In this document: positions 1 to 23,530 of the stretch, one piece after another | Numbering within the stretch: the first letter of the stretch is position 1 | Layout of the letters: each line of letters opens with the position of its first letter | UHGV virus genome: UHGV-0262101 | DNA: 23,530 bases | From: a virus | Strand: one strand, 5' to 3' | The notes under the pieces: generated by a model | Seen by the model: only the letters and a program-made list of their open reading frames with translations | What the model was told of the DNA's origin: nothing | Database searches by the model: none | Position numbers and translations under genes: made by a program

Positions 1-207
1 AAAGTAGTACTTGTCATTTTTAAGTGACGTATTCAGCAATTAAAATATATGCCTGTTGATCAAGATTCATGCACGCTGTAAAATAATCGTTTTGTTTGTG
101 TTGCATGATTTAAAATGAATAGAAGATTATTTTTCAAAACACTTGCATCTTTGTCTGCAGTCATTCCTTTTTATTCAATTTCTAAGTTTTCAAACAGGAT
201 GACTAAT

Positions 208-2586
208 ATGCCTAATATAACCACAAATGTTGTAATTGGGATGCCATCGCAACTCTTCACTATGGCTCGCTCTTTTAAAGCCGTAGCTAATGGCAAAATT
301 TATATCGGTAAAATTGACACTGACCCGGTAAATCCTGAAAACCAGATTCAGGTTTATGTAGAGAGTGAAGATGGTTCTCACATTCCTGTTTCACAACCAA
401 TCATCCTTAACGCTGCTGGTTACCCTGTATATAACGGACAGATTGCCAAGTTCGTAACTGTGCAAGGCCATTCTATGGCTGTATATGATGCTTACGGTGC
501 TCAGCAGTTCTATTTTCCTAATGTACTGAAGTATGATCCTGATCAGCTGCGGGACCAATTAGAAGACATTGATGGCGCTAAGAAGTATCCTGAGTTGCAA
601 ATTGCTCGATGGAGAGATAATGGTGATGTTCGTGGATTTGGTGCTGTTGAAGGTGGTGTTTTATTATGTGATGAATCGTTTAAAGACGCAGAAAGAACTG
701 GGATCGATGTATATGTTCCAGAGGGAAGGTGGCGATTATCGACTCCTATGATCTTGGGTCAGAAGGGAAAATATTATGGTCCAGGATTACTTATTTTTGA
801 TAATGCAGAGTGGTGGAGGAGAGGAGGCTCATCAGGTTCTGAATCTATAAATGAGCGTTATACATTGTTCTATAATTATAATGATAAAGGAGATGTGACA
901 TTAACTTATGACGGGGTACCACAGAGTTTTACTTGGGTTGATGACAGGACAATAGAAGCTCCTGGTAGCTCAGTTAATGTAAGTGTCAGAATTAATATTG
1001 CCAATGGTTATTTAAAACTTGGGCCAGTGGCTGAATTTATTCGATCTTACAATCTTTGTGCCAATGGTGGTGGTGGTGAAAAACTAACCCCGGAGTTACC
1101 AGATCCAACAACAGCGCCAAAGGGTTACGATAATACAGCATTTGGCCCGCGAGCGTTACAGGATCTGACCGATGGTGTTAACAATACTGCCATTGGGTCA
1201 AAATCATTGATGAGTAATATTTCAGGAAATAATAATACCGGAGTTGGCTTCCTGACTTTGTATCGATGTACTGGAACAGGAAACACTGCTGTAGGTTCTG
1301 TTGCTGGCGAGTGGCTAACAACCGGGAGCTATAACTCATTCTTCGGACTTGGTGCAGGAGAAAAAGTTAAGGGCGGTAGATATAACGTTGGAGTTGGCTT
1401 TGAGGCCATGGCTGAGGCTCCAGATACTATTTATACAGTTGCAGTAGGATATCGGGCGAATGGAAATCCTGGAGATTACTCTCAGTCTAATAGTGTATAC
1501 GTAGGCTCTTTTGCCGGAGACTTCTCTATTGGTTCAAATAACACCATGGTTGGCTACAGAGCGGGAAACTGTCTTGGTGCTGCGGAGGCAGCAGGTACAG
1601 GGACTGGGCATGATAATGTTGGCATTGGAATGTTCGCAATGCGCAAGAATCTTGCCGGGAATGAAAGCGTTGTTATTGGTGCTGGAGCGGCAACCGAGTC
1701 AACAATTACAGATAATGTTGTTGTAATTGGTTATGGTGCATGCGGTGAAACTCAAACGCTAGGTTCATTTACCGTTTCTATTGGTCACATGGCACTTATA
1801 GCAGCAACGGGTGATAATAATGTTGCGGTTGGACAGCAGGCATTAAAAGGAACAACATCGGGAAGCAGTAACGTTGCAATTGGGTCTGGCTCTCTTGTCA
1901 CAAATACAACCGGCGCATTAAACACGGCTATTGGACATAATTCAGGTAGATTAACTCAATCAGGGGAAAGCACATCATCACTTACCAACACAACAACTGT
2001 TGGCAATGATGCAAGGGTGTCAGGAAGTAATCAGGTGCAGCTTGGCAATTCTTCCACAACGACATATGTATATGGAACTGTGCAAAACAGATCTGATGCG
2101 CGTGATAAAACAGATATCCGAGATACTTTGCTGGGGATTGAATTTATCCTTGGGCTTCGTCCTGTCGATGGTCGCTGGGATATGCGTGATGATTATATTG
2201 ATGTTATTGAAAAGACAAGAATTGTACCAAAAAAAGTAGAACGAGATGTTGATGGAATTACTATATCAGCTATTGAGAATGTCGAAGAAAAATATCTTGA
2301 AGTAGTGCAGAAAACTCCTGACGGCAGTAAAAAACGTCAACGATACCATCACTGGTTTATTGCACAGGACGTATTGAAACTGTGTGAAAAATTAGGTGTT
2401 GAGTTCGGTGGGCTACAGCATCACTTGAAAAATGGTGGGGATGATGTTTACTCACTCGGTTACGATGAGTTTATCCCACCTATTGTTAAATCAATTCAGC
2501 AATGCTGGGAGAGAATTGATAATATAGAAAGACGTATCGAAGAACTAGAGATGACATTAAAAAAGAATAACTTAAATAAAATATGA
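208..2586 (+). CDS. Tailspike / tail fibre protein: P22-type N-terminal head-binding domain, Gly/Asn-rich repeat central domain, C-terminal S74-type intramolecular chaperone domain
   Basis: Track ORF 115..2586. The N-terminus ([43 protein letters not shown]...YDPDQ) matches the conserved head-binding domain of P22/Sf6/HK620-family tailspikes, which begin M-x-x-I-T-x-N-V-V, so the start is placed at ATG 208 (AGGA about 9 nt upstream) rather than 115 or 199. The middle is rich in N-x-A-[IV]-G repeats. The C-terminus carries SDARDK (Ser-x4-Lys), typical of autoproteolytic S74 chaperone domains. Confidence 0.85.
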
Positions 2587-2608
2587 TATTCAACATAAAA
2601 CAATATGA

Positions 2609-2633
2609 AATCTGCGTCGAAAAGGCGCAGATT
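2609..2633 (+). terminator. Weak hairpin downstream of the tailspike stop
   Basis: 8-bp inverted repeat aatctgcg / cgcagatt with a 9-nt loop, followed by a T/A-rich stretch (gttaattaat). No clean U-tract. Confidence 0.3.
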
Positions 2634-3091
2634 GTTAATTAATATGGTTATGTATGATTTTTCGATGTAATTAACTAAGAGAATAATGTTGTCATGATGT
2701 TGGTGAGAAAATATTCTTGCACACAAAGCTTTGCACTGGATTGCAAGGTTTTGTGATATTCGATAGTTGTTAAGGCGGGTCACACCACCTTTTCATCAAT
2801 CCAATCCGCCCACCACTGCATCATTTCTCTGCGCTTAACGTAGCGGATGCCTCACTATCACACGGTGATGGTTCGTTACTGGTTTGCAGAATGGATAGAG
2901 AACTGAGGATAAAAAGATATCCCAAAACTCTAAAATCTCATCTTTAGGATTTGCAGACAGGTAGGCATGAACAGATACCTACGCATGAAGATGGAACTAG
3001 TCCGGATGCGATATTTTTGGTGATCACGTACATCATCAACGAAGAGCGTTATGGTGAGTTTTATGACTGCCCGGTGATGTGAAAATTGCGA

Positions 3092-3114
3092 TGTGTACCA
3101 AATTGTGTACCAAA
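3092..3114 (+). repeat. Two tandem direct repeats TGTGTACCAAA (putative integrase arm-type sites, P arm)
   Basis: tgtgtaccaaa at 3092-3102 and 3104-3114, same orientation, 12 bp apart. Confidence 0.6.
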
Positions 3115-3343
3115 CTAAAATCATAAACCATGAAACCCTTACCCATGGCTGTTCTCAGGTGGGGTGCGTGTAATCGTGAAAGAGGAAGGTAGGTTGTTTA
3201 TCTGTGTCTGTCATTGTCTAGCATTGTCCACTGTAGTTAATTAACTGTCTGTTATAACTCGAAAAACAACCCTTTTTTCACCTGAGTATGTCTACGAACG
3301 TCAAATATAGTTGTTTACTGTGCGCTGTTGTCCATGTGATATT

Positions 3344-3388
3344 GTGTACCAGATGTGTACCAAACCATTATTTCTGAGCGTACCAAAT
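3344..3388 (+). repeat. Three direct repeats of the same motif next to the int start (putative P' arm sites)
   Basis: tgtgtaccag 3344-3353, tgtgtaccaaa 3354-3364 and gcgtaccaaa 3378-3387. Same motif and orientation as the 3092-3114 pair. The last copy ends 8 bp before the int ATG. Confidence 0.6.
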
Positions 3389-3395
3389 ATTATTT

Positions 3396-4574
3396 ATGGC
3401 TATAAGCGACACAAAACTGCGTACTATTTATGGTAAACCATATTCGGGCCCACAAGAAGTGGCTGATGCCGATGGCCTCAGCGTACGAATTTCACCGAAG
3501 GGGGTCATCCAGTTCCAGTACCGCTATCGCTGGCATGGCAAGCCTAATCGACTTGGGCTTGGTCGATACCCATCCCTGTCTTTGAAGGATGCCAGACAGA
3601 TCACTGCTGACTTGCGAAAGCTCTATTTCTCAGGAACGGATCCACGCACCTATTTTGAAGAGAAGGTGGAGAACTCCATGACGGTCGCCCAGTGTCTCGA
3701 CTACTGGTTCGACAACTACGTCTCTACAACTCTCAGAGAAAAGACCCAGGCACTTTACCGATCAACGGTTATGAAGCGCATGCATGACGCCTTTCCTAAT
3801 CGTCCGGCATCTTCTATCACGGTTAAGCAATGGGTTGACCTGCTTACCGAAGAAGAAAGAGATAATCCACGCCGAGCAAGGCAGGTGCTAAGTCAACTAA
3901 GATCAGCAATAAGTTGGTGCATGCGGCGTCAGTTGATAGATAGTTGCGCAATTATGAGCATCCAACCAAGGGACTTCGGCTCCCGCGCTGAGGTAGGGGA
4001 TCGGGTACTGTCGTATCACGAACTGGCTAAGATTTGGCTTGCTATTGAAAGAAGCCGTGCGTCTACGTCAAATAAGCTACTTCATCAGATGCTTATGCTG
4101 TGGGGGGCGAGGCTCTCAGAGCTTAGGCTGGCAACAAAGACAGAATTTGACCTGCTGGACAACGTATGGACCGTACCGAAAGAGCATAGCAAGATGGGTA
4201 ATGTTATCCGTCGTCCAATCTTCGAACAAATTAAGCCTTTTCTCGAAAAGGCCATGACAACGTACAATGATGTTCTTTTCCCTGGAGAAGACATAAACAA
4301 ACCGATCAGCATCGCTGCAGCCAACCGATTCGTAAATAGAATAAGGGGAGGGATGGATCTAGGTTACTGGCGAACACATGATTTCAGAAGAACGCTTGTT
4401 ACACGTCTGTCCGAGATGAATGTCGAGCCTCATGTTACTGAGCGAATGCTCGGTCATGAACTTGGCGGGATAATGTCCGTGTACAATAAACACGACTGGA
4501 TAGAGGCTCAGCGCAAAGCTTATGAGCTTCACGCTGATAAATTGTTCTGGCACATCAGGAGCATTTCTGGTTAA
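3396..4574 (+). CDS. int: Tyrosine site-specific integrase, P4 / CP4-57 type
   Basis: 392-aa ORF. N-terminal arm-binding-like region (GLSVRISPKGVIQFQYRYRWHGKPNRLGLGRYPSLSLKDAR) and C-terminal catalytic region with HDFRRT, LGH and the SVYNKHDW tyrosine region. Confidence 0.9.
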   Translation: MAISDTKLRTIYGKPYSGPQEVADADGLSVRISPKGVIQFQYRYRWHGKPNRLGLGRYPSLSLKDARQITADLRKLYFSGTDPRTYFEEKVENSMTVAQCLDYWFDNYVSTTLREKTQALYRSTVMKRMHDAFPNRPASSITVKQWVDLLTEEERDNPRRARQVLSQLRSAISWCMRRQLIDSCAIMSIQPRDFGSRAEVGDRVLSYHELAKIWLAIERSRASTSNKLLHQMLMLWGARLSELRLATKTEFDLLDNVWTVPKEHSKMGNVIRRPIFEQIKPFLEKAMTTYNDVLFPGEDINKPISIAAANRFVNRIRGGMDLGYWRTHDFRRTLVTRLSEMNVEPHVTERMLGHELGGIMSVYNKHDWIEAQRKAYELHADKLFWHIRSISG

Positions 4575-4746
4575 CGCCACCGTTAAGAATCCACCCTTCA
4601 ACAGCTTCACGAAGGTATGATTTTGGGTGGGTTCTGACTGGCTTCGGAAATCCGTGCCGTTTGGTATAGTTCCAGATTGTCTGACGTGATGAAACACCGA
4701 GCTTGTTCATCACTTCTTTCTCAGGAATCAGGCTGGTATCGGTCAT
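4555..4746 (-). CDS. xis: AlpA-family DNA-binding protein (putative excisionase / recombination directionality factor)
   Basis: 63 aa, MTDTSLIPEKEVMNKLGVSSRQTIWNYTKRHGFPKPV...EAVEGWI fits the AlpA/Xis pattern. Convergent with int, 3' ends overlap by 20 bp. Confidence 0.75.
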   Translation of the reverse strand: MTDTSLIPEKEVMNKLGVSSRQTIWNYTKRHGFPKPVRTHPKSYLREAVEGWILNGGVNQKCS

Positions 4747-4761
4747 CTTAATTCTCCAGGC

Positions 4762-4785
4762 AAAAAGAAACCGCCATATAGCGGC
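4762..4785 (-). terminator. Possible intrinsic terminator upstream of the xis-like gene (minus-strand sense)
   Basis: Minus-strand reading gccgctatatggcgg followed by tttcttttt. Short GC stem with one G-U pair. Confidence 0.3.
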
Positions 4786-4846
4786 TCTATCAGATATGTA
4801 CAGGCCTCATCGAGTGTGAGGCGGTGTGATTTCTTTATTTCCACTC

Positions 4847-5062
4847 TTAATGTTTGTCAGTGAATGGTTTCTCCATCTCCATTAATGCCTTATTCATCTC
4901 CTTTCGTAACTCTATAGCCATCCTGACGGCTTCAACCTGAGCAGGATGTCGGTTAATTGCTGGAGAATATCGTCGGGAGCGAAGGATTGAGAAAACAAAG
5001 ATAATGCAAGCAACTATCTGAATTGCATTGCATGTTATTGATACAATGTGAATTGCAGCCAT
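4847..5062 (-). CDS. Hypothetical small protein with hydrophobic N-terminus
   Basis: Track ORF of 71 aa (MAAIHIVSITCNAIQIVACIIFVFSIL...). G-rich candidate RBS upstream. No homology recognised. Confidence 0.35.
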   Translation of the reverse strand: MAAIHIVSITCNAIQIVACIIFVFSILRSRRYSPAINRHPAQVEAVRMAIELRKEMNKALMEMEKPFTDKH

Positions 5063-5085
5063 CTACTACCCCCAAAAAACCTCCA

Positions 5086-5253
5086 TCAGGCGGCTGGGTG
5101 TTCTTTCAGTTCTTCAATTCGAATATTGGTTACGTCTGCATGTGCTATCTGCGCCCATAGCATCCAGTGGTCATAGCAGTCGTTGATGTTCTCTGCTTCG
5201 ATAACTCTGTTGAATGGTTCTCCATTCCATTCACCTGTGACTCGGAAGTGCAT
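5086..5253 (-). CDS. Hypothetical small protein (55 aa), not in the ORF track
   Basis: Manual minus-strand translation from ATG at 5251-5253 gives MHFRVTGEWNGEPFNRVIEAENINDCYDHWMLWAQIAHADVTNIRIEELKEHPAA. GGAG lies 7 nt upstream. Confidence 0.45.
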   Translation of the reverse strand: MHFRVTGEWNGEPFNRVIEAENINDCYDHWMLWAQIAHADVTNIRIEELKEHPAA

Positions 5254-5325
5254 TTATCATCTCCATAAAACAAAACTCGCCGTAGCGAGTTCAGATAAAA
5301 GAAATCCCCGCGAGTGCGAGGATTG

Positions 5326-5610
5326 TTATTCATTGCCGATATTCACCTTTATCGCGTACACCTTTACCGGTTTATCGCCGAAGTGAGGATGTGTGATTGT
5401 CTTGATTTCATATCCGTCATACGGGACGTCAATTCTGCGGCTGGAATCGTCGCGCTTCGGATATCCCTTTGTGATAATCAGGCGGTCATACTCCCGGAAC
5501 ATAATTCGCTTATTCCAGTAGTCATTACACAGGCGATACTCTTCCGTTTTCTCTCCGCGAATCATGGCATCGAAGTATTCACCTTTGACGGCAAGTTGCA
5601 GGTTAGCCAC
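5326..5610 (-). CDS. Hypothetical protein (94 aa)
   Basis: Track ORF. GTG start preceded by AGGAGG at 6-nt spacing. Overlaps the stop of the upstream gene by 8 nt. Confidence 0.6.
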   Translation of the reverse strand: MANLQLAVKGEYFDAMIRGEKTEEYRLCNDYWNKRIMFREYDRLIITKGYPKRDDSSRRIDVPYDGYEIKTITHPHFGDKPVKVYAIKVNIGNE

Positions 5611-6157
5611 GGTTAACCTCCTGAGGCGGTTCTGGTAGATGCATCCAGTGGGTTACTCCGTCAATTGGTTCATCGTCGTCGTACTCCAATGCGGCTATAT
5701 AGAACCCGTCACGACGAGAATAAGAAATCCCGGACATTACAATGCCATCCGAAACAACAATAATGTCACCCGTTTCTTCCGGCATTCGCTCACTACAGCT
5801 TATCCAACCACCCGGAGTTACCGGAGAGTTGCCCGATAGTGCATTCTGCTCCAGTGATGCTTTCACAAACCACGCAGCCTGAACTATTACGCCATGAATC
5901 CAGCGCAAATCGGCATCACGATTTTCTTTTTTCATTTTTTCGCCACTTAAAGCCTTGCTTACGTGACTTTTTACCAGATTTTCGTGTAATTCTTTTGCTT
6001 CTTCAATTGTGAAACCACCAGGCAAATTTGGCGCTTCTGCTTCCAGCGATGCCAGAGCAATTTCATAAGCCCGACGCTCAATATTGTCTCGGACGTCCAG
6101 GCTGCCTATACGCTCTCTGATTTCTTTAATCAGTTCTTTGTCGGTTAAAGTGGTCAT
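5603..6157 (-). CDS. DUF551-type phage protein (Eaa-like)
   Basis: 184 aa. C-terminal WISCSERMPEE...DGVTHWMHLPEPP resembles the DUF551 domain common in lambdoid early-left regions. Confidence 0.65.
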   Translation of the reverse strand: MTTLTDKELIKEIRERIGSLDVRDNIERRAYEIALASLEAEAPNLPGGFTIEEAKELHENLVKSHVSKALSGEKMKKENRDADLRWIHGVIVQAAWFVKASLEQNALSGNSPVTPGGWISCSERMPEETGDIIVVSDGIVMSGISYSRRDGFYIAALEYDDDEPIDGVTHWMHLPEPPQEVNRG

Positions 6158-6167
6158 AAATTATGCC

Positions 6168-6404
6168 TCAGTTGTATCCGATTGGATTAACCGCAACAAT
6201 AACGCCATCCGCGAACAAATCTTTAATGAGGTGTTCGCTCGGCTCGCCTTTTTCGTACTCTTCAATAAGGTAAGTGTCTCCATCCTCATTGATATAAACT
6301 GGAAGAATGGAACCGTTGATGAAGTAGGTTCCGTTGTTATCGAGGATTTTTGCCTCGGCGATTTGTTTTTTGGTAAAACGATCTTCTTTTTTCAAAGTTG
6401 CCAT
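6168..6404 (-). CDS. Hypothetical protein (78 aa)
   Basis: Track ORF 6168..6476 trimmed to the internal ATG at 6402-6404 (MATLKKEDRF...), which has AAGGAGA 5 nt upstream and abuts the stop of the upstream ORF. Confidence 0.55.
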   Translation of the reverse strand: MATLKKEDRFTKKQIAEAKILDNNGTYFINGSILPVYINEDGDTYLIEEYEKGEPSEHLIKDLFADGVIVAVNPIGYN

Positions 6405-6405
6405 A

Positions 6406-6594
6406 TCACTCTCCTTTAGTGCGCAAATGGTTTTTCCAGCGGTTTTGCGCCGCGCTGGGCTTTTTGCAAAAACCACAATCCATCATCCCGTAATATTTCA
6501 TCAACCCCATCCGTCGGTTGCTGAGTCTCACCCACTGCCAGACGCCAGGAGCGTTTCTACGAACTAACAGAATCTTTGCTTTACGGTTTTTCAT
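6406..6594 (-). CDS. Hypothetical small protein (62 aa)
   Basis: Track ORF. ATG overlaps the stop of the 58-aa ORF upstream (ATGA) and its own stop abuts the next ATG. Confidence 0.5.
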   Translation of the reverse strand: MKNRKAKILLVRRNAPGVWQWVRLSNRRMGLMKYYGMMDCGFCKKPSAAQNRWKNHLRTKGE

Positions 6595-6767
6595 CGCTTT
6601 GCTCTCCTGCGTCTCTTTGCTGCTCGTCGTGCCGCTGCAATACCGGTATGGCGGCGCTTTGGTGCCGGGATGATGTTGTCAGCCATCAGGACATGTGGCT
6701 TTGCAATTAGCGCAGAAGCCCAAAAACGAGTCGGGTACGGTAACAAGTCGATACATGCCACACGCAT
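6591..6767 (-). CDS. Hypothetical small basic protein (58 aa), not in the ORF track
   Basis: Manual translation MRVACIDLLPYPTRFWASALIAKPHVLMADNIIPAPKRRHTGIAAARRAAKRRRRAKR. AAAGGAGG upstream, TAATG overlap with the upstream gene and ATGA overlap with the downstream gene. Confidence 0.45.
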   Translation of the reverse strand: MRVACIDLLPYPTRFWASALIAKPHVLMADNIIPAPKRRHTGIAAARRAAKRRRRAKR

Positions 6768-7255
6768 TACTCACCTCCTTTGATGCGAATGCCTGTTGCA
6801 ATGCTGTTTATGATGCTGTCAGTGCATGGGGTAGAAAGCTGGGCATCTCCAGCAATTTTCATGACCTCAACATCTGCATATCGAATACCGAGGTGTATCA
6901 GACCGGCTATGCCTGACTTAAGCCGAGCATTTTCCATAAATAGAACTTTTGCCCGCTGTTTTTCTGCTTCAAGCTCAACACGCAGCTTCCCTACCGTTAG
7001 CGCAATTTCCTCGTTTTCCTGGTCGCGGCGTTTGATGTATTGCTGGTTTCTTTCCCGTTCATCCAGCAGTGCCAGCACGGTTTCTGGTCCGGTCAGAAAT
7101 TTGAAGGCGTTGAGCGCATCAATATCCACACCGTAATCTTTAAGTTCCTGTTCACTTAACAAGTCATCATCAGCTGGCAACATTAACAGGCGTTCCATTG
7201 CTGGAATTGCACGTTCCGCCACCTCACGCAGTGCCTGGTAATTAATTTCGCTCAC
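6767..7255 (-). CDS. Hypothetical protein (162 aa), Ea22/Ead-like coiled-coil-rich
   Basis: Track ORF. GTG start overlapping the upstream stop (GTGA), AAGGAGG 6 nt upstream. Confidence 0.6.
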   Translation of the reverse strand: MSEINYQALREVAERAIPAMERLLMLPADDDLLSEQELKDYGVDIDALNAFKFLTGPETVLALLDERERNQQYIKRRDQENEEIALTVGKLRVELEAEKQRAKVLFMENARLKSGIAGLIHLGIRYADVEVMKIAGDAQLSTPCTDSIINSIATGIRIKGGE

Positions 7256-7683
7256 TGGTTGCCTCCTTTGCGAAGCTGGGCAGCAAAGTCACGGATAGTG
7301 TCATCAAGGTCTGGGCACAACAGATGGTCAGCAAACATCTCTACCACCTGCGCCCGTACTTCAGCCAGGAAAGCATCGGTGGCTGGGGTTTCAGTAACAT
7401 CATCTTCCCATTCGCCAAACTCCTCACGACAAAAGTCATTAAATTCCTTCTCAGATTGCTTAAGCGAGGTATTTTCTGCAGCCATCTTCGCGCATTTAGC
7501 CTCAAGGTTATCAATCGTGATTCCAGCAGAACGACACTCCCGCAACGCCGTTTCCAGTTTTGATTCAAGCTCACCGAACTTACGCACCAGATATTCAGCG
7601 TTTGTTTCGTTAACCTTTAAATCTCGTGGGATGCATTTACCTTTCAGAAATCCATCCATCCCAATTAGTGACATTTGTTTCAT
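7252..7683 (-). CDS. Hypothetical acidic protein (about 143 aa)
   Basis: Track ORF 7252..7701 trimmed to ATG at 7681-7683 (MKQMSLIG...), which overlaps the stop of the 54-aa ORF (ATGA). Confidence 0.6.
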
Positions 7684-7844
7684 TTCTTCCCACTCCGCCA
7701 CATCGCATTCAGATATTTGTTTTGATTCACTGACGGAAAAGAATTTCTCTTAAGTAATTCCTCTCTCGATGGCATTGGCTTTACGCGCTGGCGAATAATC
7801 ATTTCTGCCGGAAGAATGCCGGGATTGTATGCAAGTCCTCTCAT
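7680..7844 (-). CDS. Hypothetical small protein (54 aa), not in the ORF track
   Basis: Manual translation [61 protein letters not shown] 7 nt upstream of the ATG. Confidence 0.45.
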
Positions 7845-7860
7845 GGTAAATTCCTCTTTG

Positions 7861-8175
7861 TTAATTTATTCGTATGCCTGCTCTTTCTTCATCGAGTTTT
7901 TTTAGCTTGTATCGCATAGCTCTTACTGAATAAATTGAGCGGCAGGTTGCAATTGCTATTTCTTCTGCGGAGAACTTACCGAAAAGTGATACTTCGGCTC
8001 TTGTCCATCGTCTTCCACGAAGTCGGCTAACAATGTCAGCTCCAATCCTTGTTGCTTTCGCCATTACTGCTTTTTCAGTCCTTTCCAGTTTTTCAGCGAT
8101 AACTTCAACTGGCATTGTCGCCGCCACTTCGCGCAAGAAATCGACTTCCCATTTCTCCCATGGAGTCTTTTTCAT
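7861..8175 (-). CDS. Hypothetical protein (104 aa)
   Basis: Track ORF, ATG start, same strand and tight spacing with the recombination module. No homology recognised. Confidence 0.55.
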
Positions 8176-8186
8176 AGGCGATACCG

Positions 8187-8669
8187 TTATTTGATAAGAA
8201 GTGAAGGTTTCCCAACCTTGAGTTGAGCGCCTGGGATATTTATTCCTGCTTTTAGTTGGTGCTTGATTGCCAACTTGTCGGCTTTAATTGTCGTTTCAAA
8301 CTCAACGTATTCAGGAGGAAGGGCGCTTGAGTCGATGATTTCTACAGTTTCTGACGGTTTGCGGATTGTTACCTGGTGAATACCTGCTCTAATCTTTTTC
8401 TTGCCAACCATTTCAAGCGATGACGCTATATATGATTTGATGCTGTCAATCTTATTTTGAATTACTGCGGCTCGCTCATTCAGTGACTTTGCCTCTTCCT
8501 TGAGGCGTTCAGCATAACCAGATTCATTTTTAATAATGGAAAGAAGTTGCTCTATTTTATCGATAAATTCTCCTTCCATGCCTTCTATTGTGTCAGCAAT
8601 CATCTCTGGCTCTAAATCTGAATCCATCAATTTTGCGTATTCATTGGCAATTTCATACAGTTTGCTCAC
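8187..8669 (-). CDS. Gp157-family protein (Sipho_Gp157-like, recombination-associated)
   Basis: Track ORF 8187..8675 begins with TTG; an in-frame GTG at 8667-8669 has GGAG 6 nt upstream. The protein (SKLYEIANEYAKLMDSD...coiled-coil...) resembles Gp157 proteins that accompany RecT/Sak4 recombinases. Confidence 0.6.
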   Translation of the reverse strand: MSKLYEIANEYAKLMDSDLEPEMIADTIEGMEGEFIDKIEQLLSIIKNESGYAERLKEEAKSLNERAAVIQNKIDSIKSYIASSLEMVGKKKIRAGIHQVTIRKPSETVEIIDSSALPPEYVEFETTIKADKLAIKHQLKAGINIPGAQLKVGKPSLLIK

Positions 8670-9555
8670 TGGCAACCTCCAGTTTCGCTTTGCATTCTGC
8701 GTAAATGGCTTGTACGTTCTGCTGCAATTTCATTCCAGATGTCAGGCGATATGCTTCTGCAAAATATCGCTTCAAATCATCCATGTTTTCTGCCTGAGCC
8801 ATTTCATCACAAAGAAGTTGTGCTTTTTCCATAATTTCCTGCTGGCGTTTCCGTTCATCTTCGCGGATATCTTCCTCTGATTTGTGCGGCATAACTGGTT
8901 CCTGATGCATACCTTCATCTTCGTTAAGCAGGTGAATGGCATTATCCAGTCGCTGGGCTTTAGGCCAGTATTTGCTGGCGCGTTTAACTATTGTTTTACG
9001 CGCCATCTCTTCCCAGAATGTCTTCCACGGTCCATTCTTTGCCTTGCTCGTTGCTTCCACAGCTTTAATTTCTGCCAGACTCATTTCTTCAGTGAGGTAG
9101 TCACCATCTGCTGTTTTAACCGTACAATAACCACCAACAATAGAGCCTCGCTCACCAAATGCGTTGTATTTGTGGGTTGGTGCTGAATCAAGGCCGTTTG
9201 ATTCATAGGTGTCGTTTGAGTACACCAGTTTGCATTGCCCCCACTTAATTGATCCTGTCGACTGTGCAAGGTGAAGTAATCCCATATAGCTGATATCAAG
9301 GCAAACCATGCCGTCGCGCGGAACTAGATAAGCAAGTTTGCTGGCCGGGTTTAAGGTGATGCCGATCGCCGCAACATTGATGATGGCGTTCTGTGCGCTG
9401 GTTGGATTTGCCAGTGCCGTTTTAGCCAGGTAATCGTTTTTCTGGAAATACTGAATTGCAAACTGGCTTTCCTTAGCCCATGTCACCGTCTGTTCAGTCA
9501 ATGCTCCGCAGAATAACTGCTCCTGCTGTTTAACGAATTCAACGATATTGCTCAT
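8653..9555 (-). CDS. recT: RecT-family single-strand annealing recombinase
   Basis: 300 aa. NGPWKTFWEEMARKTIVKRASKYWP matches the conserved RecT motif (E. coli RecT NNGPWVTHWEEMAKKTAIRRLFKYLP). Confidence 0.85.
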   Translation of the reverse strand: MSNIVEFVKQQEQLFCGALTEQTVTWAKESQFAIQYFQKNDYLAKTALANPTSAQNAIINVAAIGITLNPASKLAYLVPRDGMVCLDISYMGLLHLAQSTGSIKWGQCKLVYSNDTYESNGLDSAPTHKYNAFGERGSIVGGYCTVKTADGDYLTEEMSLAEIKAVEATSKAKNGPWKTFWEEMARKTIVKRASKYWPKAQRLDNAIHLLNEDEGMHQEPVMPHKSEEDIREDERKRQQEIMEKAQLLCDEMAQAENMDDLKRYFAEAYRLTSGMKLQQNVQAIYAECKAKLEVASEQTV

Positions 9556-9860
9556 GCTGCTTCTCCAAAAATGTGTCTGCGCTTGAATATTGCGAAGGCA
9601 TATTCAGCCTTAACTCTTTCGGTTATTGCATCCCAGAACCATTCAGCGGCTTTTTCCTGATAGTTACAGTCATCATCTTCCAGCCAGTCGATAGCGTCCT
9701 TAGTGTGTTCATCTGGTTTATATGAGCGAAGCATTTCGCTTATTGGGTCGCAACGTTTGCAGAGGCGATCAACTTCACTGTTGATTCGTTCGTAATCATC
9801 ATCGGTAAAACTTGCGATGATTTGCGATATTTCACGCTTATCATTCAGAGTCAGAATCAT
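9552..9860 (-). CDS. Hypothetical acidic protein (about 102 aa)
   Basis: Track ORF 9552..9863, with AGGAGA upstream. Stop overlaps the recT ATG (ATGA). No homology recognised. Confidence 0.6.
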   Translation of the reverse strand: MILTLNDKREISQIIASFTDDDYERINSEVDRLCKRCDPISEMLRSYKPDEHTKDAIDWLEDDDCNYQEKAAEWFWDAITERVKAEYAFAIFKRRHIFGEAA

Positions 9861-9948
9861 CATCTTTCTCCTGTTCTTTGTGCTGATTGAGCATTTTGTT
9901 CATCTGACGAATGAATTCTTCGTCTGACCAGTTATCTGTAAAACTCAT
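9841..9948 (-). CDS. Possible very small acidic protein (35 aa)
   Basis: Manual translation MSFTDNWSDEEFIRQMNKMLNQHKEQEKDDDSDSE. ATG overlaps the stop of the cIII-like ORF (ATGA). Too short to judge. Confidence 0.3.
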   Translation of the reverse strand: MSFTDNWSDEEFIRQMNKMLNQHKEQEKDDDSDSE

Positions 9949-10115
9949 GGACGGACTTGTTGTTTCAAAATATCCCAAAGCTTTTCGAGCAAACTTTTCA
10001 TTCTTGGTTGTTTAAAGTCTGCTCCGGTTAAAATATTTTTTCGTGAATGCTGTACCGATAAAATCGGGTTGAAAGGGCGAACCGATGCCGCCCCTGCAAT
10101 AGCGAACTGTTGCAT
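9945..10115 (-). CDS. Possible CIII-like small regulator (56 aa)
   Basis: Internal ATG of track ORF 9945..10220 with AAGGAG 6 nt upstream. MQQFAIAG... and the KSLLEKLWDILKQ helix loosely resemble lambda CIII (MQYAIAG...RLIDILNQ). Position between N and the recombination genes matches cIII. Confidence 0.4.
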   Translation of the reverse strand: MQQFAIAGAASVRPFNPILSVQHSRKNILTGADFKQPRMKSLLEKLWDILKQQVRP

Positions 10116-10309
10116 AGGATGCTCCTTCTGTTTGATTGCATAACGAAAACGCCTCGAGTGAAGCGTTATTGGTATGCATATAAAAAGGCCCTCACACTGG
10201 AGGGCAAAGAAGATTTCCAATAATCAGAACAAGTCGGCTCCTGTTTAGTTACGAGCGACATTGCTCCGTGTATTCACTCGTTGGAATGAATACACAGTGC
10301 TTACTCGTA

Positions 10310-10780
10310 CTAATAAAATACCCAATTTTCTGTTTCTTGGTTGTGCCCAAAGTTATATTCAATATCTGGTGTTGATGTATCAATATTCTTCATCCCATCA
10401 ACAAGAGTTGATACAACAGCCAAATCTTGTTTGATTCTCATTAAATGGTATTTCTTCCGGCGCAATAAACTCTCAATGGCAAGTTTCTTCGTTGGGAATG
10501 CAAAAGATCTTTCTGCATTTTTTGCTACTTTCTTAATTGCATATCTATTTCTCCTTTGTTTCCATTCCTGTAACCACTGATTTGGTGCTGGTTTAAAATT
10601 AACAATCCAATGCGCAGGAACCAACCATGCATAATGCTCTGTCTGATGAAAAGCTATATATTGAAGTGCGAATATTTTTATCCCATCTTCTTCAACTGTC
10701 GCTTGGAATCTCCAGAAAACAGGCATTCCATCATGTTCAGTTTCTGATTCAGGAAAAGGTACGCTCCATGATTTTGTCAT
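10310..10780 (-). CDS. Hypothetical protein (156 aa), second gene of the N-proximal moron
   Basis: Track ORF, ATG with GAGGTGA 4 nt upstream. AT-rich, no recognisable domain, no TM segment. Confidence 0.7.
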   Translation of the reverse strand: MTKSWSVPFPESETEHDGMPVFWRFQATVEEDGIKIFALQYIAFHQTEHYAWLVPAHWIVNFKPAPNQWLQEWKQRRNRYAIKKVAKNAERSFAFPTKKLAIESLLRRKKYHLMRIKQDLAVVSTLVDGMKNIDTSTPDIEYNFGHNQETENWVFY

Positions 10781-10828
10781 ATCTCACCTCAAATAATTCA
10801 GTGCAGTGTTTATTCTGTTGTTAGTGCC

Positions 10829-10853
10829 AAAAATAAAGGCCGACTATGCGGCC
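10829..10853 (-). terminator. Intrinsic terminator between the two moron genes (minus-strand sense)
   Basis: Minus-strand ggccgcatagtcggcc (5-bp GC stem) followed by tttattttt. The hairpin overlaps the stop codon of the 207-aa gene. Confidence 0.5.
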
Positions 10854-11467
10854 TCGGAAGGAAGTCCAATCATCTTATTCAAATCTTCTACCCGTAAAGC
10901 AGGAAGTGCTGTACTTGCTTTATCTGCTTCTTTTGGTAGCAATTCTTTGCTTTCAGGCCAAACTTCAATAAGTCGCTTAACTGTTGTGACTGAGTTCAAA
11001 GCACCCCATACATTTGATTCGATATCCTTTTTCAAGGCTTCAAGGTTTTGTTGCAATGCGCAGATTTCATCAAACCTTTTTGTTATTTCGTGTTCTGCGT
11101 CAAACATGCACTTATCTTTGGTTGGAGTAGGGAGAAATATATCTTCGCCATTGCCGTCTTTCCCATATGAATGCCATCCAACCCTTCTGCCAGATACAGT
11201 CAGATAAATTGAAGTAGAACGAAAATCGTATGAGTAAAATGAACATCCCATCTTTTCAAGTTCTTCACTTATAGCTACCAACTTGGATGATAACTGATCC
11301 ACTTCCTCAGTTTTCTTTTTACCGCCAAACGCAATAACTCTGGCGTCAAGTGCAAGCTGGTTCTTTAACTTTGTTACTTCTTCAAGTTCAGTGAAAACCC
11401 CAGACTTAATTAAAGCGTTACGAGCGATTTCCTCTTTCATTCTCGTAGTTAAGCGGATTGATGACAT
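10844..11467 (-). CDS. Hypothetical protein (207 aa), first gene of the N-proximal moron, translationally coupled to N
   Basis: Track ORF 10844..11527 trimmed to ATG 11465-11467 (MSSIRLTTRMKEE...). Its RBS GAGAGGA overlaps the N stop codon. AT-rich, no recognisable domain. Confidence 0.7.
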   Translation of the reverse strand: MSSIRLTTRMKEEIARNALIKSGVFTELEEVTKLKNQLALDARVIAFGGKKKTEEVDQLSSKLVAISEELEKMGCSFYSYDFRSTSIYLTVSGRRVGWHSYGKDGNGEDIFLPTPTKDKCMFDAEHEITKRFDEICALQQNLEALKKDIESNVWGALNSVTTVKRLIEVWPESKELLPKEADKASTALPALRVEDLNKMIGLPSEAA

Positions 11468-11478
11468 ATTAATTCCTC

Positions 11479-11805
11479 TCAAATAAGTGGTTTGCTGCCT
11501 AATTTCATTTTCTGGCGACCAACACAAGTCACACCCATTTCACTGCGTGGCTTGCTGTACCATGTGCGCTGATTCTTGCGCTCAATACGTTGCAGGTTGC
11601 TTTCAATCTGTTCGTGGTATTCAGCCAGCACCGTAAGGTCTATCGGATTCAGTGCGCTTTCTACTCGTGATTTCGGTTTGCGATTCAGCGAGAGAATAGG
11701 GCGGTTAACTGGTTTTGCGCTTACCCCAACCAACAGGGGATTTGCTGCTTTCCATTGAGCCTGTTTCTCTGCGCGACGTTCGCGGCGGCGTGTTTGTGCA
11801 TCCAT
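11479..11805 (-). CDS. N: Antitermination protein N (lambda type)
   Basis: Internal ATG of track ORF (AGGAGA upstream). MDAQTRRRERRAEKQAQWKAANPLLVGVSAKPVNRPILSLNRKPKSRVESALNPIDLTVLAEYH... is near-identical to lambda N as recalled, including the arginine-rich boxB-binding motif. Confidence 0.9.
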   Translation of the reverse strand: MDAQTRRRERRAEKQAQWKAANPLLVGVSAKPVNRPILSLNRKPKSRVESALNPIDLTVLAEYHEQIESNLQRIERKNQRTWYSKPRSEMGVTCVGRQKMKLGSKPLI

Positions 11806-11977
11806 CTGGATTCTCCTGTCAGTTAGCTTTGGTGGTGTGGTAGGTGGGAGACCCATTTCGACCTGCTTCGGCCGACTTCAATTCGGCAATAGTTCCGCAG
11901 GCCTCGCCGCTTTACGTGCGACATATTCCCATCCATGAACCCTTCACCACACCCCAAAGCCTTCTGCTTTGAATGCT

Positions 11978-12008
11978 GCCCTTCTTCAGGGCTTAATTTT
12001 TAAGAGCG
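11978..12008 (-). promoter_or_regulatory. nutL (boxA CGCTCTTA plus boxB hairpin GCCCTGAAGAAGGGC)
   Basis: Reverse complement of 11978-12008 reads cgctcttaaaaattaagccctgaagaagggc, matching lambda nutL as recalled. Confidence 0.85.
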
Positions 12009-12052
12009 TCACCTTCATGGTGGTCAGTGCGTCCTGCTGATGGCTTAAAATA

Positions 12053-12132
12053 TACCTACAGGTAAAACCCATGTCTATACCTGTAGGTAAATAAAATTGA
12101 TGTGAGAGTTTACCTGCTTGAATTTTCAGGTA
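12053..12132. promoter_or_regulatory. oL operator cluster with the pL promoter region
   Basis: Palindromic 12-mers tacctacaggta (12053-12064) and tacctgtaggta (12078-12089), plus split half-sites tacct (12111-12115) and aggta (12128-12132). Same motif as at oR. Confidence 0.6.
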
Positions 12133-12150
12133 ATTAATTTTTTGGATTGA

Positions 12151-12174
12151 TATAAAAAAGCCCGCTTTGCGGGC
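12151..12174 (-). terminator. Intrinsic terminator ending the cI-distal transcript
   Basis: Perfect hairpin gcccgc-ttt-gcgggc (12160-12174). The minus-strand reading is followed by ttttttata. Confidence 0.65.
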
Positions 12175-12186
12175 TGAAAGGAGATG

Positions 12187-12483
12187 TCAGAAGCTATTTG
12201 GATTGCTTGGCCATTGCGGCAATTTTGATTCTACTGGGGTGTGTTTGGGTTTGAGTCCGTTTAAGTAGTCAAGGCGCTCAATGGCGCATTTATACATAGC
12301 AATCTGCTCTGATGACATGTCGTCGTATGACATGCCTTTGAACTTTTTAATTATCGATTCTGCCTCATGTATAAGATTCTTCTTCCTCATGAGTTCAGCT
12401 GTATGCTTAGAGCTTACAGGAGATAACTTTGCCCATATGAAGCAGATGATTACAACAGCGACTACTATGCCGGGTATAAACAT
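12187..12483 (-). CDS. Small single-pass membrane protein co-transcribed with cI (rexAB position)
   Basis: Track ORF 12187..12501 starts with TTG overlapping the cI stop (TTGA); the first ATG is at 12481-12483. MFIPGIVVAVVIICFIWAKL is a predicted TM helix followed by a charged soluble tail. No homology recognised. Confidence 0.6.
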   Translation of the reverse strand: MFIPGIVVAVVIICFIWAKLSPVSSKHTAELMRKKNLIHEAESIIKKFKGMSYDDMSSEQIAMYKCAIERLDYLNGLKPKHTPVESKLPQWPSNPNSF

Positions 12484-12497
12484 TTGCTGCTTTATCC

Positions 12498-13184
12498 TCA
12501 AACTTTTGGCAGATCGTCCTGGTCTACGTACCTGGTGTGTTTCACAATAGCTGAAACAAAATGCATTTTATCAACTTCTTCAACAGGAAGAGTGATTGGG
12601 CGGTGATCACTGTTTATGCTACTAAACTGATAATCACCGTCTCTTGTTTTGTTCATGATCTTTATCATGTTGTGACCGTCTTTGGTCCTTACAAAGACTT
12701 CATCACCTGGATGTACTGGCGTATTTGGTTCAATAACAACATATTCTCCTGACTGAATCCTTGGCCACATGCTGTCACCCTTAACCTTCAGACCGTAAGC
12801 ATCTTTATCGCCGCTGTAGATGCTTAACCAACCGGATCTGAATTCAATCATATCCACTGAGCCATCAACTCCCAAAACGGCTTCACCAATTACCGGAACA
12901 AAACCCGCACGAACGTTACCCGCAAACTCAAGATGGTCCGTAGCTCCAGCTTTACCATCTGCAAGCATGTCCATCCATCCGCGTGGGAGATTAAAAGATT
13001 TTTCAATTAGTTCCATCATATCGTCAGCAATGCGTTTTTTTCCGCTTTTTCCTTCCGGATACAGCATTCTGGAAACGTATGATGGTTCCCTTTCTATTCG
13101 ACGAGCCAACTCTGAGGCCTTTCCATTACAGAATCGGTCTCTTATCTCTATCAGCCTTAGTCGTCTTTGTTCGTATTTATCCAT
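12498..13184 (-). CDS. cI: CI-type prophage repressor (HTH N-domain plus LexA-like S24 autopeptidase C-domain)
   Basis: 228 aa. C-terminal GDSMWPRIQSGEYVVIE...MIKIMNK carries the Ser/Lys autocleavage motifs. Divergent from cro across the operator region. Not lambda cI. Confidence 0.85.
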   Translation of the reverse strand: MDKYEQRRLRLIEIRDRFCNGKASELARRIEREPSYVSRMLYPEGKSGKKRIADDMMELIEKSFNLPRGWMDMLADGKAGATDHLEFAGNVRAGFVPVIGEAVLGVDGSVDMIEFRSGWLSIYSGDKDAYGLKVKGDSMWPRIQSGEYVVIEPNTPVHPGDEVFVRTKDGHNMIKIMNKTRDGDYQFSSINSDHRPITLPVEEVDKMHFVSAIVKHTRYVDQDDLPKV

Positions 13185-13204
13185 GATTTAATTCTATCTT
13201 TGAT

Positions 13205-13260
13205 TACCTGCCGGTAAATAACCTATGGGTATTGATTTGCTTTTTACCTACAGGTAAACT
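13205..13260. promoter_or_regulatory. oR operator cluster with pR/pRM region
   Basis: tacctgccggta (13205-13216), degenerate aacctatgggta (13221-13232) and tacctacaggta (13245-13256). Candidate pR is -35 TTGATT (13232-13237), 17-nt spacer, -10 TAAACT (13255-13260), overlapped by the third site. Confidence 0.6.
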
Positions 13261-13292
13261 CATCTTATTCAACAACGGGAAGGAGATAGCAA

Positions 13293-13523
13293 ATGGAAGA
13301 ACTCCGCTTGTATCTGAACTCCCTTTCACTGGAAGAGCAGAGAGAATTTGCCACCAAGTGCGGAACTTCTATCGGCTATTTGAGGAAAGCACTTAGCCGT
13401 AATCATGAATTGGGCGCAGCACTTTGTGTTCTGATTGAGAAGTTCAGCAATGGTGAAGTGACTCGCAAAGACCTTCATCCGGTTGATTGGGAAAGCATCT
13501 GGCCTGAATTAATGGCCGCTTAA
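13293..13523 (+). CDS. cro: Cro-like HTH regulator
   Basis: 76 aa, first gene rightward of oR, GGGAAGGAG RBS. Assigned by position and size. Not lambda Cro. Confidence 0.65.
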   Translation: MEELRLYLNSLSLEEQREFATKCGTSIGYLRKALSRNHELGAALCVLIEKFSNGEVTRKDLHPVDWESIWPELMAA

Positions 13524-13531
13524 GTTATTAA

Positions 13532-13563
13532 CGCTCTTACACATCCCCGCCCTGAAAAAGGGC
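13532..13563 (+). promoter_or_regulatory. nutR (boxA CGCTCTTA plus boxB GCCCTGAAAAAGGGC)
   Basis: cgctctta at 13532-13539 and gccctgaaaaagggc at 13549-13563, matching lambda nutR as recalled. Confidence 0.85.
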
Positions 13564-13639
13564 ATTACCAGAAACAAATCTCTATGGTTTTGCGTTTCTT
13601 TGCGAAGCCAACTCTATCTAATCATTAAGGAAATTATCT

Positions 13640-13921
13640 ATGGGTACTATTGCAACTAAAAGCAAGAAAGCGGCTCGCATCGAGTCAGCCTTGCTGAACA
13701 AACTGGCACTGATGGGGCAGAAGACATTCGCTCGAGCAATGGGGGTTCCTGAATATCAGGTAAGCCGATGGAAGAATGGTTTCTTCTCGCAGGTAAGCAT
13801 GATGCTGGCTGTTCTGGAATACGGAATCGAAGACGATGAAATGGCTGAGCTGACTAAGCGGCTTGCCAATTACCTGACAAAAGAAAAAGCCCCGAAGAAC
13901 GGCGAATTCTTCGAGGCCTGA
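13640..13921 (+). CDS. cII: CII-like transcriptional activator
   Basis: 93 aa. ARIESALLNKLALMGQKTFARAMGV...SRWKNG...SMMLAVLEYGIEDDEMAEL aligns by eye with lambda CII (LRIESALLNKIAMLGTEKTAEAVGVDKSQISRWK...). Confidence 0.75.
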   Translation: MGTIATKSKKAARIESALLNKLALMGQKTFARAMGVPEYQVSRWKNGFFSQVSMMLAVLEYGIEDDEMAELTKRLANYLTKEKAPKNGEFFEA

Positions 13922-13955
13922 TGTAGAAAGACTGGATCAATCCACAGGAGTAATT

Positions 13956-14117
13956 ATGACAAAACGTCGTAAGAAATACCAGGAAAAAGAAGAGATTCGA
14001 CACCCTGATTCACCTGAGGGATTAGTGGTAGCCGCAGCAAATAACAGGGCGTTCGCAGAGCGCCTTGTTGGTGTTTACAGACTAGCCAAAGCAGGAGTGA
14101 AACATGGGCGTCGTTAA
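13956..14117 (+). CDS. Possible small basic protein (53 aa), not in the ORF track
   Basis: Manual translation [60 protein letters not shown] 5 nt upstream. Overlaps the O start by 14 nt. Confidence 0.35.
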   Translation: MTKRRKKYQEKEEIRHPDSPEGLVVAAANNRAFAERLVGVYRLAKAGVKHGRR

Positions 14118-14925
14118 GTTAGCTGATTACAGGCCTCAACTGGAGGTCGTGGAGCATCGCGTGGCAGATACCGAAGATGGTTTCATGCGCGTTGCTAACG
14201 AGATTACTGACAGTCTGCTGATGGCTGATTTAACCGTCCGGCAGTTGAAGGTGATGCTCGCTATCATGCGCAAGACATACGGATTCAATAAGCCGATGGA
14301 TCGACTCACAAACACGCAGATAGCAGCCATGACAGGTATTCATCACACTCATGTTTGCGCTGCCAAGCGCCAGCTTATCGAGCGTAAATTCCTCATTGCT
14401 GATGGCGTGAAAATCGGAGTGAACAAGGTGGTTTCTCAGTGGATTAGCCAGGACAGCTTAACATTAGCTAAAACAGCTAATAAAACATTAGCCAAGTCGG
14501 CTAATGGGTATAAGCCAAGTCAGCTAAACACAAAAGACAATATACAAAAGACAATAAATACAAATACCCCCTTACCCCCTAACGGGGGTGGCGATGGGCA
14601 GGTTAAACCTGAACGTCGCAAGGCAGAACGAATCGACTACGAATCCTTCCTGAACGCCTACAACACCGAAGTCGGTGACAGACTGCCACACGCTGTTGCG
14701 GTCAACGAGAAACGCAAACGCCGCCTGAAGAAAATCATCCCGCAACTGAAAACGCCAAACGTGGACGGTTTCAGAGCGTATGTCAGGGCGTTTGTGCATC
14801 AGGCCAAGCCGTTTTACTTCGGAGACAACGACACGGGCTGGACAGCTGATTTTGATTACCTGCTGAGGGAAGATTCGTTAACGGGAGTACGGGAAGGGAA
14901 GTTTGCAGACAGGGGGATTGCATGA
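14104..14925 (+). CDS. O: Replication initiator, lambda-O-like
   Basis: 273 aa. N-terminal [22 protein letters not shown] matches the replication protein O N-terminal domain. The iteron origin lies inside the gene. Stop overlaps the helicase ATG (ATGA). Confidence 0.8.
14444..14570. repeat. Replication origin: four iterons TTAGC-N7-GCTAA followed by an AT-rich tract, inside the O-like gene
   Basis: Iterons at 14444-14461 (ttagccaggacagcttaa), 14464-14480, 14488-14504 and 14511-14527, spaced 20-24 bp. The tract 14528-14570 is AT-rich. Confidence 0.7.
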
Positions 14926-16298
14926 AACAGGATATCGAAGCGAGCGTTATCGGTGGCCTGCTGATTGGTGGATTAACACCAACTGCCAGTGACGTTCTGG
15001 CAACGCTTGAGCCGGAAGCGTTTTCAATTCCGCTCTACCGGAAAGCCTTCGAGGTTATCCGCAAGCAGGCGCGAAACAGAAATTTAATCGACGCGCTGAT
15101 GGTTGCCGAGGCGTGCGGAGAGGAGCATTTCACGTCAATCCTGATGACCAGCAAAAACTGCCCGAGTTCCGCAAACCTGAAGGGATATGCCGGAATGGTC
15201 GCGGATAACTATCACCGCCGTCTGGTGCTGGAAATCATGGATGAAATGCGTGAACCAATTCAGAGCGGAACCATCGACGCATCGAGTCAGGCGATGGATG
15301 AACTTGTAAAGCGTCTTTCAGCCATCAGAAAGCCCCGTGACGAGGTTAAACCTGTACGGTTAGGGGAAATCATAACTGACTACACTGACATGCTTGACAG
15401 GCGTCTGAGGAACGGAGAAGAGTCAGATACCCTGAAGACCGGAATCGAAGAACTTGATGCTATCACCGGAGGGATGAACGCGGAAGACCTGGTGATAATA
15501 GCTGCTCGTCCTGGTATGGGGAAAACCGAACTGGCGCTGAAGATTGCCGAAGGCGTTGCAAGCCGTGTTATTCCTGGTTCTGACGTCCGGCGCGGAGTGT
15601 TGATTTTCTCGATGGAAATGAGCGCATTGCAGATTGCAGAGCGAAGCATTGCCAACGCCGGGAGGATGTCGGTTAGCGTGCTACGAAATCCTGCATCGAT
15701 GGATGACGAAGGCTGGGCGCGCGTTGCTAACGGCATGAATCAGCTTGCGGATTTGGATGTATGGGTAGTCGATGCATCGCGGTTATCGGTCGAAGAAATA
15801 CGCTCAATCGCAGAACGGCACAAACAGGAAAATCCAAACCTGTCACTCATCATGGCGGATTATCTTGGCCTGATTGAGAAGCCGAAAGCAGACCGCAACG
15901 ACCTCGCAATTGCTCACATCTCAGGAAGCCTTAAGGCGATGGCGAAAGACCTGAAAACGCCTGTTATCTCCCTAAGTCAGCTTTCGCGCGATGTTGAGAA
16001 GCGACCAAACAAACGCCCGACAAACGCAGATTTGCGTGATTCAGGAAGCATTGAACAGGACGCAGACTCAATCATCATGCTCTATAGGGAAGCGGTATAT
16101 GACGAGAACAGTAGCGCCGCGCCATTTGCTGAAATCATCGTGACGAAAAACCGTTTTGGCTCGCTTGGTACGGTTTACCAGCGGTTCTGCAACGGACACT
16201 TTGTTGCATGTGACCAGGATGAAGCCAGACAGATTTGCACAGCATCAAATGCACCCGCTGCACGTGGCAGGCGATATGCACAAGGGGCTGACGTATGA
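14922..16298 (+). CDS. Replicative DNA helicase, DnaB family (P22 gp12-like)
   Basis: 458 aa with Walker [10 protein letters not shown] and other DnaB C-domain motifs. The stop codon TGA is supplied by the first 3 nt of the IS600-like element. Confidence 0.9.
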
Positions 16299-16359
16299 GG
16301 TAGCCTGAGTTTAACGGACACTCCTTCCTGAAATAGAATGGCATCAGAAGGAGCTAATA

Positions 16360-16728
16360 ATGAGCAGAAAAACCCAACGTTACTCTAAAGAGTTCAAAGC
16401 CGAAGCTGTCAGAACGGTTCTTGAAAATCAACTTTCGATCAGTGAAGGCGCTTCCCGATTATCTCTTCCTGAAGGCACTTTAGGACAATGGGTTACCGCC
16501 GCCAGAAAAGGGCTCGGTACTCCTGGTTCCCGCACGGTGGCTGAACTGGAATCTGAAATTCTGCAACTGCGTAAGGCGTTAAATGAAGCTCGCCTTGAGC
16601 GAGATATATTAAAAAAAGCAACTGTAGATTCAATTGGTCAACGCAACAGTTATGTGAAAACATGGGGTTGCGGAGGTTTTTTGAATGAGACGAACATTTA
16701 CAGCAGAGGAAAAAGCCTCTGTTTTTGA
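16360..16728 (+). pseudogene. IS600-like OrfA with C-terminus replaced by read-through into IS30
   Basis: The OrfA frame is native up to about codon 87 (...RDILKKAT) and the A7G frameshift motif is at 16611-16618. After the IS30 junction at 16623 the ORF reads IS30 end sequence. Confidence 0.7.
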
Positions 16729-17843
16729 ACTATGGAAGAACGGAACAGGCTTCAGTGAAATAGCGAATATCCTGGGTTCAAAACCCGGAACGATCTTCAC
16801 TATGTTAAGGGATACTGGCGGCATAAAACCCCATGAGCGTAAGCGGGCTGTAGCTCACCTGACACTGTCTGAGCGCGAGGAGATACGAGCTGGTTTGTCA
16901 GCCAAAATGAGCATTCGTGCGATAGCTACTGCGCTGAATCGCAGTCCTTCGACGATCTCACGTGAAGTTCAGCGTAATCGGGGCAGACGCTATTACAAAG
17001 CTGTTGATGCTAATAACCGAGCCAACAGAATGGCGAAAAGGCCAAAACCGTGCTTACTGGATCAAAATTTGCCATTGCGAAAGCTTGTTCTGGAAAAGCT
17101 GGAGATGAAATGGTCTCCAGAGCAAATATCAGGATGGTTAAGGCGAACAAAACCACGTCAAAAAACGCTGCGAATATCACCTGAGACAATTTATAAAACG
17201 CTGTACTTTCGTAGCCGTGAAGCGCTACACCACCTGAATATACAGCATCTGCGACGGTCGCATAGCCTTCGCCATGGCAGGCGTCATACCCGCAAAGGCG
17301 AAAGAGGTACGATTAACATAGTGAACGGAACACCAATTCACGAACGTTCCCGAAATATCGATAACAGACGCTCTCTGGGGCATTGGGAGGGCGATTTAGT
17401 CTCAGGTACAAAAAACTCTCATATAGCCACACTTGTAGACCGAAAATCACGTTATACGATCATCCTTAGACTCAGGGGCAAAGATTCTGTCTCAGTAAAT
17501 CAGGCTCTTACCGACAAATTCCTGAGTTTACCGTCAGAACTCAGAAAATCACTGACATGGGACAGAGGAATGGAACTGGCCAGACATCTAGAATTTACTG
17601 TCAGCACCGGCGTTAAAGTTTACTTCTGCGATCCTCAGAGTCCTTGGCAGCGGGGAACAAATGAGAACACAAATGGGCTAATTCGGCAGTACTTTCCTAA
17701 AAAGACATGTCTTGCCCAATATACTCAACATGAACTAGATCTGGTTGCTGCTCAGCTAAACAACAGACCGAGAAAGACACTGAAGTTCAAAACACCGAAA
17801 GAGATAATTGAAAGGGGTGTTGCATTGACAGATTGAATCTACA
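16623..17843 (+). mobile_element. IS30, complete
   Basis: 1221 bp from tgtagattcaattggtcaacgcaac to gttgcattgacagattgaatctaca (26-bp imperfect IRs), flanked by 2-bp direct repeat AC (16621-16622 and 17844-17845). Confidence 0.9.
16685..17836 (+). CDS. insI: IS30 transposase
   Basis: 383-aa ORF with N-terminal HTH and DDE-type catalytic region; size and sequence match IS30 transposase as recalled. Confidence 0.9.
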   Translation: MRRTFTAEEKASVFELWKNGTGFSEIANILGSKPGTIFTMLRDTGGIKPHERKRAVAHLTLSEREEIRAGLSAKMSIRAIATALNRSPSTISREVQRNRGRRYYKAVDANNRANRMAKRPKPCLLDQNLPLRKLVLEKLEMKWSPEQISGWLRRTKPRQKTLRISPETIYKTLYFRSREALHHLNIQHLRRSHSLRHGRRHTRKGERGTINIVNGTPIHERSRNIDNRRSLGHWEGDLVSGTKNSHIATLVDRKSRYTIILRLRGKDSVSVNQALTDKFLSLPSELRKSLTWDRGMELARHLEFTVSTGVKVYFCDPQSPWQRGTNENTNGLIRQYFPKKTCLAQYTQHELDLVAAQLNNRPRKTLKFKTPKEIIERGVALTD

Positions 17844-17920
17844 ACAGCGTATTTTGCACAGGAGTCGCTGAAAAATACGCGTTAATCGAACAATGGCGAC
17901 AACAATTTCCCATTGAAGCG

Positions 17921-18739
17921 ATGTGTCAGGTATTTGGTGTATCCAGGAGCGGTTATTACAACTGGGTACAGCATGAACCCTCAGACAGAAAACAAAGTGA
18001 TGAGCGGCTAAAACTGGAGATTAAGGTGGCACATATCCGCACTCGCGAAACATATGGAACCCGGCGGCTCCAGACGGAGCTGGCAGAGAATGGCATCATC
18101 GTTGGTCGTGACCGACTGGCACGTCTTCGTAAGGAGCTAAGGCTACGCTGTAAGCAGAAACGCAAGTTCAGAGCGACTACGAACTCGAACCACAATCTGC
18201 CAGTTGCGCCAAATCTGCTGAACCAGACGTTCGCTCCTACAGCACCAAATCAGGTCTGGGTGGCGGACCTGACGTATGTTGCCACACAGGAGGGATGGTT
18301 GTACCTCGCTGGCATCAAAGATGTTTATACGTGCGAAATTGTCGGCTACGCCATGGGAGAGCGCATGACAAAAGAGCTGACAGGTAAAGCCCTGTTTATG
18401 GCGCTCAGGAGCCAGCGCCCACCTGCCGGGCTAATCCACCACTCTGATCGAGGTTCACAGTACTGCGCATACGATTACCGGGTCATACAGGAGCAGTTTG
18501 GTCTGAAAACATCAATGTCGCGTAAAGGTAACTGTTACGACAACGCTCCGATGGAAAGCTTCTGGGGAACGCTGAAAAATGAGAGCCTGAGCCACTATCG
18601 TTTTAATAACCGGGATGAAGCCATCTCAGTAATACGGGAATACATTGAGATTTTCTACAATCGTCAGCGTCGTCACTCTCGTCTGGGGAATATCTCCCCG
18701 GCAGCCTTCAGGGAAAAATATCATCAGATGGCTGCTTAA
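17921..18739 (+). CDS. IS600-like OrfB (IS3-family integrase-core domain), uncoupled from OrfA
   Basis: 272-aa ORF with rve-type DDE core (WVADLTYV...HSDRGSQY...NAPMESFWGTLK). It is separated from the frameshift site by the 1.2-kb IS30, so the OrfAB fusion cannot be made. Confidence 0.8.
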   Translation: MCQVFGVSRSGYYNWVQHEPSDRKQSDERLKLEIKVAHIRTRETYGTRRLQTELAENGIIVGRDRLARLRKELRLRCKQKRKFRATTNSNHNLPVAPNLLNQTFAPTAPNQVWVADLTYVATQEGWLYLAGIKDVYTCEIVGYAMGERMTKELTGKALFMALRSQRPPAGLIHHSDRGSQYCAYDYRVIQEQFGLKTSMSRKGNCYDNAPMESFWGTLKNESLSHYRFNNRDEAISVIREYIEIFYNRQRRHSRLGNISPAAFREKYHQMAA

Positions 18740-18814
18740 AAAAAGAACAAATGGTAGTGTCCGCTATTGCCAGTACACCTCAGTATGACCATCTACATCA
18801 CTGAGCTAATAACT

Positions 18815-18845
18815 GGCCTGCTGGTAATCGCAGGCCTTTTTATTT
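18815..18845 (+). terminator. Intrinsic terminator upstream of ninB
   Basis: ggcctgc-N8-gcaggcc hairpin (18815-18836) followed by ttttattt. Confidence 0.6.
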
Positions 18846-18861
18846 GGGGGAGAGGGAAGTC

Positions 18862-19302
18862 ATGAAAAAACTAACCTTTGAAATTCGATCTCCATCACAT
18901 CAGCAAAACGCTATTCACGCAGTACAGCAAATCCTTCCAGACCCAACCAAACCAATCGTAGTAATCATTCAGGAGCGCAACCGCAGCTTAGACCAGAATC
19001 GAAAGCTTTGGGCTTGCCTTGGTGACGTCTCGCGTCAGGTTGAATGGCATGGTCGCTGGCTGGATGCAGAAAGCTGGAAGTGTGTGTTTACCGCAGCATT
19101 AAAGCAGCAGGATGTTGTTCCTAACCTTGCCGGGAATGGCTTTGTGGTAATAGGCCAGTCAACCAGCAGGATGCGTGTAAGCGAATTTGCGGAGCTATTA
19201 GAGCTTATACAGGCATTCGGTACAGAGCGTGGCGTTAAGTGGTCGGACGAAGCGCGACTGGCTCTCGAATGGAAAGCGCGATGGGGAGACAGGGCTGCAT
19301 GA
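18862..19302 (+). CDS. ninB: NinB (Orf) recombination protein
   Basis: 146 aa from ATG 18862 (MKKLTFEIRSP...); essentially matches lambda NinB as recalled. The track ORF starts 6 codons earlier. Confidence 0.85.
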   Translation: MKKLTFEIRSPSHQQNAIHAVQQILPDPTKPIVVIIQERNRSLDQNRKLWACLGDVSRQVEWHGRWLDAESWKCVFTAALKQQDVVPNLAGNGFVVIGQSTSRMRVSEFAELLELIQAFGTERGVKWSDEARLALEWKARWGDRAA

Positions 19303-20144
19303 TAAATGTCGTTAGTTTCTCCGGTGGCAGGACGTCAGCATATTTGCTCTGGCTAATGGAGCAAAAGCGACAGGCAGGTGAAGACGTGCATTACGTTTTC
19401 ATGGATACAGGGGCAGAGCACCCTAAAACATATGAGTTCATCCGAAATATCGTCAGTAACTGGAAAATAGACTTACATTGCCTTCGTGTAATACCTAATC
19501 AAGAAATGGGGAAGGCCAGTAGTTATGAAGAGATAGGTGTCAATGATATTGGTCCAGATCTTATACCGTGGAAAAGGATGTTGAATAAATACGGACATCC
19601 ATATATCGGCGGTGCGTTCTGTACCGACAGAATGAAGTCTGTTCCATTCACCAAATATTGTCAGGAAAAGTTTGGGAAAGGAAATTACATCACATGGCTT
19701 GGCATTCGCACAGATGAACCAAACAGGCTTAAAAGGGCTAATGGTTTTCGGTACCTGGCTGATATAAGCGATTTTGAAAAACAGGATGTGCTTGATTGGT
19801 GGAGTGGGCAGAAGTTTGATCTTGGCATACAGGAGCATCTTGGTAATTGTGTTTTCTGCATAAAAAAAAGTATGCAAAAGGTGGCGCTGGCAGCCATGGA
19901 TGAGCCAGAACTTGCAGATGCATTTATCAACATCCTTGATACAGAAATAAAAACAGGAAAGGAACCGGTTATGTATCGAGGGAATAATACACTTAAATCA
20001 CTGATTGCCTTGTTTAGTGATATATCAAGAGATGAGTTAGCCTCAAGAATGACATCAATGCGACAGTATGATTCAGGTTCGTGTTCTGAATCATGTGAAG
20101 CATTTTCATGTCAGCTTGGATTTAATTTTGAGGATGCGGCATGA
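19269..20144 (+). CDS. ninC: NinC-like protein (PAPS-reductase fold)
   Basis: [16 protein letters not shown] is a PP-loop-like motif; size matches lambda NinC. The start could be ATG 19269 or ATG 19299, the latter overlapping the ninB stop as ATGA. Confidence 0.7.
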
Positions 20145-20317
20145 GACGACAGCGACGAAGTATCACCGACATCATCTGCGAAAACTGCAAATACCTTCCA
20201 ACGAAACGCTCCAGAAATAAACGCAAGCCAATCCCAAAAGAATCTGACGTAAAAACCTTCAACTACACGGCTCACCTGTGGGATATCCGGTGGCTAAGAC
20301 ATCGTGCGAGGAAATGA
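20141..20317 (+). CDS. ninD: NinD-like small protein (58 aa), not in the ORF track
   Basis: Manual translation [61 protein letters not shown] overlaps the ninC stop (ATGA). Size and position match lambda ninD. Confidence 0.55.
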
Positions 20318-20679
20318 CAATGGATTATTCACAGTTAAGTGATTTTGAAATTAACGTGGCGGTATTCGAAGCCATTCATAACGGATCACCGGATTACAAA
20401 GAAGGTGAGAATGGCGATATGGTGTTTGTCTCATTTGAGGGAGACATTGTAAACGGAGACGCAGTTGAAGTAGAAGTTGAGCGCGGATCCTTTAACCCAT
20501 GCGCAAACCCAGCAGACGCATGGCCGATTATTGAAAAATACAGGATTAGCATTATCAATCTCGATGAAGACGAGTGGGGTGCACGCGGTGTGGCCTACTG
20601 TAAATCTAAGCGAGCTATACATGAAAATCCCCTCCGCGCCGCCATGATTGTCTTTCTCATGATGCAGAGAATCCAATAA
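20314..20679 (+). CDS. Hypothetical acidic protein (about 121 aa) in the ninE position
   Basis: Track ORF 20278..20679 begins with GTG; the first ATG at 20314 overlaps the ninD stop (ATGA). Twice the size of lambda NinE. No homology recognised. Confidence 0.6.
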
Positions 20680-20855
20680 TGCTTAGCCCATCCCAATCCC
20701 TTCAATACCAGAAAGAAAGCGTCGAGCGGGCTTTAACGTGCGCTAACTGCGGTCAGAAGCTGCATGTGCTGGAAGTTCACGTGTGTGAGCACTGCTGTGC
20801 AGAACTGATGAGCGATCCGAATAGCTCAATGTACGAGGAAGAAGACGATGGCTAA
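20679..20855 (+). CDS. ninF: NinF-like small Cys-rich protein (58 aa), not in the ORF track
   Basis: Manual translation [63 protein letters not shown] overlap with the upstream gene; stop overlaps the ninG start. Confidence 0.55.
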
Positions 20856-21459
20856 ACCAGCGCGAAGACGATGTAAAAACGATGAATGTCGGGAATGGTT
20901 TCACCCTGCATTCGCTAATCAGTGGTGGTGCTCTCCAGAGTGTGGAACCAAGATAGCACTCGAACGACGAAGTAAAGAACGCGAAAAAGCGGAAAAAGCA
21001 GCAGAGAAGAAACGACGACGAGAGGATCAGAAACAGAAAGATAAACTTAAGATTCGAAAACTCGCCTTAAAGCCCCGCAGTTACTGGATTAAACAAGCCC
21101 AACAAGCCGTAAACGCCTTCATCAGAGAAAGAGACCGCGACTTACCATGTATCTCGTGCGGAACGCTCACGTCTGCTCAGTGGGATGCCGGACATTACCG
21201 GACAACTGCTGCGGCACCTCAACTCCGATTTGATGAGCGCAATATTCACAAGCAATGCGTGGTGTGCAACCAGCACAAAAGCGGAAATCTCGTTCCGTAT
21301 CGCGTCGAACTGATTAGCCGCATCGGGCAGGAAGCAGTAGACGAAATCGAATCAAACCATAACCGCCATCGCTGGACTATCGAAGAGTGCAAGGCGATCA
21401 AGGCGGAGTATCAGCAGAAACTCAAAGACCTGCGAAATAGCAGAAGTGAGGCCGCATGA
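20848..21459 (+). CDS. ninG: NinG (Rap) recombination-associated endonuclease
   Basis: 203 aa, Cys-rich N-terminus ([10 protein letters not shown]...CSPECG) and conserved [12 protein letters not shown] region. Matches lambda NinG as recalled. Confidence 0.85.
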
Positions 21460-21662
21460 CGTTCTCAGTAAAAACCATTCCAGACATGCTCGTTGAAGCA
21501 TACGGAAACCAGACAGAAGTAGCACGCAGACTGAAATGTAGTCGCGGTACGGTCAGAAAATACGTTGATGATAAAGACGGGAAAATGCACGCCATCGTCA
21601 ACGACGTTCTCATGGTTCATCGCGGATGGAGTGAAAGAGATGCGCTATTACGAAAAAATTGA
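21456..21662 (+). CDS. ninH: NinH
   Basis: 68 aa, [37 protein letters not shown] (HTH-like). Position and size match lambda ninH. Confidence 0.75.
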
Positions 21663-22305
21663 TGGCAGCAAATACCGAAATATTTGGGTAGTTGGCGATC
21701 TGCACGGATGCTACACGAACCTGATGAAAAAACTGAAGACGATAGGATTCGACACCAAAAAAGACCTGCTTATCTCGGTTGGCGATTTGGTCGATCGCGG
21801 TACAGAGAACGTCGAATGTCTGGAATTAATCACATTCCCCTGGTTCAGAGCTGTACGTGGAAACCATGAGCAAATGATGATTGATGGCTTATCAGAGCGT
21901 GGAAACGTTAATCACTGGCTGCTTAATGGCGGTGGCTGGTTCTTTAATCTCGATTACGACAAAGAAATTCTGGCTAAAGCTCTTGCCCATAAAGCAGATG
22001 AACTTCCGTTAATCATCGAACTGGTGAGCAAAGATAAAAAATATGTCATCTGCCACGCCGATTATCCTTGTGACGAATACGAGTTTGGAAAGCCAGTTGA
22101 TCATCAGCAGGTAATCTGGAACCGCGAACGAATCAGCAACTCACAAGACGGGATCGTGAAAGAAATCAAAGGCGCGGACACGTTCATCTTTGGTCATACG
22201 CCAGCAGTGAAACCACTCAAGTTTGCCAACCAGATGTATATCGATACCGGCGCAGTGTTCTGCGGAAACCTCACATTGATTCAGGTACAGGGAGAAGGCG
22301 CATGA
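21640..22305 (+). CDS. ninI: Ser/Thr protein phosphatase (lambda phosphatase NinI type)
   Basis: Internal ATG 21640 of track [27 protein letters not shown]...GDLVDRG...RGNHE are metallophosphatase motifs; 221 aa as in lambda. Confidence 0.9.
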
Positions 22306-22925
22306 GACTCGAAAGCGTAGCTAAATTTCATTCGCCAAAAAGCCCGATGATGAGCGACTCACCACGGGCCACGGCTTCTGACTCTCTTTCCGGTACTGAT
22401 GTGATGGCTGCTATGGGGATGGCGCAATCACAAGCCGGATTCGGTATGGCTGCATTCTGCGGTAAGCACGAACTCAGCCAGAACGACAAACAAAAGGCTA
22501 TCAACTATCTGATGCAATTTGCACACAAGGTATCGGGGAAATACCGTGGTGTGGCAAAGCTTGAAGGAAATACTAAGGCAAAGGTACTGCAAGTGCTCGC
22601 AACATTCGCTTATGCGGATTATTGCCGTAGTGCCGCGACGCCGGGGGCAAGATGCAGAGATTGCCACGGTACAGGCCGTGCGGTTGATATTGCCAAAACA
22701 GAGCTGTGGGGGAGAGTTGTCGAGAAAGAGTGCGGAAGATGCAAAGGCGTCGGCTATTCAAGGATGCCAGCAAGCGCAGCATATCGCGCTGTGACGATGC
22801 TAATCCCAAACCTTACCCAACCCACCTGGTCACGCACTGTTAAGCCGCTGTATGACGCTCTGGTGGTGCAATGCCACAAAGAAGAGTCAATCGCAGACAA
22901 CATTTTGAATGCGGTCACACGTTAG
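22302..22925 (+). CDS. Q: Late-gene antiterminator Q (lambda type)
   Basis: 207 aa, Cys-rich zinc-binding region (CRDCHGTGR...CGRCKGVGY). Matches lambda Q as recalled. ATGA overlap with ninI. Confidence 0.9.
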
Positions 22926-22967
22926 CAGCATGATTGCCACGGATGGCAACATATTAACGGCATGATA

Positions 22968-23003
22968 TTGACTTATTGAATAAAATTGGGTAAATTTGAC
23001 TCA
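22968..23003 (+). promoter_or_regulatory. Late promoter pR' with qut region
   Basis: -35 TTGACT (22968-22973), 17-nt spacer, -10 TAAATT (22991-22996); matches lambda pR' as recalled. Confidence 0.75.
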
Positions 23004-23197
23004 ACGATGGGTTAATTCGCTCGTTGTGGTAGTGAGATGAAAAGAGGCGGCGCTTACTACCGATTCCGCCTAGTTGGTCACTTCGACGTATCGTCTGGAA
23101 CTCCAACCATCGCAGGCAGAGAGGTCTGCAAAATGCAATCCCGAAACAGTTCGCAGGTAATAGTTAGAGCCTGCATAACGGTTTCGGGATTTTTTAT
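23003..23197 (+). ncRNA. 6S RNA (short pR' transcript ending at tR')
   Basis: Distance from the predicted pR' start to the end of the tR' U-tract is about 194 nt, as in lambda. Start coordinate is approximate. Confidence 0.55.
23139..23197 (+). terminator. tR' intrinsic terminator
   Basis: Stem tcccgaaac (23139-23147) pairs with gtttcggga (23181-23189), followed by ttttttat (23190-23197). Confidence 0.7.
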
Positions 23198-23530
23198 ATC
23201 TGCACAACAGGTAAGAGCATTGAGTCGATAATCGTGAAGAGTCGGCGAGCCTGGTTAGCCAGTGCTCTTTCCGTTGTGCTGAATTAAGCGAATACCGGAA
23301 GCAGAACCGGATCACCAAATGCGTACAGGCGTCATCGCCGCCCAGCAACAGCACAACCCAAACTGAGCCGTAGCCACTGTCTGTTCTGAATTCATTAGTA
23401 ATAGTTACGCTGCGGCCTTCTACACATGACCTTCGTGAAAGCGGATGGCAAGAGGCTGCGCTAACAACCTCCTGCCGTTTTGCCCGTGCATATCGGTCAC
23501 GAACAAATCTGATTACTAAACACAGTAGCC

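Follow-up and report, generated by a model that had tools for sequence, protein, structure and literature searches.

The attachment site closest to the one analysed here is attP type 2851, for which a core of 13 bp (CGTAATCGTGAAA) has been published (PMC4159516) and is also given in GenBank annotations. Site type, 13-bp core and target, the sbcB gene, are already published and annotated in GenBank. In the records and literature on the type-2851 module, the original 2851 paper aside, only the 13-bp core and the sbcB target are described, and we found no annotation of arm sites or of a replacement sbcB start. A further point of reference is KplE1 (CPS-53) of E. coli K-12, in which attL overlaps the intS promoter and P'1 overlaps its -10 element, intS is repressed by IntS and by the RDF TorI, and GTTCG sites for TorI, with a 10-bp period, lie in attL just upstream of the -35 element (Panis et al. 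2010, PMC2951348). Here we map an attP of ~300 bp, with its core, five probable arm sites, and candidate elements for the excisionase and the int promoter. The map of the arm sites and the conserved restoration of a gene 5' end may be unreported; they extend a known system and are not a new kind of site.

The DNA analysed (the window) is a stretch of 23,530 nucleotides from the virus genome UHGV-0262101. Positions 3092-3387 make up, with high probability, the entire attP of a P22-like temperate phage whose integration module is of the 2851/Sf101 type (Table 1). A sequence-only reading of the same DNA had proposed a lambda-like attP with a 2+3 arrangement of arm sites and the P' arm next to int. 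The intact attP, the 2+3 arrangement and the placement of P' beside int are retained, whereas the geometry is not that of lambda. Near-identical DNA in mEp234 and HK544 is labelled in GenBank as 'attP; prophage attachment site (type 2851)', and identity to modules annotated 'attP type 2851' is 92-99%. Positions 2720-3395 are common to the phage genome records Sf101, mEp234, E212 and EC.P3 at 92-93% identity (megablast). The encoded integrase is 99.2% identical to that of phage 2851, 99.5% to that of Sf101 and 100% to that of EC.P3 (tblastn). Judged by the sequences of core and Int, the target and the boundary, the attP of the window is a member of the 2851/Sf101 type.

Table 1. Features of the window in and around the attachment site
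Feature	Position	Strand	Description
Tailspike ORF	115-2586		823 aa; P22 head-binding domain, E 3e-63
Hairpin 3' of tailspike stop	2609-2633	+	10-bp stem, -16 kcal/mol, z -4.7
IntS/CPS-53-type integrase gene relic	2786-2836	-	Last 17 codons; tblastn
UmuD-like (S24 peptidase) pseudogene relic	2831-3076	+	tblastn
P1 arm-type site (P-arm pair)	3092-3102	+	TGTGTACCAAA, exact
P2 arm-type site (P-arm pair)	3104-3114	+	TGTGTACCAAA, exact
sbcB 5'-end mimic	3155-3214	-	ATG 3214-3212; 11 codons to core, 3214-3182
Common core, predicted crossover	3170-3181		GTAATCGTGAAA, 12 bp
Block A, GTYCR-like motifs in 10-bp phase	3206-3245	+	3206, 3216, 3226, 3236
Block B, GTYCR-like motifs in 10-bp phase	3290-3336	+	3290, 3300, 3310, 3320, 3330
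Putative int promoter	3314-3343	+	-35 region 3314-3320; TGn and -10 GATATT 3335-3343
P'1 arm-type site (triplet)	3343-3353	+	TGTGTACCAGA, one mismatch
P'2 arm-type site (triplet)	3354-3364	+	TGTGTACCAAA, exact
P'3 arm-type site (triplet)	3377-3387	+	AGCGTACCAAA, two mismatches
Tyrosine integrase	3396-4574	+	392 aa; Pfam; transcribed away from attP
Excisionase/RDF candidate	4555-4746	-	63 aa; PHROG 66, E 1.9e-8

The core was located by comparison with integrated relatives. Records deposited in prophage form (2851, 1717 and many Stx phages) match the window only from 3170 onward, at 99% identity, and among the matches listed all 13 prophage-form Stx phage records start at 3170. When the whole window was compared with E. 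coli genomes, 8 of the 12 best chromosome matches likewise began at 3170, and none of the 12 spanned the junction. In a four-way alignment of attP, attL and attR of the ST131 strain ZH063, and attB of K-12 (alignment A2), the switch of partners flanks 3170-3181. These 12 bp, read on the minus strand, are codons 13-16 of E. coli sbcB (F13-H-D-Y16, FHDY). The published 13-bp core aligns to 3169-3181 with 12 of 13 positions matching; the first position is T in the window and C in the published core, so that identity with attB extends over 12 bp and not the published 13, and ST131 lysogens show that 12-bp identity suffices. The core is found 226 nt ahead of the int ATG, a position shared by every other type-2851 member. 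In phage 1717 the first 13 bp are annotated as a duplication caused by insertion, and the host flank of this phage lies inside sbcB in 5,423 of the 5,426 complete E. coli genomes.

The sequence-only reading had considered core and attB not identifiable from the window and had suggested tRNA or tmRNA 3' ends as places to look; comparison puts the core at 3170-3181 and attB within sbcB, a protein-coding gene, at its 5' end. A tRNA/tmRNA scan of the window was empty, so the tRNA-end idea does not apply. The search of host genomes that had been proposed as a check does find the core, with an identity of 12 bp instead of the 15-25 bp anticipated. On the left side of the core, GGGGTGCGT has its sbcB counterpart 12 bp deeper in the gene, and 3146-3214 aligns to SbcB residues 2-28 with a four-codon gap (tblastn); given these matches, the core region of attP looks like a captured and eroded fragment of the sbcB 5' end.

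Strain ZH063 provides both halves of a split site. Its tailspike and P arm match window positions 2587-3198 at 99.2% and are followed by the native sbcB 5' end and then dacD (attR); attL, ~40 kb away, reads int, then P' arm, then sbcB. The arm on the int side is named P' because the left end of the prophage reads core, three repeats, int. It had been claimed that both arms are phage-derived, with a host-prophage junction named as the finding that would overturn this. The segment 2720-3395 is shared with phage genomes, similarity to prophage records starts at 3170, and the comparison shows phage DNA in both arms. The four-way alignment, together with the 12 best chromosome matches, most of which start at 3170 and none of which spans the junction, indicates an unintegrated configuration.

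The same order of elements would be expected if the window were the internal P-core-P' junction of two prophages lying in tandem at sbcB rather than a free phage. Such junctions exist: in the chromosomes of O157:H7 MB9-1, Show KS 470-1 and STEC799, a tail fibre gene, nleG7, an attP-like region and int are contiguous, and the window carries no host flank that could exclude a tandem arrangement. However, these three known cases are only 90% identical to the window and have a lambdoid tail fibre and nleG7 context with no tailspike, and in none of the 5,426 complete E. coli genomes does the window's junction occur in one piece. Matches to 2587-3198, at 99.2%, run out on the sbcB side (attR), and those on the int side start at 3170. 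The phage records Sf101, E212 and EC.P3 share the order tailspike or moron, attP, int. We regard a tandem junction as unlikely. Because the tailspike and P arm occur in ST131 strains as one half of a split site, attR, the comparison supports a phage-form genome. The two forms named by the sequence-only reading, phage form or tandem-lysogen junction, are both real, the ST131 halves being far apart and the tandem cases numbering three.

We then consider the repeats on either side of the core, whose motif is also written (T)GTGTACCAAA. Five same-orientation copies had been reported; there are indeed five sites, all on the plus strand, three of them exact and two variants. The distance of about 230 bp given between the clusters was measured as 228 bp. 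GTAC is palindromic, so that the orientation of a site depends on its flanking bases. The P' sites, summarized as spaced 2-9 bp apart, lie inside the 53 bp preceding the int ATG, and P'3 ends 8 nt before it.

Repeats in this interval might be chance matches, or decaying duplications among gene relics that have no function, since the interval holds IntS-type int and umuD-like relics and is in this sense littered with the debris of earlier module exchanges. With up to one mismatch allowed, however, the motif matches the window 4 times against an expectation of 0.47, a count that did not arise in any of 100 dinucleotide-preserving shuffles. In addition, 5 of the 8 plus-strand GTACCA hexamers in the 23.5 kb fall inside this interval. 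Among Int relatives (79 loci retrieved, 50-100% Int identity), the int-proximal sites are kept at -50, -39 and -16 from the ATG, and in 12 relatives spanning that range of identity GTAC is invariant at all three P' sites while the flanks diverge (alignment A3). The spacing of all five sites was compared in five attP-form relatives, four with a 99-100% identical Int and L037 with an Int identity of 73%. Relative to the core start, GTAC lies at -75, -63, +176, +187 and +210 in the window, mEp234, HK544 and HK140; in Sf101 the P pair is offset by 1 bp. The five positions are the same in L037, the most diverged free-phage attP, whose overall identity of 55% breaks down into 71% in arm columns and 53% elsewhere. 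Conservation of position across different cores argues for a function of the repeats, and a chance origin is scarcely credible.

A functional alternative is that the repeats serve only as int operators, or as sites for the excisionase or a host factor, and have no role in a recombination architecture. The P' triplet has an operator-like look because its three copies are placed directly after a -10-like element, at most 53 bp before the int ATG. Yet two more copies lie 240 bp upstream, across the core, where they would be superfluous for a pure int operator; the spacing of this P pair is base-pair exact in a relative with a 55% identical attP, and the pair is present in the argW-type clade too. 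Int moreover has a dedicated arm-binding domain, and the KplE1 sites serve both roles. An exclusively regulatory role is very improbable on these grounds, although less so than a chance origin. Sequence conservation and analogy to described systems make the five repeats probable integrase arm sites.

The integrase matches Arm-DNA-bind_3 (PF13356) over residues 4-85 (E 8e-18) and Phage_integrase (PF00589) over residues 204-366 (E 1e-16). Its PDB matches include the N-domains of CP4-like integrases (3jtz, 3ju0) and lambda Int (5j0n, 1z1b), and by sequence the arm-binding domain is of the CP4/P4 type. From this domain content and the lambda and KplE1 paradigms, we infer that the N-terminal Arm-DNA-bind_3 domain would bind P1/P2, 63-75 bp left of the core, and P'1-P'3, 176-210 bp to its right, while strand exchange within the 12-bp core would fall to the catalytic domain. 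Integration splits attP: at attR, the tailspike and P arm are joined to dacD and the former 5' end of sbcB, and at attL the P' arm and int lie beside the body of sbcB. The IHF consensus, searched as WATCAANNNNTTR or WATCARNNNNTTR, has no match on either strand of 2587-3420, a search that degenerate sites or other bending proteins could escape. The 4555-4746 ORF converges on int, with whose 3' end it shares 20 bp. It falls in PHROG 66, labelled 'excisionase and transcriptional regulator', has weak Pfam matches to AlpA and HTH_17, both below the cut-off, and has homologues annotated as excisionase or AlpA family. On this sequence similarity it is a probable excisionase/RDF.

The direction of int, transcribed away from att, requires that its promoter be located in P'. 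The putative promoter of Table 1, called by our own reading of the sequence, adjoins P'1 directly; a consensus promoter scan, which needs 9 of 12 matches, reported no int promoter. The block directly before P'1, which reads TG.GATATT/AATATT/GCTATT, is kept in relatives down to 59% Int identity (alignment A3). The KplE1-like layout predicts negative autoregulation of int, and by this analogy Int probably represses its own promoter.

Motifs resembling GTYCR recur upstream of and within this promoter. In block A, GT is invariant or at least 90% conserved at the motif positions (alignment A4), and relatives have the exact GTYCR motif at -169 and -159 from the int ATG. Block B overlaps the putative -35 region; its G is invariant at 3300, 3310, 3320 and 3330 across 10 relatives, and the exact motif recurs in relatives every 10 positions from -105 to -65. 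In several loci the observed number of GTYCR motifs was reached by none of 500 shuffles. The lag-10 autocorrelation of column conservation gave no significant 10-bp GTYCR periodicity (p 0.27), so that the lattice is only suggestive. By analogy, both blocks are candidate sites at which the AlpA-like excisionase would act.

Leftward from the same arm, the P' DNA contains a start for the target gene. In the free phage, the minus-strand mimic is a 19-codon relic ORF with the translation MTDTDKQPTFLFHDYTHPT followed by a stop, and the part upstream of the core encodes ATG and ten further codons (MTDTDKQPTFL). At attL of ZH063, sbcB is annotated as intact, with 474 aa, beginning MTDTDKQPTFLFHDYETFG where K-12 has MMNDGKQQSTFLFHDYETFG; the lysogen's gene stays intact in annotation because its new start codon and 11 codons come from the P' arm. 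A lysogen would thereby keep the full-length SbcB reading frame through a start supplied by the phage. An in-frame NTG (ATG, GTG or TTG) precedes the core codons by 11-12 codons in 10 of the 12 relatives compared, with a varying peptide; in the other two the FHDY search pattern gave no match. The in-frame start at the same place in these 10 relatives points to selection for restoring sbcB. The consensus scan, at its threshold, detected no leftward sbcB promoter, our own reading revealed no Shine-Dalgarno sequence, and a manual search for a leftward promoter shared by the window and L037 gave no conserved -10 or -35. Expression of the chimeric sbcB is accordingly putative.

The P' arm may be a two-way control region, which both rebuilds the 5' end of the target and supplies expression signals, a reading that we hold tentatively and at somewhat less than an even chance. 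Leftward it would provide the sbcB start and 11 codons or, in a sister clade, the 5' half of the argW tRNA; rightward it would provide an int promoter lying under arm sites and phased excisionase-type motifs. If this is true, lysogeny places a host DNA-repair exonuclease or a rare-codon tRNA under phage expression signals, and a chimeric sbcB expressed from such signals could alter the levels of exonuclease I in the host. Known attP sites of the intragenic or tRNA kind mostly restore the 3' end. As judged by sequence, the integrase clade considered here targets gene 5' ends (sbcB, argW) and carries replacement 5' ends. In the literature, the original 2851 paper aside, we found no description of 5'-end-restoring integration as a trait of an integrase clade. 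At the practical level, the base-level map could help to type Stx and ST131 prophages that occupy sbcB, and could guide use of the integrase as a tool.

The rest of the interval between the tailspike stop and the int start (2587-3395, 809 bp) records earlier states of the locus. It had been described as 810 bp with no credible ORF, which is right in substance, with the length corrected and two gene relics added. The only ORFs in the interval are 2930-3124(-), 2496-2783(-) and 2951-3082(+); none of the three matched Pfam, and neither of the two on the minus strand matched PHROG. The ORF 2930-3124(-), whose counterpart in Sf101 is annotated 'hypothetical protein', belongs to no Pfam or PHROG family and is treated as spurious because it is antisense to the umuD relic. 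The ORF 2496-2783(-), likewise with no Pfam or PHROG family, was set aside as well. The hairpin after the tailspike stop, which no shuffle of 200 matches in folding, is probably the tailspike terminator and lies outside attP; a consensus terminator scan left it unflagged because its T run is weak. A terminator-like hairpin on the minus strand at 3150-3126 was no better than shuffles (z -1.6).

The integrase relic is 94% identical to residues 368-384 of K-12 IntS (E 1e-7, tblastn) and also matches the 3' end of the vB_EcoP-611R6 int (megablast). Its sequence marks it as a remnant of a displaced integration module, and such an IntS-type relic beside the current module is an illustration of module swapping. 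The relic on the plus strand is 48% identical to residues 46-128 of HK140_028 (E 1.5e-18, tblastn) and has an internal stop; the homologous stretch of STEC799 is labelled in RefSeq as a frameshifted S24 peptidase pseudogene. An Rfam search of 2400-3600 at E up to 1 returned a single chance lncRNA match. The whole interval is composed of the probable tailspike terminator, two relics of earlier modules and the ~300-bp attP.

Compared with known systems, the window is closest to the module of 2851, Sf101, mEp234, HK544 and HK140, whose Int is 99-100% identical to its own. Identity is 99% to 2851 and 1717 over the P' arm and 92-93% to Sf101 and mEp234 over the entire attP; core position, sbcB target and the int-xis arrangement are shared with the type-2851 phages. 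In HK140 a span of 147 bp is annotated as putative attP. Sf101 carries an oacB moron, whereas in the window the tailspike stands directly before the relics. A more distant sister group comprises the Stx phages that integrate at argW (ArgO145, phi346 and Stx2a phages of O157 clade 8), with an Int identity of 56%. These have the same 2+3 GTAC layout, at -77, -65, +167, +178 and +202, an int that is divergent from the target gene, and a P' arm that carries the 5' part of the target. They differ in their core, which is ~24 bp of the 5' half of tRNA-Arg(CCU) rather than sbcB, and in the arm consensus, GTACA(N)A as opposed to GTACCAAA in the window.

The likeness to KplE1 is one of layout. In both systems int is transcribed away from att, the P' sites lie between the core and the int ATG, and a similar phased motif, GTYCR in the window, is present. 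However, IntS is only 22% identical to the window Int, and pairwise comparison of Xis with TorI gave no significant similarity (E 1.1), although both match AlpA and HTH_17 only below the cut-off; IntS and TorI were accordingly rejected as homologues at the sequence level. The targets differ as well, KplE1 using the argW 3' end in the same orientation as int and the window a protein-gene 5' end that is divergent from it, and the RDF gene of KplE1 lies at the far end of the prophage, whereas xis in the window adjoins int. By this analogy, the module appears to work like KplE1 and is not a sequence member of its family.

With lambda, the window shares a heterobivalent tyrosine integrase, which matches lambda Int structures distantly (E 2.5e-7), two P and three P' arm sites with P' beside int in the prophage, and an adjacent excisionase gene. 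The distances are reversed, with the pair near the core and the triplet far from it, and the arm sites of the window all have one orientation, in which they also differ from lambda. In further contrast to lambda, int of the window is directed away from att and depends on a promoter of its own within P', no match to the IHF consensus was found, and the gene that contains attB has its 5' end rebuilt. With its triplet directly before the int start, the geometry of the window is closer to the KplE1/P4-type layout than to that of lambda.

A substitute N-terminus for SbcB is encoded in the P' arm, and is listed below with the other features of the region. In lysogens, the resulting chimeric sbcB carries an intact-gene annotation (locus L009, 11802-13226), and the position of the substitute start codon was kept in 10 of the 12 relatives tested, across integrase identities of 59-94%. 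A promoter or ribosome-binding site for the chimeric gene was sought in the window, and none was identified.

Features in and beside the attP region (window coordinates)
Feature	Position	Strand	Remarks
IntS/CPS-53-type (argW) integrase gene relic	2786-2836	-	last 17 codons; 94% to K-12 IntS, E 1e-7
UmuD-like S24 peptidase pseudogene fragment	2831-3076	+	48% to HK140_028; internal stop
Substitute SbcB N-terminus	3155-3214	-	MTDTDKQPTFL
GTYCR-like motifs	3206-3245 and 3290-3336		two blocks, 10-bp period

Immediately left of the core, GGGGTGCGT (window 3160-3169) matches K-12 sbcB sequence lying 12 bp deeper in the gene (about 4806-4830 of L008), an offset equivalent to a four-codon deletion. On this sequence comparison, attP looks like a captured, eroded 5' fragment of sbcB. 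Position 3169 is T in the window and in the ST131 prophages and C in phages 2851, Sf101, mEp234 and HK544; with the T, attP and attB are identical over 12 bp instead of 13, a length at which lysogeny is still possible, as in the ST131 prophages.

Among IMG/VR loci, attL-form prophages with integrases 59-94% identical to that of the window were found beside diverged sbcB genes (L024, L027, L028, L036, L040, L042 and L055); core variants among them include GTAATCGTGGAA and GTAGTCATGGAA. Across hosts whose sbcB genes have diverged, the 5' end of sbcB therefore appears to be conserved as the integration target. An unbroken attP-like junction was also present within the bacterial chromosomes of O157:H7 MB9-1 (L007, 4001-4674) and STEC799 (L091), where it joins the tail fibre/nleG7 end of a lambdoid prophage to a 2851-type int, which indicates prophages in tandem at sbcB.

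In more distant relatives (Int 53-57% identical), which are argW-type Stx phages (ArgO145 is an example), attP contains the 5' half of tRNA-Arg(CCU), GTCCTCTTAGTTAAATGGATATAA (L059, L085, L093 and L094, the last being phi346; K-12 argW reference, L089 810-884). The tRNA is divergent from int, and integration of argW-type phages would swap the 5' end and promoter of the tRNA, not the usual 3' end.

The GTYCR-like blocks are similar to the GTTCG sites of the excisionase TorI in attL of KplE1, and the G at 3300, 3310, 3320 and 3330 is invariant among relatives; an autocorrelation test of the 10-bp periodicity was not significant. The int gene and a convergent excisionase-like ORF overlap at their 3' ends by 20 bp (window 4555-4574), and either of the two may be disturbed when its neighbour is transcribed.

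The tailspike (window 115-2586), which includes a P22 head-binding domain, gave a weak, below-cut-off match to the Peptidase_S74 intramolecular chaperone domain (residues 660-692, E 0.0013). Between its gene and the present attP lies the IntS-type remnant; an HK620/Sf6-like integration module was apparently replaced by the 2851-type module. The umuD-like relic ends 16 bp before arm site P1. In HK140, by contrast, the UmuD-like gene is intact, and overlaps the annotated attP of that phage.

Follow-up and report, generated by a model that had tools for sequence, protein, structure and literature searches.

In bacteriophage lambda, the genes xis and int overlap and point in the same direction, the cII-dependent promoter pI being located inside xis, and sib retroregulation operates. 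In KplE1, the gene of the recombination directionality factor (RDF) and int occupy opposite ends of the prophage—attP lying between them in the phage form—and are not 3'-overlapping neighbours. The modules of the KplE1/HK620/Sf6 type possess an uncoupled and autoregulated int, and in P2/186, int and cox are found on separate transcripts, with the RDF on the lytic one (Panis et al. 2010, PMC2951348). Among the closest described systems is that of phage phi24B (vB_EcoP_24B, HM208303): its inverted int is expressed from a mapped start site of its own and escapes repression by CI, and its xis, which abuts the 3' end of int and is oriented with pL, encodes an experimentally validated excisionase needed for excision (Fogg 2011, NAR 39:2116, PMC3064807).

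Comparison of the locus with described modules

The window analysed here is the whole stretch of 23,530 nucleotides from the virus genome UHGV-0262101; its features concerning int and xis are collected in Table 1. Its int/xis/terminator cassette is common and already described: it is ~98-100% identical to that of the annotated phages Sf101, HK140 and mEp234 and the Stx phages 2851/1717, and was found in 552 of the 5426 complete E. coli genomes (about one-tenth). Both features considered below—the overlap of the int and xis 3' ends and the hairpin preceding xis—are real but ordinary.

With phi24B, the locus shares a P4-like Int encoded in the orientation inverse to lambda int, an AlpA-like Xis of ~60 aa encoded on the other strand with a 3' overlap in the same frame (17 bp in phi24B vs 20 bp here), the co-orientation of xis with the pL operon, and a hairpin with a T-rich tail upstream of xis. 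The two differ in integration specificity—the attP core of the present phage matches the sbcB-type core of Sf101/2851—as well as in the hairpin, which has a different stem and lies 21 nt from the xis ATG here vs ~40 nt in phi24B. The likeness to the leftward operon of lambda concerns pL, nutL, the N-like gene, xis as the terminator-distal gene of the pL operon, a homologue of orf55, and a hairpin just before xis whose 3' arm and T-run are identical in both. Unlike in lambda, however, int points the other way here and cannot be made from pL, and Xis of lambda is a member of another Pfam family. The locus further resembles the KplE1/HK620/Sf6-type modules in having an int promoter (a candidate one here) in the att region, uncoupled from the RDF gene, an RDF of the AlpA family (TorI in KplE1), and excision that would be controlled through RDF expression. 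As in P2/186, Int and the directionality factor would be made from separate transcripts, although the gene order and the protein families are different and P2/186 have neither the 3' overlap nor N-type antitermination.

The cassette is carried by many Stx-converting and serotype-converting phages, and the tightness of xis silencing matters for the stability of prophages and for the dissemination of toxin genes. For phi24B, both the architecture and its logic have already been published, and the hairpin has already been annotated or predicted; finding them here adds little. The gain is a comparative one—an overlap that is frame-locked across Enterobacterales yet dispensable, a pre-xis hairpin acting as a module joint shared with lambda, and an int/xis joint serving as a site of cargo.

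Table 1 Features of the window related to int, xis and the leftward operon
Feature	Position	Strand	Details and basis
int	3396-4574	+	392 aa; P4-like tyrosine integrase; ORF listing
Convergent 3'-end overlap	4555-4574	both	20 bp; ORF listing and sequence
xis-like gene	4746-4555	-	63 aa; AlpA/HTH_17-type putative RDF; last gene of leftward operon
Shine-Dalgarno GGAG of xis	4754-4757	-	7 nt before ATG; read from sequence
Intrinsic-terminator-like hairpin	4787-4760	-	GAGCCGC-TATAT-GGCGGTTT, U-tract TTTCTTTTT
Relic of P22-type xis 5' end	4792-4835	-	codons for SLTLDEAC; ~92% identity over 40 nt to epsilon34/P22-like xis start
71-aa ORF, hydrophobic N-terminus	4847-5062	-	phrog_15342 (2.9e-52), function unknown
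Degenerate second lambda-t5-type hairpin	5070-5096	-	GCCGCC-TGAT-GGAGG + T6; aligned with lambda and HK140 hairpins
Homologue of lambda orf55 (lambdap35)	5086-5253	-	phrog_676 (2.7e-39); HK140 annotation note; lambda region
Tandem pair of terminator-like hairpins before orf55	5273-5324	-	terminator scan
N-like antiterminator gene	11479-11856	-	phrog_271 'anti-termination protein N-like' (4e-27)
nutL	11978-12008	-	CGCTCTTA-N8-GCCCTGAAGAAGGGC; boxA CGCTCTTA (12008-12001), boxB GCCCTGAAGAAGGGC (11992-11978); read from sequence, boxB inverted repeat also scanned
pL-like promoter	12077-12049	-	TAGACA-17-TATATT; best promoter match in scan, 10/12

The convergent int and xis genes

The integrase, transcribed towards xis, contains the Pfam domains Arm-DNA-bind_3 (8.2e-18) and Phage_integrase (1.1e-16) and matches the phrog_1 integrase at 2.6e-74. 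It shares 98-100% identity with Int of Sf101, HK140 and mEp234, and 57% identity over 391 aa with Int of the Stx2 phage 86, the latter being almost identical to phi24B Int (Fogg 2011, PMC3064807). These matches identify it as a P4-like integrase that has an arm-binding domain at its N-terminus and is a homologue of its counterparts from phi24B and phage 86. Concerning the attP side of the gene, the promoter scan called no plus-strand promoter at 3200-3395; a weak candidate recognized by eye, TTTACT-18-GATATT with a TG upstream (3314-3343), falls under the scan threshold, and arm-type repeats (GTGTACCAAA) are positioned between this candidate and the int ATG, a further likeness to the KplE1-type modules.

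The 63-aa protein encoded opposite to int exhibits 47% identity to phi24B Xis (E 4e-19) and matches phrog_66, 'excisionase and transcriptional regulator', at 1.9e-8. Its own score against Phage_AlpA (PF05930), 17.8 bits with E 0.0032, is under the Pfam cut-off of 21; 20 of 41 members of its family match PF05930 at E <= 0.01 (the best at 4e-7), and the family profile matches, with an E of 8.7e-5, the PDB entry 8c3t of an 'AlpA family phage regulatory protein', the latter two results pointing to homology with the AlpA-type proteins at the level of the family. The phi24B Xis itself has been assigned to PF05930 by HHpred (Fogg 2011, PMC3064807). The NCBIfam search with the 63-aa protein gave no match, and its single-sequence AlphaFold2 model is poor (pLDDT 59.6), comprising three helices and, with regard to a winged-helix fold, no confident wing. 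A small RDF homologue of phi24B Xis is thus found on the opposite strand, abutting the 3' end of int, and the gene identities proposed in the initial annotation—an integrase and an AlpA-type gene—hold, based on the Pfam domains of Int and the identity to phi24B Xis.

The same annotation's 20-bp overlap of the two genes at 4555-4574 has been confirmed by the ORF listing and by the stop codons, i.e. TAA of int at 4572-4574 (+) and TGA of xis at 4557-4555 (-), the former facing, on the other strand, the codons GTT AAC for Val-Asn in the GG(V/I)N motif conserved in Xis. In the survey of 89 distinct relatives—their Int being 49-100% identical—the overlap amounts to 14, 17, 20 or 23 bp, in one fixed relative frame, in 84 of them; the GenBank record of phi24B, with int at 236-1405 and xis at 1389-1571, has the 17-bp overlap in the same relative frame. 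As judged by sequence comparison, both the overlap and the pre-xis hairpin are conserved beyond chance.

The initial annotation had also regarded the overlap, with each transcript antisense to the end of the other, as a possible way of coupling the directionality of integration and excision. This proposal has been weakened by the following observations. The protein tails encoded in the overlap vary freely among the relatives, and among the 52 loci without an abutting xis, 32 carry an xis homologue farther out on the same convergent strand; in ~30 of those 32 loci, a gap of 0.8-1.75 kb separates xis from the int stop and is occupied, where examined, by unrelated cargo genes. Since ~30 relatives carry cargo between int and xis, the overlap is dispensable; it is neither indispensable nor kept in all functional relatives, contrary to the expectation for a regulatory antisense overlap. 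The terminator scan found no terminator inside the 20 bp, and therefore, an antisense relation, if any, would span far more than the gene ends. The strict frame seen in 84 of the 89 versions could nevertheless reflect some unseen function. The cargo carried by relatives at the int/xis joint includes candidate defence genes.

The leftward operon and the hairpin preceding xis

All genes in the segment bounded by the N-like gene (11856) and xis (4746) are encoded on the minus strand. The pL-like promoter is flanked by palindromic operator-like repeats and located downstream of cI (13184-12498), while nutL has the sequence of lambda nutL. The N-like protein, together with boxA and boxB downstream of pL, corresponds to antitermination of the lambda type, and xis is placed, by its position and strand, as a distal gene co-oriented with a leftward operon of predicted repressor control. 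It should be pointed out that a promoter of xis itself was rejected: the scan called no promoter-like site at 4850-4747 on the minus strand, and the -10 element TATATG, seen by eye in the hairpin loop, lacks a -35 and does not occur in loops of the HK140 type.

The minus-strand terminator scan places the stem of the pre-xis hairpin at 4787-4768 (GAGCCGCTATATGGCGGTTT), with 8 pairs—4 of them G-C and three G-U—and a loop of 4, followed by CTTTTTGCCT. Folded alone, it reaches -10.5 kcal/mol (z = -2.78), a stability matched in 2 of 200 shuffles. The hairpin with a T-run at 4762-4785, reported in the initial annotation, is thus borne out, the larger scanned site containing those positions. The region 2500-6500 has nine terminator-like sites vs 3.7 +/- 2.0 in shuffles, and three of the nine (5324-5303, 5292-5273 and 4787-4768) fall between genes of the leftward operon, on the minus strand; in addition to these, minus-strand terminator-like hairpins of the operon are present at 10855-10836, 10205-10188 and 10167-10148. 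The pre-xis site has the G+C-rich stem-loop directly before a U-tract on the transcribed strand that characterizes an intrinsic terminator; its stem is short, so termination may be partial. The Rfam search of the whole window revealed no family at the gathering score, and the matches at 4300-5400 were at chance level only. A further minus-strand hairpin called by the terminator scan, at 4253-4234, was set aside as a terminator of xis: it falls within the int coding sequence, and the protein of the phi24B type has a different peptide at the corresponding place of Int.

In close relatives, mainly of E. coli-type lineages, a hairpin with a T-run is found 21-24 nt before the ATG, with several unrelated stems at that position—GAGCCGC.., AAGCCGCC.., GCCCGGC.., AGCCCTC.. 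and GCCGC..—preceding the constant T-run and GCCTGGAG, the latter, a part of the Shine-Dalgarno region, being kept even where the stem differs. In three versions (L099, L100 and L105), G-C/G-U exchanges preserve the hairpin pairs. The structure is thus kept among relatives while the stem sequence changes, as expected for a terminator, and because the position remains constant at the same time, the hairpin is probably functional. The homologous site in HK140 (GenBank JQ086370) is annotated as 'rho-independent terminator', the annotation being a prediction only; likewise, the lambda hairpin before xis has been predicted as t5 and its phi24B counterpart has also been predicted (Bloch 2014, PMC4195576; predictions only). 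With regard to the named lambda terminator tL3 as a match for the hairpin, the papers found cite tL3 as a cloning part, without its position. On the other hand, in 63 of the 89 distinct versions, mostly the distant relatives, the 110 nt upstream of xis contain no terminator-like site, which means that the gate is not inherent in the int-xis family; the lineage L106-L110 has the T-rich tail of the hairpin on the int strand instead. Lambda, epsilon34 and phi24B each possess a hairpin with a T-run immediately in front of xis, their xis genes being partly unrelated, and the pre-xis hairpin appears as a recurring module joint common to lambda.

Upstream of the hairpin, the relic of the P22-type xis has lost its ATG in the window, the codon being intact in one relative (L098). 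The inverted repeat at 4804-4822 inside this relic was scanned as a weak plus-strand terminator; it was rejected as a dedicated terminator of int, being a coding relic of P22-type xis that is missing from the HK140-type relatives and so not conserved. The 71-aa ORF belongs to a block of ~310 bp between orf55 and the terminator, the block being absent from both HK140 and lambda, where orf55 is the gene preceding xis. The second hairpin has the orf55 stop codon in its loop, one stem position broken (GGCGG to GGAGG) and a z of only -0.9. Nearly the same tandem pair of hairpins as that upstream of orf55 in the window occurs before lambda orf55, the downstream one (GAACTCGC-TACG-GCGGGTTT) being among the predicted lambda terminators (PMC4195576).

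Proposed control of xis and the competing explanations

The gene identities and orientation, the overlap, the geometry and conservation of the hairpin, and the N/nutL/pL elements are established; from them we infer that transcription terminates at the hairpin, that read-through depends on N and that the overlap plays no role. With a probability of roughly 0.65, the locus represents a compact, cargo-free module of the phi24B type, in which xis is reached only via N-antiterminated pL transcription and the overlap is an inherited compaction. Transcription of int would run rightwards, starting on the attP side and not depending on the lytic operons, whereas the AlpA-like gene, as the putative excisionase, would depend on the leftward early operon as its last gene with no promoter of its own. 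A polymerase starting at pL would have to pass about six intrinsic-terminator-like hairpins, the last one being that before the xis ATG, and only a polymerase modified by N at nutL would get through to xis. From the N-dependent passage of the hairpins, it would follow that Xis appears only upon induction or in the early phase of infection, with Int available throughout. The transcription of xis would by itself determine directionality; the overlap would be a frame-locked, inherited compaction keeping the cognate pair together and no regulatory device itself. The gated read-through into xis suggested in the initial annotation fits this anatomy—the 21-nt gap, the lack of a promoter-like site, the terminal place of xis in the operon and the presence of pL, nutL and N—with the termination itself being predicted; such gating is the standard logic of lambda and not new.

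A rather improbable alternative sees int and xis coupled by antisense transcription, int transcripts crossing xis and antiterminated pL transcripts crossing int, with polymerase collision or duplex RNA tuning the Int:Xis ratio as a functional analogue of lambda sib retroregulation. The two genes do converge without a terminator between them, and the first plus-strand hairpin with a T-rich tail lies past the xis start (the repeat within the P22-type relic), the int mRNA probably spanning all of xis; an N-modified polymerase would, in addition, ignore weak sites within int, and the convergent arrangement is retained even where cargo has been inserted. That insertion in ~30 natural relatives, however, makes the 20-bp overlap dispensable, and a plus-strand terminator-like site just past xis was found in only 25 of 83 relatives, which means that the 3' ends of int are not conserved. 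Moreover, the directionality of phi24B has been explained by xis expression alone (PMC3064807), and the literature search for an antisense or convergent mode of regulating the two genes found no relevant paper. It is similarly doubtful that mutual antisense transcription after induction, with N-modified polymerase running on from xis through the whole of int and P_int transcripts crossing xis, and not the 20-bp overlap, sets the Int:Xis ratio, thereby substituting for pI/sib in all phi24B-type modules. As a minor variant, the U-tract may pair with the xis Shine-Dalgarno sequence in the read-through RNA, damping the translation of Xis. Ending the int transcript past xis might also be the main task of the hairpin itself, acting as a bidirectional terminator; its placement, where the int transcript should stop and spare the early operon an antisense run, would suit that task, and the plus-strand tail is moderately T-rich in versions of the HK140 type and the L106 type. 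This is, however, highly improbable, the plus-strand side in the window continuing with CTCTATCAGAT and no T-run—an A-run precedes the stem there—and the site not being called in the plus-strand scan.

It is also conceivable, albeit unlikely, that the hairpin is the 3' end of an upstream accessory module, serving as its terminator or RNA stabiliser and as a preferred joint for recombination between mosaic modules, and that its place before xis is a by-product. The orf55 stop codon lies in the hairpin loop in HK140 and lambda, two related hairpin copies flank the 310-bp insertion in the window, the homology among relatives breaks at or beside hairpins, and different upstream modules bring different stems; against these stand the T-run and the Shine-Dalgarno sequence, which remain constant along with the xis module even as the stems differ. 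Furthermore, a hairpin with a U-tract situated 21 nt upstream of a promoter-less gene would attenuate that gene whatever its origin, and this explanation and the N-dependent passage to xis favoured above do not exclude each other.

The convergent int–xis pair and its relatives

The 20-bp convergent overlap of the 3′ ends of int, a P4-like tyrosine integrase gene, and xis, an AlpA-like gene, which the initial annotation had proposed, is borne out by the ORF list and the sequence. The 392-aa Int carries the domains Arm-DNA-bind_3 and Phage_integrase and matches phrog_1. The 63-aa Xis matches phrog_66 (excisionase and transcriptional regulator) and shares 47% identity (E 4e-19) with the excisionase annotated in phage phi24B; it scores under the Pfam AlpA cut-off (17.8 vs 21 bits) and gave no match in the NCBIfam search. 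A profile of 41 Xis-family members, 20 of which match PF05930 individually, hits the solved AlpA-family protein 8c3t (8.7e-5); the single-sequence AlphaFold2 model of the 63-aa protein was too weak for use. The cassette is already known and ordinary: the region is ~98–100% identical to Sf101, HK140, mEp234, HK544 and the Stx phages 2851 and 1717, whose records annotate the two genes with the identical overlap, and it occurs in 552 of 5426 complete E. coli genomes, adjoining sbcB in strain C4.

For 160 loci with Int homologues (42–100% identity) from genomes and viral contigs, the position of the int stop was determined along with that of any Xis homologue. A convergent Xis homologue is found at the int end in 112 of them, representing 89 distinct versions, and since the overlap measures 14, 17, 20 or 23 bp in 84 of these 89 (17 bp in the phi24B record), the relative frame of both genes is always identical, the int stop TAA lying opposite the (V/I)-N codons of the near-invariant Xis motif GG(V/I)N. 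Judged from this comparison, the overlap is an ancestral, frame-locked trait across Enterobacterales, albeit not an obligatory one. No Xis abuts int in 52 loci, 32 of which carry a homologue farther out on the same convergent strand; in the 11 loci examined, the intervening 0.8–1.75 kb is taken up by unrelated genes running in the int direction, and both the Int tail beyond FWH(I/V)K and the Xis tail beyond GG(V/I)N vary freely there.

Features of the int–xis region and leftward operon, and cargo of related loci (locus positions)
Feature	Position	Strand	Remark
Direct repeats	3092-3114, 3343-3388	+	GTGTACCAAA, twice on either side of the attP core, and GCGTACCAAA
attP core	3169-3181	+	TGTAATCGTGAAA
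Promoter candidate	3314-3343	+	TTTACT-18-GATATT; weak, by eye
int	3396-4574	+	392 aa
Hairpin in int	4234-4253	-	GGCCTTTTCGAGAAAAGGCT + TAATTTG
int/xis overlap	4555-4574		20 bp
xis	4746-4555	-	63 aa
Shine-Dalgarno	4757-4754	-	GGAG, between hairpin and xis ATG
Pre-xis hairpin site	4787-4760	-	terminator scan
Its stem	4787-4768	-	GAGCCGCTATATGGCGGTTT, then CTTTTTGCC
Extra block	4788-5096	-	~310 bp
P22-type xis relic	4792-4835	-	40 nt of 5′ end; SLTLDEAC codons; in leader of xis
Plus-strand "terminator"	4804-4822	+	part of relic
Hairpin copy at orf55 stop	5070-5096		degenerate
Other terminator-like hairpins	10855-10836, 10205-10188, 10167-10148, 5324-5303, 5292-5273	-	
N-like gene	11856-11479	-	
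boxA; boxB	12008-12001; 11992-11978	-	
pL-like promoter	12077-12049	-	top match in scan
cI homologue	13184-12498		
Cargo, L139	1203-2138		
Cargo, L140	1247-2701		
Cargo, L151	1209-2096		
Cargo, L142	1201-2193		
Cargo, L144	1213-2526		
Cargo, L114	3684-4526		
Cargo, L162	2895-3452		

The hairpin ahead of xis

The hairpin and T-run noted initially at 4762-4785 fall inside the minus-strand site called by the terminator scan. It folds at -10.5 kcal/mol (z = -2.78 vs shuffles) and ends 21 nt from the xis ATG, an interval in which the scan reported no promoter-like site. In close relatives, hairpin and T-run always stand 21–24 nt upstream of the ATG, the T-run and GCCTGGAG remaining constant despite changes of the stem (GAGCCGC/GGCGGTTT in the window, AAGCCGCC/GGCGGTTT in HK140, and GCCCGGC/GCCGGGT, AGCCCTC/GAGGGCT and GCCGC/GCGGT in the related loci L099, L104 and L113). 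Such a hairpin does not occur throughout the Int/Xis family: only 26 of the 89 distinct versions have a terminator-like site within 110 nt upstream.

The homologous HK140 hairpin was annotated by its depositors as a rho-independent terminator. Lambda, too, has a hairpin of this type, which follows the same orf55 homologue and stands 23 nt upstream of lambda's own, unrelated xis; this hairpin (t5) and the phi24B pre-xis counterpart (t3_24B) are ARNold predictions only (Bloch et al. 2014, PMC4195576). In the P22-like epsilon34, a hairpin with T8 immediately precedes the xis Shine-Dalgarno sequence. A pre-xis terminator-like hairpin thus recurs at this lambdoid module joint.

Compared with HK140 and lambda, the window holds an extra block that separates orf55 from the hairpin and is bounded on either side by one of two related hairpin copies; in the copy at the orf55 stop the stem is broken (GGCGG to GGAGG). 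Within the block, an ORF of 71 aa whose N-terminus is hydrophobic matches phrog_15342, a family of unknown function, and is not called by PGAP in E. coli C4. The P22-type xis relic, also part of the block, has lost its ATG in the window; in the related locus L098 it retains one, giving a 30-aa ORF that runs through the hairpin and overlaps the xis start as ATGA.

A lineage with 87%-identical Int (L106-L110, L118) has a pre-xis hairpin GGCCCCG-AAC-GGGGCC whose T-rich tail lies on the int strand, the xis strand having no T-run, so the same joint may terminate the opposite transcript there. RNAfold of the read-through RNA (4747-4770, minus strand) pairs the U-tract UUCUUU with the Shine-Dalgarno GGAGAA; this weak helix, expected from pyrimidine/purine complementarity, is predicted in every variant sharing the T-run and Shine-Dalgarno sequence. 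The terminator-like hairpin inside the int coding sequence, downstream of xis, is possibly due to chance.

Proposed routes to xis and int

The minus strand carries everything from 11856 down to 4746. The boxA-spacer-boxB stretch (within 11978-12077) reads CGCTCTTAAAAATTAAGCCCTGAAGAAGGGC, which we take to be the lambda nutL sequence, and the operator-like palindromes around the pL-like promoter (TACCTGTAGGTA) are not those of lambda.

A precedent is offered by phi24B, in which int is inverted with respect to lambda, has its own mapped transcription start and is expressed in lysogens, without CI repression; its Int alone does not excise, excisionase activity coming from a small ORF by the int 3′ end, the lambda-xis orientation of which places it under pL/CI control (Fogg et al. 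2011, PMC3064807). The window Int is 57% identical to that of phage 86, described as almost identical to phi24B Int (PMC3064807).

We favour, with a probability of about 0.65, a mechanism in which N-antiterminated pL transcription would be the sole route to xis and Int would come from a promoter of its own, with directionality set by Xis expression alone, in line with the proposal made for phi24B; in this scheme the hairpin would be the last insulator ahead of xis, and we infer both termination and N-dependent read-through. The initial idea of gated read-through into xis stands as plausible, if conventional. Its companion, that the overlap couples the directionality of integration and excision, has been weakened: the ~30 relatives with cargo between int and xis, together with the variable tails, argue against a mechanism residing in the shared 20 bp themselves, convergent transcription as such being unaffected by this argument. 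Antisense or collision coupling appears unlikely.

Equally improbable is that the hairpin marks a mere module end and recombination joint, a role that would be compatible with the gate. Least credible of all is a bidirectional int terminator.

The int–xis joint and the attP region

In ~30 related loci the int–xis joint, empty in the window, accommodates lineage-specific cargo of 0.8–1.75 kb that runs in the same direction as int. Examples include a caspase-domain protein (PF00656, 1.7e-37), a C92 peptidase-like protein, a weak HEPN-like protein and the PADLOC candidates PDC-S31 (6.8e-50) and PDC-S42 (2.4e-37). The joint has the look of a hotspot for cargo or defence genes.

One mismatch, at the first base, separates the attP core of the window from the core published for Sf101/2851, CGTAATCGTGAAA (PMC4159516). 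The direct repeats resemble arm-type Int sites, and TGTACCA is found 6 times (1.7 expected). The right-hand repeats fall between the by-eye promoter candidate and the int ATG, a placement that would fit Int autoregulation, cf. KplE1 (PMC2951348).

Follow-up and report, generated by a model that had tools for sequence, protein, structure and literature searches.

Throughout, the window is the whole 23,530-nt stretch of virus genome UHGV-0262101 that was analysed, and the block is its segment at positions 10310-11478. The block lies between the antitermination gene N and cIII, in the slot that corresponds to the sieB-ral-ea10 interval of lambda, and it carries two open reading frames, called here ORF A and ORF B. 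Both frames, with their lengths and start codons, and the placement where lambda carries ral and sieB had been proposed in a first-pass annotation of this DNA, and we found them as described. From right to left, the features of the region are:

12049-12077, minus strand: putative pL-like promoter, TAGACA-17-TATATT, matching the sigma-70 consensus at 10 of 12 positions
12001-12008, minus strand: lambda-type nutL boxA, CGCTCTTA, exact pattern match
11978-11992, minus strand: lambda-type nutL boxB, GCCCTGAAGAAGGGC, exact pattern match
11479-11808, minus strand: N, antitermination gene, stop TGA at 11481-11479; 91% identity to lambda N, phrog_271
11478-11486, minus strand: boundary repeat TTATTTGAG, copy 1, spanning the N stop codon (9-mer match)
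10844-11467, minus strand: ORF A, 207 aa, ATG at 11467, stop TAG at 10846-10844
10826-10855, minus strand: predicted intrinsic terminator, GAGGCCG-CATAGT-CGGCCTT followed by TTTATTTTT (terminator scan; fold of -13 kcal/mol)
10788-10796, minus strand: boundary repeat TTATTTGAG, copy 2, just upstream of the ribosome-binding site of ORF B (9-mer match)
10310-10780, minus strand: ORF B, 156 aa, ATG at 10780, stop at 10312-10310
10266-10297, minus strand: hairpin 3' of ORF B, 14-bp stem, no T-run (-24.1 kcal/mol, z = -5.7)
10148-10205, minus strand: two terminator-like hairpins (10205-10188 and 10167-10148), just upstream of cIII
9945-10115, minus strand: cIII, the conserved right-hand anchor of the slot (phrog_550 CIII, E 1e-21)

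The early operon to which the block belongs is of the lambda type. The gene upstream of ORF A matches phrog_271, the family of N-like antiterminators, and the boxB sequence is the one that we take to be that of lambda nutL. On the coding strand, the pL-like promoter upstream of nutL was the best match to a sigma-70 site in the region. From 12049 down to 9942 no further site of this kind was found on the same strand, in a crude scan that weak or unusual promoters could escape, and an Rfam scan of positions 9700-12300 returned no RNA family. At the other end, the two hairpins at 10205-10188 and 10167-10148 probably close the variable slot before cIII; 933W carries homologues of these elements at the same position, and a putative terminator is annotated there in HK97.

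The GC content of the block was 0.381, the lowest of all 1,169-nt windows in the stretch (bottom 0.2%); the window averages 0.454, and N and recT stand at 0.50 and 0.46, respectively. The sliding-window analysis thus bore out the AT-richness that had been noticed by eye, as expected of an AT-rich accessory insert. GC3 was 0.34 for ORF A and 0.28 for ORF B. Both are real genes under purifying selection, with pN/pS of 0.35 for ORF A and 0.07 for ORF B, and both keep their full length across genera of Enterobacterales.

The junction between N and ORF A reads ...CTT ATT TGA GAGGAATTAAT ATG, with 11 nt from stop to start. The GAGG of ORF A begins right after the N stop codon and partly overlaps it, which agrees with the earlier claim of an overlap between the ribosome-binding site and the stop. 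The terminator at the other end of ORF A was also recovered as described: its stem-loop occupies 10855-10836 and is followed by TTTATTTTT, and the stop codon of ORF A lies in the loop. It is predicted to be the first terminator of the leftward operon. This arrangement is well conserved. In all 80 related loci from IMG/VR, ORF A stands directly after an antiterminator gene and before the conserved terminator. The 30 commonest variants of this terminator, which account for 53 of the 80 loci, show at most one base difference. The upstream antiterminator genes are of at least four types, each with a fixed spacing to ORF A. In prophages of Klebsiella, Providencia and Serratia the S24 repressor is followed, as the next called gene, by the homologue of ORF A, so that the early-left position is common to them. 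Since ORF A lies between the antiterminator gene and a conserved terminator, it should be made together with N; judging from this anatomy, it would be transcribed with N from pL, prior to N-dependent read-through. The proposal that the first gene is placed for the very start of pL transcription is thereby strengthened. The placement of the two genes suggests that both are needed within minutes of infection; they would be made with N or just after it, before all other delayed-early genes. ORF B sits behind the terminator of ORF A, and it is therefore probably delayed-early in this phage. The same terminator element is found in phage Dewey, there 3' of ORF B.

The first-pass annotation recognised no domain in either protein; both turned out to have well-defined families. 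ORF A matched the Nmad5 profile PF18757 with an E-value of 2.4e-70 and 237 bits (the Pfam gathering cut-off is 27), residues 4-203 aligning with all 206 profile positions (1-206), and it also matched phrog_1965. RefSeq already names it 'Nmad5 family putative nucleotide modification protein'. Judged by these profile matches, ORF A is a stand-alone, full-length member of the Nmad5 family. Its homologues include HK542 gp33, mEp235 gp37 and HK244 orf01, with identities of 95-97% to the mEp235 and HK542 proteins. Compared with the Nmad5 protein of N4-like phages, the identity was 29% over the full length, and the C-terminal motif was near-identical. The AF2 model of ORF A had a pLDDT of 85, and a Foldseek search of BFVD with this model retrieved phage Nmad5 proteins (E 7e-13 to 1e-7, TM 0.6-0.75). 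The likeness to the family (PF18757, PHROG 1965; for example Shigella phage B2 gp19) is end to end in the profile, and the predicted fold matches as well.

The best-conserved part of ORF A is a C-terminal module, TxKRLIExWPESxELxP...LPAxxVxxLNxxIGxP. Residues T162, L166, W170, P171, E172, P178, L196, N197, G201 and P203 are invariant in the lambdoid, Vibrio, N4-like and Dhillonvirus members. They are mostly hydrophobic, glycine or proline, and no catalytic-type motif was found among the conserved residues. The module is likely to be an interaction surface, as far as conservation can indicate.

The family was named for its genomic neighbourhood, and ORF A could accordingly belong to a pathway for DNA or nucleotide modification, by which phage DNA is chemically altered and escapes restriction. 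In the M6-like Pseudomonas phages, Nmad5 adjoins thymidine-hypermodification genes, its neighbours being aGPT-Pplase1 together with a nucleotide kinase and enzymes of the radical-SAM and PLP types (PMC9476957). In Shigella phage B2, which is N4-like, thymidylate synthase is followed by Nmad5, and the window itself has a PAPS-reductase-like gene (19239-20141). However, ORF A differs from the family in lacking its nucleotide-modification gene neighbourhood: it stands by itself, in a position for joint expression with N. No base-modification enzymes were found in the leftward operon of the window, nor beside the homologues in four other genera, and the neighbours were different in every prophage examined. 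HK542, a complete genome of 39 kb, carries Nmad5 without hydroxymethylase, kinase, aGPT-Pplase, PAPS reductase or ParB. The predicted fold of ORF A resembled no solved enzyme, and a PDB sequence search with ORF A gave noise alone. Among 151 matches in the Nmad5 profile search, the 120 listed were all single-domain proteins of 114-254 aa with no domain fusions. The nature of the conserved residues argues in the same direction. Our best guess, from sequence and model together, is that ORF A is unlike an enzyme or a part of a modification pathway and is non-catalytic; we regard a role in DNA modification as quite unlikely. The 'NMAD' domain among the validated or predicted defence systems of DefensePredictor is Nmad2, not Nmad5, and it is therefore irrelevant to ORF A.

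ORF B showed 100% amino acid identity to 933W L0079 and 99.4% to HK97 gp45, and it matched phrog_1636 over all positions (1-156 of 156) with an E-value of 2.7e-112. By this measure, it is the same protein as HK97 gp45 and 933W L0079. It is basic (pI 9.1) and has a conserved helical segment rich in lysine and arginine. No match was obtained in Pfam, NCBIfam or PDB, and PDB searches with ORF B and with a broad profile of its family gave noise alone. The structure model had a pLDDT of 54, unusable for fold assignment. A profile search among 1.84 billion representatives revealed a wider family with 88 matches of 130-165 aa; a Pfam scan of 44 members returned nothing consistent. By eye, the pattern of the family has a loose likeness to AP2-type DNA-binding domains (beta strands, then RFAFxTKxxA), which no tool supported and which we do not claim. 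No functional study of L0079 or HK97 gp45 was found in the literature. The two proteins belong to families that are already catalogued, and the block contains no new two-gene system.

A hairpin with a 9-bp stem had been reported after the second gene. The hairpin is real, but it is larger, with a 14-bp stem at 10297-10266, and none of 200 shuffled sequences folded as well. It is identical in 933W and HK97 and absent in Dewey and in the other genera. The two genes differ in how they end: ORF A has its own terminator, a hairpin with a T-run, and ORF B is followed by this T-less hairpin, with terminators about 90 nt beyond.

On this strand the 9-mer TTATTTGAG occurs only at 11478-11486 and 10788-10796, so that it forms a direct repeat on either side of the ORF A cassette. 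In 933W and Dewey, N is joined straight to ORF B by this same junction sequence, and the N-to-ORF B junction of both phages matches the 19-nt sequence TTATTTGAGGTGAGATATG at 10778-10796 without a difference. The record of the HK542 immunity region has 'boundary sequence 4' annotated at this position. ORF B shares the N-cIII slot and the operon with HK97 gp45 and 933W L0079. However, in HK97, 933W and Dewey it is alone in the N-proximal position, right after N and with no terminator between, whereas in this phage it is separated from N by the Nmad5 cassette with its terminator. The homologues of ORF B in prophages of Pectobacterium and Brenneria are placed at the distal end of the operon, beside xis-int. 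Taken from this anatomy, ORF A and ORF B appear to be interchangeable cassettes of the N-cIII slot, which would be swapped by recombination at short shared boundary sequences. Short conserved junctions beside cassettes are a likeness to the boundary sequences of lambdoid mosaics. The block consists of two accessory cassettes, independent of each other, which happen to be neighbours in the hypervariable N-cIII slot of a P22-like lambdoid prophage, and it represents ordinary lambdoid mosaicism, not a new system.

The two genes had been described as a two-gene moron, and they could form a functional two-component unit, of the toxin-antitoxin or effector-modulator kind, since they adjoin on the same strand and both have low GC. 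Their distribution, however, shows that they are mostly found apart. Among 5,426 complete E. coli genomes, ORF A was present in 209, ORF B in 593 and a contiguous N+A+B arrangement in about 42. ORF B was absent in about 80% of the genomes with ORF A, and ORF A in about 93% of those with ORF B. A rough chance expectation is 53 places (229 x 833 / 3585), and 43 records were observed, so that co-occurrence is at or below chance and the genes assort roughly independently. Similarly, of the 80 loci from IMG/VR that have ORF A, 9 also carry ORF B. HK542, HK244 and mEp235 carry ORF A without ORF B; Dewey, 933W and HK97 carry ORF B without ORF A. Here the conserved terminator separates the two. In one Vibrio phage, distant members of the two families are encoded in a single early operon, separated by about 1 kb; no IMG/VR relatives of these Vibrio proteins were found, and the case is a single anecdote that gives a weak hint of a link. 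The reading as a pair is already largely refuted by the distribution, and we consider it extremely improbable.

The term moron fits in part. ORF A and ORF B are like lambdoid morons in AT-rich foreign composition, in variable presence and, for the ORF A cassette, in the 3' terminator. They differ in that no promoter of their own was found, with no promoter-like site before either gene in the crude scan; they are therefore operon passengers, not autonomous transcription units, and the strict sense of the term does not apply.

The genes, singly or together, might also act as a prophage-expressed superinfection-exclusion or abortive-infection system like sieB, as the first-pass annotation had suggested. 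The slot is the same as that of lambda sieB, the composition looks foreign, presence or absence varies among otherwise similar prophages, and cloned Nmad5 appeared toxic. SieB, however, is a prophage-expressed exclusion protein with a transmembrane segment and a promoter of its own, whereas the two proteins here have neither a transmembrane segment nor a promoter detected by the crude scan. Maximum 19-residue Kyte-Doolittle hydropathy was 0.49 for ORF A and 0.56 for ORF B, in agreement with the earlier statement that neither protein spans the membrane. ORF A begins 11 nt past the N stop codon, ahead of the first terminator, and it is thus tied to pL. In lysogens pL is repressed, and since no separate promoter was found, prophage-expressed exclusion by ORF A or ORF B is unlikely. 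The PADLOC check of both proteins gave nothing above noise: with PADLOC-DB v2, ORF A had no match and ORF B matched Cas1_II with an E-value of 0.018 over 45 residues. Moreover, strictly virulent phages (N4-like, Dhillonvirus and M6-like) commonly carry Nmad5, and protection of a lysogen makes no sense there. All in all, we give a sieB-like function of these genes a very low probability. The likeness to lambda ral, sieB and ea10 lies in the slot, the leftward early operon and the accessory, non-essential character; Pfam, PHROG and NCBIfam scans revealed no relationship to these genes.

Another possibility is that the genes serve as early accessory factors in DNA replication of the phage, in recombination or in the choice between lysis and lysogeny, and take no part in conflict with the host. 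The slot lies between N and the cIII-kil and recombination genes. In N4-like phages Nmad5 is inside the replication and nucleotide-metabolism module, beside thymidylate synthase, and in a Providencia prophage it is in a module with DNA polymerase A, DUF2800 and a single-stranded DNA-binding protein. The location of Nmad5 in the N4-like replication modules and the M6-like hypermodification modules makes a role in DNA metabolism quite possible, and the basic ORF B could bind nucleic acid through its helical K/R-rich segment. On the other hand, most lambdoid phages lack one or both genes, which are thus dispensable at the level of the group, and a Dhillonvirus without nmad5 is viable. The behaviour of a hypervariable AT-rich cassette also fits conflict genes better than core functions. 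We therefore consider a role free of host conflict rather unlikely.

The reading that we prefer is that both are small non-catalytic binding proteins made as lytic growth starts. Their target would be a component of the host, and their purpose host takeover or counter-defence; lysogen protection and DNA modification would not be among their roles. Such a host-directed binding function is suggested by position, timing and one study in a distant genus, and we hold it tentatively, at somewhat less than an even chance. The explanation in full, comprising independent cassettes, early timing and a host-directed non-catalytic role, is the one that we slightly favour.

The study in question is the sole experimental link to defence. 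In a Dhillonvirus, point mutations in Nmad5, among them a K-to-E change, escape the Tmn defence; the gene appears toxic to clone, and its deletion does not abolish plaque formation and gives no escape from Tmn (PMC11846954). The Dhillonvirus protein has a different and longer N-terminal half than ORF A and, unlike ORF A, is encoded by a lone reverse-oriented gene among head genes. Its K216 aligns with R165 of ORF A, in the C-terminal module, if the numbering of phage SMA8 is assumed to equal that of the 254-aa Oekolampad homologue. An anti-defence role of the block is plausible. No match to characterised anti-defence families (Ral, Ocr, Gam and others) was obtained in Pfam, PHROG, NCBIfam or PDB searches, and lambdoid phages lay outside the coverage of the accessory-gene screen of Silas et al. 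In a bolder version, which we regard as doubtful, the interval from the antiterminator gene to the first terminator would be a dedicated immediate-early counter-defence slot, Nmad5 and gp45/L0079 would be new classes of immune-evasion or immune-sensed proteins, and the C-terminal module of Nmad5 would engage a conserved host factor with the same surface whose K-to-E change blinds the KAP-NTPase of Tmn.

ORF B is present in the textbook phage HK97 and in the Shiga-toxin phage 933W, and ORF A in HK542 and mEp235; hundreds of E. coli genomes carry the genes, including O157:H7 and ST131-type clinical strains. If a role in counter-defence or host takeover were true, it would explain part of the differences in host range of Stx and other lambdoid phages, and the Nmad5 family would gain a function, its database name being probably misleading for most members. 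A DefenseFinder anti-defence scan of EHEC phages recorded methyltransferase, Ral and Gam only (PMC12502783). Among the phages of that study, phi296, phi315, phi345, phi367 and phi419 carry ORF B. Both Ral and ORF B are present in phi296 and phi367, and the two are therefore not simple alternatives.

The window holds a P22-like lambdoid prophage. Its gene order begins with a tailspike carrying the P22 head-binding domain and then an integrase, followed by genes of the leftward early operon (DUF551, Ead/Ea22, Sipho_Gp157 and RecT), an S24-type repressor (gene 12498-13184), the rightward O and DnaB-type replication genes, two insertion sequences and, last, NinG and a NinI-type phosphatase. The two genes of interest, referred to here as ORF A and ORF B, lie between N and cIII in the leftward (pL) operon:

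12077-12049, (-) strand: pL-like promoter, consensus match only
12008-12001 and 11992-11978, (-) strand: boxA and boxB of nutL, lambda-type
11808-11479, (-) strand: N, 91% identity with lambda N
11467-10844, (-) strand: ORF A, 207 aa
10855-10826, (-) strand: intrinsic terminator, with the ORF A stop codon within its loop
10780-10310, (-) strand: ORF B, 156 aa
10297-10266, (-) strand: hairpin with a 14-bp stem, T-run absent
10205-10148, (-) strand: two terminator-like hairpins
10115-9945, (-) strand: cIII

All elements described in the first-pass annotation (the ORFs, the N junction, the terminator and the hairpin) were present in the window. The block had also been called AT-rich by eye, and this was borne out by computation: its GC content is 0.381 versus 0.454 for the window, the lowest among all 1,169-nt windows, and GC3 is 0.34 in ORF A and 0.28 in ORF B. 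The observation was confirmed, and its interpretation was partly supported. A second low-GC stretch (0.34) was noticed at 2201-2800, spanning the tailspike gene's 3' end and the gap up to the integrase. The hairpin directly 3' of ORF B (-24 kcal/mol, z = -5.7) is identical in 933W and HK97 and absent from Dewey and from the homologous loci of other genera. Candidate roles are as a boundary for recombination, a stability element or a site of RNA processing. The DnaB-type replication gene is separated from the nin region by two insertion-sequence transposase genes (16360-18739), one with HTH_38 and rve (16685-17836) and one IS3-like with HTH_21 and rve (17921-18739). They are followed by a PAPS-reductase-like gene (19239-20141) that aligns to profile positions 160-431 of 460 only and, judging from this alignment, may have lost its N-terminal part. 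With these two transposase genes and the partial gene, the prophage may be damaged.

No domain had been recognised in either protein, yet both turned out to be catalogued. ORF A aligns with the Pfam Nmad5 profile (PF18757) over its entire length (E 2.4e-70), also matches phrog_1965 and bears the RefSeq name "Nmad5 family putative nucleotide modification protein"; in mEp235 and HK542 the same gene is gp37 and gp33, respectively (95-97% identity). ORF B gave no match in Pfam, NCBIfam or PDB searches; it is a member of phrog_1636, with 100% identity to 933W L0079 and 99.4% to HK97 gp45, and is further carried by phi24B, BP-4795, Min27, Stx2 phage 86 and the BASEL phages Huey, Dewey and CurroJimenez. 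An exhaustive profile search revealed a wider family around it, composed of uncharacterised proteins of 130-165 aa. Since both ORFs are kept full-length across Enterobacterales genera, with pN/pS among close alleles of 0.35 (ORF A) and 0.07 (ORF B), they are real genes. Internal stop codons were seen in 2 of 63 unique ORF A alleles (IMG/VR). In many Stx2a-converting phage records (e.g. LC616047.1, 11131-11652), which have two matching places each for ORF A, the match covers residues 34-207 only, at 92.5% identity, and this lineage may carry a 5'-truncated or interrupted gene.

We compared the neighbourhood of ORF A in 80 loci (IMG/VR). At least four types of antiterminator were seen upstream: one of lambda-N-like proteins that end in ...KLGSKPLI (11-nt gap), one ending in ...KQLTAR (61 nt), Nun (136 nt) and a fourth type (36 nt). 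The hairpin and T-run at the ORF A stop codon were conserved among the loci, and the element downstream was variable: next came either the cIII-proximal terminators or one of three genes, namely ORF B, a 122-aa gene and a 98-aa gene. Nmad5 is likewise the first called gene leftward of the repressor in prophages of Klebsiella, Providencia and Serratia that have unrelated replication modules. The stretch between the antiterminator gene and the first terminator would thus be a cassette slot, and any gene in it would be transcribed together with N, at a stage when antitermination is not yet required. In the window, ORF A occupies this position, and ORF B is probably delayed-early, because it is located behind the terminator of ORF A. 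That the timing of both genes is set by position relative to N and the terminator is well supported.

The boundaries of these cassettes could be recognised. The N-to-ORF B junction in 933W and Dewey reads ...AAACCACTTATTTGAGGTGAGATATG, with no terminator found between the two genes, and HK97 has the same order (N, gp45, terminator, cIII). The 19 nt before ORF B in the window are the same as at this junction. The 9-mer TTATTTGAG has two occurrences on the coding strand, one at the N stop codon and one immediately before ORF B, and therefore forms a direct repeat flanking the ORF A cassette. The terminator found after ORF A in the window is located after ORF B in Dewey. The 58-nt spacer of 933W between its own N and L0079 (3469-3526) is homologous to the 3' coding end of a lambda-type N (...GVTCVGRQKMKLGSKPLI); it is a non-coding remnant and forms the left boundary of the cassette. 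Lambdoid mosaicism typically has short boundary sequences of this kind, and in the immunity-region record of HK542 one is annotated at the corresponding position. Both genes are already known at the sequence level, and their arrangement is ordinary lambdoid mosaicism.

The first-pass annotation treated the genes as a two-gene unit. An obligate pair is largely refuted by their separate distribution: ORF A is found alone after N or Nun in HK542, HK244 and mEp235, and ORF B alone after N in HK97, 933W and Dewey. Among 5,426 complete E. coli genomes, ORF A was present in 209, ORF B in 593 and the contiguous N-A-B order in 42. Taking the ~3,585 places that match some part of the region as the count of comparable slots, a rough denominator, independent assortment predicts ~53 joint occurrences versus 43 records observed, i.e. 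no enrichment. ORF B was present in 9 of the 80 IMG/VR loci carrying ORF A. It is well supported that the two are neighbours, independent cassettes rather than a pair. A single hint of a link comes from the Vibrio phage vB_Vp_PvVp04_M (OM837731.1), the only case outside E. coli in which both families were seen together: a distant ORF B relative (149 aa, 5001-5450) and an Nmad5 gene (6448-7080, 36% identity to ORF A) share an early operon, at a distance of ~1 kb from each other (HTH, ORF-B-like, pRha, YopX, Nmad5).

The name of the Nmad5 family derives from gene neighbourhood; in M6-like Pseudomonas phages it adjoins thymidine-hypermodification genes (PMC9476957). In an N4-like phage, Nmad5 comes after thymidylate synthase, inside the replication module. 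The Dhillonvirus Oekolampad has it as a lone reverse-oriented gene among head genes (4533-5297), flanked by spanin and minor-capsid genes and by scaffold and major-capsid genes, which suggests transcription separate from the late structural operon. For the lambdoid copy, the evidence speaks against modification as its role. A true modification function is one of the rivals that remain, but the partner genes are missing: the complete HK542 genome carries the homologue, and no modification enzyme was found in it. The fold is not enzyme-like either. The profile search gave 151 matches, and all 120 listed were single-domain proteins. From the N-terminus, the model of ORF A (pLDDT 85) runs through three long helices, a small sheet and another long helix to a conserved C-terminal module; it resembles other phage Nmad5 models, and no resemblance to solved structures was found. 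Most residues that are invariant among lambdoid, Vibrio, N4-like and Dhillonvirus members are Gly, Pro or hydrophobic; the invariant positions cluster in TxKRLIExWPESxELxP...LPAxxVxxLNxxIGxP, so that an interaction surface seems more likely here than an active site. Four of four Klebsiella and Serratia prophages with a divergent Nmad5 also encode an HTH_ParB protein of ~261 aa, and one of them DndB; neither was found in the complete HK542 genome, and the co-occurrence may be due only to the frequency of ParB-like genes in prophages.

Experimental work on the family is confined to Dhillonvirus, where one K-to-E substitution in Nmad5 lets the phage escape the Tmn defence, deletion of nmad5 does not, and the gene was apparently toxic to clone (PMC11846954). 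Assuming Oekolampad numbering, the escape lysine (K216 of the 254-aa homologue) aligns with R165 of ORF A, within the invariant motif.

With somewhat less than even confidence, we would guess that ORF A and ORF B each encode a small protein without catalytic activity that is made as lytic growth begins and would target a host component, serving host takeover or counter-defence. The strongest rival is that the proteins serve DNA metabolism or regulation of the phage itself, for which the position of Nmad5 in virulent phages speaks. The exclusion or abortive infection proposed in the first-pass annotation, if expressed from the prophage, is unlikely: no promoter was found for either gene on the coding strand, transcription of ORF A is coupled to pL, a promoter repressed in lysogens, PADLOC gave no match, and the Nmad5 family is abundant in strictly virulent phages. 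The absence of a TM segment, also noted at first pass, holds (no hydrophobic segment in either protein) and likewise speaks against exclusion. As for anti-defence, the DefenseFinder module applied to EHEC phages reported only methyltransferase, Ral and Gam (PMC12502783). Five of the scanned phages (phi296, phi315, phi345, phi367 and phi419) carry ORF B, two of them together with Ral, and this result is negative published evidence for ORF B. The role of these widespread N-proximal early genes can be tested with existing model phages.

A 104-aa ORF (12187-12501, (-) strand) overlaps the stop of the repressor gene, at the position occupied by rexAB in lambda. Its N-terminus is hydrophobic by eye (FIPGIVVAVVIICFIWA), and it matches phrog_10450, an uncharacterised family. 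Because it is co-transcribed with the repressor, this ORF is a better candidate for prophage-expressed exclusion than ORF A or ORF B.

Follow-up and report, generated by a model that had tools for sequence, protein, structure and literature searches.

Immediately behind the cI repressor gene of a P22-like prophage lies a small open reading frame, here called gene X, that is best explained, judging from its sequence setting, as the second and last gene of a repressor operon of the coliphage mEp043 type. Its product is a candidate inner-membrane superinfection-exclusion protein expressed in lysogens. We propose this function tentatively, from position and architecture, and give it somewhat less than an even chance of being right; it is the best single hypothesis because relatives of X fill the sieA slot where sieA itself is lacking, because the architecture of the protein is like that of HK97 gp15, and because X evolves fast and is restricted to prophages. 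The window, i.e. the whole stretch of 23,530 nucleotides that was analyzed (virus genome UHGV-0262101), is that of a P22-like prophage, with a tailspike bearing a head-binding domain, an integrase, RecT, a lambda-like N, a replication protein O and a DnaB-like helicase.

The immunity region around gene X

The cI gene (12498..13184, minus strand) encodes a 228-residue repressor with a C-terminal Peptidase_S24 domain (PF00717, E 1.4e-17) that is 99% identical to the cI protein of mEp043, and is presumed to be the first gene of the pRM/pRE operon. Gene X follows on the same strand as a 98-codon open reading frame (12187..12483; ATG 12483..12481, TGA 12189..12187). At the junction of the two genes (12495..12501) a TTG codon in the X frame (12501..12499) overlaps the cI stop codon (TGA, 12500..12498) as TTGA, so that the longest form of the open reading frame found mechanically runs from this TTG (12501..12187, 104 residues); the ATG lies 18 nt further on, 14 nt past the cI stop. 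The next element is an intrinsic terminator (12149..12175, minus strand), the equivalent of lambda t-imm, with a 7-bp GC-rich stem, a 3-nt loop and a U-run. Its hairpin, AGCCCGC-AAA-GCGGGCT (12175..12159), begins 11 nt past the X stop codon, is followed by UUUUUUAUAU, and has a free energy of -12.6 kcal/mol (z -3.3 relative to shuffled sequences). It is the sole terminator ahead of oL/pL. The preliminary description had placed a reading frame on or just after the cI stop codon, at the position that rexAB has in lambda and in front of a terminator preceding oL/pL, and all three points were borne out: X lies between cI and the only terminator ahead of oL/pL, and is physically coupled to cI.

The oL/pL region downstream of the terminator (12049..12137, minus strand) consists of two operator palindromes that overlap a promoter-like site. 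The 16-bp palindrome TATACCTACAGGTAAA, of the general form T(A/T)TACCT(AC/GT)AGGTAAA, occurs at 12051-12066 and 12076-12091, and both copies overlap a pL-like site, TAGACA-17-TATATT (12077..12049, minus strand; -35 at 12077..12072, -10 at 12054..12049). A repeat with wider spacing, TTACCTG-N10-CAGGTAA, is present at about 12106-12137. Because the same 16-bp palindrome recurs twice between cI and cro (13204-13219 and 13243-13258, in the region 13191..13258), we take the two sets to be oL and oR. A pRM-like site, TTTACC-16-TAGAAT (13218..13191, minus strand), has a -10 element that ends 6 nt from the cI ATG, and this placement would make the cI message leaderless, as in lambda. Divergent from cI is a cro-like gene (13293..13523, plus strand), and a cII box, TTGC-N6-TTGC (13652..13665, minus strand), sits at the start of the cII gene; it is a candidate pRE and is so annotated in mEp043. 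On the other side, a lambda-type nutL boxB, GCCCTGAAGAAGGGC (11992..11978, minus strand), at the start of the pL operon, and a lambda-type N gene (11805..11479, minus strand) delimit the immunity module on the left.

This anatomy suggests that X would be co-transcribed with cI from pRM in a lysogen and, during the establishment of lysogeny, from the cII-dependent pRE through cI, the cI-X transcript ending at the hairpin before oL/pL. The 14-nt gap to cI leaves no room for a separate X promoter, and the sole site within cI (TTGGGA-17-TATGAT, 9/12) was rejected because it is at chance level. Gene X is also not a classical moron: it has a terminator, no convincing promoter of its own and a GC content near that of cI (41.4% vs 43.2%). 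A scan for non-coding RNAs (Rfam at E ≤ 1 over 11400-13700) gave sub-threshold matches only. The small RNA svsR, reported from the cI 3' end of prophage NC-SV (PMC12803456), was considered and no link to gene X was found; strain NC101 is absent from the 52 genomes that carry the mEp043-type module.

From nutL to cII the window is 98.8% identical to mEp043, in which the counterpart of X is gp49, labelled 'hypothetical protein'. A module of this type is present in 52 of 5,426 complete E. coli genomes, each time beside an S24 repressor gene. It is embedded among flanking early genes that vary from genome to genome, which indicates that the module travels as an immunity cassette. The NCBI pipeline annotates the X open reading frame in two of the 52. 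A literature search for functional work on mEp043, on the X protein accessions or on the PHROG number found none.

Start codon and coding status

Is X translated from the TTG or from the ATG? The start position carries ATG or GTG in different copies and is the same in all of them, and the N-termini of distant homologs all read M/V-[YFW]-I-[PS]. In two divergent loci (L015 and L052) in-frame stop codons stand immediately 5' of the start, so the six-residue TTG extension is not conserved. Taken together, these comparisons indicate that the true product is the 98-residue form and that the extension is incidental. A Shine-Dalgarno-like GAGGA (12499..12495, minus strand) lies 11 nt 5' of the ATG. 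Translation would probably be by ribosomes that have just left cI and would begin at the ATG/GTG 14 nt past its stop codon; this spacing is 14 nt across the IMG/VR and species-genome loci, and 3-5 nt in L015 and in L016, L052 and L054.

The X frame is intact, with 97-98 codons, in 31 of 31 complete copies from 32 loci (IMG/VR plus one Escherichia species genome); in the remaining locus, L054, which is not counted among the complete copies, the frame reaches the end of the contig after 77 codons. Six RefSeq or phage copies were also read, and all six are intact. Between the most divergent E. coli copies 11-12 codons differ, seven of the changes are synonymous, eight of 11 substitutions fall in the third codon position, and the amino acid replacements are conservative. 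Nei-Gojobori dN/dS values are 0.13-0.20 for close pairs and 0.28-0.35 for intermediate ones. By these comparative measures X is a genuine coding gene.

The X protein and its family

X has a strongly hydrophobic N-terminal segment, FIPGIVVAVVIICFIWAKL (residues 2-18), whose Kyte-Doolittle mean over 19 residues is 2.53. An uncharged hydrophobic segment at this place, preceded by no charged residue, was found in all 15 family members tested (19-residue means 1.65-2.64), and beyond residue 30 the maximum is no higher than 0.46 in every one of them, i.e. there is one hydrophobic segment per protein. Over a stretch of 20 residues that begins with the first charged one, positive charges exceed negative ones in 14 of the 15 members and balance them in the other. 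Since positive charges thus flank the membrane helix, the positive-inside rule predicts an N-out, C-in topology, with the tail in the cytoplasm. A protein started at the TTG would bear two positive charges at its N-terminus, which would make the topology call less clear.

The AlphaFold2 model, built from a 19-sequence alignment, has a pLDDT of 79.5. A long helix (residues 5-47) runs on past the membrane and is joined by a loop to a second one (58-76), behind which the tail is irregular. Residues I38, E40, A41, Q60, C66, A67, L71, W91 and P92 are invariant in the family. The product would accordingly be pictured as a 98-residue single-pass inner-membrane protein with an N-terminus of one or two residues in the periplasm and, facing the cytoplasm at the membrane surface, a helical hairpin of about 75 residues with an aromatic, WP-containing tail. 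An N-terminal membrane segment followed by helices and a conserved Cys also recalls i-spanins and holins; this reading was rejected on account of the lysogenic operon position and the strongly hydrophobic anchor.

Database searches placed X in a single family. It matches the PHROG 10450 profile (function unknown) with an E value of 4.6e-54, residues 7-104 of the long open reading frame aligning with positions 1-98 of the 98-position profile, and PHROG 10450 is the only match of all 19 aligned relatives. A HMMER search of 1.84 billion representative proteins gave 11 matches, of which about eight are genuine and the others are long repetitive proteins. When 5.8 billion sequences were searched with a profile, 26 proteins were recovered, and the few with a named source come from E. 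coli, E. fergusonii and Salmonella. The family thus appears to be tiny, its named members belonging to Escherichia and Salmonella. Searches with X of Pfam and NCBIfam returned nothing meaningful, and PADLOC returned no match even at E ≤ 10. Pfam scans of the 19 relatives gave scattered sub-threshold matches only, and the X profile found among PDB sequences only designed helical filaments (E 0.2). When the AlphaFold2 model was compared with the BFVD and PDB fold libraries no match fell below E 0.8, as is to be expected of a helical hairpin. The preliminary description, which had X as a single-pass protein with one N-terminal membrane helix, a charged cytoplasmic tail and no recognizable homology, therefore holds for the helix and, beyond PHROG 10450, for the homology; the cytoplasmic tail is supported as a prediction by the positively charged flank.

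Genomic contexts of X relatives

Two arrangements were found. In four further loci, which add two X lineages (L015; and L016, L052 and L054) whose proteins are 34-43% identical to that of the window, X lies directly behind cI genes 84-85% identical to the window cI and is followed by similar operators and, where the contig reaches that far, by N. All other located relatives are in P22-like prophages, where they converge with ejection gene 16 and point against the direction of the late genes. There the gene occupies the position between gene 16 and gene 9, whereas the window copy lies behind cI. The place convergent with gene 16, seen in 10 P22-like loci, is the P22 sieA site. Here the X homolog may be the last gene downstream of the mnt repressor gene, as in L003 (phage N7), L008, L009, L021 and L022, in L009 directly after mnt; in L018-L020 it stands alone, and these stand-alone copies would fit the definition of a moron. 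Neither a SieA homolog nor the SieA motif was detected in the 10 P22-like loci or in a degenerate one (L007), whereas the P22 control was detected. Among P22-like phages sieA is in any case carried by only 22 of 66 (Leavitt et al., PMC10883804). Promoter scans of the P22-like X loci were uninformative.

What the two contexts appear to share is expression from a repressed prophage, not one particular repressor. All 46 distinct X loci inspected are in phage or prophage sequence, and no chromosomal, non-prophage homologs turned up among the loci and sequence collections searched.

Divergence of X and of the adjacent repressor

The deep cI-linked lineages have diverged to saturation at synonymous sites, in X and cro as in cI, so the cI-X unit is old. 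Across them dN is 0.51-0.61 in X, as against 0.10 in cI and 0.07-0.10 in cro. In pairs that are not saturated (dS 0.18-0.59) the cI proteins are 98-100% identical, with omega 0.01-0.02, whereas the X proteins of the same pairs are 68-86% identical, with omega 0.28-0.35. By this comparison X appears to be about 15-30 times less constrained than cI: it is under selection yet far less constrained than its neighbor, or else some of its sites are diversifying. A fast-changing gene beside an almost invariant one is a pattern seen for proteins that face phage partners. An omega of 0.3 may also mean just weak constraint.

Comparison with known systems

X, like the lambda rexAB genes, lies immediately behind cI, presumably on the pRM/pRE transcript and with a terminator before oL/pL, and one component of either system is placed in the inner membrane, for X by prediction. 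RexA is a cytoplasmic protein of 279 residues and RexB has four transmembrane segments; X, in contrast to this two-protein system, is a lone reading frame of 98 codons with one transmembrane segment between cI and the terminator. No similarity of X to RexA or RexB was detected by PADLOC (E ≤ 10), Pfam or NCBIfam. X was rejected as a Rex homolog, being one small protein and not a RexA/RexB pair.

P22 SieA acts in superinfection exclusion from the inner membrane, where it prevents P22-like phages from delivering their DNA. Like the distant X homologs, sieA lies between gene 16 and the tailspike gene, in the same orientation and downstream of mnt; the window copy of X, however, is in the immC region whereas sieA belongs to the immI/ant region. 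SieA is made by the prophage and sits in the inner membrane, as X would, and in each case a conserved region is predicted to face the cytoplasm, for SieA its conserved motif (PMC10883804). SieA, at least 164 residues long, has several transmembrane segments and the motif FxRYPxEAxxFNK, whereas X has one segment and lacks the motif, which was absent from the window and from 11 homolog loci and was found in the P22 control. Homology of X to SieA was rejected (hhalign probability 1.2%).

HK97 gp15 is a YebO-like moron product that acts alone from the prophage and blocks genome entry of HK97 and HK75 (PMC3594210). It shares with X a very short N-terminus, a single N-terminal transmembrane segment, a positive flank and a charged helical tail. 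It differs in being only 62 residues long, in being encoded by a self-contained moron in the tail operon and in having chromosomal YebO relatives; X, at 98 residues, has in addition a second helix and a tail with WP, its gene would share an operon with cI, and none of the relatives found lies outside prophages. Homology to gp15/YebO was rejected as well (hhalign probability 1.1%).

The hex gene of phage 434, like X, is a reading frame downstream of cI that partly overlaps the repressor gene; it was shown by RT-PCR to be co-transcribed with cI, and it excludes P22 (PMC3564112). Hex has 158 residues and inhibits RecA-stimulated repressor cleavage (PMC3564112), and X is set apart from it by this description. 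No Hex-like relative of X emerged from the exhaustive protein search with X (1.84 billion representative proteins).

Possible functions of X

In lambda, 434 and 933W, heterologous exclusion is conferred by genes that share a transcript with cI (PMC3564112). The preliminary suggestion that X is an exclusion or abortive-infection function gains strength from the place of its distant homologs in the P22 sieA slot, often in the mnt operon. The rex slot and the P22 'ant moron' also house genes with other or unknown functions (PMC2629481), and 434 Hex has a further role in repressor stability, so the position of X is only suggestive of exclusion. As a lysogenic-conversion protein, X would shield the lysogen against superinfection, most probably by hindering delivery of the arriving genome at the inner membrane, as SieA and gp15 do; it might do so by itself or together with a membrane protein of the host, and adsorption would be unaffected. 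The cytoplasmic domain is not an obvious means of blocking entry. More speculatively, and in our opinion rather doubtfully, X may found an unrecognized family of stand-alone anti-phage proteins, exchangeable between the lambda rex slot and the P22 sieA slot, whose hairpin acts at the membrane. The hairpin could, for example, jam the exit of the channel formed by ejection proteins or tape measure; alternatively, X could be sensor and effector in one protein, replacing the two-protein Rex system.

It is improbable, though in keeping with an operon position identical to that of rexAB and with the membrane anchor, that X is a Rex-like abortive-infection effector, which would sense infection and disturb membrane integrity or energy so that growth stops and no phage is released. 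BstA is reportedly another repressor-linked prophage case of this kind, and abortive-infection systems are among the repressor-linked prophage genes (PMC3564112). A single 98-residue protein with one transmembrane segment nevertheless offers nothing like the RexA sensor or the four-segment RexB; the simplest loci, mnt-X in L009 and cI-X in the window, contain no gene that could be its partner, and PADLOC was empty. Furthermore, small single-pass prophage proteins whose role is known, such as HK97 gp15, block entry and do not kill.

Another unlikely reading is that X alters host physiology unrelated to phages (envelope stress, transport or colonization), on the model of the small membrane proteins with which E. 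coli responds to stress. X is indeed small, single-pass, membrane-bound and prophage-encoded, many proteins of this sort have host transporters or stress pathways as their targets (PMC3594210), and no phage-related domain was found in X. It is the distribution that argues otherwise: all 46 loci are phage or prophage and all 52 RefSeq E. coli copies stand beside a prophage cI, non-prophage chromosomal homologs like those of gp15/YebO were not found, and X fills the sieA slot where sieA is absent. A housekeeping interaction would also fit the fast turnover of X less well than an arms race does.

Less probable still is a role in the prophage's own switch, either by a Hex-like damping of RecA-stimulated cI cleavage or by modulation of the FtsH/HflKC proteases, the latter tuning lysogen stability or the choice between lysis and lysogeny. 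The tight linkage of cI and X, retained while synonymous sites became saturated, would fit such a role, and so would the precedent of Hex, which is encoded just past cI on the pRM transcript and stabilizes lysogens (PMC3564112). A cI-specific role of the Hex type is disfavored, however, because the two contexts of X share expression from the prophage and not one repressor: family members also lie after mnt, or alone by gene 16, far from the SOS-cleavable c2. A specific cI-binding partner should be under the same constraint as cI itself, whereas X falls to 68-86% identity while cI stays at 98-100%. In addition X is membrane-anchored, whereas the text of the Hex paper makes no mention of membrane association or hydrophobic character (PMC3564112).

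Finally, the idea that X is a non-functional chance reading frame filling the spacer between cI and the terminator, for which its omission from the annotation of 50 of the 52 complete E. coli genomes bearing it and its long (11-nt) Shine-Dalgarno spacing might speak, is very improbable and already refuted by the comparative data, namely an intact frame in all complete copies, the third-position bias of substitutions with dN/dS of 0.13-0.35, one ATG/GTG start position kept throughout, homologs down to about 30% identity that share the membrane-plus-hairpin architecture and the invariant residues, and a confident structure model. The remaining probability belongs to something not yet imagined.

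Significance

That X exists as a deposited hypothetical protein was already known, and exclusion by genes behind cI is a classical idea. What appears to be new is a small, coherent, fast-evolving and largely unannotated family that is shared by the rex and sieA slots and that, as far as sequence comparison goes, is unrelated to Rex, SieA or gp15 or, by description, to Hex. In about 96% of the complete E. coli genomes where this conserved gene occurs it has been left unannotated, so surveys of prophage cargo or defense based on annotated proteins miss it.

The system is tractable, since mEp043 is a cultured phage of K-12 and X is a protein of just 98 residues that requires no partner gene. Strongly differing natural variants of X stand beside a nearly unchanged repressor, which means that specificity determinants could be mapped. 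If X does exclude phages, it would add a new sequence family to the few inner-membrane exclusion proteins, SieA and gp15 among them.

Prophage type and the cI-X message

The window opens with a gene for a P22-type tailspike (115-2586, (+) strand; Head_binding domain, E 3e-63), which is followed by an integrase gene (3396-4574, (+) strand), and the prophage is therefore P22-like, yet it has the immunity region of mEp043, a lambdoid phage. The slot adjoining gene 16 that holds the superinfection-exclusion gene sieA in P22 lies beyond the window limits.

Upstream of the repressor gene cI there is a pRM-like site, TTTACC-16-TAGAAT (13191-13218, (-) strand). Because 6 nt separate its end from the cI start codon (ATG at 13184), the message carrying cI and X, the predicted membrane-protein gene directly behind cI, may be leaderless. 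The pRM transcript of lambda is leaderless, and the cI-X message may resemble it in this respect. X itself (12187-12483), a conserved gene of 98 codons, is largely missing from genome annotations: the NCBI pipeline called it in only two of 52 complete E. coli carriers in RefSeq, and the others have about 700 bp without annotation, from N to cI.

The oL region and the pL operon

Between the X terminator and the two oL palindromes is an inverted repeat, TTACCTG-N10-CAGGTAA (12106-12137), with counterparts at three other loci that have X relatives behind cI (L015, ~2765-2790; L016, ~5313-5338; L052, ~4310-4335). Its arms are operator half-sites, separated by 10 nt as against 2 in the operators; all four cI-linked lineages have kept the arms, with a spacer that differs between them. 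The repeat could be a third operator with different spacing or the site of another protein.

Further along, the stretch from nutL to the N start codon (11832-11954) is unrelated to its equivalent in mEp043, PA45B and K56-43-un, and the sequence on either side is 96-99% identical to these three. It is a small mosaic replacement within the pL leader. In the pL operon, N is followed first by a gene (10844-11467, (-) strand) whose product has the nucleotide modification associated domain 5 (Nmad5; E 2.4e-70). This same gene also lies behind N in strains JNE131328 and MSB1_9D, and is absent there in mEp043 and MB19.

Neighbours of X homologues in P22-like loci

What accompanies X homologues elsewhere? 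The degenerate locus L007 (5449-6747) has one in a degraded P22-like remnant that adjoins T6SS Hcp and Tlde1-domain genes, which suggests prophage decay next to a type VI effector island. Several P22-like loci have two extra ORFs without annotated function, flanked by mnt and the X homologue: L003, which is phage N7 (3008-3848; ORF16 and ORF15), L008 (2196-2886) and L021 (1530-2367). In phage N7, the product of one is 115 aa long and carries paired CxxC motifs; that of the other is 169 aa long and has a hydrophobic segment at its centre. The two extra ORFs of P22-like loci may be further prophage-expressed cargo.

Follow-up and report, generated by a model that had tools for sequence, protein, structure and literature searches.

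The window, a 23,530-nucleotide stretch of viral DNA (UHGV virus genome UHGV-0262101), very probably carries, in the early rightward operon of a temperate phage of P22-like/lambdoid type, a two-level insertion in which an IS600 element occupies the joint between P22-type and lambda-like DNA and a hot-spot-driven IS30 element lies inside it. The nested IS600/IS30 insertion in this phage is ordinary biology, a clean case in which one known insertion sequence lies inside another in a temperate phage and all phage genes are spared. The phage features surrounding the insertion were as follows.

14922-16298, + strand: P22-gp12-type replicative DnaB helicase gene, 458 aa (Pfam DnaB and DnaB_C; ORF list)
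18786-18788, + strand: original helicase TGA, displaced, aligning with the lambda ren stop codon
18815-18846, + strand: hairpin with T run resembling an intrinsic terminator, within the lambda-homologous spacer that precedes ninB
18862-19302, + strand: ninB, with which the lambda-like nin block opens downstream of the insertion

The helicase ORF ends GAC GTA TGA, with the TGA at 16296-16298 formed by the first three nucleotides of IS600, whose insertion point is between the final GTA codon and the stop codon of the helicase gene. Because IS600 starts with TGA the helicase protein is unchanged, as the first-pass annotation had claimed, and in IS-free relatives the helicase is also 458 aa with the same C-terminus. 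The claim that removal of the insertion restores the gene end was confirmed as well: in-silico excision of both elements gave GGGGCTGACGTATGACCATCTACATC, a sequence found verbatim in the IS-free prophage of E. coli SCU-124. Phage JEP4 and 233 complete E. coli genomes also had this excised junction, co-linear and at a coverage of 80% or more, and the empty, gene-less junction occurred in two contigs with identical NinB as well. There is a very slim probability that the insertion came with the loss of a ren-like or ninA-like gene, so that the "restored" junction would not be ancestral. In the Stx2a phage PV12-16, a 90-codon ORF separates the helicase TGA from a second TGA, after which comes CCATCTAC, and Salmonella P22-like phages carry an ORF30/NinA-type gene at the same place. 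However, a perfect GTA duplication flanks the element, one copy of which would be removed by an IS-mediated adjacent deletion, and the exact gene-less junction is the one seen in many IS-free prophages, in JEP4 and in both contigs. IS-mediated deletion of such a gene is effectively refuted by these empty-site matches together with the intact duplication.

Lambda homology begins at the ren stop codon, spans the 73-bp ren-ninB spacer and enters ninB (alignment to lambda 40539-40700). The displaced TGA aligns with the lambda ren stop, and the mosaic joint therefore lies there. The upstream replication genes encode a Phage_rep_O-type initiator followed by a DnaB-family helicase, not lambda O/P (Pfam), and this module is co-linear with that of Lederbergvirus JEP4 and Salmonella P22-like phages. 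Both the lambda alignment and the P22-type Pfam matches thus agree with the earlier placement of the insertion at the lambda ren position, at the joint between a non-lambda replication module and the nin block. A scan for intrinsic terminators found none on the + strand inside the composite (intrinsic type only, Rho-dependent polarity being outside its scope), and tRNA and Rfam scans of the window returned no matches. With the insertion, the distance from the early promoter to the nin and Q genes has grown by 2.49 kb, and these genes would presumably need N-antiterminated read-through of both co-oriented elements.

IS600 belongs to the IS3 family, was described in Shigella sonnei and is common in Shigella and EHEC. 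The outer element and its parts were located as follows.

16293-16295: GTA, left target-duplication copy of IS600, the last sense codon of the helicase gene
16296-18782 (2487 bp), + strand: IS600 including the inner IS30, ends TGAGGT...ACCTCA, boundaries re-read
16296-16622, + strand: IS600 left segment, nt 1-327, with the left inverted repeat (imperfect), the 5' portion of orfA and a promoter-like site
about 16296-16322: IS600 imperfect left inverted repeat (inverted-repeat alignment)
16311-16339: promoter-like site in the IS600 left segment
17846-18782, + strand: IS600 right segment, nt 328-1264, with the displaced orfA 3' end, orfB and the right inverted repeat
17883-17885: displaced orfA TAA, in the IS600 right segment
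17921 (first ATG) to 18739 (stop), + strand: orfB of IS600
about 18756-18782: IS600 right inverted repeat
18783-18785: GTA, right target-duplication copy of IS600

The first-pass annotation had described an IS3-family element with TG...CA ends, a GTA duplication and a length of 1264 bp without IS30, and all of this was re-read as claimed; on re-inspection the GTA and AC repeats were both present with no boundary shift. After removal of IS30 and one AC, IS600 measured exactly 1264 bp, with orfA coding for 100 aa and orfB lying in frame -1, and frame analysis of the restored element gave a 385-aa OrfAB model in which orfA and orfB are in the 0 and -1 frames via an A-rich slippery motif. The left segment showed no difference from nt 1-327 of an uninterrupted IS600. 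Over its 1264 nt, the restored element had 2 differences (99.8% identity) from the uninterrupted copy of a Stx2a phage, with OrfA and OrfB proteins identical to those of that copy. Pfam HTH_Tnp_1 and rve match the same IS600 proteins (orfA HTH, orfB DDE/rve), and identical DNA in other genomes carries the NCBI annotation "IS3-like element IS600 family". IS600 copies elsewhere are flanked by the 3-bp duplications GTC, AAC, TAT, TCC and ATC.

IS30, of the IS30 family, is known from E. coli K-12 and phage P1. The inner element and the features it affects were located as follows.

16360-16728, + strand: chimeric ORF, 122 aa, IS600 OrfA residues 1-88 plus 34 codons from the IS30 left end
16611-16618, + strand: IS600 -1 frameshift motif A7G (frame analysis of the restored element)
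16621-16622: AC, left IS30 target-duplication copy
16623-17843 (1221 bp), + strand: complete IS30, running TGTAGATTCAAT...ATTGAATCTACA
about 16623-16648 and 17818-17843: IS30 terminal inverted repeats, ~26 bp, imperfect
16685-17836, + strand: intact IS30 transposase gene, 383 aa, identical to WP_001254932.1
17844-17845: AC, right IS30 target-duplication copy
17847-17880, + strand: putative frameshift-stimulating hairpin of IS600, GCGTATTTT ... AAAATACGC (fold of the restored sequence)

The IS30 is complete and intact at 1221 bp with a 2-bp AC duplication, as had been noted from the sequence, and it points the same way as IS600 and the rightward operon of the phage. Removal of one AC together with IS30 restores the uninterrupted IS600 sequence GCAACAGCG. 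Pfam HTH_38 and rve match the same transposase protein in other genomes, where identical DNA is annotated by NCBI as "IS30-like element IS30 family". One synonymous SNP (G at composite position 776) is private to the IS30 in the window and was absent from all other sampled copies.

The in-frame slippery heptamer is A AAA AAA (A7, 16611-16617). The first-pass annotation had placed IS30 3 bp past A7G; its position next to the motif stands, but the duplicated AC forms the third and fourth bases after the G, and the body of IS30 therefore begins at the fifth. IS30 sits between the A7 slippery run and the downstream putative hairpin, parting the two. The fold of the restored sequence gave this hairpin a 9-bp stem at -13.2 kcal/mol (z = -1.24), which is not statistically compelling on its own, and its 5' arm doubles as the second half of the IS30 target site. 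IS30 does split orfA from orfB as claimed, the chimeric orfA ending after 122 aa. Because orfA terminates inside IS30 and orfB is 1223 bp away, no OrfAB can be made in cis. The claim that IS600 is unable to make its transposase holds to that extent, but its being "dead" does not extend to supply in trans, and an IS600 with intact ends could still be moved by OrfAB from another copy. The exact 122-aa chimera protein was found in 14,496 blocks of a public gene-position index.

Chance is not a plausible explanation for the two repeats, because these (3 bp, 1/64; 2 bp, 1/16) coincide with canonical lengths, near-100% identity and a verified empty site. The helicase-IS600 junction was present in at least seven independent public assemblies, all located via exact-protein look-up only and 100% or 99.96% identical to the window, and was not found in IMG/VR, JGI metagenome contigs or 5426 complete E. 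coli genomes. Among complete E. coli genomes, the best match to positions 1-13000 of the window covered only 52% of them. Assemblies of this phage built from short reads end at the IS boundaries, as would be expected if the nested arrangement were a repeat-caused assembly artefact, but we give this explanation next to no credence. Both duplication pairs (GTA and AC) are intact, both outer and both inner junctions were seen independently in other assemblies, and the identical 2487-bp structure is found in many complete genomes; an artefact was rejected on these three grounds. One further contig, L184, carries the same phage with the same IS600 site joined to the other IS30 end, although it is a short-read metagenome contig whose last 53 nt could be a mis-join.

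IS30 hot spots have been described as close to palindromic, their symmetric consensus spanning 24 bp and the stagger 2 bp (PMC9333248, PMC12445084). An empirical half-site, derived here from 8 distinct sites and separate from the published consensus, reads T-N-AAAAA-(G/C)-G-(C/T)-N-[2 bp], with A at position -11 in 16/16 half-sites and G at position -5 in 15/16. The IS600 site fits this half-site on both sides. The position of IS30 in IS600 was probably set by the target preference of IS30 itself and not by chance. The frameshift A-run of IS600 plus GC, together with the 5' arm of the putative hairpin, would form a near-palindromic IS30 target.

The nested structure was widespread. The forward IS600-IS30 junction was detected in 1284 of the 5426 complete E. 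coli genomes at a minimum of 10 distinct loci, and the left part of IS600 next to the opposite IS30 end in 850 of the 5426. At one locus (L158) both IS600 arms were present around a true reverse IS30 insertion, and IS30 is thus found at the same IS600 dinucleotide in both orientations. In K-12 and Kluyvera, IS30 was located in IS911 at ATATTAAAAAAGGCT[AC]CGCG; E. albertii and a viral contig had it in IS911 the other way round. Interruption of IS911 by IS30 in K-12 has been reported before (PMC9333248, PMC5379014). At least one IS3-family element besides IS600 and IS911 had IS30 at the equivalent position, and two more variant flanks of IS30 were known from one side only. Overall, IS3-family frameshift windows held 41-42 of 54 IS30 copies (about 78%) among those sampled in unbiased left-end scans, many of these copies being inherited or duplicated, with ~8-9 clearly independent events in IS3-type windows vs ~7 elsewhere. 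Hybrid structures were also found, comprising IS600-left/IS30/inverted IS911-left (K-12 KpLE2), IS911-left/IS30/IS600-right and IS600-left/IS30/inverted IS600-left; the piece left of IS30D in K-12 KpLE2 is IS600 nt 1-327.

IS30-in-IS600 is a very common pre-existing structure, probably because of the target preference of IS30. A wider rule, by which IS30 would home systematically to the frameshift window of IS3-family elements with the A6-7G run and hairpin arm acting as a palindromic hot spot, is offered tentatively and has somewhat less than an even chance of being correct. The literature searched contained no statement of such a general rule, only the K-12 IS911::IS30 cases. If it is true, most natural Enterobacteriaceae IS30 copies would sit inside IS600, IS911 and their relatives and uncouple orfA from orfB, one IS family would disable another in cis, and dead composites with good IS3-type ends would persist and may spread in trans or by recombination. 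Should the pattern hold, it would be of interest to transposon biologists, both as a simple sequence-level reason for a nested structure seen in about a quarter of E. coli genomes and as a case in which one family of mobile elements routinely disables another.

Because the nested structure is common and pre-existing, the order of events implied by the first-pass annotation, in which IS600 landed and IS30 then struck, is one of three live scenarios, the others being arrival as a unit and recombination with another copy. We lean towards IS30, or an IS30-bearing allele, having been gained after IS600 was already in the phage. SNP haplotypes, orientation counts, searches of the wzzB and sat sites and SNPs in the IS30 part point different ways on unit movement versus repeated hot-spot insertion. 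Arrival in one step of a ready-made 2487-bp IS600::IS30 unit with intact IS600 ends, copied out and pasted in by OrfAB that an uninterrupted IS600 of the same cell supplied in trans, appears rather unlikely while still carrying appreciable weight. Full-length 2487-bp composites only 3-11 SNPs apart occur at no fewer than 10 unrelated sites, six of which have their own perfect 3-bp duplications (GTA, GTC, AAC, GTA, TAT and TCC), as would be expected of unit movement. Nested copies numbered six in one genome and four in another, all in one orientation, and the loci sampled in these genomes contained no uninterrupted IS600; allele 217A was confined to four nested copies at four sites, and at the wzzB site a search of 5426 genomes turned up no IS600 lacking IS30. 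All of these patterns, however, would also be expected from IS30 striking pre-existing IS600 at a strong hot spot, and IS3-family transposases act preferentially in cis, as is known from work on IS911. When 78 uninterrupted and 10 nested IS600 copies were compared by SNPs, the IS600 parts of the nested copies fell into several haplotypes shared with uninterrupted copies and were polyphyletic, an IS30-free IS600 was present at the sat-locus site in one genome, and L184 suggests the opposite IS30 orientation at this very phage site, all of which argue against unit arrival and for changes of IS30 occupancy at established IS600 sites.

The remaining scenario, in which IS600 entered uninterrupted and a chromosomal IS600::IS30 copy later passed IS30 to it through homologous recombination or gene conversion over the two IS600 arms (327 bp and 937 bp), with no IS30 transposition, is improbable. 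The IS600/IS30/IS911 hybrids demonstrate that IS30 and IS600 copies do recombine, a donor would often be available in a lysogen because about one E. coli genome in four has a nested copy, and the route would also account for an orientation swap such as that in L184. Against this route, the SNP at composite position 776 is absent from every other sampled copy, so that none of these can be named as the donor. Gain of IS30 after the entry of IS600 is the order towards which we lean.

For annotation, the helicase should be treated as intact and the 122-aa "transposase" ORF as a chimera. The helicase-IS600 junction can be used as a marker of strain or phage lineage, with the caution that such phages break short-read assemblies at the insertion point.

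Compared with known systems, the outer element resembles IS600 in its restored length of 1264 bp, TG...CA ends, imperfect terminal repeats, 3-bp duplication and 0/-1 arrangement of orfA and orfB, and differs in being split by IS30 and lacking its own OrfAB, with a 122-aa chimera in place of the 100-aa OrfA. The inner element matches IS30 in length (1221 bp), imperfect inverted repeats of 26 bp, a duplication of 2 bp and a single transposase of 383 aa that is identical to the reference; it has no structural difference, only the one private synonymous SNP. Its near-palindromic, A-rich ...GC insertion site, which fits the empirical half-site, would be of the kind described in print as "natural hot spots". 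The K-12 IS911::IS30 cases (CP4-6, KpLE2) likewise have an AC-duplicated IS30 a few bases 3' of an A-run motif, splitting orfA from orfB in the same manner, whereas their host element is IS911 with an A6G slippery motif and the copies are further truncated or rearranged. Classical polar IS insertions are known in the lambda early rightward operon, e.g., IS2 in the cII-O region. The insertion in the window is like these in placing an IS in an N-antiterminated pR unit upstream of late-development genes, but it is intergenic, breaks no phage ORF and consists of a 2.5-kb double element.

Window 16000–19100 was re-read with its ORFs listed, and each boundary of the nested insertion was verified by script.

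Features of the nested insertion (window coordinates)
16293–16295 and 18783–18785: GTA target duplication of the outer element
16296–18782: outer element, IS600 with IS30 inside, 2487 bp; starts TGAGGTAGCC..., ends ...CAGTACACCTCA
16623–17843: inner element, IS30, 1221 bp; starts TGTAGATTCAATTGG..., ends ...GATTGAATCTACA

The script also located an AC duplication on either side of IS30. Removal of IS30 and one AC restored an IS600 of exactly 1264 bp, in which orfA is 100 aa long, orfB lies in the −1 frame and the A7G motif has A AAA AAA as its in-frame slippery heptamer; bases 3–4 after the G of this motif are the duplicated AC. The ORF of the P22-type DnaB helicase (14922–16298) ends GAC GTA TGA, this TGA being bases 1–3 of the element, and a second GTA TGA lies directly 3' of the outer element (18783–18788). 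The boundaries and the GTA and AC direct repeats claimed in the first-pass annotation were all present, and its reading of a nested insertion is accurate.

The identities proposed for the two elements were borne out. Complete E. coli genomes contain identical DNA that NCBI annotates as ‘IS3-like element IS600 family transposase’ and ‘IS30-like element IS30 family transposase’. Two of 1264 positions separate the restored IS600 from an uninterrupted IS600 in Stx2a phage PV12-16, the OrfA and OrfB of which are the same, and the transposase of IS30 matches WP_001254932.1 at every residue. This close match indicates that both elements are young and undecayed. Position 17071 (16296+775; IS30 nt 449) is G in the window and A in all other sampled IS30 copies; the difference is synonymous and a possible lineage marker of this phage's IS30.

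In-silico excision, suggested earlier together with a comparison to related phages, gave the junction ...GGGGCTGACGTA TGA CCATCTACATCACTGAGC..., which was found verbatim in the E. coli SCU-124 prophage, where the gene layout from cII to ninB is the same. A 631-bp query over the excised junction was at least 80% covered in 233 complete E. coli genomes, and it aligned as a single co-linear piece in phage JEP4 and in the genomes among the matches listed. Two more contigs with identical NinB were also IS-free. The helicases of IS-free relatives are likewise 458 aa long with the C-terminus ...GADV*. The exact junction and equal helicase in these relatives show a simple insertion that left the helicase unaltered, as had been claimed. 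Since the duplication is intact and the empty site matches exactly, loss of phage DNA through IS-associated deletion was ruled out.

In some relatives the insertion position is occupied by an additional small gene. In phage PV12-16 (L002), a 90-codon ORF separates the helicase stop from the lambda-like spacer, and the uninterrupted IS600 of this related Stx phage (L002 5361–6624, ATC duplication) lies within another nin-region gene. In the nin region of the window, ninB is followed by a gene with a PAPS-reductase domain (19299–20144); two IS-free relatives (L203 and L204) are arranged identically here.

Alignment to lambda bears out the stated location of the insertion, at the position of ren, where a non-lambda replication module meets the nin block: homology starts at the ren stop codon and runs via a 73-bp spacer, carrying a terminator-like hairpin, into ninB, with a Phage_rep_O-type initiator and the DnaB helicase 5' of the insertion. 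The other genes in the window include a P22-type tailspike N-terminus, integrase, RecT, S24 repressor, NinG, a phosphatase and Q. A 26-codon ORF (18785–18865; MTIYITELITGLLVIAGLFIWGRGKS) covers the lambda-homologous spacer and hairpin; its ATG begins with the final A of the right-hand GTA copy, its end (ATGA) overlaps the ninB start, and it is conserved in lambda and the empty-site prophage. Position 18814 is T in the window and A in lambda and the SCU-124 prophage (AACTGGCC vs. AACAGGCC); the terminator-like hairpin just 3' of the insertion thereby loses its outermost base pair. The P22 head-binding-domain tailspike gene (115–2586) and the integrase gene (3396–4574) share a strand, and the interval of about 0.8 kb that separates them holds no ORF of 90 aa or more. 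Window 1–13000 was covered to at most 52% in any complete E. coli genome, which indicates that the phage is a mosaic without a representative in this set.

No phage ORF is interrupted and IS30 is intact. The orfA gene has become a 122-aa chimera and, consistent with the claimed loss of OrfAB, orfB is out of frameshifting reach with IS30 in between; IS600 would be non-autonomous though its ends are intact. The genes from ninB to Q would now lie 2.49 kb farther from the early promoter, beyond two co-oriented elements. A terminator scan detected no intrinsic terminator on the + strand of the composite. Downstream expression past classical IS insertions in lambda occurs via N-mediated read-through, and by analogy ninB–Q expression probably relies on N-mediated read-through of both elements.

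The phage-site insertion is genuine and in circulation. Twenty-two contigs matched the helicase in an exact-protein look-up, and at least seven samples contained GACGTA directly followed by TGAGGTAGCC, with 100% identity (99.96% in one) to the window across up to 7.7 kb. Carriers of the phage include GCA_040021835.1 and the read sets ERR11484157, SRR29256248, SRR4305269, SRR8090649 and ERZ21883168. The majority of helicase-side contigs end no more than 25–30 nt into the IS600 end, as expected of short-read assemblies at a repeat, and on the opposite side contigs 100% identical to the window begin at the IS30/IS600 junction or within the last 28 nt of IS600. The helicase/IS600 junction was not found in complete E. 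coli genomes (n = 5426), IMG/VR contigs or JGI metagenome contigs.

One contig (L184; ENA ERZ21883168 NODE_1064) has 99.96% identity to window 8922–16634 with the same helicase/IS600 junction, and after ...AAAAAAAGCAAC its positions 7702–7754 (window 16623 onward) are the reverse complement of window 17791–17843, the opposite end of IS30. This would mean that either IS30 is inverted within the IS600 that this phage carries or the contig is mis-joined. Three other contigs are 100% identical to the window, one (L190) ending at 16622, exactly at the IS600/IS30 junction, and two (L205 and L206) beginning at 17842, 2 nt inside the IS30 end. Multi-copy IS30 alone would not explain these breaks, since an overlap of ~k−1 nt would be expected; they fall at the points of divergence between IS600 with and without IS30, a hint that these samples contain mixed alleles.

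Nesting of IS30 in IS600 is not local to this phage. The entire 2487-bp composite was found in E. coli chromosomes at wzzB (duplication GTC) and sat (duplication AAC), differing by just 3–4 SNPs and carrying IS30 at the identical dinucleotide, and K-12 KpLE2 contains a partial form. A 120-bp probe over the IS600/IS30 left junction matched at full length in 1284 of 5426 complete genomes, 15 further copies were present in IMG/VR, and the 122-aa chimeric ORF accounted for 14,496 blocks in a public gene index. Up to six composites occurred in one genome, at additional sites, some with duplications of their own (GTA, TAT, TCC). In KpLE2 after fecE of a K-12 derivative (L005, 3734–5281), the fragment left of IS30D, usually described as IS911, is IS600 nt 1–327 with one mismatch, and the right flank is an inverted IS911-like orfA end (GTAGCCTTTTTAATATT); the locus looks as if an inversion had taken place between a pair of IS30 copies, each lodged in a different IS3-family element. 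In the sat composite (L006), the base after the right AC, adjoining the IS30 right end (position 1551), is changed from A to C, giving ACCGCG as in IS911 vs. ACAGCG, and could have been left by repair or conversion at the junction.

These copies bear on the order of events in the phage. IS600 may have inserted first and IS30 afterwards: IS30 has clearly struck this IS600 site independently and in either orientation, nested copies have IS600 parts of several haplotypes that uninterrupted copies share, an IS30-free IS600 is present at the sat site of one genome, and in L184, from the same phage, this IS600 site is joined to the opposite end of IS30. Arrival of the composite as a unit, moved by OrfAB in trans, would fit the composites flanked by their own duplications at many sites, the uniform orientation in two genomes with several copies each, whose sampled loci included no uninterrupted one, and one allele found in nested copies only; an IS30-free IS600 at the wzzB site was not found in the 5426 genomes, which also counts for arrival as a unit. 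Hybrid junctions among IS600-, IS911- and IS30-bearing copies suggest a third route, in which IS30 was gained by recombination with another nested copy. On balance, we infer that later insertion of IS30 or its gain by recombination is somewhat probable, and that arrival as a unit is rather unlikely.

The phage insertion itself is ordinary biology involving two known elements, and the candidate preference of IS30 for IS3-family frameshift windows is the only part likely to be of specialist interest. The IS30 left end was scanned in species-representative genomes and IMG/VR, resulting in 54 copies with a readable flank, 41–42 of which (~78%) lay in IS3-family frameshift windows; several other variant flanks were also present. 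The windows of IS600, IS911 and a third IS3-type element were each occupied in both IS30 orientations. The opposite IS30 end was joined to IS600-left in 850 of 5426 E. coli genomes, and at one locus (L158) IS30 is truly reversed, flanked by both IS600 arms. In K-12, IS30A sits in IS911 at ATATTAAAAAAGGCT(AC)CGCG, the equivalent position with AC duplicated likewise, and a truncated IS30 adjoins the same motif of the third element.

An empirical half-site derived from eight distinct IS30 sites (16 half-sites) reads, towards the centre, T-N-AAAAA-(G/C)-G-(C/T)-N-[2 bp], with A at position −11 in 16/16 and G at position −5 in 15/16. IS600 matches this half-site on both sides (TTAAAAAAAGCA followed by AC; on the other strand, GCAAAATACGCT followed by GT), and the second of the two matches coincides with the 5' arm of the GCGTATTTT...AAAATACGC hairpin 3' of the slippery run. 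The IS3-family frameshift window may be the dominant natural landing site of IS30, a candidate general pattern. Published accounts give the ‘natural hot spots’ of IS30 a nearly palindromic sequence, a symmetric consensus of 24 bp and a 2-bp stagger (PMC9333248, PMC12445084), and IS911::IS30 structures have been noted in K-12 (PMC9333248, PMC5379014). The empirical half-site and the IS600 site appear to agree with both the published descriptions of the hot spots and the K-12 structures.
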